A stretch of 64,000 nucleotides of DNA. Source: Eubacteriales bacterium (lineage in GTDB: Bacteria; Bacillota; Clostridia; Oscillospirales; CAG-272). Below are positions 1 to 64,000 of the stretch, one piece after another. The stretch is from the NCBI GenBank assembly GCA_045580085.1, contig JAZNND010000018.1, positions 1,783-65,782 of the forward strand, written 5' to 3'. A program made the position numbers and the translations under genes. The notes beneath the pieces are model-generated. The model did no database searches and was not told the DNA's origin. It saw nothing but the letters and a program-made list of their open reading frames with translations. How positions within the stretch are numbered: the first letter of the stretch is position 1; each line of letters opens with the position of its first letter.

Positions 1-1050
1 TGTCTCAATTCCGCCACGGCGGCACTTGAGCTCATTTTGCGCGTTTTGGGCATCGGCGAAGGAGACGAGGTGATCACCTCCGCTTATACATATACCGCCT
101 CCGCTTCTCCCGCCGTGCACGTGGGCGCGAAGGTTGTTTTTGTTGATACGGCAAAGGATTCTTTCGAGATGGATTACAACGCATTGGAAGCCGCCATCAC
201 CGAAAAAACCAAAGCCGTGATCCCGGTCGATATCGGCGGCGTGGTCTGCGATTACGACCGTATTTTTGAAATTGTCGAGCGCAAAAAGCACCTCTTCCGC
301 CCCGCCAATGAAAGGCAGGCACTGTTCGGCAGAATCCCCGTGATCTCGGACTGTGCGCACGGTTTCGGCGCAACGCGCAACGGCAAAACAACGGGTGAGA
401 TCGCGGACTTCACCTCCTTCTCTTTCCATGCCGTGAAAAACCTGACCACCGCCGAGGGCGGTGCCGCCACCTGGAAGAGCCGCGAGGGGCTTGACAGCGA
501 ACAGCTTTACAAGGAATTCCAGCTTCTCTCTCTCCACGGTCAATCCAAGGATGCACTTGCCAAAACCCAGCTCGGCGCATGGGAATACGATATCGTTTCC
601 CCCGCCTATAAATGCAACATGACAGACGTTTGCGCCGCCATCGGTCTCATTCAGCTTGACCGCTATGCGGGCATGATGGACCGCCGCCATGAGATCATTC
701 GCCGCTATGACGCCGCGCTCCGTCCCTTGGGCGTGATGACGCTTGCGCACGAGAGCGAAAACGCTCGCTCCAGCGGTCACCTGTATCTCACCCGTCTGCC
801 GGGCGCGTCCGACGAACGCCGCCGCGCCGTCATCACCAAGATGGCGGAAATGGGAGTTGCAACCAACGTGCATTACAAGCCCCTCCCCATGATGACGGCT
901 TACAAAAATCTCGGCTTTGATATCAAGGATTTCCCGAACGCTTACGAGCAGTACAAAAACGAGATTTCCCTTCCCCTTCACACCTGCCTGACCGACGAGG
1001 AGGTAGAGTACATTATTGCTTGCTTCAAGGAGTGTATCGCCCATGTATAA
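1..1050 (+). CDS. DegT/DnrJ/EryC1/StrS-family PLP-dependent sugar aminotransferase (5' end outside window)
   Basis: Frame 1 is open from nt 1 (CLNSATAALELILRVLGIGEGDEVITSAYTY...). SFHAVKNLTTAEGG resembles the PLP-lysine region of this family. Stop TAA 1048-1050. Confidence 0.85.
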   Translation, partial: CLNSATAALELILRVLGIGEGDEVITSAYTYTASASPAVHVGAKVVFVDTAKDSFEMDYNALEAAITEKTKAVIPVDIGGVVCDYDRIFEIVERKKHLFRPANERQALFGRIPVISDCAHGFGATRNGKTTGEIADFTSFSFHAVKNLTTAEGGAATWKSREGLDSEQLYKEFQLLSLHGQSKDALAKTQLGAWEYDIVSPAYKCNMTDVCAAIGLIQLDRYAGMMDRRHEIIRRYDAALRPLGVMTLAHESENARSSGHLYLTRLPGASDERRRAVITKMAEMGVATNVHYKPLPMMTAYKNLGFDIKDFPNAYEQYKNEISLPLHTCLTDEEVEYIIACFKECIAHV

Positions 1051-1714
1051 GTATTTTTTCAAACGTCTTTTTGACTTCATTCTCGGGCTTATTGCCCTTC
1101 CCTTTGTCATCCTTGCGATCATCATTTTCGCGCCCATCATCTTTTTGACCGATCGCGGTCCCGTCTTTTACTGTGCCCCCCGCATCGGTAAAAAGGGCAA
1201 GGTCTACAAAATGATCAAATTCCGTTCCATGAAAGTCAATTCCCCCAACATCATCAACTCCGACGGCTCGACCTACAACGGTGCCGACGATCCGCGCGTA
1301 ACCAAAATCGGCAAATTTATGCGCAAGACAAGCATTGATGAAATTCCTCAGTTTTTAAATGTGCTCGTCGGTCACATGAGTCTCATCGGCCCCCGTCCTC
1401 ATCTCACCACGCATTACGAAGGCTATGACAAATTGGACGAACCGCACCGGAAGCGTTTGGAAGTGCGCCCCGGTATCACGGGCTACAGCCAGGCTTATTA
1501 CAGAAACTCCATCACATCCGCCGAGAAGATGGTCAATGACGTATACTACGCTGAGCACATTTCCTTCATCCTTGATATGAAGATTATCTTCAAGACTGCC
1601 GCATCGGTGCTTAAGCGAGAGAACATTTACGTCAAAACCGAAAAGACCAAAGAAGAAATCGCCAAAGAAGCAGCCGGCGAAAATACCGTCGAAGAAAAGA
1701 AGGTTACCAAATGA
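1043..1714 (+). CDS. Small phosphoglycosyl (sugar-1-phosphate) transferase, bacterial sugar transferase family (PglC / WbaP C-terminal type); priming enzyme
   Basis: ATG 1043 overlaps the upstream stop. One N-terminal hydrophobic helix (FILGLIALPFVILAIIIFAPIIF). KFRSM and DEIPQFLNVLVGHMSLIGPRP motifs. Confidence 0.85.
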   Translation: MYKYFFKRLFDFILGLIALPFVILAIIIFAPIIFLTDRGPVFYCAPRIGKKGKVYKMIKFRSMKVNSPNIINSDGSTYNGADDPRVTKIGKFMRKTSIDEIPQFLNVLVGHMSLIGPRPHLTTHYEGYDKLDEPHRKRLEVRPGITGYSQAYYRNSITSAEKMVNDVYYAEHISFILDMKIIFKTAASVLKRENIYVKTEKTKEEIAKEAAGENTVEEKKVTK

Positions 1715-2895
1715 AAAAGCTTCTCATCATCGGCGCATCGGTGCTCCAGCTTCCTGCCATTTTGAAGGCAAAGGAGCTCGGCTTCCACACAGCGGTCGCC
1801 GATTTTAATCCCAACGCGATCGGCATTCCGTATGCCGACGAATACTTCAACGTCAGCACCATCGATATTGAAGGTGTGACGGCATGTGCCAAGGCTTTTA
1901 AGCCCGATGGCATCTTCACTCTTGCTACGGATATGCCGATGCGCTCCATCGCGGCAGCGGCAAAAGCGCTTTCCCTGCCTGCCATCACCCCCGAAACAGC
2001 TGTCAAAGCCACCGATAAAGGCGAAATGATTCGCGCTTTTGAGGCGGCGGGTGTGGAGCACCCTTGGTATTTCATCCTCTCCTCTCCCGAGGAGCTTGAA
2101 AAGGTGCTCTCAAAGATTGATTATCCTTGCATCTCCAAACCTACCGACAATTCGGGCAGCCGCGGTGTTATGCTTATTCACAACGAAGAAGAGTTGCGCG
2201 ATGCCATCCGTTATTCCTCGGAAAACGGCAGAAGCGGCGGCGTGATTGTGGAGGAATATCTAAAGGGAAACGAGGTCAGCGTAGAGGTCGTGGTATTGAA
2301 CGGTGTGCCGCACGTATTGCAAGTCACCGATAAACTGACCACGGGCGCGCCTCACTTTGTGGAGATGGGGCACAGCCAGCCCTCTCGCCTTCCCGAAAAA
2401 GACATTCTCGCCATCAAGGATCTTGCCTCGCGCGCCGCATTGGCGGTCGGTATCCAAAACGGCCCTGCGCACGTGGAGATTATGCTGACCGAAAAAGGTC
2501 CGCGCATGATTGAGCTTGGTGCAAGAATGGGCGGCGACTGTATCACCACTCACTTGGTCCCCCTTTCCACCGGCATTGATATGGTGGCGTCTTGCATCCG
2601 CATCTCTTGCGGTGAGACACCCGATATCACCGAAAAATATCAAAAAGGCAGTGCCATCCGCTTCTTTAACGCGCCTGCGGGCGTAATTGAGAACATCGAG
2701 GGTGCCGAAGAAGCCCGTGCCATCCCCGGCGTCAAAGAAATTTCCTTCACAAAAGGTGTAGGAGACCTGTCGGGCGAGATCGGCTCCAGCACCGACCGTG
2801 TGGGCTTTGTCATCGCGCAAGCAGACACTCCGGAAGAAGCTGTTTCCATTTGTGAAAAGGCACTCGGCACCGTCAAGATCACAGTCAAAAAATGA
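1711..2895 (+). CDS. ATP-grasp carboxylate-amine ligase-like protein (1 of 3)
   Basis: ATGA overlap with the upstream gene. N-terminal Rossmann-like KKLLIIGAS. YPCISKPTDNSGSRGV, VIVEEYLKGNEVSVE and IELGARMGG segments are typical of ATP-grasp folds. Confidence 0.7.
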   Translation: MKKLLIIGASVLQLPAILKAKELGFHTAVADFNPNAIGIPYADEYFNVSTIDIEGVTACAKAFKPDGIFTLATDMPMRSIAAAAKALSLPAITPETAVKATDKGEMIRAFEAAGVEHPWYFILSSPEELEKVLSKIDYPCISKPTDNSGSRGVMLIHNEEELRDAIRYSSENGRSGGVIVEEYLKGNEVSVEVVVLNGVPHVLQVTDKLTTGAPHFVEMGHSQPSRLPEKDILAIKDLASRAALAVGIQNGPAHVEIMLTEKGPRMIELGARMGGDCITTHLVPLSTGIDMVASCIRISCGETPDITEKYQKGSAIRFFNAPAGVIENIEGAEEARAIPGVKEISFTKGVGDLSGEIGSSTDRVGFVIAQADTPEEAVSICEKALGTVKITVKK

Positions 2896-4148
2896 AAAAG
2901 TTGTTGATACTCGGCGCATTTCCGCAAATGATTGATATCATTGCCACAGCGAAAAATATGGGCATTTTCGTCTATGTTGCCGATCAAAATGAAAATGCGC
3001 CCGCCATGCGCTTTGCCGACCGACCTGTGCCCATCAGTACCGCGCGCGTGGACAGCCTCGCGGATTTCTGTCAGAAGGAAGGCATTGACGGCGTTTTCAC
3101 AGGCTTTGAGGATTTCAATATCCACATCGCGTGCGAGCTTTGCCGAAGAACATCGCTCCCCTTCTACGCAACAAAAGAGCAACTTTTTACCGTTACCAAC
3201 AAGGTTGCTTTCAAGGAAGCGTGCCGCCGTCACGGCGTAAAAACCGTAGAGGAATACACACTTGAAGAAGCTCTTGCTGAGGCTAAATATCCCTATATCG
3301 TCAAGCCTGCCGACAGCTACGGTTCGCGCGGCATTACGGTATGCCGAAACCCGAAAGAGCTGAAGGACGGTGTAGAAAAAGCACGGCTCGCTTCTCGCAC
3401 AGCAAGCGTGATTATCGAGCGTTTTATTGGCACCGATCACGGTTGTGAGCTGTTTTATACCGTTGTAAACGGGCACATTCATCTGACCGTCACCGCCGAC
3501 CGTTATGTCGTCAGAGAGGGAGATACCACTGTGCCTTTGCCGGTCGCCGAGATTTTCCCCTCGCGCCATAAGGCAGCCTTAACCGAGGCATTGGATCAGG
3601 CGCTTCGGGACATGTTTGCCGATATGGGGCTTCAAAACGGTCTTTTGCTCGTACAAACACTCTACGACGAAAAAGACGGCGAAGAAGAATTCTTTGTTTA
3701 TGAAATGGCGTATCGCTTGACGGGTGAACAGCACTATCGCCTTTTCGAAAAGCAAAACGGCGTTTGCCTTGGCGAAATGATGATCCGCCTTTCTCTCGGG
3801 GAAGACATTTCCGCCTTTGACACACCGCTTTTGGATGAGAAAGCATGGACAAAACCCGCCATCAATCTCGCCATGATTTTGAAAGAAGGCGAGATTCGAA
3901 CCCTGCGCGGCCTTGAAAATGTCTATAAAATTGATGAGGTTCTTTACTACAATCTCACACACAAAGAGGGTGATACCGTCTATGCCAGCGGCGACTATTC
4001 CCACATGCTCATCCGCGTGGGCATGGTGGCGGAAAGCTATGAAAAGCTTTCGTATGCCGTGAAGCAAGCATCGGACTTTGTGACGGTATTAAACGAAAAG
4101 GGTGAGGATATGCTCGTCTGCCGTTTTACCCTACCGGAGGAAAACTGA
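2892..4148 (+). CDS. ATP-grasp carboxylate-amine ligase-like protein (2 of 3)
   Basis: ATGA overlap. KKLLILGAF, YPYIVKPADSYGSRGI, VIIERFI and FVYEMAYRLTG segments parallel the other two ATP-grasp ORFs. Confidence 0.7.
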   Translation: MKKLLILGAFPQMIDIIATAKNMGIFVYVADQNENAPAMRFADRPVPISTARVDSLADFCQKEGIDGVFTGFEDFNIHIACELCRRTSLPFYATKEQLFTVTNKVAFKEACRRHGVKTVEEYTLEEALAEAKYPYIVKPADSYGSRGITVCRNPKELKDGVEKARLASRTASVIIERFIGTDHGCELFYTVVNGHIHLTVTADRYVVREGDTTVPLPVAEIFPSRHKAALTEALDQALRDMFADMGLQNGLLLVQTLYDEKDGEEEFFVYEMAYRLTGEQHYRLFEKQNGVCLGEMMIRLSLGEDISAFDTPLLDEKAWTKPAINLAMILKEGEIRTLRGLENVYKIDEVLYYNLTHKEGDTVYASGDYSHMLIRVGMVAESYEKLSYAVKQASDFVTVLNEKGEDMLVCRFTLPEEN

Positions 4149-4663
4149 TGCACATCATTAAAATATGGCACGAACGGCTCTTTACGCTGGAGCGCAAAGA
4201 TATGCTTGGTGCGCAAGCACGCGTACCCATCACCTTTGTCCCCATCACAAAAGAAAACGCTCCGCTTGTCAAAGACTTGCGCGGAAAAGAATATGTGGAA
4301 CAATTTTTATCCCAACTGCAAGGCGGCGACTTTGGTTATTACGCCTATGAGGGCGAGACACCGGTCGGATACGGCTGGGCAAAACATGCCCACGCCGATG
4401 ATTTCTTTTTCAAAATCGGAGAGAATACGGTGTATTTATGCCGTTTCTTTGTCAGCGAAAGCATGCGCGGCAAAAACATCTACCCCGCCTTAATCACGGC
4501 ACTTATAGAAAAAGAGGCAGATATAAACCGTTTTTACATCGCCGTTGAACGCGGCAACAACGCCTCGGAAAGAGGTCTTAAAAAAGTAGGCTTCTCTTTT
4601 GTGAAAGAGTATGGCTTTTTAAGAGTTTTAAGAAAAACCGTTCATAAAAAACTGATTTGCTAA
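4148..4663 (+). CDS. GNAT-family N-acetyltransferase (putative)
   Basis: TGATG overlap with the upstream gene. 171 aa. FFVSESMRGKNIYPALITALIE resembles the acetyl-CoA-binding motif A (R/Q-x-x-G-x-G/A). Confidence 0.5.
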   Translation: MHIIKIWHERLFTLERKDMLGAQARVPITFVPITKENAPLVKDLRGKEYVEQFLSQLQGGDFGYYAYEGETPVGYGWAKHAHADDFFFKIGENTVYLCRFFVSESMRGKNIYPALITALIEKEADINRFYIAVERGNNASERGLKKVGFSFVKEYGFLRVLRKTVHKKLIC

Positions 4664-4677
4664 AGGAGATTACGCTA

Positions 4678-5967
4678 ATGAAAAGTTTAAAAGGAAAACG
4701 TCTACTGGTTCTCGGCGGCACCAATAATGCCCCCGACATCAAAAGCTTTGCTGTGAAGGAAGAGGTTGTTTTAATTTTTGCCGGCCTTAGTTTCAGCGAA
4801 GAAATCAAAGCCATCGCAGACGAAATGCATAAAATCAACATTCTTGACAGAGATGAACTGGCAACGCTCGTTAAAGATCAAAAAATAGATGGCATTTTTG
4901 TCGGCGGAAACGAAGATATTATTTCTTGCACGATAGACGTATGCGAAAAGCTCGGCTTGCCTTTTTACGCCTCCCGCGAGGTTTGGGATAACGCCATGAA
5001 CAAACGCGTCTTCAAAAGCACTTGCCGAAAATACGGCGTTCCCACAATGGAAGACTACATCATCGATGAGAGCGATTTGAAGAAAGCCGCGGAACAACTT
5101 TCTTACCCTGTGGTAATCAAGCCTGTAGACTGTTGTGGAAGCAACGGCGTTATGAAATGTGAAAAAGCGGAAGATTTTCCGGATCTTTACAACTACGCAA
5201 AAGGCTGCTCCCGTACGAGCAGTGTCACCGTAGAGGAATTTAACGACGGCTTTGAGATCTGTGTTTATTACACTTTTGTGGACGGAAACGTATCTTTGAG
5301 CTCTATGACCGATAAATATGTCAGAGGGAATGTCAACAGCTTTATTCCGCTTTCCGAAATCTATGCTTATCCCTCTCAGTATTTGCCGCAATACATCAAA
5401 GAAGTGGATGCGAACATGAGAAAAATGCTTTTGGCACTGGGGGTACGTAACGGCATCACCAGCATGCAAGGCTTTTACAAAGACGGAAAATTCAAATTCT
5501 TTGAAATGGGCTTCCGTCTCGGCGGCACGGCACAATACCGCTATACGGAACATATCAACGGCATCAACAGCCTTCACATGATGATGGCTTTCGCCTTGAC
5601 AGGCAAAATGGGTGATTGCGATCAATCTCGTGATAACGCGGCTTTCAAGAAACCCTGTTGCACGCTCACTCTCCTTTCTAAAGGAGGTACGGTTGCGAGA
5701 ATTGAAGGAGTAGAGGAAGCACGCAAAGTGGAAGGTGTGCTTTATATTGAAAACCGTTACAAAGTTGGTGATACCATCAAGGCAAGCCGCACGATCTCTC
5801 AATTCCATGTAAGAATTTATATCGTTGCAAACAACGAAGCGGAAATGAAAGAGAAAATTGAGCATTTGCAAACCTCTATCCAAGCTTATGACACAAACGG
5901 CGATCCCATGCTGATCACGCATTTCGACACGAATAAGCTTTCTTTCGGCGATAACAAATTTGAATAA
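4678..5967 (+). CDS. ATP-grasp carboxylate-amine ligase-like protein (3 of 3)
   Basis: ATG 4678 lies 8 nt after AAAGGAG. KRLLVLGG, YPVVIKPVDCCGSNGV, VTVEEFNDG and FFEMGFRLGG segments. Confidence 0.7.
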   Translation: MKSLKGKRLLVLGGTNNAPDIKSFAVKEEVVLIFAGLSFSEEIKAIADEMHKINILDRDELATLVKDQKIDGIFVGGNEDIISCTIDVCEKLGLPFYASREVWDNAMNKRVFKSTCRKYGVPTMEDYIIDESDLKKAAEQLSYPVVIKPVDCCGSNGVMKCEKAEDFPDLYNYAKGCSRTSSVTVEEFNDGFEICVYYTFVDGNVSLSSMTDKYVRGNVNSFIPLSEIYAYPSQYLPQYIKEVDANMRKMLLALGVRNGITSMQGFYKDGKFKFFEMGFRLGGTAQYRYTEHINGINSLHMMMAFALTGKMGDCDQSRDNAAFKKPCCTLTLLSKGGTVARIEGVEEARKVEGVLYIENRYKVGDTIKASRTISQFHVRIYIVANNEAEMKEKIEHLQTSIQAYDTNGDPMLITHFDTNKLSFGDNKFE

Positions 5968-6098
5968 TTTAACTTTTATAACAAACCATAAAAAGTCACC
6001 ATACCGTCAACACCGTCTCTGCCACGTCAAACAGTTTTTTATTGAACCGGTCAAAGACGCGCCGAAAAAATTCTGACAACAGAAAGGATACGCCTTTT

Positions 6099-7385
6099 AT
6101 GAAGATCTTAAAATTTTCTTCCTACTTTTTTCCCGAGAACGTAGCAAGCTCCCATTTAAGCAAGGATTTGTACGAAACCTACCGTGATGTGGGCATTTGT
6201 ACCGAGAACTACGTTCCTACGCCTTCGCGCGGTATTGACAAAGCCACACGGAAAAAGTACAAAAAGATCCTTTATGAGGAATTCTACGACGGCAGTCTGC
6301 ACATCCGTCGATTTCCGTTGATGCGTGAAGGTAGAAATCCCATTTTGCGCGCATGGCGGTATTTGCTATGCAATCTAAAACAGTATAAATACGGAAAAAA
6401 AGCAAAGGATATTGATCTAATCCTCGGCGCATCCACCCCTCCCACGCAAGGATATCTCTGTGCCAAGCTTAAAAAGAAGCTTTCGAAAAAATACGGACAT
6501 GAAGTCCCCTTTATCTACAGCCTTCAAGATATCTTCCCCGACTCTTTGGTTCATACGGGGCTTACCAAAAAAGGCTCTATCCTTTGGAAGATCGGCCGCA
6601 AGATGGAAGATAAGATCTATGCCGCCGCCGACAAAATCGTCGTGATTTCCGAGGGCTTTAAGCAGAACATCATGGCAAAGGGCGTGCCGGAAGAAAAGAT
6701 CGTGATCATCGAGAACTGGATCGATGTGAATGAGGTGGTTCCCATCCCAAGGGAAGAGAACATTTTGTTTGAAAAATTCGGTTTGGATCCCGAAAAATTC
6801 TACATTTGCTACAGCGGAAACGTTGGCCATACCCAAAACATGGATATGCTTCTTGACACCGCAAAGCGCGTAGCCGAAGCAAACGGCGATATTCATTTCG
6901 TTATCATCGGCGAAGGTGCCGCTAAAGCACACGTTACCGAGAGAGTAGAAAATGAGAAGATTGCCAATATACATATGTTCCCGTTCGAAGATTATAAGAA
7001 CATCGCTCACGTATTCAGCCTCGGCGACATGGGACTGATCATCTCCAAGGCAGGCGTCGGCTCGAACTCTGTGCCTTCTAAGACTTGGAGCATCATGTCG
7101 GCAGGGCGTCCCATTCTCGCTTCTTTCGACAAAGAGGGCGACCTTGACCGTGTGATCACCGCCGAGAACGCAGGCGTTTGCATCGATCCCAAGGATACCG
7201 ACGGTTTTTATCAAGCAATTCTCGATGCCTACGCCAACCGTGAACAGCTCGCCGCATGGGGTAAAAACGGCAGAGCATATGTGGAAACGCATCTGACGCG
7301 TGAGATTGGCACCGGCAACTGGGTGAAGCTTCTCACAAGCTTTGATCCCCAAAAAGAAGAAAAGAAAACGGAAGTACCGGTTTGA
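6099..7385 (+). CDS. Group-1 (GT4) glycosyltransferase, WcaI/WbuB-like
   Basis: ATG 6099 follows GAAAGGA (the listed ORF starts at TTG 6042). N-terminus MKILKFSSYFFPE is typical of WbuB/WcaI enzymes. C-terminal GT-B half (YSGNVGHTQN ... SKTWSIMSAGRPILA). Confidence 0.8.
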   Translation: MKILKFSSYFFPENVASSHLSKDLYETYRDVGICTENYVPTPSRGIDKATRKKYKKILYEEFYDGSLHIRRFPLMREGRNPILRAWRYLLCNLKQYKYGKKAKDIDLILGASTPPTQGYLCAKLKKKLSKKYGHEVPFIYSLQDIFPDSLVHTGLTKKGSILWKIGRKMEDKIYAAADKIVVISEGFKQNIMAKGVPEEKIVIIENWIDVNEVVPIPREENILFEKFGLDPEKFYICYSGNVGHTQNMDMLLDTAKRVAEANGDIHFVIIGEGAAKAHVTERVENEKIANIHMFPFEDYKNIAHVFSLGDMGLIISKAGVGSNSVPSKTWSIMSAGRPILASFDKEGDLDRVITAENAGVCIDPKDTDGFYQAILDAYANREQLAAWGKNGRAYVETHLTREIGTGNWVKLLTSFDPQKEEKKTEVPV

Positions 7386-8704
7386 TGAAATACCTATGGA
7401 TTGGCGTGTGCCTTTCGCACGCGCAAAAGCAAGAGATCATAGCGAAAGGCGGAAAACTTCTTTCCGCCAACGTCTCCCAAGACGCGCTTGTGGCGGGAAT
7501 AGAAGAAAACGGTATCTCTCTCGACACCATCAACGGCCATTCCTTCCCCGCCGCATTCAAAACGGTGAAGGAAGAACGCTGGTCAAGAACCGGCAAAAGC
7601 CGCGATATCGGTGTCGGTTACCGCAACATCAAATACCTTTCCCTGCACTTTAAAGAAAAAGCACTTCGCCGCGCGGCAAAAGAATGGGCAAACGAGCATC
7701 AAGACGAGGACGTTACGGTTCTTATCTATTCCATGCACTCCCCCTTCCTTTCCGCCGCCGCCGAGATCAAAAAGCGCATTCCGAAGGCAAAAATTTGCTT
7801 GATCGTTCCCGATCTTCCGCAGTTTATGGATCTTCACATGTCACGGTTGAAGAAATGCCTCAAGGCGATTGACTGGAAAAAGATCCGCAAGCTCATGAAA
7901 AAAGTGGATCGCTATGTTCTTTACAGCCGCCATATGGCGTCCTTCTTGGGGCTTAAAGACGGCACGTGGACGGTGATGGAAGGCTCTTTTGACACCTCAT
8001 GCGCCATTGACGACATTCCCCAAAAGCCCGAAGGCAAGATGCCCATCATGTATTCGGGCATATTAGACCTGCGTTACGGCATCCCGGAACTTCTCGATGC
8101 CTTCGCGGAGCTTGACGAACGCTTTGAGCTTTGGTTCACCGGCACGGGCAACGCCGTTTCTCTTATCGAAGAAAGAGCGAAAGACGATCCGCGCATTCGG
8201 AATTTCGGATTTCTTCCCTCGCGCCGCGATCTGCTTTTGAAGCAGAAGGAAGCGGCTATGCTCATCAGCACCCGAAGAAGCGACGAAAAAGCAAGCGATT
8301 ACTGCTTCCCCTCCAAGCTCTTTGAGTATATGGTGTCGGGCAATCCCGTTTTATCCGCGCGCATCGGCGGTATTCCCGATGAATATTTCAATTATTTGGT
8401 AGAGATGAAATCCACTTCGGCGTGCGACATCCGCGACGCCATCCTTTCGGTTGCTGCCATGTCCCAAGAGGAGCGCGAAAAAAGAGGCGAAGGCGGCCGC
8501 CGCTTTGTGCTGGAGCAAAAAAATAATAAGAAACAAGGATTCCATATTATGACATTCTCCAACATTACCCCCCCCCCCCCCGTAACTGACAATTATTTCC
8601 ATTTTCTTTCTCGAAATCTTGCTGCTTTTGACGGAAAAGCGGCAGATAGCAAGGCAAAGCGATTAGACGTCTGCTTCCGTAAAACGGAACAGACTGCCGC
8701 TTAA
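7385..8704 (+). CDS. Glycosyltransferase (GT-B C-terminal half), paralogue of 9293-10495, with a 40-codon tail beyond a C14 tract
   Basis: ATG 7385 overlaps the upstream TGA. Collinear protein similarity to 9293-10495 (DLPQFMDLHMSRLKK, DWKKIRKLMK, CFPSK(L/I)FEYMVSGNPV). The tail after codon 395 has no counterpart in the paralogue. Confidence 0.7.
   Translation: MKYLWIGVCLSHAQKQEIIAKGGKLLSANVSQDALVAGIEENGISLDTINGHSFPAAFKTVKEERWSRTGKSRDIGVGYRNIKYLSLHFKEKALRRAAKEWANEHQDEDVTVLIYSMHSPFLSAAAEIKKRIPKAKICLIVPDLPQFMDLHMSRLKKCLKAIDWKKIRKLMKKVDRYVLYSRHMASFLGLKDGTWTVMEGSFDTSCAIDDIPQKPEGKMPIMYSGILDLRYGIPELLDAFAELDERFELWFTGTGNAVSLIEERAKDDPRIRNFGFLPSRRDLLLKQKEAAMLISTRRSDEKASDYCFPSKLFEYMVSGNPVLSARIGGIPDEYFNYLVEMKSTSACDIRDAILSVAAMSQEEREKRGEGGRRFVLEQKNNKKQGFHIMTFSNITPPPPVTDNYFHFLSRNLAAFDGKAADSKAKRLDVCFRKTEQTAA
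8568..8581 (+). repeat. Homopolymeric C14 tract inside the glycosyltransferase ORF
   Basis: Direct count: ACC CCC CCC CCC CCC GTA. It is the only long G/C homopolymer I noticed in the window. Confidence 0.95.
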
Positions 8705-8732
8705 CCTACAATCGCAGAAAGGAAATATAAAA

Positions 8733-9296
8733 ATGCGTATATCAAATCCCTTCGCGAAGCTTTCCGTCAAGCTTCAGCGCATTAAAACAGGAAAAAAATG
8801 CAAATTTTTCGGCATGCCGGTCATTGTAAAAAACAAAACCGCAAGCATCACGCTCGGTGACCGCGTAACGGTCATATCGGGCTTTCTCTCCAATTTGGTC
8901 GGGCTTTATCAACGCTCGGTCATTGTTGCACGCGGCAAAGCAAAAATCGAAATCGGAGATCGCGTGGGCATGTCGGGCGTTACGGTCTACGCCTTTGATT
9001 CCATCAAGATCGGAAGCCATACCATCATTGGAGCCAACACCAAAATCATTGACAGCGATATGCATCCCATCGATCCCGAGATTCGCTTAAATTCTCCCAA
9101 CAACCGAGAACACACCAAACACCGTCCGATTGAGATCGGTGAAAATGTGTTCATCGGGTGCAACGCCTTGATTCTCAAGGGTGCCAAGATCGGCAACAAC
9201 TGCGTGGTCGGTGCCGGAAGCGTGGTAACGGGTACGTTTGAGGACAACTGCATCATTGCCGGAAATCCCGCAAAGGTGGTAAAGAAGCTGTCATGA
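8733..9296 (+). CDS. Hexapeptide-repeat (left-handed beta-helix) O-acetyltransferase
   Basis: Repeated [LIV]-G-x-x-x-x hexapeptides (IGSHTIIGANTKIID, IGENVFIGCNALILKGAKIGNNCVVGAGSVV). RBS AAAGGAA. Confidence 0.8.
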   Translation: MRISNPFAKLSVKLQRIKTGKKCKFFGMPVIVKNKTASITLGDRVTVISGFLSNLVGLYQRSVIVARGKAKIEIGDRVGMSGVTVYAFDSIKIGSHTIIGANTKIIDSDMHPIDPEIRLNSPNNREHTKHRPIEIGENVFIGCNALILKGAKIGNNCVVGAGSVVTGTFEDNCIIAGNPAKVVKKLS

Positions 9297-10495
9297 AAAC
9301 ATTATGGTTAGGTATTCACACCAACGAGGCTCTCAATAAGGATATTTTGGCGCACGGCGGTAAGTTTATGTCGGGCAAGGTGGCGGAAAGCTGCCTTCTT
9401 GAGGGCTTCGATGCCATCATGACCGAAAAGCTTGATACGGTAAACTCCTTCCGCTATCCTCCCTTCCCCAAAGGGCCTTTGGTTGTATCGCGCACCGCAT
9501 GGTCGCGCACCGAGGGCACGCAGGATGTCAGCGTCCGTTATTTGAATCTTCCCTATCTTTCCATTCCTTCACGCGAGCGCGCATTGGTCAAAGAGGCAAA
9601 AAGATGGTGCAAAAGCGTCCCCAAGGATGAACCCATTTGCGTTTTCATCTACTCGATGCATTCCCCTTTTATGAAGGCGGCATCCGCCATCAAAAAGATG
9701 CGCCCCGACGCTAAGATTGCCATGCTGGTGCTCGATCTTCCGCAGTTTATGGATCTTCACATGTCGCGTCTTAAAAAGATGCTCAAAAACATGGACTGGA
9801 AAAAGATCCGCAAGCTCATGAAAAACGTGGATAAGTACATTCTCTACAGCCGCCACATGGCAGATTTTTTGGAGTTGAAGGACGGCACGTGGACGGTGAT
9901 GGAAGGAGCATACGACGCTTCCTTGCTCGTCGAGGACAAGGATGTCCAAAAGGACGAAAGCAAAATTTCCGTGATGTATTCGGGCGTATTAGACCTGCGT
10001 TACGGTGTGAGAGAACTGCTTGATGCCATGGAACTGCTTGACGACCGTTATGAGCTTTGGCTGACGGGCAACGGTAATGCCGTTTCCCTGATTCGGGAAA
10101 GGGCGGAAAAGGATGAGCGCATTCAATTCATGGGCTATCTTCCTTCCCGCTACGACCTTCTCAAAAAGCAACGCGAAGCCACCATGCTGATCAGCACCCG
10201 CGATCCTTCCGAGGAGGCTTCCGCCTATTGCTTCCCCTCTAAGATTTTTGAATATATGGTGTCGGGCAACCCTGTGATTTCCACCGAAATCCGAGGCATT
10301 CCCGAAGAATATTTCAAGTATCTCATTCCGCTTCGCACCATCGCGCCCAAAGAAATTGCGGATACCGTAAAACAGGTGTCAAAGATGGAAGAGGGCGCGC
10401 GCCGCGCCTTGGGTGAATGCGGCAGGCAATATATATTAAAAGAAAAAAACAATGTCGCGCAAGCGAAAAACATGATCGATTTTATGATCAAGTAA
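9293..10495 (+). CDS. Glycosyltransferase, paralogue of 7385-8704
   Basis: ATGA overlap with the acetyltransferase gene. 400 aa. Shares long identical nucleotide patches with 7385-8704. Confidence 0.7.
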   Translation: MKTLWLGIHTNEALNKDILAHGGKFMSGKVAESCLLEGFDAIMTEKLDTVNSFRYPPFPKGPLVVSRTAWSRTEGTQDVSVRYLNLPYLSIPSRERALVKEAKRWCKSVPKDEPICVFIYSMHSPFMKAASAIKKMRPDAKIAMLVLDLPQFMDLHMSRLKKMLKNMDWKKIRKLMKNVDKYILYSRHMADFLELKDGTWTVMEGAYDASLLVEDKDVQKDESKISVMYSGVLDLRYGVRELLDAMELLDDRYELWLTGNGNAVSLIRERAEKDERIQFMGYLPSRYDLLKKQREATMLISTRDPSEEASAYCFPSKIFEYMVSGNPVISTEIRGIPEEYFKYLIPLRTIAPKEIADTVKQVSKMEEGARRALGECGRQYILKEKNNVAQAKNMIDFMIK

Positions 10496-10517
10496 GTAAA
10501 ATTTTAACGGAGTAATC

Positions 10518-11699
10518 ATGATGTCCAAGATTGAACTTAGCACAGCAGTAAAATATGCAATGATTTTTTGTTTCCTCCTTTTTGCTGTGGATGCTTTGGG
10601 GTACGGCTGGTATATTTTCGGCTTAGCCTTTTGCCTTATGGGCTTATATCTGCTGATCTCGCACAAAAACTTGGAGCTCAATGCCCTATTCTTTTGGGTT
10701 GCGCTTTTGGCTTTTTCCAATTTTCTCATCATGTTCGTCCACTCAAACGCAAGCCTCGTCACCAAAATCATCAAGTATTTGATATCCCCCATCGGCGGAT
10801 ATCTCATCGGTTTGACGCTTGCCTCCACAAGAAAAGAAAAAGACAGCATCATCAAGCTATATTTCTTTGCGGTTATTCCCTACTTTATACACGGCGTTTT
10901 GGACCTGCTCATCTTTGACGGTTTTGCCGGCTTCGAAAGAGAGATTGCCGATTTCTGGACGGGTGAATTATGGAAAGCCACCTTGGTTTGCACCTATTTT
11001 GCCATGACAGTTCCCTTGTTCTTCTTGGCTTTCTTCACCAACAAGATCTCCAAAAAGATCGCCTATCTTTTCTTCACCGTAGCATCGGTGTACGCTTGTA
11101 TCGTCACGGCATCCCGAACGGTCATCTTCATCGGTTTGATCGTTACGGCATTGATTATTCTTTTGTGTATCTTCGGCAAGAAAAAGGCAGAGCGCAAAAA
11201 CAGCCGAGGCATCATCATCTTTCAGTTTCTCATCATCGGCGCGATCGTTGCCGTGATCTTATCCGCCAATATCGATGCCCTCGCCTCCACCGATTTCTTC
11301 AACCGTATGTTTGAAAGCGATATGTCGGAGGAGCCGCGTATACAACTCTTCAAAAATATCATCGACAACGCTTGGATGTACCCCTTCGGAAACATGCCCT
11401 ACTTCTATTCGCATAACACGTGGCTTGACTTTTTGCGTGAAAGCGGTTGGATCACCTTTGCCTTCTTCTGCGTAATCACCGTGATAGTCATCAGAGACAT
11501 CATCCGCATTTACAGAGACAAAGAACTCTCGCAAGAGCACAGAATCGCCGTCGTAGCCATGATGACCGCCCTTATGCTCGATATGTTCGTTGAGCCCGTT
11601 ATGGACGGTGCGGCAATCCTTTTCAGCCTATTCTTTTACTTTATCGGCGTAAACAGCCGCTTCGCCCAAGAAGCCAAACGGAGGAAAAAAGATGTCTAA
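10518..11699 (+). CDS. Polytopic membrane protein, O-antigen polymerase/ligase (Wzy)-like
   Basis: About 10 hydrophobic segments throughout. Its position next to the flippase in a Wzx/Wzy locus. No sharper motif recognised. Confidence 0.55.
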   Translation: MMSKIELSTAVKYAMIFCFLLFAVDALGYGWYIFGLAFCLMGLYLLISHKNLELNALFFWVALLAFSNFLIMFVHSNASLVTKIIKYLISPIGGYLIGLTLASTRKEKDSIIKLYFFAVIPYFIHGVLDLLIFDGFAGFEREIADFWTGELWKATLVCTYFAMTVPLFFLAFFTNKISKKIAYLFFTVASVYACIVTASRTVIFIGLIVTALIILLCIFGKKKAERKNSRGIIIFQFLIIGAIVAVILSANIDALASTDFFNRMFESDMSEEPRIQLFKNIIDNAWMYPFGNMPYFYSHNTWLDFLRESGWITFAFFCVITVIVIRDIIRIYRDKELSQEHRIAVVAMMTALMLDMFVEPVMDGAAILFSLFFYFIGVNSRFAQEAKRRKKDV

Positions 11700-13176
11700 A
11701 CTAAGAAGCAACATGATCTATCAGACGATATATCAAGTTCTCGCGATTTGCGTGCCGCTTTTGACATCTCCGTATCTCTCCCGCGTGCTCGGTGCGGAAG
11801 GCTTGGGCATTTATTCTTACAACTATTCCATTGTCAGCTACTTTATGCTCTTTGCCCTTTTGGGTGTTATGCACTACGGTATGCGAACCATCTCGCAAAG
11901 CCGAGATAAAGAGGAAGTCAGCCGAAACTTTTTCGGTATTTACATTTTTCAGTTATTTTCGTCTTTCCTCTCTTTGACGGTTTATACCGTCTTCATCTTG
12001 TTTTTCATCAAAGAAGAGATCGCTCGAATCGTCTCTTTCATACATATTTTGTACTTGGTTGCGGAATGTTTAAATATCAACTGGCTGTTTTTCGGCTTGG
12101 AACGGTATAAGGAAACCGTCATCCGTAACATCATCATCAAACTTTTGACACTCGCCTCAATCTTCCTCTTTGTCAAGAAGAAAGAGGATGTTGTCATCTA
12201 TATTCTGATTCTTGCACTCGGTCATTTGATCAGCAATTTGGTGATGTGGTTCCGCGCAAAATCTTGCTTACAAAGGGTGAAAATCACGCGCGCGGACGTT
12301 ATAAAGCACATCAAACCCAACATCGTATTGTTCATCCCCGCTTTGGCGGCAAGCGTCTATCATATCATGGACAAGACCATTCTCGGTCTTTTCAGCGACA
12401 ACGCCCAAAGCGGATATTATTATAACGCCGACAAGCTGCTCAACATTCCTTTAACGGTGGTCACGGGGTGCAGTACCGTCTTTATGACGCGAACCTGCTC
12501 CTTGTTCGGAAAGGGAGACAGCGAAGGCGTCAAAAAAACGCAAAACGAGTCCATCTTCTTCGGTATGTGCATCATCTCGGCTGTTTCCTTCGGCATATGT
12601 GCCGTCGCAAACGAGTTTGTGCCTTGGTTCTTCGGCCCGGGATATGAGCCATGCATTTCCTTGGTAAAATACTTTGCCATAATCGTTATTCTCAAAACCA
12701 TTTCCACACACACGCGCAGCGTATTCCTCATCCCCGAAAGCAACGACAAATCCTATGCCAAAGCCATTGCCGTCGGTGCTGTGGTCAACCTCGCATCCAA
12801 CTGCCTTTGGGTGGTATATCTCAAGCTCGGTGCTTTTGGTGCAACGCTCTCAACATTGTCTGCCGAGTTTGTCGTCGTGTTCACACAAATCCTATTCATG
12901 AAGAATTCCTCTTCGCGCAAAAACTGCTTGAAAGGCATTTTATACAGCATGGTATACCTTGGCATGGGTGCGGTTATGCTTCTTGTAGTGGAACTGCTTC
13001 CTTTGCATTTCGGCGGCTTGTTTATCACCATTTTGATCAAGGTTGCCATCGGAATGTGTATCTATTTGGCAGAATGCTTGATTGTTTGGCGATGCGTTCC
13101 TTCTCTCATGCCCGATATGATCGGAGAAACCGTTGCGCAAATAAAACGAAAACTGTTTCGAAAAAAGCGAAATTAA
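11692..13176 (+). CDS. wzx: Polysaccharide flippase (MOP/Wzx family)
   Basis: 494 aa, polytopic. N-terminus ...QVLAICVPLLTSPYLSRVLGAEGLGIYSY is typical of Wzx-type polysaccharide biosynthesis proteins. RBS GGAGG. Confidence 0.8.
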   Translation: MSKLRSNMIYQTIYQVLAICVPLLTSPYLSRVLGAEGLGIYSYNYSIVSYFMLFALLGVMHYGMRTISQSRDKEEVSRNFFGIYIFQLFSSFLSLTVYTVFILFFIKEEIARIVSFIHILYLVAECLNINWLFFGLERYKETVIRNIIIKLLTLASIFLFVKKKEDVVIYILILALGHLISNLVMWFRAKSCLQRVKITRADVIKHIKPNIVLFIPALAASVYHIMDKTILGLFSDNAQSGYYYNADKLLNIPLTVVTGCSTVFMTRTCSLFGKGDSEGVKKTQNESIFFGMCIISAVSFGICAVANEFVPWFFGPGYEPCISLVKYFAIIVILKTISTHTRSVFLIPESNDKSYAKAIAVGAVVNLASNCLWVVYLKLGAFGATLSTLSAEFVVVFTQILFMKNSSSRKNCLKGILYSMVYLGMGAVMLLVVELLPLHFGGLFITILIKVAIGMCIYLAECLIVWRCVPSLMPDMIGETVAQIKRKLFRKKRN

Positions 13177-13221
13177 GGATGAATGATACCAAACGGTCAT
13201 CATTTTGAAAAAGGAGCTTAT

Positions 13222-16116
13222 ATGTCATACAAAAATCTTTTCCTCCGTCAATCTTACCTCGACGGATATGATTCCTACGCCCTGTCGCTGACGGAGTCGA
13301 GACACCGCCCCTTGCTTTGGGACTATGTGATCCTCACCGCCTCCAATGAGGCGCAGGCAGAGGCATATCGCTTGCAGATCGACTACCGCCTGGCGCAGAA
13401 TAAATTGCCGCGCGAAACACACTATGCCGTGATCCCCGATGAGGGCGGCAAGCGTGTAGGTTCGGGCGGAGCGACGCTCTCGGTCATGCGCTATATCCGC
13501 GAGCGTGAGGAAAGCTTCACCGGCAAGCGCATTTTGGTCATCCATTCGGGAGGCGATTCCAAGCGCGTGCCCCAATATTCGGCATGCGGCAAAATTTTCT
13601 CTCCCGTGCCCCGTCTTTTGCCGGACGGCAGACGTTCGACGCTTTTTGACGAATTTATCATCGGTATGACAGCGGTTCCCGCCCGTATTGCCGACGGTAT
13701 GCTGGTTTGCTCGGGTGATGTGCTCCTTCTCTTCAATCCTCTGCAAATTGATTTTTACGGCGGCGGTGCCGCGGCACTTTCCATCAAAGAAAACGTGGCG
13801 ACGGGTAAGAACCACGGCGTTTTCTTGGGTGGCGAAAACGGCAATGTAAAAGCCTTTTTGCACAAGCAATCCGAAGAGACTTTGCGCGCTAAAGGTGCAG
13901 TAGATCAAAGGGGCAACGTGGATATTGACACGGGTGCCATCCTCTTCGGCAGTGATATTTTGAACGATCTTTACGCTTTGGTCGAAACGCCCTTAGGCTA
14001 TGCCGCCTATGTTAACGACAAGGTGCGCTTATCCTTCTATGCGGATTTTGTATATCCGCTTGCCGAGGACGCGACGGAAGAGCAGTATTATAAGGAAACC
14101 CCCGAAGGAGATTTTTCGGATGAGCTGACGGCGTGCCGCCGTGAGCTTTGGCGTGTTTTGCACGGCTACAAAATGAAGCTTTTGCGCTTCTCTCCCGCCT
14201 CCTTCATTCATTTCGGCACCACGCGTGAGCTTTTACAGCTTATGACGGAGGAAATGCCCTCTTATGCCTTTCTCGATTGGTCTGCTTTGGTCAGCACCAA
14301 CCGTGTCAAGGGAGACTTTGCCGCCTCACATTCCTACGTCAGCCGCAAGGCAGAGGTAGGCCACGGCTCTTATATTGAGGACAGTTATATCCACAAAGGC
14401 ACCGTAATCGGAAAAGGCTGTGTGATCTCCGGCGTCACGCTTGACGGTGAAACGATACCCGACGGTACGGTGCTTCACGGTTTAAAGCTCCGCGACGGCA
14501 GATTTATCGTGCGTAAATACGCAGTGACAGACAACCCCAAGGAAGCTCTTTGGTTTGGAAAACCCCTGCCCATGCCGCTTTGGGACTGCCCGCTGTTTGC
14601 CGTTTGCGACACCATCCCCGAAGCGGTACGCAAAACCTTGGCGGAAGAGCCGGGAGAGGAAATGCTCTCCTTGAAGGAAAGCTTTGCGCGCGCCGACGTC
14701 ACTCAAATCTTGCCCTGGCAGGAAAAGCTTGACGACCGCATCAAGGCAGAGGCTCTGCTCGCTTCGATTGACAACGGTGTTCCCGCAGAGGATGCCATCC
14801 GCGTATTCCGCGGCAATGTTTCGCCCCGCGCGGCGGAATTCCTTTTGACAAAGGCAAATGCTCTTTCCAATATTGCCCTTGCCGATTTCAGCAAAAAAAT
14901 CCGCATTTATTACTATCTCTCCCGTGCCTCCGTCGGTGCGGAGCGTGAAAAATATCTTTCGCTCTGCTTTGAAACCATTCGCCGTGCCATCACGGACGCA
15001 TCCGGCAAAGCGGCATATTTGACCGACGCGCACATCGCGAAAGACGCTGTCAAGGTTGCGCTTCCCGTGCGCATTAACTTCGGCGGCGGATGGTCGGATA
15101 CCCCTCCTTATTGCTTGGAAAACGGCGGCACGGTGCTCAACGCCGCCATCACCATCAACGGCAAGCTTCCCATTGAAGTGGAAATGAAGCGTCTTCCCGA
15201 GAAAAAAATCGCGCTTGCCAGCACCGATAACGGCTCGTATCATGAGTTTACGAGCACCAAGGAACTCCAAAACTGCTTTAACCCCGCCGATCCCTATGCT
15301 TTACACAAGGCGGCTTTGATCGCGTGCGGCATCATTCCCGAGGAGGAGAATATTCCTCTGTCCGAAATTTTGGATAATCTTGGCGGCGGTATTTATCTCT
15401 CCACCTGCGTATACAACATTCCGCGCGGATCGGGACTTGGCACGAGCTCCATTTTAGCGGGTGCCTGTGTCAAAGCCATTTATGAATTTTTGGGCATTGC
15501 CGCCGATAACGATATGCTCTATGAGCGCGTCATGTGCCTTGAGCAGATCATGTCTACCGGAGGCGGATGGCAAGATCAGGTCGGCGGTATTGCAAAGGGC
15601 ATTAAAATGGTTTCCGCCCCTTCGGGCATGGTTCAAAAATTATCATGCATGCCGCTTCTCTTATCCGATGAGACAAAAGAAGCACTCGACCGCCGTTTCG
15701 CGCTGGTCTACACCGGTCAAAGACGCTTGGCGCGTAACCTTTTGCGCGAGGTCGTCGGCAAATATATCGGTGCCAATCCGCAAACGACCGAGGCACTCTA
15801 CGAAATTCAGCGCACAGCGGTGCTCATGCGCTTTGAGCTCGAAAAAGGCAATCTTAAGGGCTTCGCCGAGCTTTTGAATCGCCATTGGGGGCTTTCCCGT
15901 CAAATTGATGCCGGCTGTACCAACACCTGCATCGACCAGATCTTCGGTTCGATTGAAGACTTGATCGACGGTAAGATGATCTGCGGCGCGGGCGGCGGCG
16001 GCTATTTGCAAGTCCTCATGAAAGAGGGCGTCACCGTCGAAGATCTCCGTGCTCGTCTTGAAAGCGTGTTTGCCGGAAGCGGCGTGGAAGCCGCCAAGTG
16101 TGAATTTGTGTTTTAA
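13222..16116 (+). CDS. fkp: Bifunctional L-fucokinase / fucose-1-phosphate guanylyltransferase (Fkp-like)
   Basis: ATG 13222 after AAAGGAG. About 964 aa. N-terminal pyrophosphorylase-like half (VIHSGGDSKRVPQYS). C-terminal GHMP-kinase half (RINFGGGWSDTPPYCLENGGTVLNAAI, PRGSGLGTSSILAGA). Confidence 0.75.
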   Translation: MSYKNLFLRQSYLDGYDSYALSLTESRHRPLLWDYVILTASNEAQAEAYRLQIDYRLAQNKLPRETHYAVIPDEGGKRVGSGGATLSVMRYIREREESFTGKRILVIHSGGDSKRVPQYSACGKIFSPVPRLLPDGRRSTLFDEFIIGMTAVPARIADGMLVCSGDVLLLFNPLQIDFYGGGAAALSIKENVATGKNHGVFLGGENGNVKAFLHKQSEETLRAKGAVDQRGNVDIDTGAILFGSDILNDLYALVETPLGYAAYVNDKVRLSFYADFVYPLAEDATEEQYYKETPEGDFSDELTACRRELWRVLHGYKMKLLRFSPASFIHFGTTRELLQLMTEEMPSYAFLDWSALVSTNRVKGDFAASHSYVSRKAEVGHGSYIEDSYIHKGTVIGKGCVISGVTLDGETIPDGTVLHGLKLRDGRFIVRKYAVTDNPKEALWFGKPLPMPLWDCPLFAVCDTIPEAVRKTLAEEPGEEMLSLKESFARADVTQILPWQEKLDDRIKAEALLASIDNGVPAEDAIRVFRGNVSPRAAEFLLTKANALSNIALADFSKKIRIYYYLSRASVGAEREKYLSLCFETIRRAITDASGKAAYLTDAHIAKDAVKVALPVRINFGGGWSDTPPYCLENGGTVLNAAITINGKLPIEVEMKRLPEKKIALASTDNGSYHEFTSTKELQNCFNPADPYALHKAALIACGIIPEEENIPLSEILDNLGGGIYLSTCVYNIPRGSGLGTSSILAGACVKAIYEFLGIAADNDMLYERVMCLEQIMSTGGGWQDQVGGIAKGIKMVSAPSGMVQKLSCMPLLLSDETKEALDRRFALVYTGQRRLARNLLREVVGKYIGANPQTTEALYEIQRTAVLMRFELEKGNLKGFAELLNRHWGLSRQIDAGCTNTCIDQIFGSIEDLIDGKMICGAGGGGYLQVLMKEGVTVEDLRARLESVFAGSGVEAAKCEFVF

Positions 16117-16179
16117 CCATTTTATTCCATTTTAAGGAAAGGTGTGGGCTGTCGCATCCGCGGCAGCCCCTATTATCCT

Positions 16180-17334
16180 ATGCAAGAACTGTTTTTCGCT
16201 CTTTTAAGGCAAGAGCTTGACGGCGTTCCGCTTTCAGAGAAGGCTGTGGCATCTTTATCCGACGCACAAACGCAAAGAAGGCTTTATCTTTTTGCCAAAA
16301 ACCATGATTTAGCCCATATGATTGGTGCCGCGTTAGAAAAAAGCGAGCTTCTTTCGGATGAAAAAAGCCAAAAAGCCTTTTCCGAAGTGCGCATCAAGGC
16401 TCTTTACCGCTACACCCGCCTTTGGCACGCCTATGGGCAAATCACGGCTCTTTTTGAGGAAAAAAAGATGCCCTTTATTCCTTTGAAAGGGGCACTTTTG
16501 CGCCATCTCTACCCGGTGCCCGAAATGCGTACCAGTGCCGATATTGATCTTTTGGTGCCGGAAAACCGTCTTAATGAAGCAGTTTCACTGCTGGAAGAGG
16601 CTCTCCATTTCACCAAAAGAGGTACCACCTATCACGATGTAAACCTTGTGCTCGGCGACGCTGTCAATTTAGAGCTTCATTATAATATCACGGAAGACGA
16701 TGAGGCTTTAGACCGCATGCTCTTACGCGCTTGGGAATTTGCCGCACCGCTTGATGTAGGCAAAAGTGAGCACCGTTTTTCCCCTGATTATTTCGCCTAC
16801 CATATTATTTCACACATGTGCAGTCACTTTATACGCGGCGGTTGCGGTGTCAAGCCCTTCATTGACCTTTGGCTTTTGAAGAAAAACAACCTCTTTGATA
16901 TCCAAAAAACACGTGCGCTTTGCGAAAATTCTCAAATTCACATCTTTTTCGACGCGGTTTTAAACCTTTTGGAAGTGTGGTTTGAAGGCAAAGAGCATAC
17001 CGAAACCACACGCGCCATGCAGGATTTTGTGTTCGGAGGCGGCGCATACGGCACCAAAGACAACCGTACCGCCGTTGGAACCGCAAAAAAGAACAGCGGC
17101 AGGTTTAAATATGCGTTTTCCCGTCTTTTTATGCCGAGAAAACAGCTTTCCCGCCTATATCCCATTCTCAAAAAGCATCCCTGGCTTTTACCCGTTTGCC
17201 AAGTGCGCCGCTGGTTCCGTACACTTCTTCGCGGCAGAGGAAAAACCGCTATGCGTGAATTAAGCGGTGCCGCTACCATGCCCAAAGCAAAAAAAGAGGC
17301 TATACACGCGCTTCTCGCTGATCTTGGACTCTAA
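16180..17334 (+). CDS. Uncharacterised nucleotidyltransferase-family protein (NTP_transf_5-like)
   Basis: IPLKGALLRHLYPVPEMRTSADIDLLVPENRLNEAVSLLEE resembles the minimal nucleotidyltransferase motif common in EPS loci. The listed ORF starts at GTG 16144; the first ATG is 16180. Confidence 0.55.
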   Translation: MQELFFALLRQELDGVPLSEKAVASLSDAQTQRRLYLFAKNHDLAHMIGAALEKSELLSDEKSQKAFSEVRIKALYRYTRLWHAYGQITALFEEKKMPFIPLKGALLRHLYPVPEMRTSADIDLLVPENRLNEAVSLLEEALHFTKRGTTYHDVNLVLGDAVNLELHYNITEDDEALDRMLLRAWEFAAPLDVGKSEHRFSPDYFAYHIISHMCSHFIRGGCGVKPFIDLWLLKKNNLFDIQKTRALCENSQIHIFFDAVLNLLEVWFEGKEHTETTRAMQDFVFGGGAYGTKDNRTAVGTAKKNSGRFKYAFSRLFMPRKQLSRLYPILKKHPWLLPVCQVRRWFRTLLRGRGKTAMRELSGAATMPKAKKEAIHALLADLGL

Positions 17335-17344
17335 GCTGTATGTA

Positions 17345-17385
17345 ACGCATGGCATAGTGCACACTGTGCCGTGCGTTTCTTTTTA
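17345..17385 (+). terminator. Rho-independent terminator ending the polysaccharide locus
   Basis: ACGCATGGCA...TGCCGTGCGT stem followed by TTTCTTTTT. Confidence 0.7.
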
Positions 17386-17476
17386 TAAAACCTTACTTTT
17401 CCTATCCTAACAGCAAAACTATCGCGAAAAATAGACATAAATCAGTTTTGATGCCGCGTTTTCCCTGTTTTAAGTG

Positions 17477-17545
17477 GTTTTCAACATAGTTTTCAACATT
17501 TCCATGTTGAAAACTCCCCTCTTTTGTGAAAAACTATGTTGAAAA
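17477..17545. promoter_or_regulatory. Cluster of five DnaA-box-like 9-mers (TTTTCAACA x2, TGTTGAAAA x2, TGTGAAAAA)
   Basis: Boxes at 17478-17486, 17490-17498, 17505-17513, 17525-17533 and 17537-17545. The same 9-mers recur in the dnaA-dnaN spacer. Confidence 0.5.
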
Positions 17546-17931
17546 TTCGGCATATAAACGCCAAAATAAGCTTTCACACCAAATGCGGTCCGTAATGATA
17601 AACCAAAATTATAGGGTAAAATTGCAACCTTTTTACAATACGATGCTAACCGATAACGGTTGCTGAAAAAACATCTATAAAGAATAAAATCGGATCAAAA
17701 AAGACCAAAAGATATCAAATGCATCATAAGGAATGCCAAACGGCGGAAAATTTACTTAAAACAGCAAAATAAAAGCCCGGTAATGCAGAATGAGGGGTGC
17801 AAAATAAGAATTAAGCTTTTATGAAAGATCAAAAGGATAGGAAAAATTATAAATATGAGAAAAAAGTCTGTGTGGCACAACAAAACACAGGCTTTTTCCT
17901 TTACTTACTCAAAACAATGATAAAATTCGAT

Positions 17932-17947
17932 TGTTTCATGTGAAACA
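17932..17947. promoter_or_regulatory. parS site TGTTTCATGTGAAACA
   Basis: 15/16 match to the Firmicute parS consensus TGTTNCACGTGAAACA. Confidence 0.85.
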
Positions 17948-18043
17948 TTTAGTTTACTCTTGCTTTCATAAACTTTTTTCCAAAAGGGTATGGAAAGAGA
18001 AAAATCGGCTTTTTCTATAAGTACCAATCATACCAAAATAGGT

Positions 18044-18059
18044 TGTTTCACGTGAAACA
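18044..18059. promoter_or_regulatory. parS site TGTTTCACGTGAAACA
   Basis: Perfect 16-bp palindrome matching the parS consensus. Confidence 0.9.
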
Positions 18060-18117
18060 GCAAGAGGGTGCCCCATCAATAGATTAACAACAAGCCTGCT
18101 CCCACTCAATCAGCCCA

Positions 18118-18133
18118 TGTTTCACGTGAAACA
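18118..18133. promoter_or_regulatory. parS site TGTTTCACGTGAAACA
   Basis: Perfect 16-bp palindrome matching the parS consensus. Confidence 0.9.
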
Positions 18134-18202
18134 TGGGAAACATGCTTTCTAATGTGATAGATTAGAGCACAAATCACTTTTGGGGACGGAAACACACTAA
18201 AA

Positions 18203-18218
18203 TGTTTCACATGAAACA
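18203..18218. promoter_or_regulatory. parS site TGTTTCACATGAAACA
   Basis: 15/16 match to the parS consensus. Confidence 0.85.
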
Positions 18219-18288
18219 TTCTTTTTCGGGAATTATGTAATGTTTTATAAAAATTTACGGTTGTAGGGTATTTTTCTTGTATTTTTGA

Positions 18289-18317
18289 TTGACATATGGT
18301 TCTCTTTCATGTATAAT
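18289..18317 (+). promoter_or_regulatory. Consensus sigma-A-type promoter of parAB (TTGACA-17-TATAAT)
   Basis: TTGACA 18289-18294, 17-nt spacer, TATAAT 18312-18317. It lies between parS sites 4 and 5. Confidence 0.65.
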
Positions 18318-18354
18318 AGAAGTAATAGAATGAAATACCCATCGAAAGCGGTAT

Positions 18355-18370
18355 TGTTTCATGTGAAACA
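18355..18370. promoter_or_regulatory. parS site TGTTTCATGTGAAACA in the parA 5' UTR
   Basis: 15/16 match to the parS consensus. It sits about 40 nt downstream of the -10 and 45 nt upstream of the parA ATG. Confidence 0.85.
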
Positions 18371-18414
18371 TGCGATCAGCCGCTTTTAGATGGCATAACG
18401 GAGGTATTATTGAT

Positions 18415-19176
18415 ATGGCAGCCATTATTGCCCTTGCCAACCAGAAAGGCGGTGTAGGAAAGACCACTTCTGCCGTTAATCTTGCCGCTTCGCTCGGAAA
18501 ATTGGGAAAAAAGGTTCTTTTGGTGGATATGGATCCCCAGGGAAACGCCACAAGCGGTGTTGGCATTAGTAAAAAAGAAATCAAAAAGACCATTTATGAG
18601 GTTTTGATCGGCACTTCCGAGACGACGGATGCTATTTTGGTAACCAAATATAAGAATTTATCCATTATTCCCTCTAATATTGCTCTGGTGGGTGCTGAAA
18701 TTGATCTTCTTGACATTGAGAAGCGCGAAGAATGCGCCAAAAAGGCTTTGGATGAAGTAAAGGATCAGTACGATTACATATTGATTGACTGCCCTCCCGC
18801 GCTCTCCATGCTGACGGTCAACGCTTTGGTTGCCGCCGATGGCATCATTATTCCCATGCAATGCGAATATTTCGCATTAGAAGGGCTTTCACAGCTTTCC
18901 GTCACCATCAAAAAGGTGCGCCAGCACTATAATCCCCGCTTGTCGATCACGGGTATTCTTTTGACGATGTATAACGGCAGACTCAATCTAACCGCCGGTG
19001 TTGTGCGCGAAATTAAGAAATATTATGCGGACAAGCTCTTTAAACAGCCTATTTCACGCGGTGTAAAGCTTTCCGAGGCACCTTCCTACGGTACTCCCAT
19101 CTGTTATCATGATCCGTACGGCAAGGGTTCTCTCGAATATGCCGCTGTAGCAAAAGAATTGATGCTTCGCATTTAA
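18415..19176 (+). CDS. parA: ParA/Soj chromosome-partitioning ATPase
   Basis: ATG 18415 after GGAGG. Deviant Walker A NQKGGVGKTT. Soj-like sequence throughout. Confidence 0.92.
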   Translation: MAAIIALANQKGGVGKTTSAVNLAASLGKLGKKVLLVDMDPQGNATSGVGISKKEIKKTIYEVLIGTSETTDAILVTKYKNLSIIPSNIALVGAEIDLLDIEKREECAKKALDEVKDQYDYILIDCPPALSMLTVNALVAADGIIIPMQCEYFALEGLSQLSVTIKKVRQHYNPRLSITGILLTMYNGRLNLTAGVVREIKKYYADKLFKQPISRGVKLSEAPSYGTPICYHDPYGKGSLEYAAVAKELMLRI

Positions 19177-19189
19177 TGAATTACAATTT

Positions 19190-19209
19190 AATGTATACAT
19201 GTATACATT
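19190..19209. repeat. Perfect 20-bp palindrome AATGTATACATGTATACATT between parA and parB
   Basis: The sequence is self-complementary over all 20 nt. It lies 14 nt after the parA stop and 24 nt before the parB ATG. Confidence 0.9.
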
Positions 19210-19232
19210 GCAAATAGAAAGGAAATAAGGAC

Positions 19233-20123
19233 ATGGCAAAGAAATCAGGACTCGGACGAGGCATTGACTCGATCTTTTTAGATAATGACTTTGAAGAAGA
19301 GGTAAAAGGCGGTCAAACCACGTTGCGCCTTTCTCAAATCGATCCCACCCTCGGACAACCGAGAAAACATTTTGATCAAGAGGCTTTGGCACAGCTTGCC
19401 GATTCCATTGCGGCGCACGGTGTTTTACAGCCTATTTTGGTGCGCGAGGTCGGTCCCGAACGCTATCAGATCGTCGCCGGTGAACGACGTTGGCGCGCCT
19501 CAAAATTAGCGGGACTTTCAGAGATTCCGGCCATCATCGTGGAAATGACCGAACGGGAAGCGGCAGAGGTCGCGCTTATTGAAAATATACAGCGCGAGGA
19601 TCTCAATCCCATCGAAGAAGCACTCGGATATGAAACACTCAAAAACGAATACGGTCTTACCCAAGAAGAAATCTCCGCCAAAGTAGGCAAAAGCCGTTCC
19701 GCGATTGCCAACACCCTGCGCCTTTTGGCATTGCCCGAGGGCGTACGCGATCTTCTTATAAAGGGAAAGCTCAGCGAAGGGCACGCGCGTGCGCTGCTCG
19801 GTTTGCGCACCGAAACACTCATGCTTCCGCTTGCCGAAAAGATCATGATCGCCGATCTTTCGGTGCGCGATGCCGAAAACGAAGTGCGCCGTATGAACCG
19901 TTTGGCGGATGCACCTGTGGTGGAAGATACCGAAGAAAAGACTATTACGGTAGACTATGTAAAAGAGCTCGAGCGCAAAATGACCACCCATCTTTCCCGC
20001 CGCGTTAAGGTTAGCGCAAAGGGCGCAAAAAAATCCGTTACCCTCTTTTTTGAGGACAACGAGGACTTGGAAGAGCTTCTTATCAGCATTTGCGGCAAAG
20101 ACTTTTTGAAAGAGCTTTTGTAA
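19233..20123 (+). CDS. parB: ParB/Spo0J partition protein
   Basis: LQPILVR, IVAGERRWRA (ParB box) and an HTH (EEISAKVGKSRSAIANTLRLL). Confidence 0.92.
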   Translation: MAKKSGLGRGIDSIFLDNDFEEEVKGGQTTLRLSQIDPTLGQPRKHFDQEALAQLADSIAAHGVLQPILVREVGPERYQIVAGERRWRASKLAGLSEIPAIIVEMTEREAAEVALIENIQREDLNPIEEALGYETLKNEYGLTQEEISAKVGKSRSAIANTLRLLALPEGVRDLLIKGKLSEGHARALLGLRTETLMLPLAEKIMIADLSVRDAENEVRRMNRLADAPVVEDTEEKTITVDYVKELERKMTTHLSRRVKVSAKGAKKSVTLFFEDNEDLEELLISICGKDFLKELL

Positions 20124-20280
20124 GTAAAAAATATAAACGCACGGGAGCGTGTGCAAATATGTACTTACAAAAACCGATTTTTGCAAATTATTATTTACTT
20201 TTTAGCTGTTTTTGACCGTAAACAACCAAAAACACACCGATCCATGCGTTTCTTTATGGATCAAAGAAAGGCAATTCCCT

Positions 20281-21195
20281 ATGTATTTATTTGAACTTCT
20301 ATACCAATATTTCGATGAGATCTATCTTTCGGCATCTCTATCGGGAAATTATCAATATTTGAATTTTACCAAAACCTCGACCACACTTTTGATGATCGTA
20401 GGGGGCTTGTGCCTTGGCATGCTCATTGCCTCCGCATTTGCCATTTATCAAAAAAAGCATGTGGGCAAAGTGATCCGTGCCTTGCTTGCCGCCGAAGCCT
20501 TTGACGAAGAACACGCAAAAACCTTAGAAGAATTGGGACTTGAAAAAAGTGCCATCACCAAGCACGCGCTTTCCACCCCCTCCGCGGCAAGAAAGCTTTT
20601 AACCATCATCGATCGGGGAGACGTCTTTTCTTATAAAGACGAGCTTGCCGCCGCCTTTCCCGAATACGCCGCCTACTTAAAAGAAGAGGAAGAAAAAGCC
20701 AAAGCGGAGGCAGAAGCGAAAGCAGAAGGTGAAGCGGAAGCTGCAGCGGAAGACGTGGCTGAAGCGGAAGGCGTAGCTGAAGCGGAAGGCGCAGAGGAAG
20801 CAACAGCGGAGGCGACAACGGAAGTTGAAGCCACAGCGGAAGCCCCCCAAGAAGAAAAAGGCGAGGGCGAAACGGCACCCGAAGAAAAAGCAGAGGAAAG
20901 AGAAGAGAAGGAAGGCGAAATTAAAAAATCCGACAAACTCAAAAATTTCTTTTTTGAAAAGCGTTTCCGTGTGCGCAAGCTTGATTTTGCCACCGCCAAA
21001 TTCTTTATTTCGGATGAATTGCGCTACCGCGCGGAATTCCGCTTTAAGGAAAAGGGCAACTCTTGGTGGGGGCTCATCATCGCCTTTGTGCTTTTATGCG
21101 CGGTATTTTTGGTTTGCCTGCGCTTTATCCCCGTCTTTGTTAATATGTTGGATTCTGCCATCGTCAACGTCATCGGCAACAATGTGAAAAAATAA
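20281..21195 (+). CDS. Membrane protein with central Glu/Ala-rich low-complexity region
   Basis: ATG 20281 after AAAGAAAGG. One TM near the N-terminus (LLMIVGGLCLGMLIASAFAI) and one near the C-terminus. EAEAKAEGEAEAAAEDVAEAEGVAEAEG repeats. Confidence 0.5.
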   Translation: MYLFELLYQYFDEIYLSASLSGNYQYLNFTKTSTTLLMIVGGLCLGMLIASAFAIYQKKHVGKVIRALLAAEAFDEEHAKTLEELGLEKSAITKHALSTPSAARKLLTIIDRGDVFSYKDELAAAFPEYAAYLKEEEEKAKAEAEAKAEGEAEAAAEDVAEAEGVAEAEGAEEATAEATTEVEATAEAPQEEKGEGETAPEEKAEEREEKEGEIKKSDKLKNFFFEKRFRVRKLDFATAKFFISDELRYRAEFRFKEKGNSWWGLIIAFVLLCAVFLVCLRFIPVFVNMLDSAIVNVIGNNVKK

Positions 21196-21223
21196 TTTTT
21201 CTCCTTCAGAAAGGATTTCTCCC

Positions 21224-21973
21224 ATGAAAAGGGTGCTCTACTCGCACTTTACACCTCTTTGCCGCGTGTGGATTTTATGCGTAGCATTGGCTGTTATCGC
21301 GGCGACTATATGGACAAACGCATCACTCTGGCTTTTGATCGCATGCTATGTTTTTTTGGGGCTTTTGCCGCCCGCACTTTTTACTTTAAATGTCAGAAAC
21401 GAACAGCGTGCCGCTTTGGAAGCCTTGAAGGGCGGCAATCCCGAACCCCTTTACCGTTTTACAAGTCTGTTTAAGAATCCTTCGCTCGATATCACTATGA
21501 ATCACGCCTTATCTCTGTACGAGCTCGGCAAAAAGAAGCAAGCGTTTGAGACGCTTCGCGCGGCAGAACCAAAGCATTTTAAAAACCGTATACAAGCGGT
21601 CGGCTATTATCATAACCTTTGCCTTTTTTCGGAAAATCTTGACGATATGCGTCTCTATTTTGAAAAAGAAAAAACGGCACTTTCGCTTTTGGATAATCGA
21701 AAATTTTTTGCCTATAAAGAGCGTCTTTTAAAAATGGCACAAGCGCATCTTTTGTGTGCCGAAGGGAAATACGAACAAACGCTCACAATTTTAAACGGCA
21801 TTTTAGAGAATTATCCCAAATCTTATCCCTTTTTGCTCCTCAAAGCCAAATGTCTTTTGGCAATCGAAAAAGATCCGACGGAAGCAAAAGAGATTCTTTC
21901 CTACATCTTTTTTCACGCGCCGTGCATGGCAGCCGGCAGAGAAGCGGAAACACTTTTATCTACTTTAGAATAA
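21224..21973 (+). CDS. Hypothetical membrane-anchored helical-repeat (TPR-like) protein
   Basis: Two N-terminal hydrophobic helices followed by helical repeats. No catalytic motif recognised. Confidence 0.4.
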   Translation: MKRVLYSHFTPLCRVWILCVALAVIAATIWTNASLWLLIACYVFLGLLPPALFTLNVRNEQRAALEALKGGNPEPLYRFTSLFKNPSLDITMNHALSLYELGKKKQAFETLRAAEPKHFKNRIQAVGYYHNLCLFSENLDDMRLYFEKEKTALSLLDNRKFFAYKERLLKMAQAHLLCAEGKYEQTLTILNGILENYPKSYPFLLLKAKCLLAIEKDPTEAKEILSYIFFHAPCMAAGREAETLLSTLE

Positions 21974-21978
21974 AAACG

Positions 21979-22008
21979 GGGGCTGTGTCACAATCGGTGA
22001 ACAGCCCC
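21979..22008. terminator. Bidirectional hairpin terminator between convergent genes
   Basis: GGGGCTGT (21979-21986) pairs with ACAGCCCC (22001-22008). A/T runs on both sides. Confidence 0.6.
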
Positions 22009-22024
22009 TTCATCATTTATTATA

Positions 22025-23071
22025 TTAAATCAATACTTCCTTCTTTTCGGCGGAAGAACGGTAGATACCGTCTAGGATGCGCTGCATCGTGAGTGCATCG
22101 TCCAAAGAAGAGATCGGTGTTTCGCCGCTTTCCAAGCAATCGAGGAAATGAGCAATCTCATTGTAGAAATAATCGCCCGTTTTTTTGTTGAGATCGATGG
22201 AAACCTTTTCATCCGCCAAATATCCCTCGTTGTTTTCGCCGTAGACGGTCAAAGGCTCAAAGGTCATACCCGCTTTACTTCCGTAAAGCTGAATATAGTT
22301 CTGCCCTTCGCCGTTCTGTGCCCAAGCCACATCCGCCATCATAACGGCACCGTTTTCAAAACGGATGTATGCGGTTGCGCTGTCCTCGGTGTCAAAAGTA
22401 CCGTCGCCCTTATCAAAGGCACTCCATCTTTCCACACCCTTGGTTTCAAAATTGCCGATGGCATACGAGCAAGAAGCACTCACACTGACAGGGCGCGGAC
22501 GGCCCATCAAATACCACGCGCGGTCAATGCAATGCACGCCAAGGTCAATCACGGGACCACCGCCCGAACGCTTTTTATCGGTGAACCAACCGATCGGCGT
22601 ACCGCGGCGGCGGGTATAGACGGCTTTGGCAAGATAAATATCACCGAATCTGCCTGCTTCGCGCATTTTTTCGGCGGTTTGTACGTCTACACCGTAACGT
22701 GTTACCACGGCAAGCATAAAGGGCACGTTATTTTCGCGGATGGCTTTCTCCATCGCCAAAGAATTCTCAAGAGAATTGGACATGGGCTTTTCGCAAAGAA
22801 TTGCCTTTTTTGCTTTTGCGGCAGCGATGGCTACCGAAGCGTGCTCACGGTTCCAAGTGCAGATATCCACGTAATCGATATCCTCTTTTTCGAGCATTTC
22901 CTCCACAGAACCGTACGCCGCGCAACCGATCTTTTCAGCGGCAGCCTTAGCACGGTCCAAATTGATGTCCGCGACAGCAACGATTTTAACGCGATCCTCG
23001 AGTTTTTGATAAGCGGGAACATGACAAGACATGGCAATATTACCCGCACCGACAATACCGACTTTAAACAT
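22025..23071 (-). CDS. Gfo/Idh/MocA-family NAD(P)-dependent oxidoreductase
   Basis: N-terminal MFKVGIVGAGNIA Rossmann motif. EKPM segment (ILCEKPMS). Confidence 0.85.
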   Translation of the reverse strand: MFKVGIVGAGNIAMSCHVPAYQKLEDRVKIVAVADINLDRAKAAAEKIGCAAYGSVEEMLEKEDIDYVDICTWNREHASVAIAAAKAKKAILCEKPMSNSLENSLAMEKAIRENNVPFMLAVVTRYGVDVQTAEKMREAGRFGDIYLAKAVYTRRRGTPIGWFTDKKRSGGGPVIDLGVHCIDRAWYLMGRPRPVSVSASCSYAIGNFETKGVERWSAFDKGDGTFDTEDSATAYIRFENGAVMMADVAWAQNGEGQNYIQLYGSKAGMTFEPLTVYGENNEGYLADEKVSIDLNKKTGDYFYNEIAHFLDCLESGETPISSLDDALTMQRILDGIYRSSAEKKEVLI

Positions 23072-23100
23072 ATTTTTATTTTCCTTTCCTATATAATAAA

Positions 23101-23952
23101 TCAGTCCTCAATTAGGCTTCGCATATATTTCAACCCGTTTTCAAGCGCGGGAATATTGTCCTCCGCCCCCTCAAACTCCAAAGAAACGGTGCCTTGATAT
23201 CCGCTTTTCTTTAAAAACGCGAAGGTTTCTTTCACGGGGATATCACCGTGCCCAAGCACGGTTCCGCGCCAAAGATTGCCGCCGCGGCTTTTTGAAAAAC
23301 CGAAGGGCTCCTTTTCGGAAGCTTTCTTTAAAATCATGTCCTTGGCATGCACATGAAAAATGTAGGGAAGTGCCATATCGTATGCCTCCCTCGCGTCTCT
23401 GTCAGCCACGGAGAAATTGCCCATATCAAAAAGCCACCCGTAGTTTTGATGACCGACCGCTTGAATCAAAGCAAGCATTCTTTCGGGATCCTGATAAATC
23501 TTACCGTGATTTTCGCTTCCGGTTTTGATACCCTTGCTTTCGGCATATTCCGCCACACGGCGAATATAGGGTGCCATATCGCGCACACCGTCTTCCCAGG
23601 TATAGCCATCCTCATTTTTTAAAGCAAAGGAAGCATCGTGCCGCATAAAAGGCACACCGAGAATGGCGGCAATATCAACCTCTTCCATCACTTTTTTTGT
23701 TTCCTCTTCGATGTCATCAGCCAAAAAATTGGCACCGACGGCATAAGAAACAATCGGAAGAGAGAGCTCCGCGCAAATTTTTTTCAAACGCCGCGCGCAC
23801 TCCTCGCGGCTTTCATTCCCTTCGGGGGTTAGAGTAGTAAATTCAATTCCGTCAAAACCGATCTCTTTGGCAAGACGGCAAATCTCTTCATAAGAAGCTC
23901 CGCTTTTTCTTTGATGAGAAGAAAAGCTGTAGGAGCTGACACAAAGAAGCAT
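23101..23952 (-). CDS. Sugar phosphate isomerase/epimerase (xylose-isomerase-like TIM barrel)
   Basis: ATG at 23952 after AGGAGG (the listed ORF extends to 24030). LAKEIGFDGIEF, ENHG and HVHAKD segments. Confidence 0.75.
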   Translation of the reverse strand: MLLCVSSYSFSSHQRKSGASYEEICRLAKEIGFDGIEFTTLTPEGNESREECARRLKKICAELSLPIVSYAVGANFLADDIEEETKKVMEEVDIAAILGVPFMRHDASFALKNEDGYTWEDGVRDMAPYIRRVAEYAESKGIKTGSENHGKIYQDPERMLALIQAVGHQNYGWLFDMGNFSVADRDAREAYDMALPYIFHVHAKDMILKKASEKEPFGFSKSRGGNLWRGTVLGHGDIPVKETFAFLKKSGYQGTVSLEFEGAEDNIPALENGLKYMRSLIED

Positions 23953-24203
23953 GTTAAATCCTCCTTTTTTCTTTGCTACCGTTTTCATTGTAACATCATC
24001 TATGACCGAAATCAACAATAATATTGCCATTTCATAACATTATATTGTTTTAATTTGTTTTTTTTGTTCTCTTTTTGGGTTTTATATTGCTTTTTATTGC
24101 TTTTTGTGCTATACTATTTACGATATTTGAAGATGTTTTTTCTAATTTAAGTTTTCATTTTAAAAAATAAAATTAATTTTTATAAAGAAAGGAAACACGT
24201 GTG

Positions 24204-25925
24204 ATGATGAAAAAGAAAGCAATAAAGTATACTATTGTTTATATTTTAGAGCTTATTTTGGTAGGTTTGGTTTACTATATAACCCTTCCTCCTCTCAATC
24301 CGCAATCCACAAGCTTTTGGATTTTTCTTGCTTTTGTTGTTTTTCTCGGCATTTTGCCTTTCGGTTTTCAATCAAACAAAGCGGATGCGCCGAACCGAGA
24401 GAGAAACGAAAAAAACACTTCTCCCATGAATGCTCTTTTATCAAAATGGATGTCAAACGGTGAAAACAAAAAATATAAGGCAAAAAAAATTCTCCTTATT
24501 GCGCTTTTGCCCGTCTTGGTAATCATCGTCGGCAGTATCATTTCTTCCACCTTTTTCAACGCCACGAAATATGCAAACATTATTACCGTAACCGAGGCTG
24601 ACTTCAGCAAAGATATGCCCGAGAGCGATACCGTCACAAACATTGCTTTGATGGATTCCGAAACTGCCGCCATCGTCGGCAACCGCACCCTCGGCTCTCT
24701 TTCCCACGTGGTATCGCAGTATGAAATAGCAGACACTTATACCCAAATCAATTACAAGTACACGCCCAAGAAGGTGGCTAATCTCGAATACGCAGGCTTC
24801 TTTAAATGGCTCGGCAACCGCGCAAACGGTATTCCCGGCTACGTTATGGTCGATCCCGTTCTCAATACCGCCGAATACCGCGAACTCAAAAATCCCATGA
24901 AATACGTAGACAGCGGATTTTTAGGGGATGACTTGATGAGAAAGCTTCGCTTTGATTATCCCACCAAAATTTTCGGTACCGTTCGCTATGAAGTGGATGA
25001 CGAAGGGAATCCCATTTATATCGTTCCTTGCATGAAGGCAAGCGTCGGCATTTTCGGTGCTTACGATGTCAAGGAAGTGATTCTCTTTGATCCTTGCACG
25101 GGAGAATCTCAACTCTATGATATCAAAGATACACCCGCATGGATCGATGCCGTGTACGACGGCGATCTCGCCACCGAAAAATACAACTGGAAGGGTATGT
25201 ATTCGGGCGGCTTTTGGAACAGCGTTATCGGAAACCGTGATTGTAAAGTAACTACCGACGATTACGGCTATATCGTTATCGGAGACGACGTTTGGTATTT
25301 TACCGGTGTCACTTCCGTCAACAACGACCGCAGTAACATCGGATTTATCATCACCAATGCCCGTACGGGTGAATATAAATTTTACCCCGTTATCGGTGCG
25401 GAAGAGCATTCGGCTATGAGTGCCGCCGAAGGTGAAGTGCAAGAAAAAGGATACGTTGCTTCTTTCCCCGTCTTAATTAATGTGGAAGGCAAAGCCACTT
25501 ATATCATGGTTTTGAAGGACGCCGGCGGCCTTGTGAAGCTTTACGCGCTCGTCAATGTCGAAAAATACAGCATTGTTGCCACCGCCTCCACCCAAGAGGA
25601 AGCCATGGCGGCTTATAAAGAACTCTTGAAGGAAGAGGGCATCATCAAAGATCAAGAAGAAGAAAACGGCGGCGGAGAACAACCTCCCTTAGATCTTGAA
25701 GCCACGGTCCTGATCGAAGGCAAAGAAGTTTATACCGTAAACGGAGAAAGCGTATTCTACTTTAAGGTGAAAATAAACGGACAAAGCGTGCTTCTCGAAA
25801 AGAAATTGGCGGATGATAAAAACATTCTCTTTATTTCGGTTTCCGACACCTTGACGGTCACCTACCGCACCACCGAAAACGAACAAATTTACGAGCTTAT
25901 TTCCTACAAAACCGTAACCGAATGA
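24204..25925 (+). CDS. Conserved membrane protein with large extracytoplasmic domain (function unknown)
   Basis: Three N-terminal TM segments followed by about 450 aa that are soluble-looking and beta-rich. No motif recognised. Confidence 0.45.
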   Translation: MMKKKAIKYTIVYILELILVGLVYYITLPPLNPQSTSFWIFLAFVVFLGILPFGFQSNKADAPNRERNEKNTSPMNALLSKWMSNGENKKYKAKKILLIALLPVLVIIVGSIISSTFFNATKYANIITVTEADFSKDMPESDTVTNIALMDSETAAIVGNRTLGSLSHVVSQYEIADTYTQINYKYTPKKVANLEYAGFFKWLGNRANGIPGYVMVDPVLNTAEYRELKNPMKYVDSGFLGDDLMRKLRFDYPTKIFGTVRYEVDDEGNPIYIVPCMKASVGIFGAYDVKEVILFDPCTGESQLYDIKDTPAWIDAVYDGDLATEKYNWKGMYSGGFWNSVIGNRDCKVTTDDYGYIVIGDDVWYFTGVTSVNNDRSNIGFIITNARTGEYKFYPVIGAEEHSAMSAAEGEVQEKGYVASFPVLINVEGKATYIMVLKDAGGLVKLYALVNVEKYSIVATASTQEEAMAAYKELLKEEGIIKDQEEENGGGEQPPLDLEATVLIEGKEVYTVNGESVFYFKVKINGQSVLLEKKLADDKNILFISVSDTLTVTYRTTENEQIYELISYKTVTE

Positions 25926-25941
25926 TCTTATTTTTCATAGC

Positions 25942-25973
25942 GGGCTGTCTTTAAAAAGGCAGCCCCTTTTTTT
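25942..25973 (+). terminator. Rho-independent terminator
   Basis: GGGCTG...CAGCCC stem followed by a T7 run. Confidence 0.75.
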
Positions 25974-26124
25974 GCTTTTATTAACTAAAAATTTACAATT
26001 TAAGATACTCTTAAAACACCCCTTTTTATGCCCTTTTATGCTATAATAGACGTAGTTATATTTATATAATAATTTGAAGATTTTTTTGATAAATCCACAC
26101 GGAAAAACCAAAGAAAGGACACTT

Positions 26125-27513
26125 ATGGACGAGTTAAAAAGCATTTGTGACATGGTGCTTCAAAACCTATCGGAAAAGTATGCGCGCACGGTTTATCAAC
26201 TCTGGTTTGAGGATATGAAACTGCGCGAACTGACCGAAACCGAAGCCACCTTTACCATCAATACAAATTTCAAGTGCAAAACCTTGGAAAAGCATTATAA
26301 AGCCCCCATCACGCAAGCACTGAGTGAAGTGCTCGGTTTCGAGATTGAGGTTAAATTCGCCTCCACCGAAGGGGAGGACGGAGAGAGCACCGTTTTTGAT
26401 ATGATCCGCAAAAAGGGCGAGGAAGAAGAGAAAGCCCAGCGTCTTGCCGAAGCGGAACATGAAAAAGAGGTTATTTCCAAGCTCGTCTCACAAGCCATCG
26501 TGGAGGAATACAACTTCGGCAACTTCGTTGTGGGCGAATCCAATAAATTTGCTTTTGCCGCTTGCTTCGCCGTTGCCAGCGATGACGGCAGTAATTATAA
26601 CCCCCTCTTTATCCACGGTCCCAGCGGCCTCGGCAAAACCCACCTTTTGTTTGCCATCACCAATGAGATTAAAAAGAGAAAACCCAACGTCCGCATCGTT
26701 TATAAAAAGGGTGAGGAATTTACCAATGAGCTGATCACGAGCTTAAAAGACGGTACCATGATCGAATTCCGCAACAAATACCGCTATGCGGATCTTCTGT
26801 TGATCGACGATATTCAGTTTATTGCCGGCAAAACCTCCACTCAAGAGGAATTTTTCCATACCTTCTCCACGCTTTACGAAAACGGAAAGCAAATCATCAT
26901 CACCTCCGACCGTCCGCCGAAGGAAATCAATCCCTTGGAAGAAAGGCTCCGTTCGCGTTTTGAATGGGGTGTGCTTGCGGATATCCAACCGCCGAGTGAG
27001 GAATTGCGCATTGCCATCATCCGCCAAAAAACCGAACAGCTCGGTGCCGTTATTCCGGAGGACGCGGTGGAGTTTTTGGCAAACAGCTTGCAGAAAAACA
27101 TCCGTCAGATCGAAGGTGCCATCAAAAAGATCGTGGCAATCTCGGATATCACCAATACGCCCATTTCTCTTGATATGTGCCGCCGCGCCATTGCGGATAT
27201 CGTTTCGGGCATCGAACCTTCTCCCGTCACGGTAGACCGTATTTTAAAGGTTGTCAGCGACCATTACGGCGTATCCATTGAGGATATCAAGGGAACCAAG
27301 CGCATCGCCAACATCGCGCAAGCGCGCCATATGTGCATTTATTTAATGCGTTATAATACCGAGATGTCTTTCGCGGAGATCGGCAAGATTTTCTCCCGCG
27401 ATTATTCTACCACAATAAGCTCGGTTAAAAAGATCGAAACCGACCGTTCCGACGATCCCTTTTTACACGCCGTTATCGGAGAGCTCACCAATAAAATCAA
27501 GGCGGAAAACTGA
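26125..27513 (+). CDS. dnaA: Chromosomal replication initiator DnaA
   Basis: ATG 26125 after AAAGGA. Walker A GPSGLGKTHLL. C-terminal DNA-binding domain (IANIAQARHMCIYLMR...SFAEIGKIFSRDYSTTISSVKKI). Confidence 0.95.
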   Translation: MDELKSICDMVLQNLSEKYARTVYQLWFEDMKLRELTETEATFTINTNFKCKTLEKHYKAPITQALSEVLGFEIEVKFASTEGEDGESTVFDMIRKKGEEEEKAQRLAEAEHEKEVISKLVSQAIVEEYNFGNFVVGESNKFAFAACFAVASDDGSNYNPLFIHGPSGLGKTHLLFAITNEIKKRKPNVRIVYKKGEEFTNELITSLKDGTMIEFRNKYRYADLLLIDDIQFIAGKTSTQEEFFHTFSTLYENGKQIIITSDRPPKEINPLEERLRSRFEWGVLADIQPPSEELRIAIIRQKTEQLGAVIPEDAVEFLANSLQKNIRQIEGAIKKIVAISDITNTPISLDMCRRAIADIVSGIEPSPVTVDRILKVVSDHYGVSIEDIKGTKRIANIAQARHMCIYLMRYNTEMSFAEIGKIFSRDYSTTISSVKKIETDRSDDPFLHAVIGELTNKIKAEN

Positions 27514-27534
27514 TTTTTTCTCCCTTTTTGTGAG

Positions 27535-27639
27535 TTTTCAACATTTTAATGTGTAAAACCCCTGTTTTTCCCTAACCTAGTTTTACACATGAGTTTTCAA
27601 CAATATATGTGGAAAACTGTGTTGAAAACTTTTTCAACA
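27535..27639. promoter_or_regulatory. oriC DnaA-box cluster (seven 9-mers) in the dnaA-dnaN spacer
   Basis: TTTTCAACA 27535, TGTGTAAAA 27550, TTTTACACA 27581, TTTTCAACA 27594, TGTGGAAAA 27608, TGTTGAAAA 27620, TTTTCAACA 27631. These are relaxed matches to TTWTNCACA. Confidence 0.7.
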
Positions 27640-27738
27640 CCTTTTAAACATGTTTTAAGATAAGAAATAAACATATAAAAAATCCCAAAAGCGGCATGGG
27701 GTGTGGCTTTTGAAGCTTTTCCCTTCTCTTAACACCCC

Positions 27739-27762
27739 CTACTACTCCTACTTCTTCTACTA
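27739..27762. repeat. DnaA-trio-like array: eight CTN trinucleotides (CTA CTA CTC CTA CTT CTT CTA CTA)
   Basis: Preceded by a short C-run (CACCCCC) and followed by the AT-rich TAATATATTAAACAAT. The bottom strand reads TAG repeats. Confidence 0.5.
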
Positions 27763-27829
27763 CCTAATATATTAAACAATCTCGCTTTTTCCGCTTCGCG
27801 GTGAGAATAAAGGCGGATACGAAAGGAAT

Positions 27830-28999
27830 ATGAGCATGATCGTTACATTTCAAAAAGAAGCATTTTTAGAAAAGCTTTATCCTGCTATGGGTGCTATCTC
27901 CACCAAGAATATGACAGCCACCTTGGAAGGCGTTTTGTTAGACGCTATGGAAGACGGTACGCTTCGCATCACCACCTACGATATGATCAAGGGTGTGCGC
28001 AGTTATTTAAAAGAAGGTGTAACCGTTACCGAGCCCGGCAGTTATATCATCGGTGCTGCCCGTCTTTTACAGATCATTAAGGTTCTTCCCGACGGTCATG
28101 ATATCACCATTGAAGTTGATGAAAAGCTGACGGTGAAGGTTAAGAGTGACAACTCTTCCTTCTCTTTGTTTGCCATTCGCGGTTCGGAATATCCTTCCTT
28201 GCCGGAGCTTTCGGACGAAAGAGGATTTTCCATCACCTCCTCGGTATTAAAAAGAATGATCAATAAGACCATTCATTCGGTTGCCGTTCAGGATAACCGT
28301 CCGCAGCTTTGCGGTGCCTTTTTCACTTTTGAAAAGGACCGTCTGGAGGTTGTCTCTTGCGACAGCTATACTTTGGCAAAATGCTCCGTCAAATGCTCCT
28401 TGACCGACATCGGAGAAAAGGAGATTTTGGATAAGCCCTTGAAGATGATCATTCCGGGACATGCTTTGAATGAGCTTGTACGTCTTTTGGGAGATAACGA
28501 TTCCGAGATTAAGGTTTATACCGGCTATCGCCACGTTATTTTCCATGTAGACGGCGTTCTCTTCTTTACGCGTTTGATCGACGGGGAATACATCGATTAC
28601 GAGCGCATCATTCCCAAGGAGCAAACCATTTTCTTAAAGCTCAACCGCGAAAGATTTCTTTCGGGCCTTGAGCGTGCTATTTTGGTGGCGGACGAAAAAT
28701 ACGCCAACAGCGGAAGAAGCTACGTTAAGCTGACGGTGGGCGGCGAGAATTTCGTGATGACATCCTCTTCCCCCAGCGGTAAAATTTATGATGAAATGGC
28801 ATACGAGCATGAGGGAGACGATCTTGTGATTGGCTTTAACTGCCGTTATTTGATCAACAGTGTACGTGCGGCAGACAGTGAGAATATCATTGTCACCATG
28901 AAAAAAGAAAATACCTCCATCACCATCGAGCCGTTTGAGAAGTCGGACGAAAAAGACTTTTTCTATCTTGTTCTTCCGCTTCGTATGAACGATAAATAA
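27830..28999 (+). CDS. dnaN: DNA polymerase III beta sliding clamp
   Basis: Position after dnaA and beta-clamp-like sequence throughout. ATG 27836 is an equally good start. Confidence 0.9.
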   Translation: MSMIVTFQKEAFLEKLYPAMGAISTKNMTATLEGVLLDAMEDGTLRITTYDMIKGVRSYLKEGVTVTEPGSYIIGAARLLQIIKVLPDGHDITIEVDEKLTVKVKSDNSSFSLFAIRGSEYPSLPELSDERGFSITSSVLKRMINKTIHSVAVQDNRPQLCGAFFTFEKDRLEVVSCDSYTLAKCSVKCSLTDIGEKEILDKPLKMIIPGHALNELVRLLGDNDSEIKVYTGYRHVIFHVDGVLFFTRLIDGEYIDYERIIPKEQTIFLKLNRERFLSGLERAILVADEKYANSGRSYVKLTVGGENFVMTSSSPSGKIYDEMAYEHEGDDLVIGFNCRYLINSVRAADSENIIVTMKKENTSITIEPFEKSDEKDFFYLVLPLRMNDK

Positions 29000-30141
29000 T
29001 GTACGCAAAAAAATTAAAGCTGTTTTCCTTCCGCAATATTCCATATGCGGAGATTGAGTTTTCGGAAGGCATCAATTTCTTTTTGGGCGACAATGCCCAA
29101 GGGAAAACCAACGCGCTTGAGGCGGTGTATCTCTTTGCCAGAGGAAAAAGTTTTCGCGGCGCAAAGGACAGTGAGATGGTTTCGTTTGGAGAAAACTGTT
29201 TTTCTGCGGAACTCACCTACGGCAAGAAAGACAGAAACGAAACACTCTTTTATGCCTATTCCCCGAAAGAAAAGGTTCGTAAAAGAAACGGTGTTCTTTT
29301 AGAGAAGCAATCCGAGCTTTTGGGGCATTTCAGGGCAGTGCTTTTCAGCCCCGATCATTTACAAATGATCAAAGGAGCACCGAGTGAAAGGCGTCGCTTT
29401 CTCGATATTGCCATTTCCCAGTGCTATCCCGTCTATCTTGGGATCTATGCGAAGTATTTAAAAATATTAGAGCATAGAAACGCCTTATTAAAAGACATGC
29501 AAAAAGGGAAAAAAGCAGATTTGGATGCTTTGTCCGTTTTCAGCGAAAAATTGGCGGAGGAGGCGGCGGAAATTTATCTTTACCGCCGTAAATACATCGC
29601 AAGGCTTTCCTTTTACGCGAGAGAGATTATGAAAGAGCTTTCTCTCGGCAAGGAAGAAATGCGCATCGGATATGAAAGCGACATCGGTTTTTTAAACGAG
29701 GTGCGCGAAAATGAGGCGGAAGATCTTGCCTCTCTTCCCGAAAAAGATCTTTTGATACAGGCTTATTCCTCTGTTTTCGGTTGTGCGCGGGAAAAAGAGG
29801 CACAAGCGGGAACCACCCTTTTCGGTGTGCACCGTGACGAGCTTCCCATTTCGCTTTGCGGCATATCCACCAGAGATTATGGAAGCCAAGGGCAGCAAAG
29901 AAGTGCCGTTTTGGCTTTAAAGATGGCGGAAGGGCAGATCTCGCGTGAGATTTGCGGGGAAAATCCCGTTTATCTGTTTGACGACGTTTTGAGCGAGCTT
30001 GACGAAGGGCGAAGGGGATTTCTTCTTTCGGGCATGAAGGGCTGCCAATTTATTGTAACGGGATGTGAAAAGAGCGTGCTCGGTTCTTACACCGACGGGG
30101 TGCGTTTTATTACGGTAAAGAACGGTGTGTTCAACGGTTAA
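28999..30141 (+). CDS. recF: DNA replication/repair protein RecF
   Basis: TAATG overlap with dnaN. Walker A GDNAQGKTNALEAV. C-terminal signature region (SQGQQRSAVLALKMAE, LFDDVLSELD). Confidence 0.92.
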   Translation: MYAKKLKLFSFRNIPYAEIEFSEGINFFLGDNAQGKTNALEAVYLFARGKSFRGAKDSEMVSFGENCFSAELTYGKKDRNETLFYAYSPKEKVRKRNGVLLEKQSELLGHFRAVLFSPDHLQMIKGAPSERRRFLDIAISQCYPVYLGIYAKYLKILEHRNALLKDMQKGKKADLDALSVFSEKLAEEAAEIYLYRRKYIARLSFYAREIMKELSLGKEEMRIGYESDIGFLNEVRENEAEDLASLPEKDLLIQAYSSVFGCAREKEAQAGTTLFGVHRDELPISLCGISTRDYGSQGQQRSAVLALKMAEGQISREICGENPVYLFDDVLSELDEGRRGFLLSGMKGCQFIVTGCEKSVLGSYTDGVRFITVKNGVFNG

Positions 30142-30146
30142 AAAAG

Positions 30147-30479
30147 ATGTATTTAAAAATTTCTCATCATCAATACATTCATCCTTCGCGTATCGTCGGT
30201 ATTTTTGATATGGATACCGCTACGATATGCGTGAGCACGAGAAAATTTCTTTCGAAAGCGCAAAAGGAAGGTAAGGTTTCGGTTGCGGATGACGATATTC
30301 CGAAATCCTTTCTTTTGACCGATCAAAAAATTAAAAAAAATAAAAAATATGTCCGTAAAGACAGAAAAAAAGAAAAAAGCGCACTTGGCGCGGAAGTGAT
30401 CCTTTGCAAGCTTTCTTCTACGGTTCTTTATGGCAGACTTTGTGCTTCCGTCGGTGATATTACCGCCGAGGAAGAATAA
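30147..30479 (+). CDS. DUF370-like small protein (RemB-type) with Lys-rich insert
   Basis: Conserved position between recF and gyrB. HPSRIVGIFDMDTATI resembles the DUF370 core. Confidence 0.5.
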   Translation: MYLKISHHQYIHPSRIVGIFDMDTATICVSTRKFLSKAQKEGKVSVADDDIPKSFLLTDQKIKKNKKYVRKDRKKEKSALGAEVILCKLSSTVLYGRLCASVGDITAEEE

Positions 30480-32468
<1,989 letters not shown>

Positions 32469-32482
32469 AGGAATGATGAAAC

Positions 32483-35044
32483 ATGGCAGTGGAACACGAT
32501 AAGAATACAAGTATTGAATATCCCGATCAAAAAATAGAAGATCGCAACATGGAAAAGGAGGTTAAAAAATCCTTCCTTGAATATTCCATGAGCGTTATCA
32601 CCAGCCGTGCGCTCCCCGATGTGCGCGACGGTATGAAACCCGGTCAAAGAAGAATTCTTTACGCAATGTATGAGGATCATTTGACTTATGATAAACCCTT
32701 CCGCAAATCCGCGACGACCGTCGGTAACGTGCTCGGTCGGTATCATCCGCACGGTGACGCCGCTGTATATCAAACCATGGTTAGAATGGCGCAATCTTTT
32801 TCTTTGCGCTATCCTTTGATCGAAGGCCACGGTAACTTCGGTAATGTCGACGGTGACGGTGCCGCCGCATACCGTTATACCGAGGCGAGAATGTCCAAGA
32901 TCGCGGACTATATGTTGGTGGACATTGAGAAAAAGATCGTTCCCATGACGCGAAACTTTGATAACACGAGAGATGAGCCTGTGGTACTCCCCTCGCGTTT
33001 TCCGAATGTTTTGGTGAACGGTTCGGTGGGTATTGCCGTCGGTATGGCGACTAATATTCCCCAACACAACCTCGGTGAGGTCATTGACGGTACCATCTAC
33101 CGCATGGATCATCCCGATTGCTCACTTGATGAGCTTATGATGTATATCAAAGGTCCCGATTTTCCGACACGCGGTTTGATTTACGGCTCGCGCGGCATTC
33201 GTGACGCGTACGCCACCGGTCACGGCAAGGTTATCGTTCGCGCGCGCGCAAACATCGAGCAGGAAAATCACCGGATCGTTATCACCGAGATTCCCTATGC
33301 GGTCAACAAATCCATGCTCGTTTCCGCGATTGCGGACCTTCACCGCGATAAGAGAGTGGAGGGCATTACGGCACTCAGAGATGAATCTGGCAGAGCCGGC
33401 ATGCGCATTGTGATCGAATATCGCCGCGATGCCAACGGCGAAGTTATCTTGAATCAGCTTTATAAATATACCCAGTTGCAAGACACCTGCGCTGTCAATA
33501 TGCTTGCGCTGGTAAACGGTGAGCCGAAGGTTCTTTCGCTTTTCGCGATTTTGGATGAATATATCAAATTCCAGCGTGAAGTTATCACCAATCGCACGCG
33601 TTATGAGCTTGAAAAGGCACTCGCGGAGATGCATATTTACGAGGGATATAAGATTGCTATCGATCACATCGACGAGGTGATCGCTATCATCAAATCGAGC
33701 GACTCCATCCCGAACGCCAAGGAAAAACTGATGGAACGCTTTGGTCTTTCGGATACGCAAGCCCAAGCCATCGTGGAAATGACACTCGGTAAGCTTTCGG
33801 GACTTGAAAGACAAAAGATTGAAGAGAGACTTGCAAAACTTGAAGCTTTGGTAGCCGAGTTGCGCGGTATTCTTGCCGATCCCGCCAAGATTGATGAGAT
33901 CATCAAGAATGAAATGAACGAGATCCGCCGCAAGTTTGCCGATGCTCGCCGCACCGAGCTTGTGGAAGCGTATGACGATATCGATATTGAAGATCTGATT
34001 CCGAGAACCACCGCTGTCGTCACCGTAACGCATGCAGGCTATATGAAGAGACAAAAGGTTTCGGATTATAATGCGCAAGCCAGAGGCGGTATGGGCAAAG
34101 CGGGACTTTCCATGAAGGAAGAGGATTTTGTCGAAAACGTTCTCGTTGTCGGCAGCCATGATTATCTTTTGATGTTCACCAACTTCGGTAAGGTTCATAC
34201 CTCCAAAGTATACCGCATTCCCGAAGCATCGAGAACGGCAAAGGGCACAAACGTTGCCAATATCATTGAGCTTGCCGAGGGTGAAAAGCTGACCGCTTTC
34301 ATTGCCATCAAGGAATTTGATGCGGAATCTTATCTGACGATGGTAACGAAAAACGGTATCATCAAGAGAACCCTTCTTTCGGAATACGAGTATCAAAGAA
34401 AGGGCGGTAAGATCGCGCTTTCGCTCGATGAAGGAGATGAACTTCTCTTTGTGAAGCATACTTCAGGTCATGGCGAATTGCTTCTCGCAACCAGAAACGC
34501 GCAAGCCGTCCGTTTTGAAGAACAAAACGTTCGCGCCATGGGCAGAACCGCGCGCGGCGTAATCGGTATTCGTATGGATGAGGACGACGAGGTTGTCGGG
34601 CTTGTGGACGTGGACGAAAGCAAAACGCTTTTAACCATCACCGAAAACGGTATGGGCAAACGTTCGCCGTTTGAGGATTTCCGCACCATGAAGAACCGCG
34701 GCGGAAGCGGTGTTGCCGCCCACAAGATGACGGATAAGACCGGTAAGCTTGCTTCCATTGCCGCTGTGGATGAAGAGGATGATATCATGCTCATCACTAA
34801 TGAGGGAACCGTGATTCGTACTCATGTTTCGTCCATTCCCGTTCACGGCAGAGCCACGGGCGGTGTGATCGTCATGCGTCTGTCCGACGGTGCCAAGATC
34901 GTTACTTTTGCTCGCATTGAAAAGGAAGAAGAGATTGTTTGTGACGAAGAAGAGACACAAAACGACGAAGAAAAAGCTCCTGTTGAAATCTCTGAAAATG
35001 TAACGGAAAATATACAAAGTGACGATGAAACTGATAGTGAATAA
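32483..35044 (+). CDS. gyrA: DNA gyrase subunit A
   Basis: DGMKPGQRRILYAM, HPHGD and AAAYRYTEARM (active-site Tyr) motifs. Acidic C-terminal tail. Confidence 0.97.
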   Translation: MAVEHDKNTSIEYPDQKIEDRNMEKEVKKSFLEYSMSVITSRALPDVRDGMKPGQRRILYAMYEDHLTYDKPFRKSATTVGNVLGRYHPHGDAAVYQTMVRMAQSFSLRYPLIEGHGNFGNVDGDGAAAYRYTEARMSKIADYMLVDIEKKIVPMTRNFDNTRDEPVVLPSRFPNVLVNGSVGIAVGMATNIPQHNLGEVIDGTIYRMDHPDCSLDELMMYIKGPDFPTRGLIYGSRGIRDAYATGHGKVIVRARANIEQENHRIVITEIPYAVNKSMLVSAIADLHRDKRVEGITALRDESGRAGMRIVIEYRRDANGEVILNQLYKYTQLQDTCAVNMLALVNGEPKVLSLFAILDEYIKFQREVITNRTRYELEKALAEMHIYEGYKIAIDHIDEVIAIIKSSDSIPNAKEKLMERFGLSDTQAQAIVEMTLGKLSGLERQKIEERLAKLEALVAELRGILADPAKIDEIIKNEMNEIRRKFADARRTELVEAYDDIDIEDLIPRTTAVVTVTHAGYMKRQKVSDYNAQARGGMGKAGLSMKEEDFVENVLVVGSHDYLLMFTNFGKVHTSKVYRIPEASRTAKGTNVANIIELAEGEKLTAFIAIKEFDAESYLTMVTKNGIIKRTLLSEYEYQRKGGKIALSLDEGDELLFVKHTSGHGELLLATRNAQAVRFEEQNVRAMGRTARGVIGIRMDEDDEVVGLVDVDESKTLLTITENGMGKRSPFEDFRTMKNRGGSGVAAHKMTDKTGKLASIAAVDEEDDIMLITNEGTVIRTHVSSIPVHGRATGGVIVMRLSDGAKIVTFARIEKEEEIVCDEEETQNDEEKAPVEISENVTENIQSDDETDSE

Positions 35045-35084
35045 TTGATTTTGTAAACTTTTATTAGAAAAAGGAAATATATCG

Positions 35085-35714
35085 ATGCAAAGAAAAATGA
35101 GAATTTTTGCATTTTTGCTTGCGCTCCTTTTGGGTGTTTCCTCTCTTGCCTCTTGCGCGGCGGACGAAAGCGAAGAAGAGCTTTTAACCATCGCGCAAGC
35201 GTTGACGGAGAGTTCCGTTTTGGTCAATGAATTGATTTTCGGCGAAGGGATTCTCTCTTTGGAAGATGGCTACAGTATCAGCTCTTACAGCGAAGCCGAT
35301 CCGATTTATTTGGAAAAATACGGTGTTTCGAGTTTAGCGGATATTGAAGCCAAGATCAGCAGTGTTTATGCCGCCGCTACCGCGTCATGGATCAAAACAA
35401 CGGTTCTTTCTTCCGTCAAGCAGGACGGTCAAGTGCTCACCTATGCCAGGTATTATGACGGCACCAAAACGGTAAACGAAGAAGAGGTGCCTGTGCTTAT
35501 GGTAAAAAATAATCATGAGCGCATGATGTACGGCACGCCGAGCTACTCGAATTATAAGATCGTCAAATCGAGAAAAGAAGAGGTTATTTTTACCGTGGAT
35601 ATCACCGTTTCGGACGGTGAGACGGTCAAGAACTTCAAGGAATCCAAAATCACGATGCGCAAGGAAAACGACGTATGGCGTCTTGACAGCACCACCTATG
35701 CCAGCGTCAAATAA
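35085..35714 (+). CDS. Lipoprotein (function unknown)
   Basis: Signal peptide with lipobox LASC (MRIFAFLLALLLGVSSLASCAAD). Confidence 0.6.
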   Translation: MQRKMRIFAFLLALLLGVSSLASCAADESEEELLTIAQALTESSVLVNELIFGEGILSLEDGYSISSYSEADPIYLEKYGVSSLADIEAKISSVYAAATASWIKTTVLSSVKQDGQVLTYARYYDGTKTVNEEEVPVLMVKNNHERMMYGTPSYSNYKIVKSRKEEVIFTVDITVSDGETVKNFKESKITMRKENDVWRLDSTTYASVK

Positions 35715-35770
35715 GTCAAATGAAAAAGATATTAAAAAAGGCGTATGCCAAAGAAAGGAAGGATAAAAGA

Positions 35771-36349
35771 ATGTCTTTTCACTCCAAGATGATCAAACTC
35801 CGTAAAATCAAAGGATTCACCCAGGAAACCTTTGCCGCTGAAGTCGGCGTTTCCAGACAGTCTGTTTATAAGTGGGAATCCGGTCAGTCTTATCCCGAGG
35901 TAGAAAAGCTTTTGAAGGTTGCCCGTACCTTCGGTGTCACCGTTGACGACATGCTCAACGACGATATGGAAGTGGGCAGAAACGGCGAAATGATGACAAA
36001 AGCAGACTACCTTGCCGAGGAAGAGAGACTTGCTAAGGAAGCGGAAGAAAAACGCGCGCGCCGTGCGGCTGCCAAAGCGAAGAGAGAGCAACGCGAGCTT
36101 GCTAAGGCAAAAGAAGCCGAGGCGGCAAAGGAAGAAGCTCCCGCCGTCAAGGAAGAGGCAGCAGCGCAAGAGACGGTTGAAGAAAAGACCGAAGCTGTCG
36201 AAGCGGAAAAGAAGCAAGATAAAGCAGATGAGGTGAAGGAGACGGTAAAGAAGCCCGTGATCGCTACCCTCCCCGAAAAGAAGAACACCGATAAAGCCGA
36301 CGATAAGAAGAAAAAAGGCGGTTTCTTCGGACTTTTCCGCAGAAAATAA
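35771..36349 (+). CDS. XRE-family HTH protein with Lys/Glu/Ala-rich tail
   Basis: ATG 35771 after AGGAAGGA. KIKGFTQETFAAEVGVSRQSVYKWESGQSYPEVEKLLKVARTFGV is a Cro/C1-type HTH. Confidence 0.75.
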   Translation: MSFHSKMIKLRKIKGFTQETFAAEVGVSRQSVYKWESGQSYPEVEKLLKVARTFGVTVDDMLNDDMEVGRNGEMMTKADYLAEEERLAKEAEEKRARRAAAKAKREQRELAKAKEAEAAKEEAPAVKEEAAAQETVEEKTEAVEAEKKQDKADEVKETVKKPVIATLPEKKNTDKADDKKKKGGFFGLFRRK

Positions 36350-36760
36350 GGAAAGATTCGCATCAATCTTTAAATTTTTCTTTCCAAAGCTAAAATAATT
36401 TCCAACTCTTGCATAAAATATAACATACACGTCTATTCTTGATACGAGGTGTGTGACAGGCTCTCCTCTCTCCCATTTCAAAAAAAGAAAAAAGGGGAGG
36501 GGTGGGGTTTTTGCGCCTATTTTGCTTTTTTAAGTGAAACAAAAAGCAAAAAGTAAAGAGAAGATAGCATATTGTGTTTTTTTCACCGACGAAGCGTTAG
36601 GGCGGAAGGAATAGAAAAAAACGGCATAATGCGTGAAAAAGAAAAAGAATATTTACATGGTAGGTTTTTAAAACCGTTGATTGCCATCAATTCTTTACAA
36701 AATTCTCTTTATCCTTGTCCGCACCGACGTTTAGAAATCGGAGAAAGGATAGTCGTGAAA

Positions 36761-37021
36761 ATGAAGGCATGTGAAAAAAAGGTATGGCATCTTCGCCATC
36801 CCGAAAGCGGGATTTTTGATGAGGTTTATTTTGTGTTGCGCGAAGATGCGGAAGGATGCGCCGCGCCCGGCGATATGATCGCGGAGGCAGAACGAATCAT
36901 CCGAAAAGAAACGGCGGAAAAGGTCCTTCCCAAGAAGAAAAAGAAAAAAGGAATGATTTTGTCTTTTTTGGTGGGTGCCGCAGTGTCCGCGACGGTGACG
37001 GTTTTCATATGTTTTTTATAA
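36761..37021 (+). CDS. Small hypothetical protein with C-terminal TM anchor
   Basis: ATG 36761 after GGAGAAAGGA. 86 aa. Lys-rich stretch followed by ILSFLVGAAVSATVTVFICFL. The start choice is uncertain. Confidence 0.35.
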   Translation: MKACEKKVWHLRHPESGIFDEVYFVLREDAEGCAAPGDMIAEAERIIRKETAEKVLPKKKKKKGMILSFLVGAAVSATVTVFICFL

Positions 37022-37067
37022 GAGATTATCATCTCTTGACGGGATAACCCCCTCTTATTCAGAAAGG

Positions 37068-39134
37068 ATGCCTAAAAAGGCAACGGTATATATAATAATG
37101 ACAGAAAAAGAACTCGATCGTTTGCTCGAGCAAATGGGAATCAAGGAAAAGCCCGCCCCCAAAAAAAGAAAAGGGGCACCCAAAAAATCAGTTTCCCATG
37201 ATTCGAGCGTAAAAGAAGGCACCGAAAAGAAGGGTGCCGCGCTTTCATCTGACGCTAAGATTTCCGAGCGTACTTATTCCGAAAAGAGAACCAAGGCAAA
37301 ACCGCCCGTCAAGGCGGCTATAGCGGAAAAAGCGGCAACGAAAGCACCAAAAGGAACAGCAAAAAATCAAAAAAAGGAAAAACTTTCTCCCATAGCGCAA
37401 GTCGCACCCGTCTCGGACGAAAAGAAGGGAAAGGGCGCGAAAAAAGCAAAGCCCGGCAAAAAGCAGTTTCCGAAAAGCCGTTTGCGCGTGATGATGCTCG
37501 GCGGTCTTTCGGAGGTTGGTAAAAATATCACCGTTCTTGAATACGGAAACGATATCATCGTGATTGATTGCGGTATGGGCTTCCCGGACGAGGATATGCC
37601 GGGAGTTGATCTCGTGATTCCCGATTTTACCTATCTTGTGCAGAACGCAGACCGCGTGCGCGCGGTGCTTCTTACCCACGGGCATGAAGATCATATCGGC
37701 GGTGTGCCTTACATGCTGCAGTCGCTTTCGGTACCGGTTTACGGTACGCGTTTGACACTCGGCATTCTTGAAAAAAAGCTGGAAGAATTTAAATTTGTAA
37801 AAAAACCCGTCTTAAAGACGGTCGAAGCGGGAGATACCGTTTATCTCGGTGCTTTTTCGGTGGAATTTATCCATGTCAATCACTCCATTGCGGATTCCTG
37901 CGCCTTGGCTGTGTACACACCTGTGGGTACGGTACTTCATTCGGGTGACTTTAAGTTAGACGTCTCTCCCATCGACGGAAAAATGATGGATTTAACGCGC
38001 CTCGGTGAGATCGGCAATGCGGGCGTAGAGCTTTTGCTTTGCGAATCCACCAATGCCGAGCGCGGCGGTTTTACGCCCAGCGAGCGTATCGTCGGCGGAT
38101 CCTTGGAGCAGATTTTTTTGGCACATAAGAAAAACAGGCTTGTGATAGCAACCTTTTCTTCCAACGTGCACCGCGTACAGCAAGTCATCGATGCCAGCGC
38201 GCGCCACGGCAGACGCGTGGCGGTTCTCGGCAGAAGCATGGTTAACGTCATCGGTGCGGCGCATGAGCTTGGATATATGGATCTTCCCGACGGTGTTTTG
38301 ATCGACGTTAGTGAAATCAAGCGTTTCCGTCCCGAAGAGATCACGCTTGTAACCACGGGCAGCCAAGGCGAGCCCATGAGTGCGCTTTACCGCATGGCAT
38401 TCGGGGAGCATGATAAGGTCAAACTCACGTCGAATGACGTGGTCGTCATCAGTGCTTCCGCTATCCCCGGCAATGAAAAATATGTCGGCAAAATCGTCAA
38501 TGCTTTGGTGAAAAACGGCATCGGGGTTATCAACGATCACGATATGAATGTGCACGTTTCGGGGCATGCTTGCAAAGAAGAGCTCAAGCTCATGCACGCC
38601 TTGATTCGCCCGAAATATTTCATGCCCATCCATGGCGAGCACCGCCATTTGTATGCGCATAAGGAGATTGCCGAATATATGGGCATGCCCTCCGACCGTA
38701 TTTTCGTTTCCGAGATCGGCAAGGTCTTTGAAATGGATGAAGAGTTTGCCGGCTTTACGGGTGCTCTTATTCCTGCGGGCAATGTCCTCGTGGACGGCTC
38801 CGGCATCGGAGACGTAGGAAGCGTGGTGCTTCGCGATCGCAAGCATCTGGCGGAGGACGGACTCATCGTTACCGTTGTGGTGATCGATACCTATTCGAAA
38901 TCCATTCTTTCGGGTCCCGATATCGTTACGCGCGGTTTTGTTTACGTCAAGGAATCGAGCGATCTCATCGATGAGGCAAAAGAGACGGTTCACCGCGCCA
39001 TCGAAAACGCACTCAGAAACAATATAGCGGATTTCATGGAGATCAAAAATATTGCCAAGGATGCACTTTCGCGCTATATCTTCAAAAAAACCAAACGCCG
39101 TCCGATGGTTCTGCCCGTCGTGACGGAAATATAA
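37068..39134 (+). CDS. rnj: Ribonuclease J with about 130-aa Lys-rich N-terminal extension
   Basis: Metallo-beta-lactamase HGHEDHIGG, beta-CASP and C-terminal domains. The catalytic core begins near LRVMMLGGLSEVGKN. The start codon is uncertain (37068 or 37098). Confidence 0.9.
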   Translation: MPKKATVYIIMTEKELDRLLEQMGIKEKPAPKKRKGAPKKSVSHDSSVKEGTEKKGAALSSDAKISERTYSEKRTKAKPPVKAAIAEKAATKAPKGTAKNQKKEKLSPIAQVAPVSDEKKGKGAKKAKPGKKQFPKSRLRVMMLGGLSEVGKNITVLEYGNDIIVIDCGMGFPDEDMPGVDLVIPDFTYLVQNADRVRAVLLTHGHEDHIGGVPYMLQSLSVPVYGTRLTLGILEKKLEEFKFVKKPVLKTVEAGDTVYLGAFSVEFIHVNHSIADSCALAVYTPVGTVLHSGDFKLDVSPIDGKMMDLTRLGEIGNAGVELLLCESTNAERGGFTPSERIVGGSLEQIFLAHKKNRLVIATFSSNVHRVQQVIDASARHGRRVAVLGRSMVNVIGAAHELGYMDLPDGVLIDVSEIKRFRPEEITLVTTGSQGEPMSALYRMAFGEHDKVKLTSNDVVVISASAIPGNEKYVGKIVNALVKNGIGVINDHDMNVHVSGHACKEELKLMHALIRPKYFMPIHGEHRHLYAHKEIAEYMGMPSDRIFVSEIGKVFEMDEEFAGFTGALIPAGNVLVDGSGIGDVGSVVLRDRKHLAEDGLIVTVVVIDTYSKSILSGPDIVTRGFVYVKESSDLIDEAKETVHRAIENALRNNIADFMEIKNIAKDALSRYIFKKTKRRPMVLPVVTEI

Positions 39135-39187
39135 TAGTGTAGAAATTATTATATAAAACAGCATAGAAATGCATCAAGGAGTACATT

Positions 39188-39814
39188 ATGAAAAAGTTTA
39201 TTTTTAGCCTTGTTTCCATTCTTTTGGCGTTTTCGATGGTCTTTTCCTTCGTAGCTTGCGATCAAGAAAAGAATGACGATGCCTCGCAGAACGAAAAGCC
39301 CGGCGGGGATGATGATTCCGCAAAGAACCCCGATGACGAAAATGCCGATGAGGGCGGGTTGAACAACGGCAATCCCGAAAAGATAGAAATTGTCGGCACC
39401 GAGGGACTTGCGTATAAATTAACCACTGACGGTACGGGATATGTCGTTATGGGTATCGGTACTGCTACGGCAACGGACATTGTTATTGGAAATACCTACA
39501 AGGGAAAACCGGTGGTTGCTATTATCTCATTCGCGTTTTTGGGTTGCACGAGTCTTACGTCGGTTACTGTTTCCGACGGTGTGATGAGTATTGCTCTTTC
39601 TGCGTTTTGGGGTTGCATAAATCTTACGTCGGTTGTGATTCCTAACAGTGTGACGCGTATTGGCGGTGCTGCATTCGACGGCTGCGAAAGCCTTTCATCC
39701 ATCACCTACCTTGGCACCAAGGCGGAGTGGGAGGCAACCGAAAAAGGTTCGAATTGGGATAATGAAATGCCTGTATACACCGTCCATTGCATCGACGGCG
39801 ATATTACAAAATAA
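39188..39814 (+). CDS. Lipoprotein with BspA-type leucine-rich repeats
   Basis: Lipobox FVAC. Repeats of the type F.GC.SLTSV.IP.SV..IG..AF. Confidence 0.7.
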   Translation: MKKFIFSLVSILLAFSMVFSFVACDQEKNDDASQNEKPGGDDDSAKNPDDENADEGGLNNGNPEKIEIVGTEGLAYKLTTDGTGYVVMGIGTATATDIVIGNTYKGKPVVAIISFAFLGCTSLTSVTVSDGVMSIALSAFWGCINLTSVVIPNSVTRIGGAAFDGCESLSSITYLGTKAEWEATEKGSNWDNEMPVYTVHCIDGDITK

Positions 39815-39836
39815 TTTTTGCTTATTTCTATAAAAT

Positions 39837-39880
39837 AAAAACCTGCCCTTTGGCTTTTGGCTTTCGGGCAGGTTTTTATT
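39837..39880. terminator. Bidirectional rho-independent terminator (left border of island)
   Basis: AAAACCTGCCC...GGGCAGGTTTTT. An A-run lies 5' and a T-run 3' of the stem. Confidence 0.8.
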
Positions 39881-39892
39881 TTAAATGTAAAT

Positions 39893-40378
39893 TTAAGTTT
39901 TCAAATCATTGATTTGTAAAAGAGATTTTTCGTCTACAATTACCACAAGTGTTTTTTCATATTGGGTGAGCACACCCATTTGAATCATGGTATAAAAACC
40001 TTTTTTCTCTTTGATGGCAGAAAAGAAGAGGGGGGAATCTTTTTTTCTCTCTTCTACGGCTTGGTTCATATCAATGCCGTCCTCGTCTTTCACGTGGCGC
40101 AAAAGAAAGTTTATTTGTTGGGAGGAAAGATTCTCGGCTAAATCAATGATTTCTTGCTCCGAGAGTGATTTTTGGGAAAGCGGGGGAGCAAGAAAGGCGC
40201 GGTCAAAGGAAAGATTGCTCTCCTCCTCTACCCAACCGCGCGTGACGGCGTAGCGAAGCATTTCCGTGGCTTCCTCAAAAGGAATGCCGTAAATATGTTG
40301 CAACAGTGGGGTAGAAACATACGGATATTTTTGGTACACTTCGCACAGTATTTGATGAAATTCATGGATGGTTTTCAT
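39893..40378 (-). CDS. Small hypothetical protein, N-terminal winged-helix resembling FtsK-gamma (tentative)
   Basis: YPYVSTPLLQHIYGIPFEEATEMLRYAVTRGWVEE resembles the FtsK gamma-domain pattern (ST..LQR...IGY.RA.R.....E..G.V). Last gene of the minus operon. Confidence 0.35.
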   Translation of the reverse strand: MKTIHEFHQILCEVYQKYPYVSTPLLQHIYGIPFEEATEMLRYAVTRGWVEEESNLSFDRAFLAPPLSQKSLSEQEIIDLAENLSSQQINFLLRHVKDEDGIDMNQAVEERKKDSPLFFSAIKEKKGFYTMIQMGVLTQYEKTLVVIVDEKSLLQINDLKT

Positions 40379-40432
40379 AGGTGTACCTTTCTGAATGGTT
40401 GATTCCCTTGGAAATGAACCCCTATTTGGTGT

Positions 40433-42178
40433 TTATCTTGCCCAAGAGAGATCGTATTTATAGCGCGCGTCCGAAAAATCAACGGGTGCTTTGCGGAATG
40501 CCGCGTTGTCACCTTGGTAAAACTCGGGGCAAAGATAGCTTCTCTCGGCAAAGGAGAGAAGAACATCGCCGCGCATTTGGGTGACGAAAAATTCTCCGAT
40601 GGCAAGCTTACCGAGCTTGCTGACGGGCACCAAAGGAACCTCAACCGATTGATAGTTTTCGATTTGGCCCGATCTGCCGTTGAGGGCGGAAAGGGGAGAG
40701 AGCACGGTGTGTCTGCCGCATTCCTTGGAAAAGGCTTCCTTCGTTTCATGGTTGTTGGAGCCGAAATAAAGGTGCATGTTGAGGTTGTCGATGATAATTT
40801 CCGCCGTCTCTTTGCCGTATACGCGATAGAGCTGGGCGTAAGACTGCACCACAAGCATAAACCAGATGTTTCGGCTTCCGCATGCCGAGATGACGTTTTC
40901 GAAGCTCGAAAATTTCGGGAAGTTACCGAACTCATCCAGCAAGAAATAGAAGGGGCGTTCGAGTCTGCCGTCTTTCTTACGCGCCGAGTCGATCAATCCG
41001 AGATAAAGATCGGAGAAGAAGAGGCTTATGACTTGATAGTGAAGCGCGTCCTCATCCTTATAGGAAACGTAAATGACCGTCGGACGCTCGTCATCCGCCA
41101 AAGAAGGGATATCGAAGGTGTTCGCGCAGGTCAAACGGCTGACGCATGCATCCTTAAAGGGTTTCATTTTGGCGAGGAAGGAAGAAATGATACAGCTTCT
41201 CGTGACGTTGGCGGAAAGCTTGACGATGCTGGTCTCCACCAAACGGCGTGCCTTGGAGGTGTTGATGTTGCGCCCCACGAAATAATCGTGGTCGTCGAGT
41301 TCGTTGTTCGAGGATGTGAAGGAGGCGAAAATAGCGGAAACCGTTTCAAAGGAATAAGTATCCTCCGTGATCAAAGGTCTGCCGCCGCGATCGGCTTTGG
41401 GATCGCTGTCCTCAAGCATTGCCCAAAGGAAGCCCTCAAGCATGGTTGCCGCCATTTGTTCCCAATAAGGATCGCTGTCTTTCAAAACGGGGCAAACTGC
41501 CTCGCCGATGGAGATGATGGCGTTATCCACCTCGGTATAAAGCGCGTCGCGCACCTCATCGATGGCGCGTGTAAGAGCCGGGCGGCTGTTGTAGCGTTCG
41601 CCGCGGAATACGTGGAAATAGCTGCCGTTTTCCTCTTCGGTCTTGACTTCTTTGGAGACGTTCAGGTATTCTTGGTACTTGCGGTAAATCTTAGTCAACG
41701 GATTCCAACAGTCCGAACGCAGATAATTGATAAAATCGAGTACGATCACGCGATAGCCGTTGTCCTCAAAGGTTTTGTGCGTGCCGCGGTAGAGCTCACC
41801 CTTGGGATCGCTGAGCACGATGGAGGGTTTGTTTTTCTTTAGCGGCATCAGGTTGAGGAAGGGAAGCACGAAACCGGTGCTTTTGCCCGAGCGCGTCGCG
41901 CCCACAACGAGGGCGTGAATATCATCCGTAAAGGTGGCGCAAAGCTCGCCTTCCGTGTTACGCTTGACGCAAATGGGAAAACCATTGATCTCTTTGCCCT
42001 TAAGCTCGGAATAACGGTAGGTGCGCTCGGCGTTTTTGATCTGGTAATCGTTTGCCGTGATCAGCTTCGCGTTTTCCTGGTCCTCATAAAGCGGCACGTA
42101 ATTGCCGAGCACCGTTACAAAATCCTGTTCCTTTTTGGGCGTTTTATCGACGTATTGATTTAAAAGTTTATTTAACAT
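40433..42178 (-). CDS. VirD4/TraG/TraD-type (type IV coupling protein-like) P-loop ATPase without TM segments
   Basis: ATG 42178 lies 8 nt after GGAGG and overlaps the upstream stop by 11 nt. Walker A VVGATRSGKST. Walker B YFLLDEFGNFPKF followed by FMLVVQSYAQLYRVYG. No hydrophobic helix in the first 100 aa. Confidence 0.75.
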   Translation of the reverse strand: MLNKLLNQYVDKTPKKEQDFVTVLGNYVPLYEDQENAKLITANDYQIKNAERTYRYSELKGKEINGFPICVKRNTEGELCATFTDDIHALVVGATRSGKSTGFVLPFLNLMPLKKNKPSIVLSDPKGELYRGTHKTFEDNGYRVIVLDFINYLRSDCWNPLTKIYRKYQEYLNVSKEVKTEEENGSYFHVFRGERYNSRPALTRAIDEVRDALYTEVDNAIISIGEAVCPVLKDSDPYWEQMAATMLEGFLWAMLEDSDPKADRGGRPLITEDTYSFETVSAIFASFTSSNNELDDHDYFVGRNINTSKARRLVETSIVKLSANVTRSCIISSFLAKMKPFKDACVSRLTCANTFDIPSLADDERPTVIYVSYKDEDALHYQVISLFFSDLYLGLIDSARKKDGRLERPFYFLLDEFGNFPKFSSFENVISACGSRNIWFMLVVQSYAQLYRVYGKETAEIIIDNLNMHLYFGSNNHETKEAFSKECGRHTVLSPLSALNGRSGQIENYQSVEVPLVPVSKLGKLAIGEFFVTQMRGDVLLSFAERSYLCPEFYQGDNAAFRKAPVDFSDARYKYDLSWAR

Positions 42179-43772
42179 TGCCAAAGCCTCCCCATATACC
42201 GATCTTGGTTTCCGAGCTCTTCGCTGTGTCCTCAAGCATCTTTTCCGTGATAACAAAGCGGTCCTCGCCCGCACGGTGCGCGAGCAGAGCATGCTCGATC
42301 ATTTGTTCCGCCGCGCTTGCCGTTTGTTTCAGCAAAAGCTTGCGCGCGGCAGCGTTCAGTTCTACGGCACTTAAGGAGAAGAAACGCGCGGTGTCCGTGA
42401 GAATCTTATCAAGTGCCGCTTCGGCTTCCGATTCCTTGATGCTTTCCAAGATAACCGTATCCGAAATGAGGGTAAGCTTATGATCGGGTTTTTCATGCGC
42501 AAGCATCACCGTGACAACGTTTCCGAGGTCCAGCGTGTAGCCGGAGGCGGTGACGTAACGCTTTGCCGTATCGCTTTTGAGGATGGTGGAGAGAGACATA
42601 ACCTCATTTTCGCCGAGTGCTTCGCATTTTTCAAAAAAGAGCAGGGGCGCGTTTTCTCCGATGCCGTCCAAGGTGCGTAATACCGCATCCTCTAAATGAA
42701 TGCCGCCGTGCCCGGAAAGGTCGATGGAGCCGTGGCCGCGTTCGCTGTAAGCGCGGATGATGCGGTCCTTATATTCACGCAGCATCACATCGTCCTTGGC
42801 GATCAGCAAAAGCGGGCGTTTGCGCGCCGAAAGGCGGTAAAGCAGGTTGTTTTCGATCAAGCTTTCCTCTCTTTCGCGTACAAAAGTACCGGTCGGAAGC
42901 TTTTTGGCGCAAAGCGGAACGCTTTGCTTGGTGATACCGAGGGGCAGGTTGCGGGGGTATTGCTTGGGATCGGTGAGAATCAGCTCACGCTTGGAGTCCT
43001 CGGTCAAAACGGTGGAGTCAATGATGGAGAGCGTGCTGGCGGTCAAAGAGGCGCGGTCAAGCACCTTTCTTTCGAAGGCATCCTCCAAAGCTTCCACCAC
43101 AGGGGAAGTTTGCACGGCGGGAAGCTCGTAGACGGTTTGCAAATATGTATATACCTCTTTTTCGCCGCGGTGCGAGAGCATCGAGCAAAGGCGAACGGCA
43201 CACTCTTCTTTTTTCTCGGGGAAATGGGAGATGGCAAGAAGGATCGCCATGGGAGAGTTCCAGCGCACGGCATTCCAAAGCTTGGCTTCGCTCTCTTCCT
43301 GTTCGGTTTCGGAGAGAAAGCCCTCCAAGGAGAGAAACGCCAGCAAATCGGAGGCGGCGATATGCCCTTCGGCACCGGCTTTTTCGAGACTGTAAAGCGT
43401 ATAGGTGATCTCAAAGGGCGAGTCCTTCTCAAAAATAGGATCGCGCTTGAGAATGGCTTGCTGTTTGAAGGAAAGAATGCCCGAAAGGGTAGAGGTGATG
43501 CCGTCGTAAAGCTCGGCGCAGCGCAAAAGGCGGTTCATGTCCTCTCCCGTAATGGCACTTCTGGCAAGATCGTGCTCGGCGGCGGTGAAGCAGGCATCAA
43601 GAAAATCCTCTTCGGTTACGGTAAATAAGCGCGCGTAGCGGTCAAAAACCTCGCGTCTGCCTTCACGCGTCAGCGAGACACCGACCGTTGCGTCAAAGAA
43701 AAAGTATTCGTATAAGAATTCGCGCTTTAAAAATTCAGGTGTTTTTTCCGCGCGGATGTTTCGTTGTTTCAT
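42168..43772 (-). CDS. Hypothetical 534-aa protein, translationally coupled to the T4CP-like ATPase
   Basis: Long ORF with coding-like composition. No Walker motifs or other signature recognised. Confidence 0.5.
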   Translation of the reverse strand: MKQRNIRAEKTPEFLKREFLYEYFFFDATVGVSLTREGRREVFDRYARLFTVTEEDFLDACFTAAEHDLARSAITGEDMNRLLRCAELYDGITSTLSGILSFKQQAILKRDPIFEKDSPFEITYTLYSLEKAGAEGHIAASDLLAFLSLEGFLSETEQEESEAKLWNAVRWNSPMAILLAISHFPEKKEECAVRLCSMLSHRGEKEVYTYLQTVYELPAVQTSPVVEALEDAFERKVLDRASLTASTLSIIDSTVLTEDSKRELILTDPKQYPRNLPLGITKQSVPLCAKKLPTGTFVREREESLIENNLLYRLSARKRPLLLIAKDDVMLREYKDRIIRAYSERGHGSIDLSGHGGIHLEDAVLRTLDGIGENAPLLFFEKCEALGENEVMSLSTILKSDTAKRYVTASGYTLDLGNVVTVMLAHEKPDHKLTLISDTVILESIKESEAEAALDKILTDTARFFSLSAVELNAAARKLLLKQTASAAEQMIEHALLAHRAGEDRFVITEKMLEDTAKSSETKIGIWGGFGNVK

Positions 43773-43816
43773 TGGCGTTAATTCCTTTCGTTTTAGGATG
43801 TTATGTAAACAATGGT

Positions 43817-44419
43817 TTACGAATTTTCATATTTTGAGATGTCATACGCCTTCGGATTGGCATCAATCACACGGTCAATCAAACCGTAGGCGCAGGCATC
43901 GGCGGCACTCATGCGGTTGTCGCGGTCGGTGTCGATGCGGATGGTTTCAATGGGTTTGTCGGTGTTGCGGGAGAGAATGGTGTTGAGCTGTTCTCTCGTG
44001 CGGCGAATGCTTTCGGCGTAATTGAGAATATCGCTTGCCTGCCCTTGGGTGCCGCCGAGGGGCTGATGGATGAGCACCTCGCTGTTGGGAAGTGCCTCAC
44101 GCTTGCCGCGCGTTCCGGAGGAAAGGAGAAACGCGCCCATGCTCGCCGCCATACCCATGCAGACGGTGCGGATATCCGCTTCCACCAAATTCATGGTGTC
44201 GTAGATGGCAAGCCCTGCCGAAACCGATCCGCCGGGGGAATTGATGAACATGGTGATCTCGCGCTGTTCTCTCGGAATACCGTCCTTTTTAAAGCGGTAA
44301 TCAAGGAATAAGAGCTGTTTGATGATGAGATTGGCTACCTCGTCATCGATGGGCCCGAGCAGGGTAATGATATTGTTTTCCACAAAAAAGCTTTCGGAAA
44401 GTTTTTCGGACGTTTTCAT
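43817..44419 (-). CDS. clpP: ClpP-family serine protease paralogue (S14)
   Basis: INSPGGSVSAGLAIYDTM, catalytic Ser in GMAASMGAFLL, His in LIHQPLGG and Asp region DTDRDNRMSA. The N-terminal axial-loop segment is not recognisable. Confidence 0.85.
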   Translation of the reverse strand: MKTSEKLSESFFVENNIITLLGPIDDEVANLIIKQLLFLDYRFKKDGIPREQREITMFINSPGGSVSAGLAIYDTMNLVEADIRTVCMGMAASMGAFLLSSGTRGKREALPNSEVLIHQPLGGTQGQASDILNYAESIRRTREQLNTILSRNTDKPIETIRIDTDRDNRMSAADACAYGLIDRVIDANPKAYDISKYENS

Positions 44420-44451
44420 GGTTGTATCTCCTTTGTTCTTTTTACATTTTA

Positions 44452-44481
44452 ATTATACAGCAAAAATAAGGTTTTTGGCAA
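44452..44481 (-). promoter_or_regulatory. Candidate internal promoter for clpP and downstream genes (TTGCCA-18-TATAAT on minus strand)
   Basis: Minus-strand TTGCCA = 44476-44481. TATAAT = 44452-44457. Confidence 0.5.
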
Positions 44482-44516
44482 GAAAAACAGATTATTTTTC
44501 CGACTTTTGTTTTTTT

Positions 44517-44538
44517 ATTTTTCAAGTTTTCTTGAAAA
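44517..44538. promoter_or_regulatory. 22-nt element ATTTTTCAAGTTTTCTTGAAAA (palindrome TTTTCAAG-N4-CTTGAAAA), copy 1
   Basis: Identical over all 22 nt to 52835-52856. It lies just downstream of the Doc-like stop and about 75 nt upstream of the clpP -10. Confidence 0.8.
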
Positions 44539-44550
44539 CGGTAAGCAAAC

Positions 44551-44916
44551 TTACCTCGCGTTGCTTTCAAGCCATTCGCCCAAGGCGAAAATCCCCTCCT
44601 CCGTGGGTGAAAAAGAGAGCATCTCTTTGGTGTTTTGTTCGGTAGGGGGCAGGCTTAAGCCGTTGAGTTCAAGCAGTGTCAAGGCGCAAAGCACCGCCAT
44701 GGCACGGTTATGGGTGGCAAAGGGCTTTTTTTCCGCGATGTCCGCGCACAGTTTTGCGGCGCGCAAAAACACGGTGCGGTAGTAAAGATGCTCTCCGTCC
44801 TTGGTGGACCATGCGGCGGAAAAAATATCCTTCAAAAGAGAAAGATTTGTTTTTCCCGACTGCCCGTGCAACGTTTCGTATAAAGAGGCGGCTTGCAAAT
44901 AGGTGATCTTGTTCAT
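44551..44916 (-). CDS. Degenerate Doc/Fic-fold protein (death-on-curing-like, catalytic motif substituted)
   Basis: VFLRAAKLCADIAEKKPFATHNRAMAVLCALTLLELNGLSL aligns by eye with Doc ...ATARGHIFNDANKRTALNSALLFLRRNGV. KPFATHNRA replaces HIFNDANKR. Confidence 0.45.
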   Translation of the reverse strand: MNKITYLQAASLYETLHGQSGKTNLSLLKDIFSAAWSTKDGEHLYYRTVFLRAAKLCADIAEKKPFATHNRAMAVLCALTLLELNGLSLPPTEQNTKEMLSFSPTEEGIFALGEWLESNAR

Positions 44917-44926
44917 AGGCTTTCCC

Positions 44927-47035
44927 TTAATTCAGTTTTTTAAGATAGCCGTCGGCGTTTTCGTAGACCGAGGCGGCGGTTGCGGCAAAAATATCGTTGC
45001 GAATGACCGTTTCGGCGCACAGCGCGTCTCCCGATAAAAGCTTTTCAAAATAGCGGATGAGCGCATCGCGGCTCTTATTTGTTTCCACATCCGCAAACCA
45101 ACCGAGGCGCGCACGCGGCAGCGGCGGCGCGTTGCCGCCTGCGGTATAAACAACCGAAACGCTGTCGCCTGCTTGTAGTTTATGCGAGAAGGGAACCTCC
45201 TTGCCGTTGACCGAGATGCGGTAGGTTGTGAGTGCCGCTTTGGAGCTGACAGCGAAGGAAAGATCGAGTGCCGTCGCACCGACGGGAAGGCTGTATACAT
45301 CCCCCGCATCGGTCGTCACACGGATCATTTTTCTTTCGTCAAGCAAAACGGAAGAATCCGAAAGCGACTCGCCGAAGCGCGCGTACATGTAGCTTTTTAA
45401 GGTGGTGACGAAAAGCTCCACGCGGTTTTCGTAGGCATCGGCAAACAGCAAGCGGTACTGACCGAGGGGGCTGTCATAGCGGATGTCCTCGATCAAAAAG
45501 GCGGGGGAAAGCTCCGCGGCGTAGGCATCCATAAACAGACGCATGAATTTGCCGATGTTCTCTTCGGGAGAGTCGGTTTTGGGTGTCAGAATAAGATAGA
45601 GCTTTTTTAACATCACCGTGCGCTTAGTGATGGGTGTTTCGTAGCTCTTGCGCTCACTTTCGGTAAATCCCATGCGCTCAAAATACGCCTCTTTGGCAAA
45701 GGAGGAACGCTCCTTGTAGGCATCGAGGATTTCGATGAGCTCTTTTACGGAATAGTCCGCCGTGCGGTAATCCACCGAAAAGCCGTGTCCGCGCAGAGCT
45801 CCCACCGCCGTCTTTAACGCGTCAAAAAACGAGGTAAATTCAATGCTGTTGCGGTGCACGAGCTTGCGGTAAGCATTGTGAATGGCGTGGTAACGGGTGG
45901 GTTCTTCGATTTTTAGAATCTCGCTTTCGATGGCGTAGGAAAGATCCTCTAATCGGAAGGATCGGAAAAGGGGCAGGTAGATTTCTTTGGTTTGGCTTAT
46001 CTTGGTATACTTGGCGGTGCGGTCGAGCGCGTCAAGCGTGCGCAGGTTAACCAATCGGTCCGCCGCCTTGATATAGAGCCCTGCGATCAGGCTCGGACGG
46101 GATTCGATGCTTTGCCTTAAAGCGTCGGCATAGATTTTTTCAAGCTCCCCCTCCGCGCCCGATGTGATGATTTCTCTGCCCGAAAGGGGCGAGATATCGC
46201 TTTTCATGGAGCTGATGTGGGTAACAGCTCCCACATAATCACGGATGTTTTCGGTAAAATCACGCCCAACGTCCGAAAGGGTGTAATCGGTTTGCTCAAT
46301 GGTGTCGTGCAAAAGTGCGGCGGCAAGGGTTTCGGCGTTAACCTTGTATCCGAGCAGTAAAAGCGCGACCGACAGCGGATGGAAAATATAAGGCTCGCCG
46401 GAGCGACGCTTGACGTCGCCGTGCAAAGCAAGCACTTTTTCATAAGCATGCTTGACGTGAACGGCGTTTTCACCGCCGAGTTCGGAGCGCACATGGCGCG
46501 TCAGATGTTCGAAAAGCCGTTCCGCCGCATGGCGAAAAATGCGGTTGTCGATGCGCTCACAGCATTCTTCGCAAGTGCTTGCGGATTTTTCGGCTCCAAA
46601 GAGCTCCGCCATGCCGCTTCCGTACGCTTCTTCGAGATCCTCTTTGCTCAGCGTATAGCGGAAGGTGCCCGCAGGAGCTTCGCACAAGGGCAAAAGCAGA
46701 GCCGCCGCGATCTCTTCAAAGGTGCCATAGGCGCGCGTGGCGATGAGAAATGCCATTTGTGCGCGGTAAACGGAATACGGTACGGGATGCGCCGCGAGGC
46801 TTGGCGCGTACATGCGCTCTTTGGGTACGGTTTTGTCGGTATAATATTCTTCGAGAGAGGCGAAAAGGGAAGCGAGTGCCTCACGCTTGCGCGCGATATC
46901 GGTGCTGACGTGAAAAATATCCTCTGCGTGCTCGGCATGCTCGGTCAAGCGCGTAAATTCGTTTTCGGTGAAGGCGGCGAGAATTCTTTCCTCATACTCC
47001 GCCCGATCTTCGGACAAAAAATAGGATTGTGGCAT
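44927..47035 (-). CDS. Rel/SpoT-homologue-like protein: intact-looking HD hydrolase domain, degenerate synthetase-like region, TGS domain, novel N-terminus
   Basis: RRSGEPYIFHPLSVALLL...AALLHDTIEQT...KAADRLVNLRTL (HD domain). TGS: IRVTTDAGDVYSLPVGATALDLSFAV...ISVNGKEVPFSHKLQAGDSVSVVYT. The synthetase EVQIRT motif reads ELFVTT. Confidence 0.7.
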   Translation of the reverse strand: MPQSYFLSEDRAEYEERILAAFTENEFTRLTEHAEHAEDIFHVSTDIARKREALASLFASLEEYYTDKTVPKERMYAPSLAAHPVPYSVYRAQMAFLIATRAYGTFEEIAAALLLPLCEAPAGTFRYTLSKEDLEEAYGSGMAELFGAEKSASTCEECCERIDNRIFRHAAERLFEHLTRHVRSELGGENAVHVKHAYEKVLALHGDVKRRSGEPYIFHPLSVALLLLGYKVNAETLAAALLHDTIEQTDYTLSDVGRDFTENIRDYVGAVTHISSMKSDISPLSGREIITSGAEGELEKIYADALRQSIESRPSLIAGLYIKAADRLVNLRTLDALDRTAKYTKISQTKEIYLPLFRSFRLEDLSYAIESEILKIEEPTRYHAIHNAYRKLVHRNSIEFTSFFDALKTAVGALRGHGFSVDYRTADYSVKELIEILDAYKERSSFAKEAYFERMGFTESERKSYETPITKRTVMLKKLYLILTPKTDSPEENIGKFMRLFMDAYAAELSPAFLIEDIRYDSPLGQYRLLFADAYENRVELFVTTLKSYMYARFGESLSDSSVLLDERKMIRVTTDAGDVYSLPVGATALDLSFAVSSKAALTTYRISVNGKEVPFSHKLQAGDSVSVVYTAGGNAPPLPRARLGWFADVETNKSRDALIRYFEKLLSGDALCAETVIRNDIFAATAASVYENADGYLKKLN

Positions 47036-47047
47036 TTTATCACCCCG

Positions 47048-48154
47048 TTAAACGTCGCTCCGGATGTGATTTCGGAGCATGTGATAAATGTTTTGGTATT
47101 CCTCATTGGTGGCGTCTAAGCGGAAATGGCTGAAGGCAACCTGCGAGAGGGCGTTTTTGTAAAGCTTCATGATACGGTGCACCAAAATGCCGTCGGTGTC
47201 CTCCTCCGCGAGTCCCGCACCGGTGAGCTTGTCACGCATATCGCGATAAGAAGCAACCGCATCGGAGAGCTCATTCTCTAAGTCTGGGATCACAAAATCC
47301 ACATCAAGATACCGCGCGATGCGCTCATCACTGCGTTCAAGAATACCCCTTGCCACAATGACCTCTTGCGCCGTCGGACAGCTTTTGGAGCCGCGCGAGA
47401 TGGATGCCATAAGCCCAAGGCCGCCGATGTAGACGGATTCGCGATTGCTCGGGCGCACCAAGTACAGCGTTACGTAATCGAGGCAGGGCTCGTTTTCCAA
47501 AGTGATGGCGAAATAATCATCCTTTAATAAATGCACCTCACCCACGTAGAGATTTTTGAGATTCTCTCCGAGGAAGGTGTCGTGGAAGAGCATGTCGGAG
47601 CTGCGGTACTGTTCTCTGAGATCCTGCAAAGCCTCAAAGGATTTGAGCTTGGAGTAAAAGGCGAGTGCTTTATCCTTTTCCTTAAAAGGGGCGGCGTATA
47701 CCGCAGGGCGCGAGGCGAGAATGCCGTCGGCGTCATACCGCGGCAAAACCGAAAGCACAATGTAGCGCAATCCGCGCGCCAAGGATGCCTCGGGAGAAGG
47801 ATCGGTGCGAGAGGTGTCGTAGGCGTACATAAAGTAATTGCCGAGGATGTTTTTGTGGTCCTCCGCTACTTCATAATACTGTTCCTTATCCACCGCCATG
47901 ACCGTAGAATAAAACTGATCGAGCGAAAAATTGCGCAAAGGATGGCTCGGATGCAAGCGTATAAGGCTCTCGCGGAGCGTCAGAATGCGGTCCACGGGCG
48001 GTACGGCACTGCCGCTTTCCCAAGAACGGAGCGTTTGGTGAGAGACGCCTGCCTCCTCGGCAAACACCGCGATGCTGACGGGGGGATCGATGGCTTCTCG
48101 AATGGTTTTTAGGTTTAAGCTGGTATAGGGAGCAATATCAAAAGTGCTTGCCAT
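47048..48154 (-). CDS. XRE-family HTH protein with about 290-aa uncharacterised C-terminal domain (first gene of minus operon)
   Basis: VSIAVFAEEAGVSHQTLRSWESGSAVPPVDRILTLRESL is a Cro/C1-type HTH. The rest is unassigned. Confidence 0.6.
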   Translation of the reverse strand: MASTFDIAPYTSLNLKTIREAIDPPVSIAVFAEEAGVSHQTLRSWESGSAVPPVDRILTLRESLIRLHPSHPLRNFSLDQFYSTVMAVDKEQYYEVAEDHKNILGNYFMYAYDTSRTDPSPEASLARGLRYIVLSVLPRYDADGILASRPAVYAAPFKEKDKALAFYSKLKSFEALQDLREQYRSSDMLFHDTFLGENLKNLYVGEVHLLKDDYFAITLENEPCLDYVTLYLVRPSNRESVYIGGLGLMASISRGSKSCPTAQEVIVARGILERSDERIARYLDVDFVIPDLENELSDAVASYRDMRDKLTGAGLAEEDTDGILVHRIMKLYKNALSQVAFSHFRLDATNEEYQNIYHMLRNHIRSDV

Positions 48155-48205
48155 AGCAGGTTCCTCGTTTCAACATTTTTTGACAAAAGACAAGAATACA
48201 GTATG

Positions 48206-48234
48206 ATTATAACAGTCAATCGGATGTTTGTCAA
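48206..48234 (-). promoter_or_regulatory. Perfect consensus promoter for the minus operon (TTGACA-17-TATAAT)
   Basis: Minus-strand TTGACA = 48229-48234, 17-nt spacer, TATAAT = 48206-48211. About 50 nt upstream of the ATG at 48154. Confidence 0.7.
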
Positions 48235-48347
48235 GGCGTTTTTTCAAGAAAATTATAAAAATCAAGCTTTTTTAAACATTAAGAGATCTAAAGCTCGTCT
48301 CTGAAAAGAAAAACAAAAGGAAAAATCGTCTTTTTCTCCCAAGTCTC

Positions 48348-48376
48348 TTGACAAGTAAGGAATGCGGTGATATAAT
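48348..48376 (+). promoter_or_regulatory. Perfect consensus promoter, plus strand (TTGACA-17-TATAAT), distal P1
   Basis: TTGACA 48348-48353. TATAAT 48371-48376. The CTTGAAAA half-site at 48380-48387 overlaps the expected transcription start. Confidence 0.65.
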
Positions 48377-48572
48377 TTTCTTGAAAAACGATAATTTTTA
48401 TTTACCTAATCAATTTTTGCTGTTGGAAAAAGAAGGTGAAAAAGGCAAAAAAACCGCCGCTTTTCCCTTATATAATAAAAAGGAAGAAAATTGATTTCAA
48501 AAAAATTTGATAACAGTAAAGAAAAATTACCTTCTTTTCAAGTCTTTTTACTTAAATTAAAGCAAACGGTGA

Positions 48573-48601
48573 TTGCACTCGGTGCATAAGCGGAGTACAA
48601 T
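48573..48601 (+). promoter_or_regulatory. Candidate proximal promoter P2 for the Ubl operon (TTGCAC-17-TACAAT)
   Basis: TTGCAC 48573-48578. TACAAT 48596-48601. About 30 nt upstream of the JAB ATG. Confidence 0.5.
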
Positions 48602-48630
48602 AAGTACAGTAAAAGGAAAGGAGCTATGCG

Positions 48631-49245
48631 ATGGAAGAGATCAAGGAAACCGCAGAGCCGCAAGAACAAGAGCTTTTGGTGCCTTCCGCGGGGATCCGTG
48701 TCACACGCATACGGCGGTATGAGCCGACCTACACCGAGGACGAAACCCTCTTGCCCGAAGGGGACGGCGATCACCAACTGCTGTTTACGCCGCATGCGGC
48801 GGAGCTTTTACGGGGCTTAACCGATTGGGGAACCGAAAGCGAGCGTAATGTGATCGAACAGCAAGGCATCATGCTCGGAAAAGTATACCGCACGCCGCGC
48901 GGCTTTACAGGTGTGGTGGAAGAGCTTGTGCTTTCTTCCGCTGTCGGAAACGCGGTTTACGTCGAGTCCTCTCACAGCGAGTGGAGCGAGATGGATCGCC
49001 GCATGGACGAGTTGAACGAACAAAGAGAAGAAAAACTCGTCAAGGTTGGTTGGTGGCACACCCATCCCAATATGTCGATCTTCATGTCGGGCACCGATCG
49101 CCGCACGCAAGCCGATTATTTTTATCAGCCTTGGCAGTTTGCCGCCGTTTTTAATCCCCAGGCCGAGCTTTGGGGAGCCTACATCGGAGAATGCGCCCAA
49201 GCCTGCACGGGCAAATGGATCACGGAAGGAACCGAAACAGAATGA
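48631..49245 (+). CDS. JAB/MPN (JAMM) metallopeptidase, deubiquitinase-like
   Basis: ATG 48631 lies 8-9 nt after AAAGGAG. JAMM motif GWWHTHPNMSIFMSGTD with an upstream Glu (VIEQQG). Confidence 0.85.
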   Translation: MEEIKETAEPQEQELLVPSAGIRVTRIRRYEPTYTEDETLLPEGDGDHQLLFTPHAAELLRGLTDWGTESERNVIEQQGIMLGKVYRTPRGFTGVVEELVLSSAVGNAVYVESSHSEWSEMDRRMDELNEQREEKLVKVGWWHTHPNMSIFMSGTDRRTQADYFYQPWQFAAVFNPQAELWGAYIGECAQACTGKWITEGTETE

Positions 49246-49760
49246 CAGAAACAAGAAAAAGACGTCTCGCGAACGACTACCGCGAGCTTTGCAGTATGAA
49301 AGGGCCGATCATGGATTTTCGCCCTCTGGTGGGTACACCGCCCTATGTCGAGCAGTATGAGCTGACCTTTCATATCCGCAGTATCATCGGTCCCGAACCC
49401 TCCTACCGCAGTGTGCATGTGGTGCGTTTGGCACTGCCTGCCGGCTATCCTCTGGACGGTTTTCCGCAGGTGACCATGGTCACGCGCCCCTTTGTGTACC
49501 ACCCCAACTGGTTCCGCAACGGCAACTGGTGCTTCGGCGGTGCTTCCAAGCACACCGAGGGCTTAGGCAATTTTGTGGTGCGTCTGATGCAGACTTTGCA
49601 ATACTGCGAGAGCATCATCAACGTCGGCAGTCCCGCCAACGGAGACGCCACCAGCTGGTATTTGCGCTATAAGCGCAGCGGCATTTTCCCTACCGACACC
49701 CAAAAGCTGCCCCAACCCAACATCGGCGGCATCATCATCAACAAAAGAAACGATCAATAA
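49242..49760 (+). CDS. E2 ubiquitin-conjugating-enzyme-like protein
   Basis: ATGA overlap with the JAB gene. N-terminal RLANDYRELCS. HPN motif followed by a Cys (FVYHPNWFRNGNWCFGG). Confidence 0.75.
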   Translation: MTETRKRRLANDYRELCSMKGPIMDFRPLVGTPPYVEQYELTFHIRSIIGPEPSYRSVHVVRLALPAGYPLDGFPQVTMVTRPFVYHPNWFRNGNWCFGGASKHTEGLGNFVVRLMQTLQYCESIINVGSPANGDATSWYLRYKRSGIFPTDTQKLPQPNIGGIIINKRNDQ

Positions 49761-49781
49761 TTTATTTTAAGGAGAACGATT

Positions 49782-50060
49782 ATGAACCTTCATCTTACTT
49801 TTATGCATCATTCCGACAACAGCTCCATCGACGTTACCATTGAGGACAACTGGAGTGCCAACTACGCCATCGAAGAACTCATCCGCGAAAACTTCCTCAA
49901 GCCCCTCGGCGATGCCGAAGAATACCGTCTCGTCTACAAAGAAGACCAAACCGAGTTTGGCGGCTCTACCACCTTTGCGCAAGCAGGTGTGCAAGACGGA
50001 AAGGTAATATCCGTCGTCGTCCGTCCTAAAGCGGGCTTCGGTGGGGCTATTTTGGCGTAA
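49782..50060 (+). CDS. Ubiquitin-like (beta-grasp) protein with internal di-Gly and 4-residue C-terminal tail (…GFGG-AILA)
   Basis: 92 aa. Position between E2 and E1. Ends ...VISVVVRPKAGFGGAILA. RBS AAGGAG 7 nt upstream. Confidence 0.65.
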   Translation: MNLHLTFMHHSDNSSIDVTIEDNWSANYAIEELIRENFLKPLGDAEEYRLVYKEDQTEFGGSTTFAQAGVQDGKVISVVVRPKAGFGGAILA

Positions 50061-50107
50061 AGAGCCGTTCGCTCCCCTCGCAGTAGATATCTACAGCTTC
50101 AGGTCGC

Positions 50108-50164
50108 GAACGACACTTTCCATCCAAAATCCCCCACACCGAAGGAACTTTTAAAAGAAACTTT
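50108..50164. repeat. 57-bp direct repeat, copy 1 (inverted partial copy of the Ubl gene 3' end)
   Basis: 56/57 identical to 50179-50235. Its 5' part (50106-50143) is about 77% complementary to 50037-50072. Confidence 0.9.
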
Positions 50165-50178
50165 GCCGAAGGGAAAAA

Positions 50179-50235
50179 GAACGACGCTTTCCATCCAAAA
50201 TCCCCCACACCGAAGGAACTTTTAAAAGAAACTTT
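50179..50235. repeat. 57-bp direct repeat, copy 2
   Basis: 56/57 identical to copy 1. Period 71 bp. Confidence 0.9.
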
Positions 50236-50277
50236 TAAAATGCAAAGTTAAAAACCGAGCAAAACAAAGGAGGCACT

Positions 50278-51579
50278 ATGCCTATCATCATTCATAAACG
50301 GACAGATGCGGACGGCAAGACCGTGGAGGCATCGGAAATCAAAGCACCCATAGACGAAAAGAACGATCCTTTTGCCAGACAAAAGCTGGTTTCTTGGTGG
50401 GATCAGGATAAGATCTCCAAGGCGCGCGTGCTGGTGATGGGGGCGGGTGCCATCGGCAACGAGACCTTAAAAAATTTGGCGTTGCTCGGCTTCAAGCATC
50501 TTTTTATCTGCGATATGGATACCATAGAGCTCTCCAATCTCAGCCGCACGCTCCTTTTTCGCCCGTCGGATGAGGGCAAGGAAAAAGCCGCGGTAGCGGC
50601 GGAGCGTGTGCGTGAGATGTGCCTTGCACCCGACGCGCGCGTGGATTATTTTACGGCGGACGTGATGTTCGGGCTCGGCATCGGCATTTTCCGTTATTTT
50701 GATCTGATTCTCGGTTGCCTTGACAACGATGCCACGCGTTTTTACATCGACCGTTGCGCTACGGTGTTCGGCAAACCTTGGATCAATGCGGGTATATCCA
50801 ATCTGCAAGTGGGATTGCAAGCCTTTTTTTGCGATCAAAACGACGTTTGCTTTCATTGCGGTATGGATGAAGATGTCATCACGCGCGTGATGAGCCGCAA
50901 GGCGTCTTGCGGTAAGACCGTGATCAGCGATCTTTCCGGCGGCAAGGTGCCGACGGTGCAGGTGGCAAGTGCCATCGTTTCGGGCATGCAGACGCAAGAA
51001 GCGGTCAAGTATCTTTCGGGCAAGCAGGTCGCCTTCGGTCAGAATTATTATTTTGAGGGCGTGGGCAATTCCTTCACTGTCTCACGCAACCGCCCCGACA
51101 GCAACTGCCGCCACCATTTGTTCCCGCGCATTCGCGAGGTGAAGGAGCTATATGATATCACAAACGCTTCCACTCTGCGTGAGCTTTTGGAAGCGGCATC
51201 CAAGGCAATCGGGCGCGAGGTAACACTCGATCTTTCGGAAGAATCGGGGCGCGATTTTATCACCCACGCCGATTGCATTTACTGCGGCGCGTCGGTTCCC
51301 ATCGGTTTGCCCCGTTTCCGCTTCCGCGAGGAAATGGCGGTATGCCAAGCATGCCGCACGTCTGCCCCCGATGTTTTCCCGAGCGAGCCTTGGGTTTATC
51401 CCGTATCGGAATACAGTCTTCAAAGCGACGAGTCGCTTTTATCCATGCCCTTATCCTCTCTCGGTATTCCGCCGCTGCATGTGATGCGTGTTTTTGACAG
51501 TGAAGAGAATGTTTATTATATCGAGACTTCGGGTGATTTACCCCTCATTTGCCCCGAAAATTACGGAAAATGCAAATAA
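50278..51579 (+). CDS. E1-like ThiF/MoeB-family activating enzyme
   Basis: VLVMGAGAIGNETLKNLALLG, ICDMDTIELSNLSRT, and CxxC pairs (CFHC, CIYC...CQAC). RBS AAGGAGG. Confidence 0.85.
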   Translation: MPIIIHKRTDADGKTVEASEIKAPIDEKNDPFARQKLVSWWDQDKISKARVLVMGAGAIGNETLKNLALLGFKHLFICDMDTIELSNLSRTLLFRPSDEGKEKAAVAAERVREMCLAPDARVDYFTADVMFGLGIGIFRYFDLILGCLDNDATRFYIDRCATVFGKPWINAGISNLQVGLQAFFCDQNDVCFHCGMDEDVITRVMSRKASCGKTVISDLSGGKVPTVQVASAIVSGMQTQEAVKYLSGKQVAFGQNYYFEGVGNSFTVSRNRPDSNCRHHLFPRIREVKELYDITNASTLRELLEAASKAIGREVTLDLSEESGRDFITHADCIYCGASVPIGLPRFRFREEMAVCQACRTSAPDVFPSEPWVYPVSEYSLQSDESLLSMPLSSLGIPPLHVMRVFDSEENVYYIETSGDLPLICPENYGKCK

Positions 51580-51624
51580 TACTTTGCATTATTCCTGCTT
51601 TTATAGAAAGGAAAAGTCATAAAC

Positions 51625-52143
51625 ATGGCTGATACCGAATTTGAACTTGACGAATCCAAGCGATGGTTTGTGGAGCTTGGTCGCATCGATCCCATGACGC
51701 GTGAGGCGTTTGCGATGGGAGACCGTGTGATTATATGCCGTTCTTGCAAGATTGTTCACAAGGACTATACCTGGAAGGACAACGGCGGCTGTTGCTCGCC
51801 CGGATGCAACTGCAAGACGAGCGCCAAGCGATTTTTGGCACCGCCCTCTTCCGCCACGCCTGCCTCGCCGACACCTGCGCCGCGCATGGTGGTGCGCGGC
51901 AACCGAACGCCGCCCGAGAATCACGGCCGCATTCAGATTCGTGCGCGGACGGGTGCGGACGGCATTCGCATTGAATCGGCACCGCCTCCCGTGCCGTCGC
52001 CCATTGCGCCGCGCCGTTCGCGCAGCCGAACAGTGACACCGCCTGCGGATGCGGGGCAAAACCGCCGTATCGTGCTCGGCAACGCCGCGCCGCCCGAGCA
52101 TCGCACACCCATCATCATTCGTTCGAGGCATGACGATGACTGA
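51625..52143 (+). CDS. Hypothetical protein: N-terminal Cys-rich Zn-ribbon-like module plus Pro/Arg-rich tail with an internal repeat
   Basis: CRSC-x14-CCSPGCNC. Repeats RMVVRGNRTPPENHGRIQIR and RRIVLGNAAPPEHRTPIIIR. This frame links the flanking genes; other ORFs here are by-products of high GC. Confidence 0.5.
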   Translation: MADTEFELDESKRWFVELGRIDPMTREAFAMGDRVIICRSCKIVHKDYTWKDNGGCCSPGCNCKTSAKRFLAPPSSATPASPTPAPRMVVRGNRTPPENHGRIQIRARTGADGIRIESAPPPVPSPIAPRRSRSRTVTPPADAGQNRRIVLGNAAPPEHRTPIIIRSRHDDD

Positions 52144-52825
52144 CCTTTCGGTGTATTATAAAAACGCGCTGGCACCCTCCGAGCGTCGGACCTACGATGC
52201 TCTTAAGGAGGGGCTTTTGGCGCATAAAAAGGAGATCGTTTGCCCTTTTTCTCCGCAATTCACCCGTGCCGTGCGCGCCATCAACTACGACTGCCCCGAG
52301 CTCTTTTATATCAACTGGGTGGAATCCTACCGCTGTGCGAGTGAAGGGGATCGCTTGATTTTTTCCTTTCCCTATCTTTATGAAAAAGAGCAAACCGCCG
52401 CTTTGCGGGCGGAGCTTTGCGCTTACGCGCGCGAGGTAGCGGGCATCAGCGTATACGGTAAGGTGCGCACCTTGCATGACAAACTGACTTCAAGCCTTTT
52501 ATATGACAGCGAAGGGCTTGCCGCCGCGATCCGTTCGCCCGCGATGTTCAGTGCCTTGGGGCCTTTGCGCCACCGCCGCGCGGTGTGCGAGGGAATCAGC
52601 AAATTTGCTTGCTTTGTGCTCAGGCGCATGGGGGTTTCTGCCGCCGTAGCCGTAGGTTCGCACGAGGGCGTAGGGCATGCATGGAATTTTTATCGCCATG
52701 AAAACGGCAGAGTAGCGTATACCGACATCACCTTTGACATTGCCTTCAAAAATACGCCTGCCGCCTATCGCTATTTTGATCTTGACCGAGCGCAAATGGC
52801 GTACGATCATCGGTTTGATTGTTAG
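52130..52825 (+). CDS. Transglutaminase-like (papain-fold) cysteine peptidase/transamidase
   Basis: Putative Cys-His-Asp triad in CEGISKFACFVLRRMGVSAAVAVG...GHAWNFY...YTDITFD. The ATG (52130 or 52136) overlaps the upstream ORF. Confidence 0.65.
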   Translation: MTMTDLSVYYKNALAPSERRTYDALKEGLLAHKKEIVCPFSPQFTRAVRAINYDCPELFYINWVESYRCASEGDRLIFSFPYLYEKEQTAALRAELCAYAREVAGISVYGKVRTLHDKLTSSLLYDSEGLAAAIRSPAMFSALGPLRHRRAVCEGISKFACFVLRRMGVSAAVAVGSHEGVGHAWNFYRHENGRVAYTDITFDIAFKNTPAAYRYFDLDRAQMAYDHRFDC

Positions 52826-52834
52826 CGAATTCAC

Positions 52835-52856
52835 ATTTTTCAAGTTTTCTTGAAAA
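52835..52856. promoter_or_regulatory. 22-nt element ATTTTTCAAGTTTTCTTGAAAA, copy 2
   Basis: Identical to 44517-44538. It lies 12 nt after the transglutaminase-like stop, about 76 nt upstream of a TACAAT (52920-52925) and about 100 nt upstream of the helicase ATG. Confidence 0.8.
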
Positions 52857-52953
52857 AATAATTTTGTAAATTTCGGAAAGTTTACCGTTTCCCCTCTTAA
52901 AAAAACGAGGAGAATGCGATACAATAGAGACAGAAAAGGAAAGGGGTGCCAAG

Positions 52954-55900
52954 ATGACCGTTCGAGATTATATTCTTTCACAAGTGAAGAAAACCAGAGA
53001 CACCATGCGAAGCGACAGCTTCAGCGATCTTTGCGGCTTGACGGTCGCTTTGCGCGGCAAGACGGTTTCTTCGGTTCTTTCCATCCTCTCCTCCTCTCTC
53101 AAAGCGGCGGTGGAGCTGGTGGATCCCGCACTGGTGACCTCGGGTGCCGCCGATTATGGGGCGGGAGAGATCGTCAGTGCCGCACACGCTTTCTGTGCGG
53201 ACGATCCCGTGGTATGGGTGGACGGCAAGATCTTTTTTGCCACGGAGGACGGCAGCTATTGCACCCCCGATGAATATCATTATCTGAAGGAAAACACCTT
53301 GGTGGAGCGCGCCGTGTTCGGCGCGTCGCGCCATCCGATCTACGGTCTTGCCGCCACCTTCAAACGTTTGATCCGCGCGGCTTCCGAAGCGCAGGCGGAT
53401 AAAGCCAAGGAGATTTTATACCTGACCGTCGGCTCGGCGCAGTGGACGGACAAGAAGAAAAGCACCAAGACGCGTATCCACAAGAGCCTCGCGCCGCTGT
53501 TTACCATGCATATCGAGCCTGCCGGAAAAGGCACGCTTGCCTTCCGCGCGACCGCGGCGGGGGTGTTTTTCCGCATCAATACCGTTTTTCGCCGCGATCT
53601 TATTGGGCAATACGAGGCGGATATTTACGAAGGGATTCCCGATGAACCCCTTTCTCCCGAGGCACTTCTCTCGGCATTGGAGCAGGTTTGCCGCCGCGCC
53701 GAGGAACTGCTCGGCGACCGTATACGCATGGATAAGGACGCGCTTTTCTTGACCTTGCTCGATTCTCAATACGAGGCGATCTGTCAAAAGATCGAGGCGA
53801 ATATCGACGCGCTCGCCGCCTCTCCCTTGGCTTGCCTTTTAGCGGGAGAAAAAAGCGGATTTCGGGCGCAAGAGCCGCAGGACGGGCTTAGTGTGATCTA
53901 CCCCTTGACGGCGGATGAAAGCCAAAGAGCCGTAATCGGTGCCTCCCTTTCGGGCAAAAGCGTGTTTGCCTCGGCTCCTGCCGGTACGGGTAAATCCCAA
54001 ACTGCTGTCAACATTGCCGCCAACACCGTTTTGCGCGGCGGAAATGTTTTCGTGCTCAGCGAAAAGCTTGCCGCGAACGATGTCTTTTTGCATTACAGCG
54101 AACGCATCGGGCTCTCGCCTTTTTGCCTGAGTGTTGACAATAAAATGAGCATCGACAGCCTCATCCGCGCCGTAGAGCGCGTGGCGGCACTTCCGTCCCG
54201 CTATGTCAAGAGCGATACGGCAAAGCTTGCCGTGGATGCCTATCACCGTTCTTGCGCCGCGTATGAACGCTTGAATGCCAAACTCTACTTTCCCATAGAA
54301 GAGCTCGGCGGCGTTTCTCTTTACGACTTGATCGCGCTCTCCTCCTCTTCGCCCGCGCTCTCCCACACCGAAGGGCTTTTCGCCGGCAAAGAGCAATACG
54401 AAAGCGCGCTTTCTCTCCTTTCGGAGCTTGAAGAGGGGCTTCTCTCCCAAATGACCGACGCGGAATTTGATGCCTACTTCTCTACGGGCGAAAGCGGCGA
54501 CGGCGAGCTGGATATGCTTTTAGGGCATTTATGCCAAAGAATGCTTGAAAAAGGGATAAATTGCAAAGAACTTTTTGCAAATAATCGACTTTCCCGTCAG
54601 AATGCCGTGCCCTCCGTTCGCGCGGAAATGGCAAGGGCGCAGGCTCTTTCCTACACCGAGATGTGGGGGCTTTCGGACACGGGCGAGAGATGTGTGCGCA
54701 AGATCTTCCGCGAGCTTTTGGAAAACGCCCTCAAAATGGAACAGCTGTATGCCGATCTTTTGACGCAAACGCTTTCTTTGCGTGCAAAACAGGCACCGAC
54801 GGCGAAACTGCTTTCTTTGCTCTCGGATGCCAAGAAAGCCAAAATTCCCGTGGGTGAATTTTTCAAACAAAACGCCGAAGCATTACGAGAGGTCTTTCCC
54901 GTGATCGTTTCCACCCCCATGCCCGCCGTCAACTATTTACACGGTACGGGGCTTGACCGCTTTACGGTCATGACGGTGGACGAGGCATCCCAAATGCCCA
55001 TCGTTGCCGTTTTGCCCTTCCTTGACCGTGTGGAGCGTTTGGTGGTGTTCGGCGACGAAAAACAGCTTGCCATCATCAACACCTTTGCCAAGGCGGAGAA
55101 AACCGTCTCCACCGATTACGACGAACGCGTTGCTGCCGCCAAAAACTCGGTGCTTGACGCGGTGCGCGGCAAGGAGAGCGAAGAGGGCTTCTTTGCGGGG
55201 GCACTTCGCTACCACTACCGTTCCAAAACCGAAATGCTGGTGCATGTTTCGAATGAAAGATGCTATAACGGCTCTTTGCAAGTCGTTCCCGACGTGGCGA
55301 CCTCAAGGCGTTATCTTGCGCCTTACATGGGGCTTTCTCTCATCGAGGTTGCCGACCGCGCCCATCCGCCCGTTTTGCTCCGCGACGGAGAGAACGTGAC
55401 CGAGGCGCAAGCCATCGTGCGCGACGTCGGAGAGATGAAACGGCAATATCCCGAACGCTCCGTGGGTATTATCACCCTCAATGAAAAACAGCAAAACCTG
55501 ATTTTGGACCGATTGGAGGAGGCGCATCTTGAGCCTTCCGCGGATCTTTGGGTGCGCTCGCTCGACAACGCGCAAGGAAAGGAAGCGGATTTCGTTTTTA
55601 TCAGCATCGCTCATGCCGAGCGCAAGGATAACGGGGAGCTTCGCCTTGCCGTTTCGACCTTCAACCGTGAGGGCGGAGAGAACCGACTCAACGTGCTTTT
55701 CACCCGTGCCGCTTACCGCGCCGCGGTTTACATTTCTTTTGATCACAAGGAGCTTTTGAAGAGCGACAACCCGCGCATCCGTCTGCTTTACGAGTATTTG
55801 CACTATGCGAAAGAAGGGGAACTCAACGAGCGTCCTTCTTTAAGCCTGCCGTCGGCGGACGAGGCGTTGGTTTCGGCGGTTTCGGGCATGGTTTCTTCGC

Positions 55901-56613
55901 TCCTTCCCACCTTGGAGGGCTCCGCGCGCATCGGAAGCGAGAGCGTTTCGGTCGACATTGCCGTGAAGGAAAAGGACGCGGAGCGTTATGCTTTGGGGCT
56001 TCTCATGCCTTCGGGCGGACAGTCAGCCGCCGCCGCCGTCACCAAGATGATGACGTTAGAGCGCGCGGGGTGGAGCCTTTTACCTCTTTCTCCCACCTAT
56101 TTTCTGGCGCGTCATGCGCAGTTTGCGACACAGCTCAAAAAGAGCTTGCAAGCCGAAAAGACGGAAAAAAAGGAAAGCGAGGTTTCCTTTTTGACCTGCC
56201 GCGCACCCAAAGAGCTTTTTGTGCCCGCTATGTTGGAGGACTTCCTCTTTTCCGATAAACCCATCGATGACGCCGCCGTCTTGAAGCTTCCGCTTAAGGA
56301 GATTTACACCCGCGTGTTGCGGGAGAATTTGATCTCGATGGAGGAACATGAGCTTGCCGCTTTGGTGCGCCGCGGCGACAAGGAGGCACTTCTCGCCTCT
56401 TTCGTGCGTTACGTGCCTTATTACATTAAGCAAGGCAGCTTGCAAAAGATAGTCAGCGGTGTCAACAGCCTTTACGTGGCAAGCAAGGAATACCGCGCAG
56501 GGCTTCTTTTGGCGGTGCTTTTGCGCAACGGTCCTAACGCCGAGGAACCCATCACCAAGCGCATCATACAAGACCTGATTGCCGAAGCCAAGGACCTTGG
56601 GCTCGGCTATTAA
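52954..56613 (+). CDS. Large SF1B (Upf1/DNA2-like, AAA_11/AAA_12) helicase, 1219 aa
   Basis: Walker A SAPAGTGKSQT, Walker B VMTVDEASQM, FGDEKQL, SLDNAQGKEADFVFIS and motif VI RLNVLFTRAAYR. About 330-aa N-terminal and about 300-aa C-terminal regions are unassigned. Confidence 0.8.
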   Translation: MTVRDYILSQVKKTRDTMRSDSFSDLCGLTVALRGKTVSSVLSILSSSLKAAVELVDPALVTSGAADYGAGEIVSAAHAFCADDPVVWVDGKIFFATEDGSYCTPDEYHYLKENTLVERAVFGASRHPIYGLAATFKRLIRAASEAQADKAKEILYLTVGSAQWTDKKKSTKTRIHKSLAPLFTMHIEPAGKGTLAFRATAAGVFFRINTVFRRDLIGQYEADIYEGIPDEPLSPEALLSALEQVCRRAEELLGDRIRMDKDALFLTLLDSQYEAICQKIEANIDALAASPLACLLAGEKSGFRAQEPQDGLSVIYPLTADESQRAVIGASLSGKSVFASAPAGTGKSQTAVNIAANTVLRGGNVFVLSEKLAANDVFLHYSERIGLSPFCLSVDNKMSIDSLIRAVERVAALPSRYVKSDTAKLAVDAYHRSCAAYERLNAKLYFPIEELGGVSLYDLIALSSSSPALSHTEGLFAGKEQYESALSLLSELEEGLLSQMTDAEFDAYFSTGESGDGELDMLLGHLCQRMLEKGINCKELFANNRLSRQNAVPSVRAEMARAQALSYTEMWGLSDTGERCVRKIFRELLENALKMEQLYADLLTQTLSLRAKQAPTAKLLSLLSDAKKAKIPVGEFFKQNAEALREVFPVIVSTPMPAVNYLHGTGLDRFTVMTVDEASQMPIVAVLPFLDRVERLVVFGDEKQLAIINTFAKAEKTVSTDYDERVAAAKNSVLDAVRGKESEEGFFAGALRYHYRSKTEMLVHVSNERCYNGSLQVVPDVATSRRYLAPYMGLSLIEVADRAHPPVLLRDGENVTEAQAIVRDVGEMKRQYPERSVGIITLNEKQQNLILDRLEEAHLEPSADLWVRSLDNAQGKEADFVFISIAHAERKDNGELRLAVSTFNREGGENRLNVLFTRAAYRAAVYISFDHKELLKSDNPRIRLLYEYLHYAKEGELNERPSLSLPSADEALVSAVSGMVSSLLPTLEGSARIGSESVSVDIAVKEKDAERYALGLLMPSGGQSAAAAVTKMMTLERAGWSLLPLSPTYFLARHAQFATQLKKSLQAEKTEKKESEVSFLTCRAPKELFVPAMLEDFLFSDKPIDDAAVLKLPLKEIYTRVLRENLISMEEHELAALVRRGDKEALLASFVRYVPYYIKQGSLQKIVSGVNSLYVASKEYRAGLLLAVLLRNGPNAEEPITKRIIQDLIAEAKDLGLGY

Positions 56614-56628
56614 AGAAAGGAGTTGCTT

Positions 56629-57960
56629 ATGTTATCGTTACATGAATCCGATGCTGCGCGCGCCGAACGCAATTATATTTTGCCCGAGGGCACGCGTGTG
56701 GCGGGAACGGGCGGCTCCTTTTATACCGTGCGCTCTCTTTTGAGCAACGACACGGGGCAAGCCAATGTCTACACCGTTGAAAAGGACGGAGAGACTTATG
56801 TTTTGAAGCTTTTCTTCCGCAAGGGGGAGGAGGAGAATCGCGCGATTCTCTCCCAAATTGCCATATTGATGCGCCGCGGCGAGGCGAGCGATGCTTTTGT
56901 TACGCCTTTGGAGACTGTGGAGCATGAGGGAAGAGTCGGATATGTGATGGAATACGTCGGAGAAGAGTACATCGATGGCATCTTCTTGATCAACGGCATC
57001 GGCGGCGATATTCAAAATCAAGTGCCCTTTGCCGTTAAGCTGACGGTTTTGTACGGACTTTCCGAGGCGGTGAGTGCTTTGTTTAACGCCGGGCTTGCCT
57101 TGATGGATCTCAAACCCGAAAATGTGAAATTCAATCCCTATACGGGTGCTGTGAAGATTCTCGACACCGACACCATCGTTGCCAGCGGTTCTAGGGGCTT
57201 TGTGTTTGGCACGCCGGGGTATATGCCTCCCGCCGTGATGCGCGGCGAGGAGGAGCCTGACCGATATGCCGATTGCTATGCTTTGGCGGTGATTATCTTT
57301 TTGACGCTTTTCCGTTTTCATCCCTTGGAGGGCAAGGCGGACGAAAAAGAGCTTGACTCGGACCGCTATGAATATTTGTACGCCACGCATCCCGTGTATG
57401 TTTTTCATCCGAGCGATTTTTCCAACCGACCGACCGACGCGTGCGCCATGTATGAAAGGCGGTATTTGCGCTATCCCACCTTTTTTACCGACGGTTTTTT
57501 ACGTACCTTTGTGTATGGGCTTTCGGAGAGAAAGGAGGAACGCACCACCCCCGAGGAATGGTGCGGACTGATCGAAAGGCTTTACGAAGCCTCCTTTCTG
57601 TGCACGGTGTGCGCAGAGGAGCAGTTTATCGAGAGAGAGGATACGGTTTTTTGCGAGGTGTGCGGAGAGCCTTTGGTCAAGCCTCTTCTTTTGGAAGGGG
57701 ATAAGGCGGTGCCTTTATATCTCGAAAGTGAGATCAAGGAGAGCGATCTTTGCTTTGCCCCTTTGACCGACCGCACGCTTTTCCGCGTGGTTAAGACCGA
57801 GTACAGCGGAAAGTTCGGGCTTATGACACTGCATTCGGCCTTGCGCCTCTTATTCGATGACGGCAAAATCGTTTCCTTTGAAAAAGGAACGGTGGCACCC
57901 TTGTTTTTGGGGGTGCGCTACCTCTTTGAGGATAAAGAATTGATATTGCGACAGATATAG
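56629..57960 (+). CDS. Ser/Thr protein kinase (non-RD) with C-terminal Zn-ribbon and beta-rich domain
   Basis: ATG 56629 lies 6 nt after AAAGGAG. GTGGSFYTV loop, YVLKLF Lys, catalytic loop MDLKPENV, ILDTDT, GTPGYMPP. CTVC-x14-CEVC ribbon. Confidence 0.8.
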   Translation: MLSLHESDAARAERNYILPEGTRVAGTGGSFYTVRSLLSNDTGQANVYTVEKDGETYVLKLFFRKGEEENRAILSQIAILMRRGEASDAFVTPLETVEHEGRVGYVMEYVGEEYIDGIFLINGIGGDIQNQVPFAVKLTVLYGLSEAVSALFNAGLALMDLKPENVKFNPYTGAVKILDTDTIVASGSRGFVFGTPGYMPPAVMRGEEEPDRYADCYALAVIIFLTLFRFHPLEGKADEKELDSDRYEYLYATHPVYVFHPSDFSNRPTDACAMYERRYLRYPTFFTDGFLRTFVYGLSERKEERTTPEEWCGLIERLYEASFLCTVCAEEQFIEREDTVFCEVCGEPLVKPLLLEGDKAVPLYLESEIKESDLCFAPLTDRTLFRVVKTEYSGKFGLMTLHSALRLLFDDGKIVSFEKGTVAPLFLGVRYLFEDKELILRQI

Positions 57961-57978
57961 AAAGTGAGGAAATGAATC

Positions 57979-59007
57979 ATGAAAACCTTTGTGACACGCG
58001 GCTCAACCGTTACCCGTCCGAGAGAAAACGTCAGACGGGAAAGTGAGGTCAGAAAACCGCTTTATTTTGCCTTCATCGTTGACACCTCGGGCAGCATGGG
58101 AGACCGTGTGCAGGTGGCAAGCGAGAAAGCGGGCAGTTATGAAACCACCAAAATCGCCGAGCTCAACGAAGGCTTGACGAAAGCAATTGAGAGCTTGCGC
58201 GAATTTGAGACCAAAAACAGCCAGTTCAAGGTGTATTTTGAGGTCATCGAGCTCAATTCCTACGGCAAAGCGCTTTTTCCCGAGGGCTTCATTCCCCTTG
58301 CCGACCGCGATGTGAGCGTGGAGCTTACCGCAAAAGGTGCGACCTGCCTTGAAAACTCGCTCAATACCTTGATGAAATATCTGACGCCAAACTACATGCC
58401 GGGGTGCAACCGCGCGGTCAACGTGATTTTGATGTCCGACGGTCAGCCCACCGATGTGGACGGCTATTTCCTCACACCCGAGCAATACACCGACACCCTC
58501 AAAAAGTTCAAGAATTACCTCGCACAAAAGAACCTCAAACGCAATGTGGATCTTTATTCCATCGGTGTCAGCGGTGCATGCGAGGAAATGTTGACGCTTT
58601 TCGCGGACGAGGGAAAATATTATAAGGTAGAAAAAAGCGACTCTTTGGCGAGCTGGATCGATCATGTGACGCGTGTCAGCTTCAAGCGTTCCTCCGCGCC
58701 CGAAGGACTCTTCCGTCCGTACGGCGGCGCGGCATCGGCAACGCCGAGTGCGGTTCGTTCCATCCCCTCGGCACCTGCTCCGCAGCCTGCCGCACCTTCC
58801 GCTTCCGGCATTAAAAAGACGGTGGATCTTACCCGTTGCGCCAAGGGAGAATGCCTTGCTTGCATGGATGCCTGCCCGAAACACGCCATTTGCTACGCCA
58901 ACGGCTTGGTGGCGGTGGATGAATCGCTTTGCGACGGATGCGATGTCTGTCTTTCCTCTTGCGCACAAGGCGCGATTGTGGATATCGCGGCGCTTCCGTT
59001 CGGTTGA
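57979..59007 (+). CDS. von Willebrand factor A (vWA) domain protein fused to a 2x[4Fe-4S] ferredoxin-type domain
   Basis: MIDAS motif FIVDTSGSMGD and ILMSDGQPTD. C-terminus CAKGECLACMDACP...CDGCDVCLSSC. A Pro/Ala-rich linker lies between the two domains. Confidence 0.8.
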   Translation: MKTFVTRGSTVTRPRENVRRESEVRKPLYFAFIVDTSGSMGDRVQVASEKAGSYETTKIAELNEGLTKAIESLREFETKNSQFKVYFEVIELNSYGKALFPEGFIPLADRDVSVELTAKGATCLENSLNTLMKYLTPNYMPGCNRAVNVILMSDGQPTDVDGYFLTPEQYTDTLKKFKNYLAQKNLKRNVDLYSIGVSGACEEMLTLFADEGKYYKVEKSDSLASWIDHVTRVSFKRSSAPEGLFRPYGGAASATPSAVRSIPSAPAPQPAAPSASGIKKTVDLTRCAKGECLACMDACPKHAICYANGLVAVDESLCDGCDVCLSSCAQGAIVDIAALPFG

Positions 59008-59042
59008 TTTGGGGCTTTTGCACAGAAAGGAATCTTAGATTT

Positions 59043-59969
59043 ATGGAACATATCACCGTAAACGCTTTGAAGGTCACGGGCTTTCGTAAAAAAGAGACGG
59101 GAGGCGGATGCGAGGATGCCTTGAAGGTTCTTCCGTTTTCGAAAGGGCAGATTCTTGCCGCCGCCGACGGGCATGGAGACTTGCGCTGTAAATACGCGTC
59201 TGTCGGGGCGGCGTTGGCGTGCGAAAGTGCTGTGAGGGTGCTTGCTTCCTATGCCGCACGGCTGGGGCGTCGCTCCCCGTCGGAATTTTGGAATGAGAAC
59301 CGAAATGCCATCGCGAAAGAGATTATGCTTTCCTTCCGCCATGCCGTTTTGGATGATTTTACCGCGCGATACCCCGATTACGCTTCCGAAAAAGAACGCT
59401 TGCACGGGCTCATCGATGCCTCTTTTGAGAGGGAAAAGGTGGTTCTCGGCGCGGAAAACGCCGAAAGGGAAGCCAAGCGCGCCGATAGAGACCGTTTATC
59501 CAAAATCGTTTTTCTCTACGGCACCACGCTCAGAGCTTCGGTTTTGAGCGAAGGCTATGTTTTTAATCTCGCCGTCGGAGACGGCGATACCGTGGCACTC
59601 CTTGCAAACGGCGAAGCGGTTTGGCTGATTCCCAAGGGCGAAGCCTTTGATACCCGTACGGAATCCATGTGCGAAGAGCCGCGTACGCTCCTTGAATGTT
59701 TTTATTTTTCCTTTTTGCCTTTAAAGAGCCGCAAGAAAACGGAGGACTCTTTTGACTTATGCACCCTCGTGCTTTGCACCGATGGGTTGCGCAATTCCTT
59801 TTTCTCGGATACGGGCTATACCGATTTCCTCTTTTCGGCATCGAAAAGGCTTAAGGAACGGGGCAAGAGCTACACGCGCACCTTGAGACGGCGTTTGGAG
59901 ACTCTGACGCGTAACAGCTGTTATGGGGACGACATCACTCTTTTGATGGCTTATAAGGAAGAAATGTAA
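59043..59969 (+). CDS. PP2C-family Ser/Thr phosphatase
   Basis: ATG 59043 (the listed ORF starts at 58929). AADGHGD, LVLCTDGL and YGDDITLLM motifs. Confidence 0.75.
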   Translation: MEHITVNALKVTGFRKKETGGGCEDALKVLPFSKGQILAAADGHGDLRCKYASVGAALACESAVRVLASYAARLGRRSPSEFWNENRNAIAKEIMLSFRHAVLDDFTARYPDYASEKERLHGLIDASFEREKVVLGAENAEREAKRADRDRLSKIVFLYGTTLRASVLSEGYVFNLAVGDGDTVALLANGEAVWLIPKGEAFDTRTESMCEEPRTLLECFYFSFLPLKSRKKTEDSFDLCTLVLCTDGLRNSFFSDTGYTDFLFSASKRLKERGKSYTRTLRRRLETLTRNSCYGDDITLLMAYKEEM

Positions 59970-60001
59970 ACAAATATGTGCAAAACGCGTGAAAATGACT
60001 C

Positions 60002-60030
60002 TTGCACTTTTGATTTTCCTGTGGTACAAT
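60002..60030 (+). promoter_or_regulatory. Promoter TTGCAC-17-TACAAT (extended -10 TGG) at the right border of the island
   Basis: TTGCAC 60002-60007. TACAAT 60025-60030, preceded by TGTGG. Confidence 0.55.
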
Positions 60031-60060
60031 AGAGATATCAAACCGAAAGGAATTTTCAAA

Positions 60061-60450
60061 ATGTCAAGAAGCCGTTTTTCACGCGTTTTTGCTTTTTTGC
60101 TTGGCGCGGTGTTGCTTTTTTCGCTTTTTTCCTGCGCGCCCGATTATACGGCAGATGCAAGGATTGGTACTTATACCGACGAAAGCGGAGCTTATACCCT
60201 CGTTTTCCGTGCCGACGGAACGGGAATGGCGAGCCATAGCTCGGTGAACGGATTCGAGAATCAAGAAGAATTTGTGTTTGAGATCAACGGAGACGCGCTT
60301 GAGGTGCTCGGTAAGAGCGAGGGCGGCGGCGTTTTGGGCAGAAATGAGTACAGAGCGACCTTTGCCGAAGAAAACGGCGTTTTCACCTTCACCCTCAAAA
60401 ATGCCGACAGCGGCAATCTTTTCGGCGTTTTTTATCAAAAGGGAAACTGA
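60061..60450 (+). CDS. Small lipoprotein
   Basis: MSRSRFSRVFAFLLGAVLLFSLFSCAPD has lipobox LFSC. Confidence 0.6.
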   Translation: MSRSRFSRVFAFLLGAVLLFSLFSCAPDYTADARIGTYTDESGAYTLVFRADGTGMASHSSVNGFENQEEFVFEINGDALEVLGKSEGGGVLGRNEYRATFAEENGVFTFTLKNADSGNLFGVFYQKGN

Positions 60451-60451
60451 T

Positions 60452-60946
60452 ATGCAAAACACCACGCTTTGTTATTTGGAAAAAGACGGGTGCTTTCTGA
60501 TGCTCCACCGCGTCAAAAAAGAGGGAGATATGAACCGCGATAAATGGATCGGTGTCGGCGGTCATTTCGAGGAGGGGGAAAGCCCTTATGATTGCGTCAT
60601 CCGTGAGGTGTTTGAAGAGACGGGGCTTGCCCTCGCCCAAGCGGAATATCGCGCGGTTATCACCTTCGTTTCTGACATGTGGGAGAGCGAGCAGATGCAT
60701 CTTTTTACCTCGCGCGCCTTTGTGGGAGATATGACGGTTTGCGACGAGGGAGAACTTTGCTGGGTAAAGAAAGAGGATATCCCCGCTTTGCCGTTATGGG
60801 AGGGAGACAAGATTTTTCTTTCTCTTTTGGAAACGAGCCGTTCCTTCTTCTCCTTGAAACTTTCCTATCGCGGCGACGATCTTGTCGGCGCGGTACTGGA
60901 CGGTGTGCCGCTTTTAAGGCGTGCGGATGGGAGTTTTGAGATATGA
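60452..60946 (+). CDS. NUDIX hydrolase (MutT-like)
   Basis: Nudix box GGHFEEGESPYDCVIREVFEETGL. Confidence 0.85.
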   Translation: MQNTTLCYLEKDGCFLMLHRVKKEGDMNRDKWIGVGGHFEEGESPYDCVIREVFEETGLALAQAEYRAVITFVSDMWESEQMHLFTSRAFVGDMTVCDEGELCWVKKEDIPALPLWEGDKIFLSLLETSRSFFSLKLSYRGDDLVGAVLDGVPLLRRADGSFEI

Positions 60947-61374
60947 TATTTTTGGTCAGTGCTTGCCTTCTCGGCTGTGCCTGCCGTTATGACGGAAAAA
61001 GCAAGCCCGATGAGAGGGTGCTCTCGCTCTTAGCGTCGCATACCTTGATTCCCGTTTGCCCCGAGGTGCTCGGCGGACTTCCGACACCGCGCCTTGCGTC
61101 CGAGCGCGTGGGTGAGCGTGTTGTGCGCGCCGATGGCGCGGATGTGACCGCGTGTTATGAAAAAGGCGCGCGCGAGGTTTTGCGTCTTGCGCGTTTATAC
61201 GGGGCGGCGGGGGCGATTCTCAAAGCCAAAAGCCCCGCTTGCGGATCGGGCAAAATTTACGACGGCACGTTCAGCCGCACATTGACGGACGGTGACGGTG
61301 TTCTTGCCGCACTGCTAAAGCAGAACGGCATTCTTGTGATATGTGAGAACGATATAGGAAAGGAATTCATTTAG
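60943..61374 (+). CDS. DUF523-family protein (2-thiouracil desulfurase-like)
   Basis: N-terminus VSACLLGCACRYDG and a later KSPACGS segment are typical of DUF523. Confidence 0.65.
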   Translation: MIFLVSACLLGCACRYDGKSKPDERVLSLLASHTLIPVCPEVLGGLPTPRLASERVGERVVRADGADVTACYEKGAREVLRLARLYGAAGAILKAKSPACGSGKIYDGTFSRTLTDGDGVLAALLKQNGILVICENDIGKEFI

Positions 61375-61375
61375 T

Positions 61376-61843
61376 ATGGAAAAAATCGCAAGCTTTACCA
61401 TTGATCATACCCGACTTTTACCGGGGCTTTACGTTTCGCGCACCGATGAAAGAGACGGGGTGGGGGTGACAACCTTTGATCTGCGCTTTTCCGCCCCCGG
61501 CAGAGAGCCTGTGATGGATATGCCCGCCATTCATACCGTGGAGCATTTGGGCGCGACCTATTTGCGCAACAGCGAAAGAAAAGAGGACATCGTGTATTTC
61601 GGCCCCATGGGGTGCAGAACCGGCTTTTATCTGTTGCTTTTCGGCAGACATACTTCGAAAGAAGTTTTGCCGCTTGTGCTTTCGATGTGCGATTTTATTT
61701 TGGGCTTTGAGGGTGAGATTCCCGGTGCCACAGCTGTGGAGTGCGGCAACTACAGCGAACAGAATCTTTCTATGGCAAAGTATTATATTCGCCGCTACCG
61801 CGAGGCACTTTTGCGTTCGCCGTCGCTTGTTTATCCCGATTGA
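61376..61843 (+). CDS. luxS: S-ribosylhomocysteine lyase LuxS
   Basis: FTIDHTRL, HTVEHL metal motif and GPMGCRTGFY. Confidence 0.92.
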   Translation: MEKIASFTIDHTRLLPGLYVSRTDERDGVGVTTFDLRFSAPGREPVMDMPAIHTVEHLGATYLRNSERKEDIVYFGPMGCRTGFYLLLFGRHTSKEVLPLVLSMCDFILGFEGEIPGATAVECGNYSEQNLSMAKYYIRRYREALLRSPSLVYPD

Positions 61844-61868
61844 TTTATAAGTAGGAGAAAATAATAAA

Positions 61869-62846
61869 ATGAAAAAGAAACTTTTGCTTGTTTTGTTTGC
61901 TGTTTTGTTGATGGGTGCTTTGCTTTTGCTTTCGGCTTGTGAGAAGCCTGAAAAACCGGCTGACGGAGAAGAAGAGTCTGCCCTCGTTCCCACGGAAGGG
62001 CTCTATTACGAACTGAACGAAGCCGGAACGGCATATAGCCTCAAAGGCATCGGTATTGCCACCGATACCGATATTGTGGTTCCCTCGGAGTATGAAGGAA
62101 AACCGGTAACGGAGATTGCCGCGGGCGCTTTCCGGGAGAATGAAACCGTCACTTCGCTGACGATTTCCAACGGCATTGCCAAGATTGGCACGAATGCCTT
62201 TTCGCGCTGTCCGAATCTTACCTCTGTTTCCTTCCCGAAAACCTTGACTTCGATCGGTAACGGTGTTTGGGGAGCGTTTTACGGTTGCCCGAAGCTCACG
62301 TCCATTACGGTAGAGGAGGGAAATCCCGTTTACTGTTCGGACGGTAAGTGCGTGATTCACAGAGAGAACAAAGAGCTGGTGCTTTGCGCTGTCGGCGCGC
62401 AGATTCCCACGGATGGCAGTGTAACGCGCCTTGGCAACCATGTTTTTGCTTACCGCGACGATATCACCGCGCTTGATTTACCCGCCGTGATTACCAAAAT
62501 CGGATATTATTCTTACGAAGGATGCAAGAATTTAAAAGAGATCGTCATTCCCTCCACGGTGGAAGAGATCGGCATGTATGCGTTCTCAAGGTGCACGGGG
62601 CTTGAGACAGTAAGGGTGAGCGAGGGTGTAACAAGCATCGGCGACGGTGCCTTCGAAAGTTGTACCTCCCTTACGGCGGCATATTTACCCAAAGGTATTT
62701 ATTATTTGTGCTCGGGGGTTTTTAATAATGTCGAAAACGCCACGATTTATTTGGCGGAACAAGAGAAACCGACCGAAGGCATTTGGTCGGTTTGGAACCC
62801 CGAAAATCTGCCCGTCGTTTGGGGATATACCGAGACGGAAGAGTAA
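61869..62846 (+). CDS. Lipoprotein with BspA-type leucine-rich repeats (paralogue of 39188-39814)
   Basis: Lipobox LSAC. Repeats of the type AF..C..LTS..IP..V..IG..AF. Confidence 0.7.
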   Translation: MKKKLLLVLFAVLLMGALLLLSACEKPEKPADGEEESALVPTEGLYYELNEAGTAYSLKGIGIATDTDIVVPSEYEGKPVTEIAAGAFRENETVTSLTISNGIAKIGTNAFSRCPNLTSVSFPKTLTSIGNGVWGAFYGCPKLTSITVEEGNPVYCSDGKCVIHRENKELVLCAVGAQIPTDGSVTRLGNHVFAYRDDITALDLPAVITKIGYYSYEGCKNLKEIVIPSTVEEIGMYAFSRCTGLETVRVSEGVTSIGDGAFESCTSLTAAYLPKGIYYLCSGVFNNVENATIYLAEQEKPTEGIWSVWNPENLPVVWGYTETEE

Positions 62847-62883
62847 GCGGTTTTCCCCTATCGCCTTATTTTCTGTTCGGGGG

Positions 62884-62912
62884 TTGACAAATTCAAAAAA
62901 CTGTGATATACT
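62884..62912 (+). promoter_or_regulatory. Promoter TTGACA-17-TATACT
   Basis: TTGACA 62884-62889. TATACT 62907-62912. Confidence 0.6.
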
Positions 62913-62955
62913 GTAGTAACTATATTCGGAAAGCCGAATAAATTTTGGAGGAGTC

Positions 62956-63033
62956 ATGGACGACGGCGCGGACGGGGACACTTGTCTTTGTTTCCCATGC
63001 AACATAGAATACACAGCCCGAACCACACGTTAA
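62956..63033 (+). CDS. Candidate 25-aa leader peptide MDDGADGDTCLCFPCNIEYTARTTR
   Basis: GGAGG lies 5 nt upstream of ATG 62956. The stop TAA 63031-63033 sits in the loop of the following terminator hairpin. Confidence 0.4.
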   Translation: MDDGADGDTCLCFPCNIEYTARTTR

Positions 63034-63055
63034 AAGGTGTGGTTGGGGCTTTTTT
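63021..63055 (+). terminator. Rho-independent terminator / attenuator upstream of the CNNM gene
   Basis: AACCACAC (63021-63028) pairs with GTGTGGTT (63037-63044), followed by GGGGC and T6. Confidence 0.7.
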
Positions 63056-63105
63056 GCCGTTTTCCTAACACCCTCACATAAACGAAAGGAAAAAACATAA
63101 ATCTC

Positions 63106-64000
63106 ATGGACAGTACCAGTACGGTGCAGCTGATCGTTATTATCATCTGCATTATTTTGTCGGCGTATTTCTCCGCGACCGAGACCGCGTTTACCACGCT
63201 TAACCGCATTCGTGTGAAGAATCTTGCCGAAAAAGGAAACAAAAAGGCGGCACTTACCCTCCGCTTGGCAGATCAATACGATAAGCTGCTTACTACGATT
63301 CTGATCGGTAACAACATCGTTAACATTTTGAGCGCGTCTTTGAGCACGTTGCTTTTCATCCGCATGTTAAGCGGCACGGCGTTTGCAAGCGCGGCAAGCG
63401 GTGTCTCAACCGCCATCCTCACGGTGGTCGTGCTTATTTTCGGTGAGATCACTCCCAAAACGGTGGCGAAAAAGCTGCCCGAGCGTTTTGCAATGTTCTC
63501 CGCGCCCATCATTCACTTGTTCTGCGTAATCTTCACCCCTTTCAGCTTCTTGTTCAAGAAATGGCAGGATTTGATTTCGCGCCTCTTCCGCAAAAAGGAG
63601 GACGACGCGGGCATGACCGAAGAGGAGCTGGTTTCCATCATTGAAGAGGCAGAGGAATCGGGCGATATCGATAAAGAGGAGAGCACGCTCATTAAGAGTG
63701 CCATCGAATTTAACGATCTTGAGGTCGGCGATATCTATACCCCCCGCGTGGATGTTACGGCGATCGCGTCGGACGCCACCAAGGAAGAGGTTGCCGCCAT
63801 GTTCTCGGAATCGGGCTATTCCCGCTTGCCCGTGTTTGAGGACGATTTGGATAACGTCATCGGTATTCTCTATTATAAGGATTTTTATCATTCCGTTTAC
63901 ACCACCGAGCTTGAGGTGCAGAGCATCATCAAACCCGTCATCTACGTAGCAAAGAGCCAGAAGATCAGCGATCTTCTCAAAGAGCTTCAAAAAAAGCAGC
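63106..64000 (+). CDS. CNNM/DUF21-CBS (CorB/TlyC hemolysin-family) membrane protein, 3' end outside window
   Basis: My translation from ATG 63106: MDSTSTVQLIVIIICIILSAYFSATETAFTTLNRIRVKNLAEKGNKKA...ILIGNNIVNI (DUF21). It continues with CBS-like ...IEFNDLEVGDIYTPRVDV...GYSRLPVFEDDLDNVIGILYYKD. The frame is open to the window end. Confidence 0.85.
   Translation, partial: MDSTSTVQLIVIIICIILSAYFSATETAFTTLNRIRVKNLAEKGNKKAALTLRLADQYDKLLTTILIGNNIVNILSASLSTLLFIRMLSGTAFASAASGVSTAILTVVVLIFGEITPKTVAKKLPERFAMFSAPIIHLFCVIFTPFSFLFKKWQDLISRLFRKKEDDAGMTEEELVSIIEEAEESGDIDKEESTLIKSAIEFNDLEVGDIYTPRVDVTAIASDATKEEVAAMFSESGYSRLPVFEDDLDNVIGILYYKDFYHSVYTTELEVQSIIKPVIYVAKSQKISDLLKELQKKQ

Follow-up and report, generated by a model that had tools for sequence, protein, structure and literature searches.

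Among the closest described relatives of the locus analysed here are the TerY-P triads, predicted in 2012 by Anantharaman, Iyer and Aravind, according to PMC11090510. PMC11090510 and PMC4978471 describe them as a vWA protein, a PP2C phosphatase and a Ser/Thr kinase (STK) with a zinc ribbon, tied to helicases and restriction-type systems, and summarise an original 'metal-sensing, DNA-processing' idea for the triads linked to Ter genes. TerY-P-like modules, reported as anti-phage in the same papers, include the system of Gao et al. 2020, which provides defence on its own; its kinase carries an OB fold as fusion partner, and it needs no helicase (according to PMC11090510). An earlier note on this DNA had spoken of a computationally predicted 'ternary' module; its assignment to predicted conflict and signalling modules stands, but the name belongs to the vWA-MoxR-VMAP/iSTAND/FtsH systems (PMC7159879), and TerY-P is the correct one.

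In the window, as the whole 64,000-nucleotide stretch that was analysed is called here, three successive open reading frames on the + strand span positions 56629-59969, separated by short gaps and each preceded by a Shine-Dalgarno-like sequence. They encode the kinase, vWA protein and PP2C phosphatase that the earlier note had recognised, and its motif assignments are borne out for all three. The first (56629..57960, + strand, 443 aa) is a Hanks-type, non-RD Ser/Thr kinase according to Pfam (Pkinase, E=2.5e-14), the family alignment and an AF2 model of pLDDT 85, whose best Foldseek PDB matches are CaMKII and other kinases. Both MDLKPEN (residues 159-165) and the DTD that replaces DFG (179-181) are present, and K60, D160, K162, N165, D179 and D181 are invariant in an alignment with 14 relatives. 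So are C325, C328, C342 and C345, which make up a four-Cys zinc ribbon (CxxC-x13-CxxC) located C-terminally of the kinase domain and followed by a beta-rich tail. The window kinase has a degenerate glycine loop, and activity is not assured from the alignment, because the cassette kinases display an invariant Q76 and no obvious alpha-C glutamate. The C-terminal module is common to 537 cluster representatives, mostly kinases of ~430-445 aa, and occurs also in the kinases of other vWA/PP2C triads and in PP2C-kinase fusion proteins; in a Foldseek search with the whole-kinase model, the catalytic domain alone was matched and the beta-rich tail found no match. Other triad-type kinases from the same genus, on the short contigs L091 and L092, were set aside as lying outside the cassette family defined below; one of them adjoins an FtsK-gamma protein.

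The second gene (57979..59007, + strand, 342 aa) encodes a putatively TerY-like vWA protein. It scores below the Pfam VWA cut-off (21.0 vs 23.8 bits); its core is modelled at an AF2 pLDDT of ~90 and matches vWA domains in Foldseek with E-values down to 3e-10, and the MIDAS residues (D35-x-S37-x-S39, T122 and D154) are intact and invariant in the family alignment. Beyond a Pro/Ala linker, the C-terminus holds eight cysteines (Cx4CxxCxxxCP ... CxxCxxCxxxC; Pfam Fer4_6, E=1.9e-6) in a ferredoxin module of the 2x[4Fe-4S] type, which is present in about half of the family; many members have an acidic tail in its place. The third gene (59043..59969, + strand, 308 aa from ATG) encodes a PP2C-family phosphatase (Pfam PP2C_2, E=2.6e-20) that keeps the metal-binding Asp motifs, D25, DGHGD (42-46), GDGD, TDG and DD being invariant in the family alignment. 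A Shine-Dalgarno-like sequence accompanies the ATG at 59043; an alternative TTG start at 58929, upstream of that ATG, would make the gene overlap the vWA gene. The PP2C gene is adjacent in all loci whose contig reaches that far.

The window triad has the TerY-P triad architecture: a vWA protein with a MIDAS site, an adjacent PP2C, an STK fused C-terminally to a zinc ribbon with a beta-rich domain behind it (as in PMC7159879), three adjacent genes, and an association with helicases or nucleic-acid-processing genes. It differs from TerY-P in its gene order (STK-vWA-PP2C), in a vWA protein that resembles the PADLOC TerY model weakly (E=0.0045, in an alignment covering just 64 profile positions), in the ferredoxin-type Fe-S module or acidic tail carried by the vWA proteins of the family, in the absence of Ter genes here, and in its obligatory coupling to one helicase clade. 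With the anti-phage system of Gao et al. 2020 it shares the kinase/phosphatase/vWA trio, but the tail of the window kinase is a zinc ribbon plus beta-rich domain instead of an OB fold, and a PADLOC search at E<=10 returned no TerY-P kinase or phosphatase match for the window kinase and PP2C, the latter being matched by no PADLOC model at all; the triad is accordingly not put forward as a close member of the catalogued TerY-P system. Membership in the group of Gao et al. was rejected, the kinase tail being different and the trio never occurring without a helicase in the 20 non-redundant loci of the cassette family. Membership in the vWA-MoxR 'ternary' systems was likewise rejected, since the Pfam scan found neither MoxR nor VMAP in the island surrounding the triad.

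The gene directly upstream (52954..56613, + strand) encodes a DUF4011/SF1B (Upf1/DNA2-like) helicase of 1219 aa (Pfam AAA_11, AAA_12 and DUF4011), from a family of ~1,210-1,260 aa proteins in which all helicase motifs are invariant. Its best profile matches are the anti-phage models PDC-S37 (2.8e-89) and Hhe (1.9e-47) of PADLOC and ProA (8.5e-82) of NCBIfam, with which it aligns over ~490 residues comprising the DUF4011 N-region, the SF1B motor and an MTES_1575-like region. It differs from these single-gene anti-phage proteins, which are 1550-1900 aa long, in its length, in a degenerate-looking REase signature and in the triad that always follows it, and Hhe/ProA membership was rejected on full-length scores far under the curated NCBIfam cut-offs (275 bits vs 1500 for ProA, 220 vs 2000 for Hhe). 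The MTES_1575 REase-like region, at residues ~994-1046 and accompanied by a C-terminal helical extension, aligns across the family (VDIAV...TK..LERAGW), gives a faint PF18741 match in 2 of 14 members, and in the helicases of the window clade lacks the acidic residue of the second REase motif; to judge from these residues, the nuclease-like region looks degenerate. About 24 proteins form this tight helicase clade, and a wide gap in E-values lies between them and generic DUF4011+MTES_1575 helicases. The cassette helicases are a small clade with its origin among the Hhe/ProA-type anti-phage helicases. A TerY-P triad encoded with an Upf1-like SF1 helicase (CnuH) is also found in CoCoNuT types II and III-A, which are predicted conflict systems (PMC11090510). 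The window differs in having a DUF4011/Hhe-type helicase and no coiled-coil proteins in the island, and it was not assigned to CoCoNuTs because Pfam detected no McrB-type GTPase (CnuB), McrC (CnuC) or HEPN nuclease (CnuE) among the island ORFs.

The earlier note had made its reading depend on linkage of the three genes in other genomes, and this linkage was found: the kinase-vWA-PP2C grouping is far beyond chance, being syntenic in 20 non-redundant loci. The order helicase-STK-vWA-PP2C is unchanged in 20/20, with helicase-to-kinase gaps of 1-32 nt, and because the triad directly follows the helicase in all of them, the conserved unit is a four-gene cassette of helicase and triad. One apparent triad without helicase, L101, was discarded as a 99.4%-identical copy of L102 in which the helicase is cut by unrelated DNA or by an assembly break; the interrupting DNA encodes a protein with a sigma-70 region 4 domain and a DUF6017 protein. 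The cassette is sporadic, occurring in 4 of the 37 genomes of its own genus and in 6 of 185,579 species representatives. The sampling is narrow, every locus having been recovered from a MAG or metagenome and the habitats being much alike. The family is rare, from gut bacteria and horizontally scattered. Housekeeping genes flank the island in the window, with no integrase, phage or known defence gene directly next to it, and a phage-borne origin is not supported, a scan of viral contigs having turned up no family member.

I consider it reasonably probable, from the domains and their conservation, that the TerY-P-type triad and its upstream helicase form a cassette that most likely serves as a conflict (anti-phage or anti-mobile-element) module with phospho-switched, exchangeable outputs. 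The nuclease-degenerate, Hhe/ProA-like SF1B helicase would engage aberrant or foreign nucleic acid. The kinase, anchored by the zinc ribbon and the beta-rich tail, would phosphorylate the vWA adaptor, the helicase or both and so switch the complex on, and the PP2C would reset the switch. The MIDAS site of the vWA protein may clamp a phospho-peptide or an acidic partner, and the Fe-S module, in the half or so of the family that has it, may add an iron or redox input. There is no obvious toxic effector in the cassette itself. The output would pass through exchangeable neighbours, namely a transglutaminase-like enzyme, a ClpP/TraG-like ATPase block, a 3-TM protein or, in the clade of the window, a Ubl-conjugation cassette.

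These neighbours recur in varying combinations. A transglutaminase-like (papain-fold) enzyme with a conserved Cys-His-Asp triad (52049..52825, + strand, likely start 52130/52136; Pfam Transglut_core, 8.6e-6) is a frequent fifth partner, lying ahead of the helicase or behind the PP2C in 12/20 loci. A block comprising a ClpP paralogue, a 534-aa unknown protein and a TraG/VirD4-like ATPase (40433..44419, - strand; Pfam) is found in the window, and similar blocks adjoin the cassette, sharing its strand, in L004, L007, L010, L096 and L098. Between this block and the + strand genes, and divergent from the latter, Pfam identifies an RSH-like HD_4+TGS protein and an HTH_3 regulator (44927..48154, - strand); in L098 the cassette is preceded by a comparable pair, in L097 by HD_4. 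Further variable modules include a Colicin-E5 RNase-domain protein and a small membrane protein with 3 TM, itself a recurrent partner. The small proteins encoded ahead of the helicase elsewhere are 3-TM membrane proteins, which excludes their identification with the Cys-rich protein of the window.

Directly upstream in the window, on the + strand, lies the clade-specific cassette of JAB, E2-like, Ubl, E1 (ThiF) and Cys-rich proteins (48631..52143; Pfam JAB and ThiF). One could imagine a single operon of ten genes whose triad phosphorylates the E1, E2, Ubl or JAB protein, besides or instead of the helicase, and Ubl conjugation is the regulated output. The co-occurrence of the triad with E1/E2 genes that the earlier note proposed to survey does recur, always upstream and on the same strand, in L001, L008, L102 and L103, at helicase identities down to 39% and kinase identities down to 44%. 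There is also a precedent in the FtsH-ternary systems (Kaur et al. 2020, PMC7159879), where a complete Ubl tri-ligase cassette (JAB/E1/E2/RING/Ubl) is coupled to a vWA conflict system beside an ATP-dependent protease; those systems differ in having MoxR AAA+ and FtsH at their core and effectors that are EAD-tagged, and have neither a kinase/PP2C pair nor a helicase. Against a single operon, the co-occurrence amounts to 5/20 loci, window included, all mapping inside one 8-member clade (support 100/100), three members of which are without Ubl genes, and the 15 other cassettes show none within 6-10 kb. A Pfam scan found no phospho-acceptor or FHA-type reader in the Ubl proteins. Moreover, a 128-nt spacer parts the Ubl block from the helicase and triad in the window. 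It contains an operator-like palindrome (core TTTCAAGTTTTCTTGAAA, 52836..52857) and, just upstream of the helicase start, a weak promoter-like TTAAAA-17-TACAAT (52897..52925, + strand) with a -10-like element, found by consensus scan only with 9/12 matches. An identical copy of the palindrome stands ahead of the ClpP block at 44520-44537 (2 matches vs 0.02 expected), which suggests an operator-like element common to cassette and ClpP block; a similar palindrome, TTCAAG-N4-CTTGAA, lies in L001 at 6197-6212, ~100 nt upstream of the helicase gene. One operon, as had been claimed, is hence not established, and the idea that the triad was appended to a Ubl/helicase operon has the direction reversed, the helicase and triad being together in 20/20 loci and the Ubl genes in 5/20, in one clade. 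With the output probably passing through interchangeable neighbours, the Ubl cassette of the window is best read as an accessory arm of the helicase-TerY-P core, and not the reverse. The triad may gate the Ubl branch through phosphorylation, gating of the helicase is the better supported of the two, and the ten-gene operon I regard as rather unlikely.

A more ambitious proposal would make the whole ~20-kb island one layered immune pathway, and I hold it to be decidedly doubtful. The nuclease-dead helicase would sense invader nucleic acid, the TerY-P switch with its Fe-S redox input would convert this into a phospho-signal leading to Ubl conjugation by the JAB/E2/Ubl/E1/Cys-rich set, possibly with the transglutaminase-like enzyme, and the co-regulated ClpP/TraG-like block would carry out degradation. 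Improbable, too, is a stress-response or repair module instead of immunity, in which redox, iron or metal stress is perceived by the Fe-S/vWA protein and the switch adjusts the action of the helicase on damaged DNA or RNA. It would accord with the 'metal-sensing, DNA-processing' hypothesis as PMC11090510 and PMC4978471 give it, with the combination of MIDAS and ferredoxin module on the vWA protein and with the degenerate nuclease region, and the adjoining RSH-like HD/TGS protein suggests an alarmone link; but the distribution is very sporadic and island-like, the swapping of accessories, the Colicin-E5 RNase-domain protein among them, is typical of conflict systems, and the Fe-S module gives way to an acidic tail in many members. 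Finally, Firmicutes often have a kinase gene paired with a PP2C gene, but a housekeeping Hanks kinase/PP2C pair for PknB/PstP-like growth signalling, placed by chance beside unrelated genes, is effectively refuted by distribution and synteny: 33/37 genomes of the genus have no member of the family, synteny with helicase and vWA is strict in 20/20 loci, the specialised zinc-ribbon/beta tail is common to other triad kinases, and a Pfam scan detects no PASTA, TM or FHA domains.

The TerY-P triad itself was known; what is new is its tie to one DUF4011/SF1B helicase clade in 20/20 loci. TerY-P triads have no known substrate or mechanism, and the constant translational proximity of this one to a single helicase makes that helicase a concrete candidate for the substrate, in a four-gene cassette compact enough for reconstitution. 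The swapping of accessory arms (Ubl cascade, ClpP/TraG-like block, membrane protein, transglutaminase-like enzyme, RNase-domain protein) is a natural experiment on the wiring of bacterial immune sensors to different outputs, and the Ubl-linked clade could reveal whether bacteria had already coupled phosphorylation to ubiquitin-like conjugation. If the layered pathway were true, it would constitute a bacterial cascade from kinase to ubiquitin-like tag to protease, built from exchangeable modules.

The genes at 48.6-60.0 kb of the window all lie on the forward strand. A JAB gene (48631-49245) is followed by an E2-like ORF, a Ubl gene (92 aa), an E1/ThiF gene (50278-51579), a gene for a Cys-rich protein of 172 aa and one for a transglutaminase-like protein ending at 52825. 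After a 128-nt spacer come the genes for a helicase of 1219 aa (52954-56613), a kinase (56629-57960), a vWA protein (57979-59007) and a PP2C phosphatase (59043-59969), separated by 15, 18 and 35 nt, respectively, the last three each being preceded by a Shine-Dalgarno-like sequence. The lipoprotein gene 3' of PP2C has its own promoter-like element (TTGCAC...TACAAT) and Shine-Dalgarno sequence (59999-60064), and its translation probably begins at the ATG at 60062, not at the GTG at 59989; the element and this gene form the right boundary of the island. The lipoprotein/NUDIX/LuxS flank is common to the window and two related loci, L001 and L008.

The kinase family is rare and sporadically distributed. 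It has 22 relatives in a set of 5.8 billion clustered proteins, is present in 6 of 185,579 species genomes, each from an uncultured gut-type member of the Clostridia or Bacilli, and on 7 metagenome contigs, and within the genus of the window occurs in 4 of 37 genomes; a scan of viral contigs returned no member. Twenty of the 23 loci inspected are non-redundant (kinase identity below 97%), and all 20 display the order helicase-kinase-vWA-PP2C, with helicases of about 1,210-1,260 aa and helicase-to-kinase gaps of 1-32 nt. An apparent exception, L101, was rejected as a 99.4% copy of L102 broken within the helicase. When the helicase was used as the query, about 24 full-length family members were recovered at E<1e-165, the next matches, from E~4e-45 on, being generic DUF4011+MTES_1575(+DUF3320) helicases of 1,300-2,000 aa, and the triad was present again in three further loci reached in this way. 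What is conserved is therefore a cassette of four genes, for helicase, kinase, vWA protein and PP2C, and the linkage in other genomes on which the earlier note had staked its reading of the triad is indeed conserved. Locus L002 has two triads in tandem: directly 5' of its cassette comes a second, more divergent one (1868-6321; kinase 29% identical, vWA, PP2C), with an AAA ATPase gene ahead of it.

Across the family, no variation was seen in the SF1 motifs of the helicase, namely Walker A (GTGKS), DEASQ, YHYRS, QGxEAD and the arginine finger, and DUF4011 was found in 12 of 14 family members. Of the profile models, the helicase best matches three anti-phage ones, PDC-S37 (2.8e-89), Hhe and ProA, over residues ~585-1077 only, with scores against the NCBIfam Hhe and ProA models that are far under the curated cut-offs. 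A REase_MTES_1575 region can be aligned to residues ~994-1046 (VDIAV ... TK..LERAGW). Its motifs suggest that the nuclease is probably inactive, because PF18741 gives a faint match in just 2 of the 14 helicases and the second acidic motif is missing from those of the window clade.

The kinase matches Pfam Pkinase at 2.5e-14, and the PDB folds closest to its AlphaFold2 model (mean pLDDT 85, pTM 0.85) are CaMKII and other eukaryote-type kinases. The VAIK-type lysine K60, the catalytic loop M-D160-L-K-x-x-N165, D179-T-D181 and the four cysteines of a CxxC-x13-CxxC motif, after which comes an all-beta region, are invariant in an alignment of 14 members, with the caveat that the alpha-C position carries an invariant Q76 without a conserved Glu. 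The D-x-D motif characterises a wider kinase family, relatives showing CDNDN. The Pfam match of the vWA protein is sub-threshold; its model (core pLDDT about 90) gave vWA-domain fold matches with E down to 3e-10, including the TFIIH p44/Ssl1 vWA subunit, and the MIDAS residues D35xS37xS39, T122 and D154 are invariant in the family. PP2C matches PP2C_2 at 2.6e-20 and its Asp-rich metal motifs are invariant. Since the kinase motifs are invariant across 14 members, the sequence-only description of a non-RD kinase with an MDLKPEN loop and DTD for DFG was correct. The C-terminal zinc ribbon and beta-rich domain, the intact MIDAS and the PP2C assignment are equally borne out.

A profile of the Zn-ribbon/beta tail of the window kinase retrieved 537 cluster representatives, mostly 425-445-aa kinases with the module in the same position, and 2 of 10 sampled proteins bearing it contained a PP2C_2 domain; these matches place the window kinase in a broad triad-kinase family. 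Two library proteins serve as 'Rosetta stones' that tie the phosphatase to kinases of this class: P0230 (a PP2C_2-kinase fusion with the module) and P0167 (PP2C_2 and the module, without a kinase-domain match). In locus L098 (11419-12717) the kinase is encoded by two ORFs, a 347-aa kinase and an 81-aa piece, which may be due to a frameshift; alternatively, the Zn-ribbon/beta part may be naturally separate.

Towards its C-terminus the vWA protein has a Pro/Ala linker and then eight Cys spaced as in two-cluster ferredoxins (Fer4_6, 1.9e-6); acidic tails take the place of this Fe-S module in half of the family. The vWA proteins terminate in short hydrophobic motifs, which are LPFG/FPFG in the window clade (window 58990-59004), LLTF/ILRF/ILNF in L004, L007 and L010, three loci with ClpP adjoining, and of the LFDGLDE type in others; L005, L006, L011 and L013 were also compared. 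Such a motif could serve in docking.

The helicase is preceded by the JAB, E2, Ubl, E1, Cys-rich and transglutaminase-like genes in five loci: the window, L001, L008 (truncated by the contig end), L102 and L103. Identity between the window and the last two loci is 39% for the helicase, 44% for the kinase and ~37% for PP2C, as against ~61% for E1 and ~60% for E2, which is explained either by faster evolution of the helicase-triad cassette or by exchange of Ubl genes between islands. The helicase tree puts the five Ubl-linked loci together in a single eight-member clade with support 100/100; the Ubl cassette is absent from L002, L096 and L097 of this clade and from 12 of 12 sister-clade loci, so that two gain/loss events are required. 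The linkage is therefore real and persistent, yet clade-specific: the association with Ubl and E1/E2 genes put forward in the earlier note recurs, but among these 20 loci not beyond that clade.

The spacer upstream of the helicase holds a palindrome, TTTCAAGTTTTCTTGAAA, whose one other copy in the 64 kb (0.02 matches expected by chance) precedes a ClpP block, and a promoter-like TTAAAA-17-TACAAT; a similar palindrome lies about 100 nt upstream of the helicase gene in L001. Together these features argue for the helicase-triad cassette being a separately controlled but co-regulated unit.

Other partners come and go. In 12 of 20 loci the cassette is accompanied by a transglutaminase-like enzyme whose Cys-His-Asp triad is conserved, encoded 5' of the helicase or 3' of PP2C. 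A ClpP paralogue, a ~535-aa unknown protein and a TraG/VirD4-like ATPase adjoin the cassette in L004, L007, L010 and L098, the unknown being encoded in most loci between the other two; in the window this block is on the opposite strand (40433-44419), and in L096 TraG-like ATPase and ClpP genes stand in a different order. An FtsK-gamma protein often comes next. Relaxase and T4SS genes were absent from these six loci, and TraG-like genes have other partners in five more, including L006 with an FtsH-like protease. The block could be the protease arm of the island or, alternatively, an independent system that has no name. Just 5' of the helicase, seven Ubl-less sister-clade loci (L006, 5679-6185; L007, 489-941; L010, 5792-6325; L098, 7364-7753; L013; L104; L105) encode a small conserved protein that is predicted to have three TM helices and is a possible membrane effector. 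L098, like the window, has an RSH-like HD/TGS protein and an HTH regulator. In the Ubl-linked islands L102 (15639-18092) and L103, an 861-aa unknown protein 3' of PP2C is followed by one of 817 aa that combines a DUF5700 Zn-peptidase-like region with a Colicin E5 tRNase domain at its C-terminus. A constant core with swapped accessories, as in these loci, is what would be expected of conflict systems by the criterion given in PMC7159879.

The trio of vWA, PP2C and STK-Zn-ribbon is a TerY-P triad. The label 'ternary' used earlier does not apply, since in PMC7159879 it denotes vWA-MoxR systems, one type of which recruits a full Ubl tri-ligase cassette. [quoted passage not shown] In the summary given by PMC11090510, TerY-P is associated with DNA restriction/processing systems, has been proposed to work as a phospho-switch that senses metal, and accompanies an Upf1-like helicase in most CoCoNuT type II/III-A systems. 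According to the same paper, TerY-P-like modules whose kinase has an OB fold act as stand-alone anti-phage systems; PMC4978471 likewise connects TerY-P with helicases and nucleases. No account of the cassette of helicase and triad, with or without its Ubl arm, was found in the literature searched, which covered papers citing the original descriptions.

I propose that the helicase would act as sensor and/or controlled motor, that kinase and PP2C would write and erase a switch, and that the MIDAS site would hold an acidic or phospho-peptide, for which the acidic tails replacing the Fe-S module could be an intramolecular ligand; output would pass through the accessory modules. The earlier note's observation is confirmed and its interpretation partly supported; Ubl conjugation may be gated by phosphorylation. 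The triad is of a known kind; what is new is that it comes obligately with the helicase, that its vWA adaptor bears an Fe-S module and that a Ubl arm is attached in one clade.
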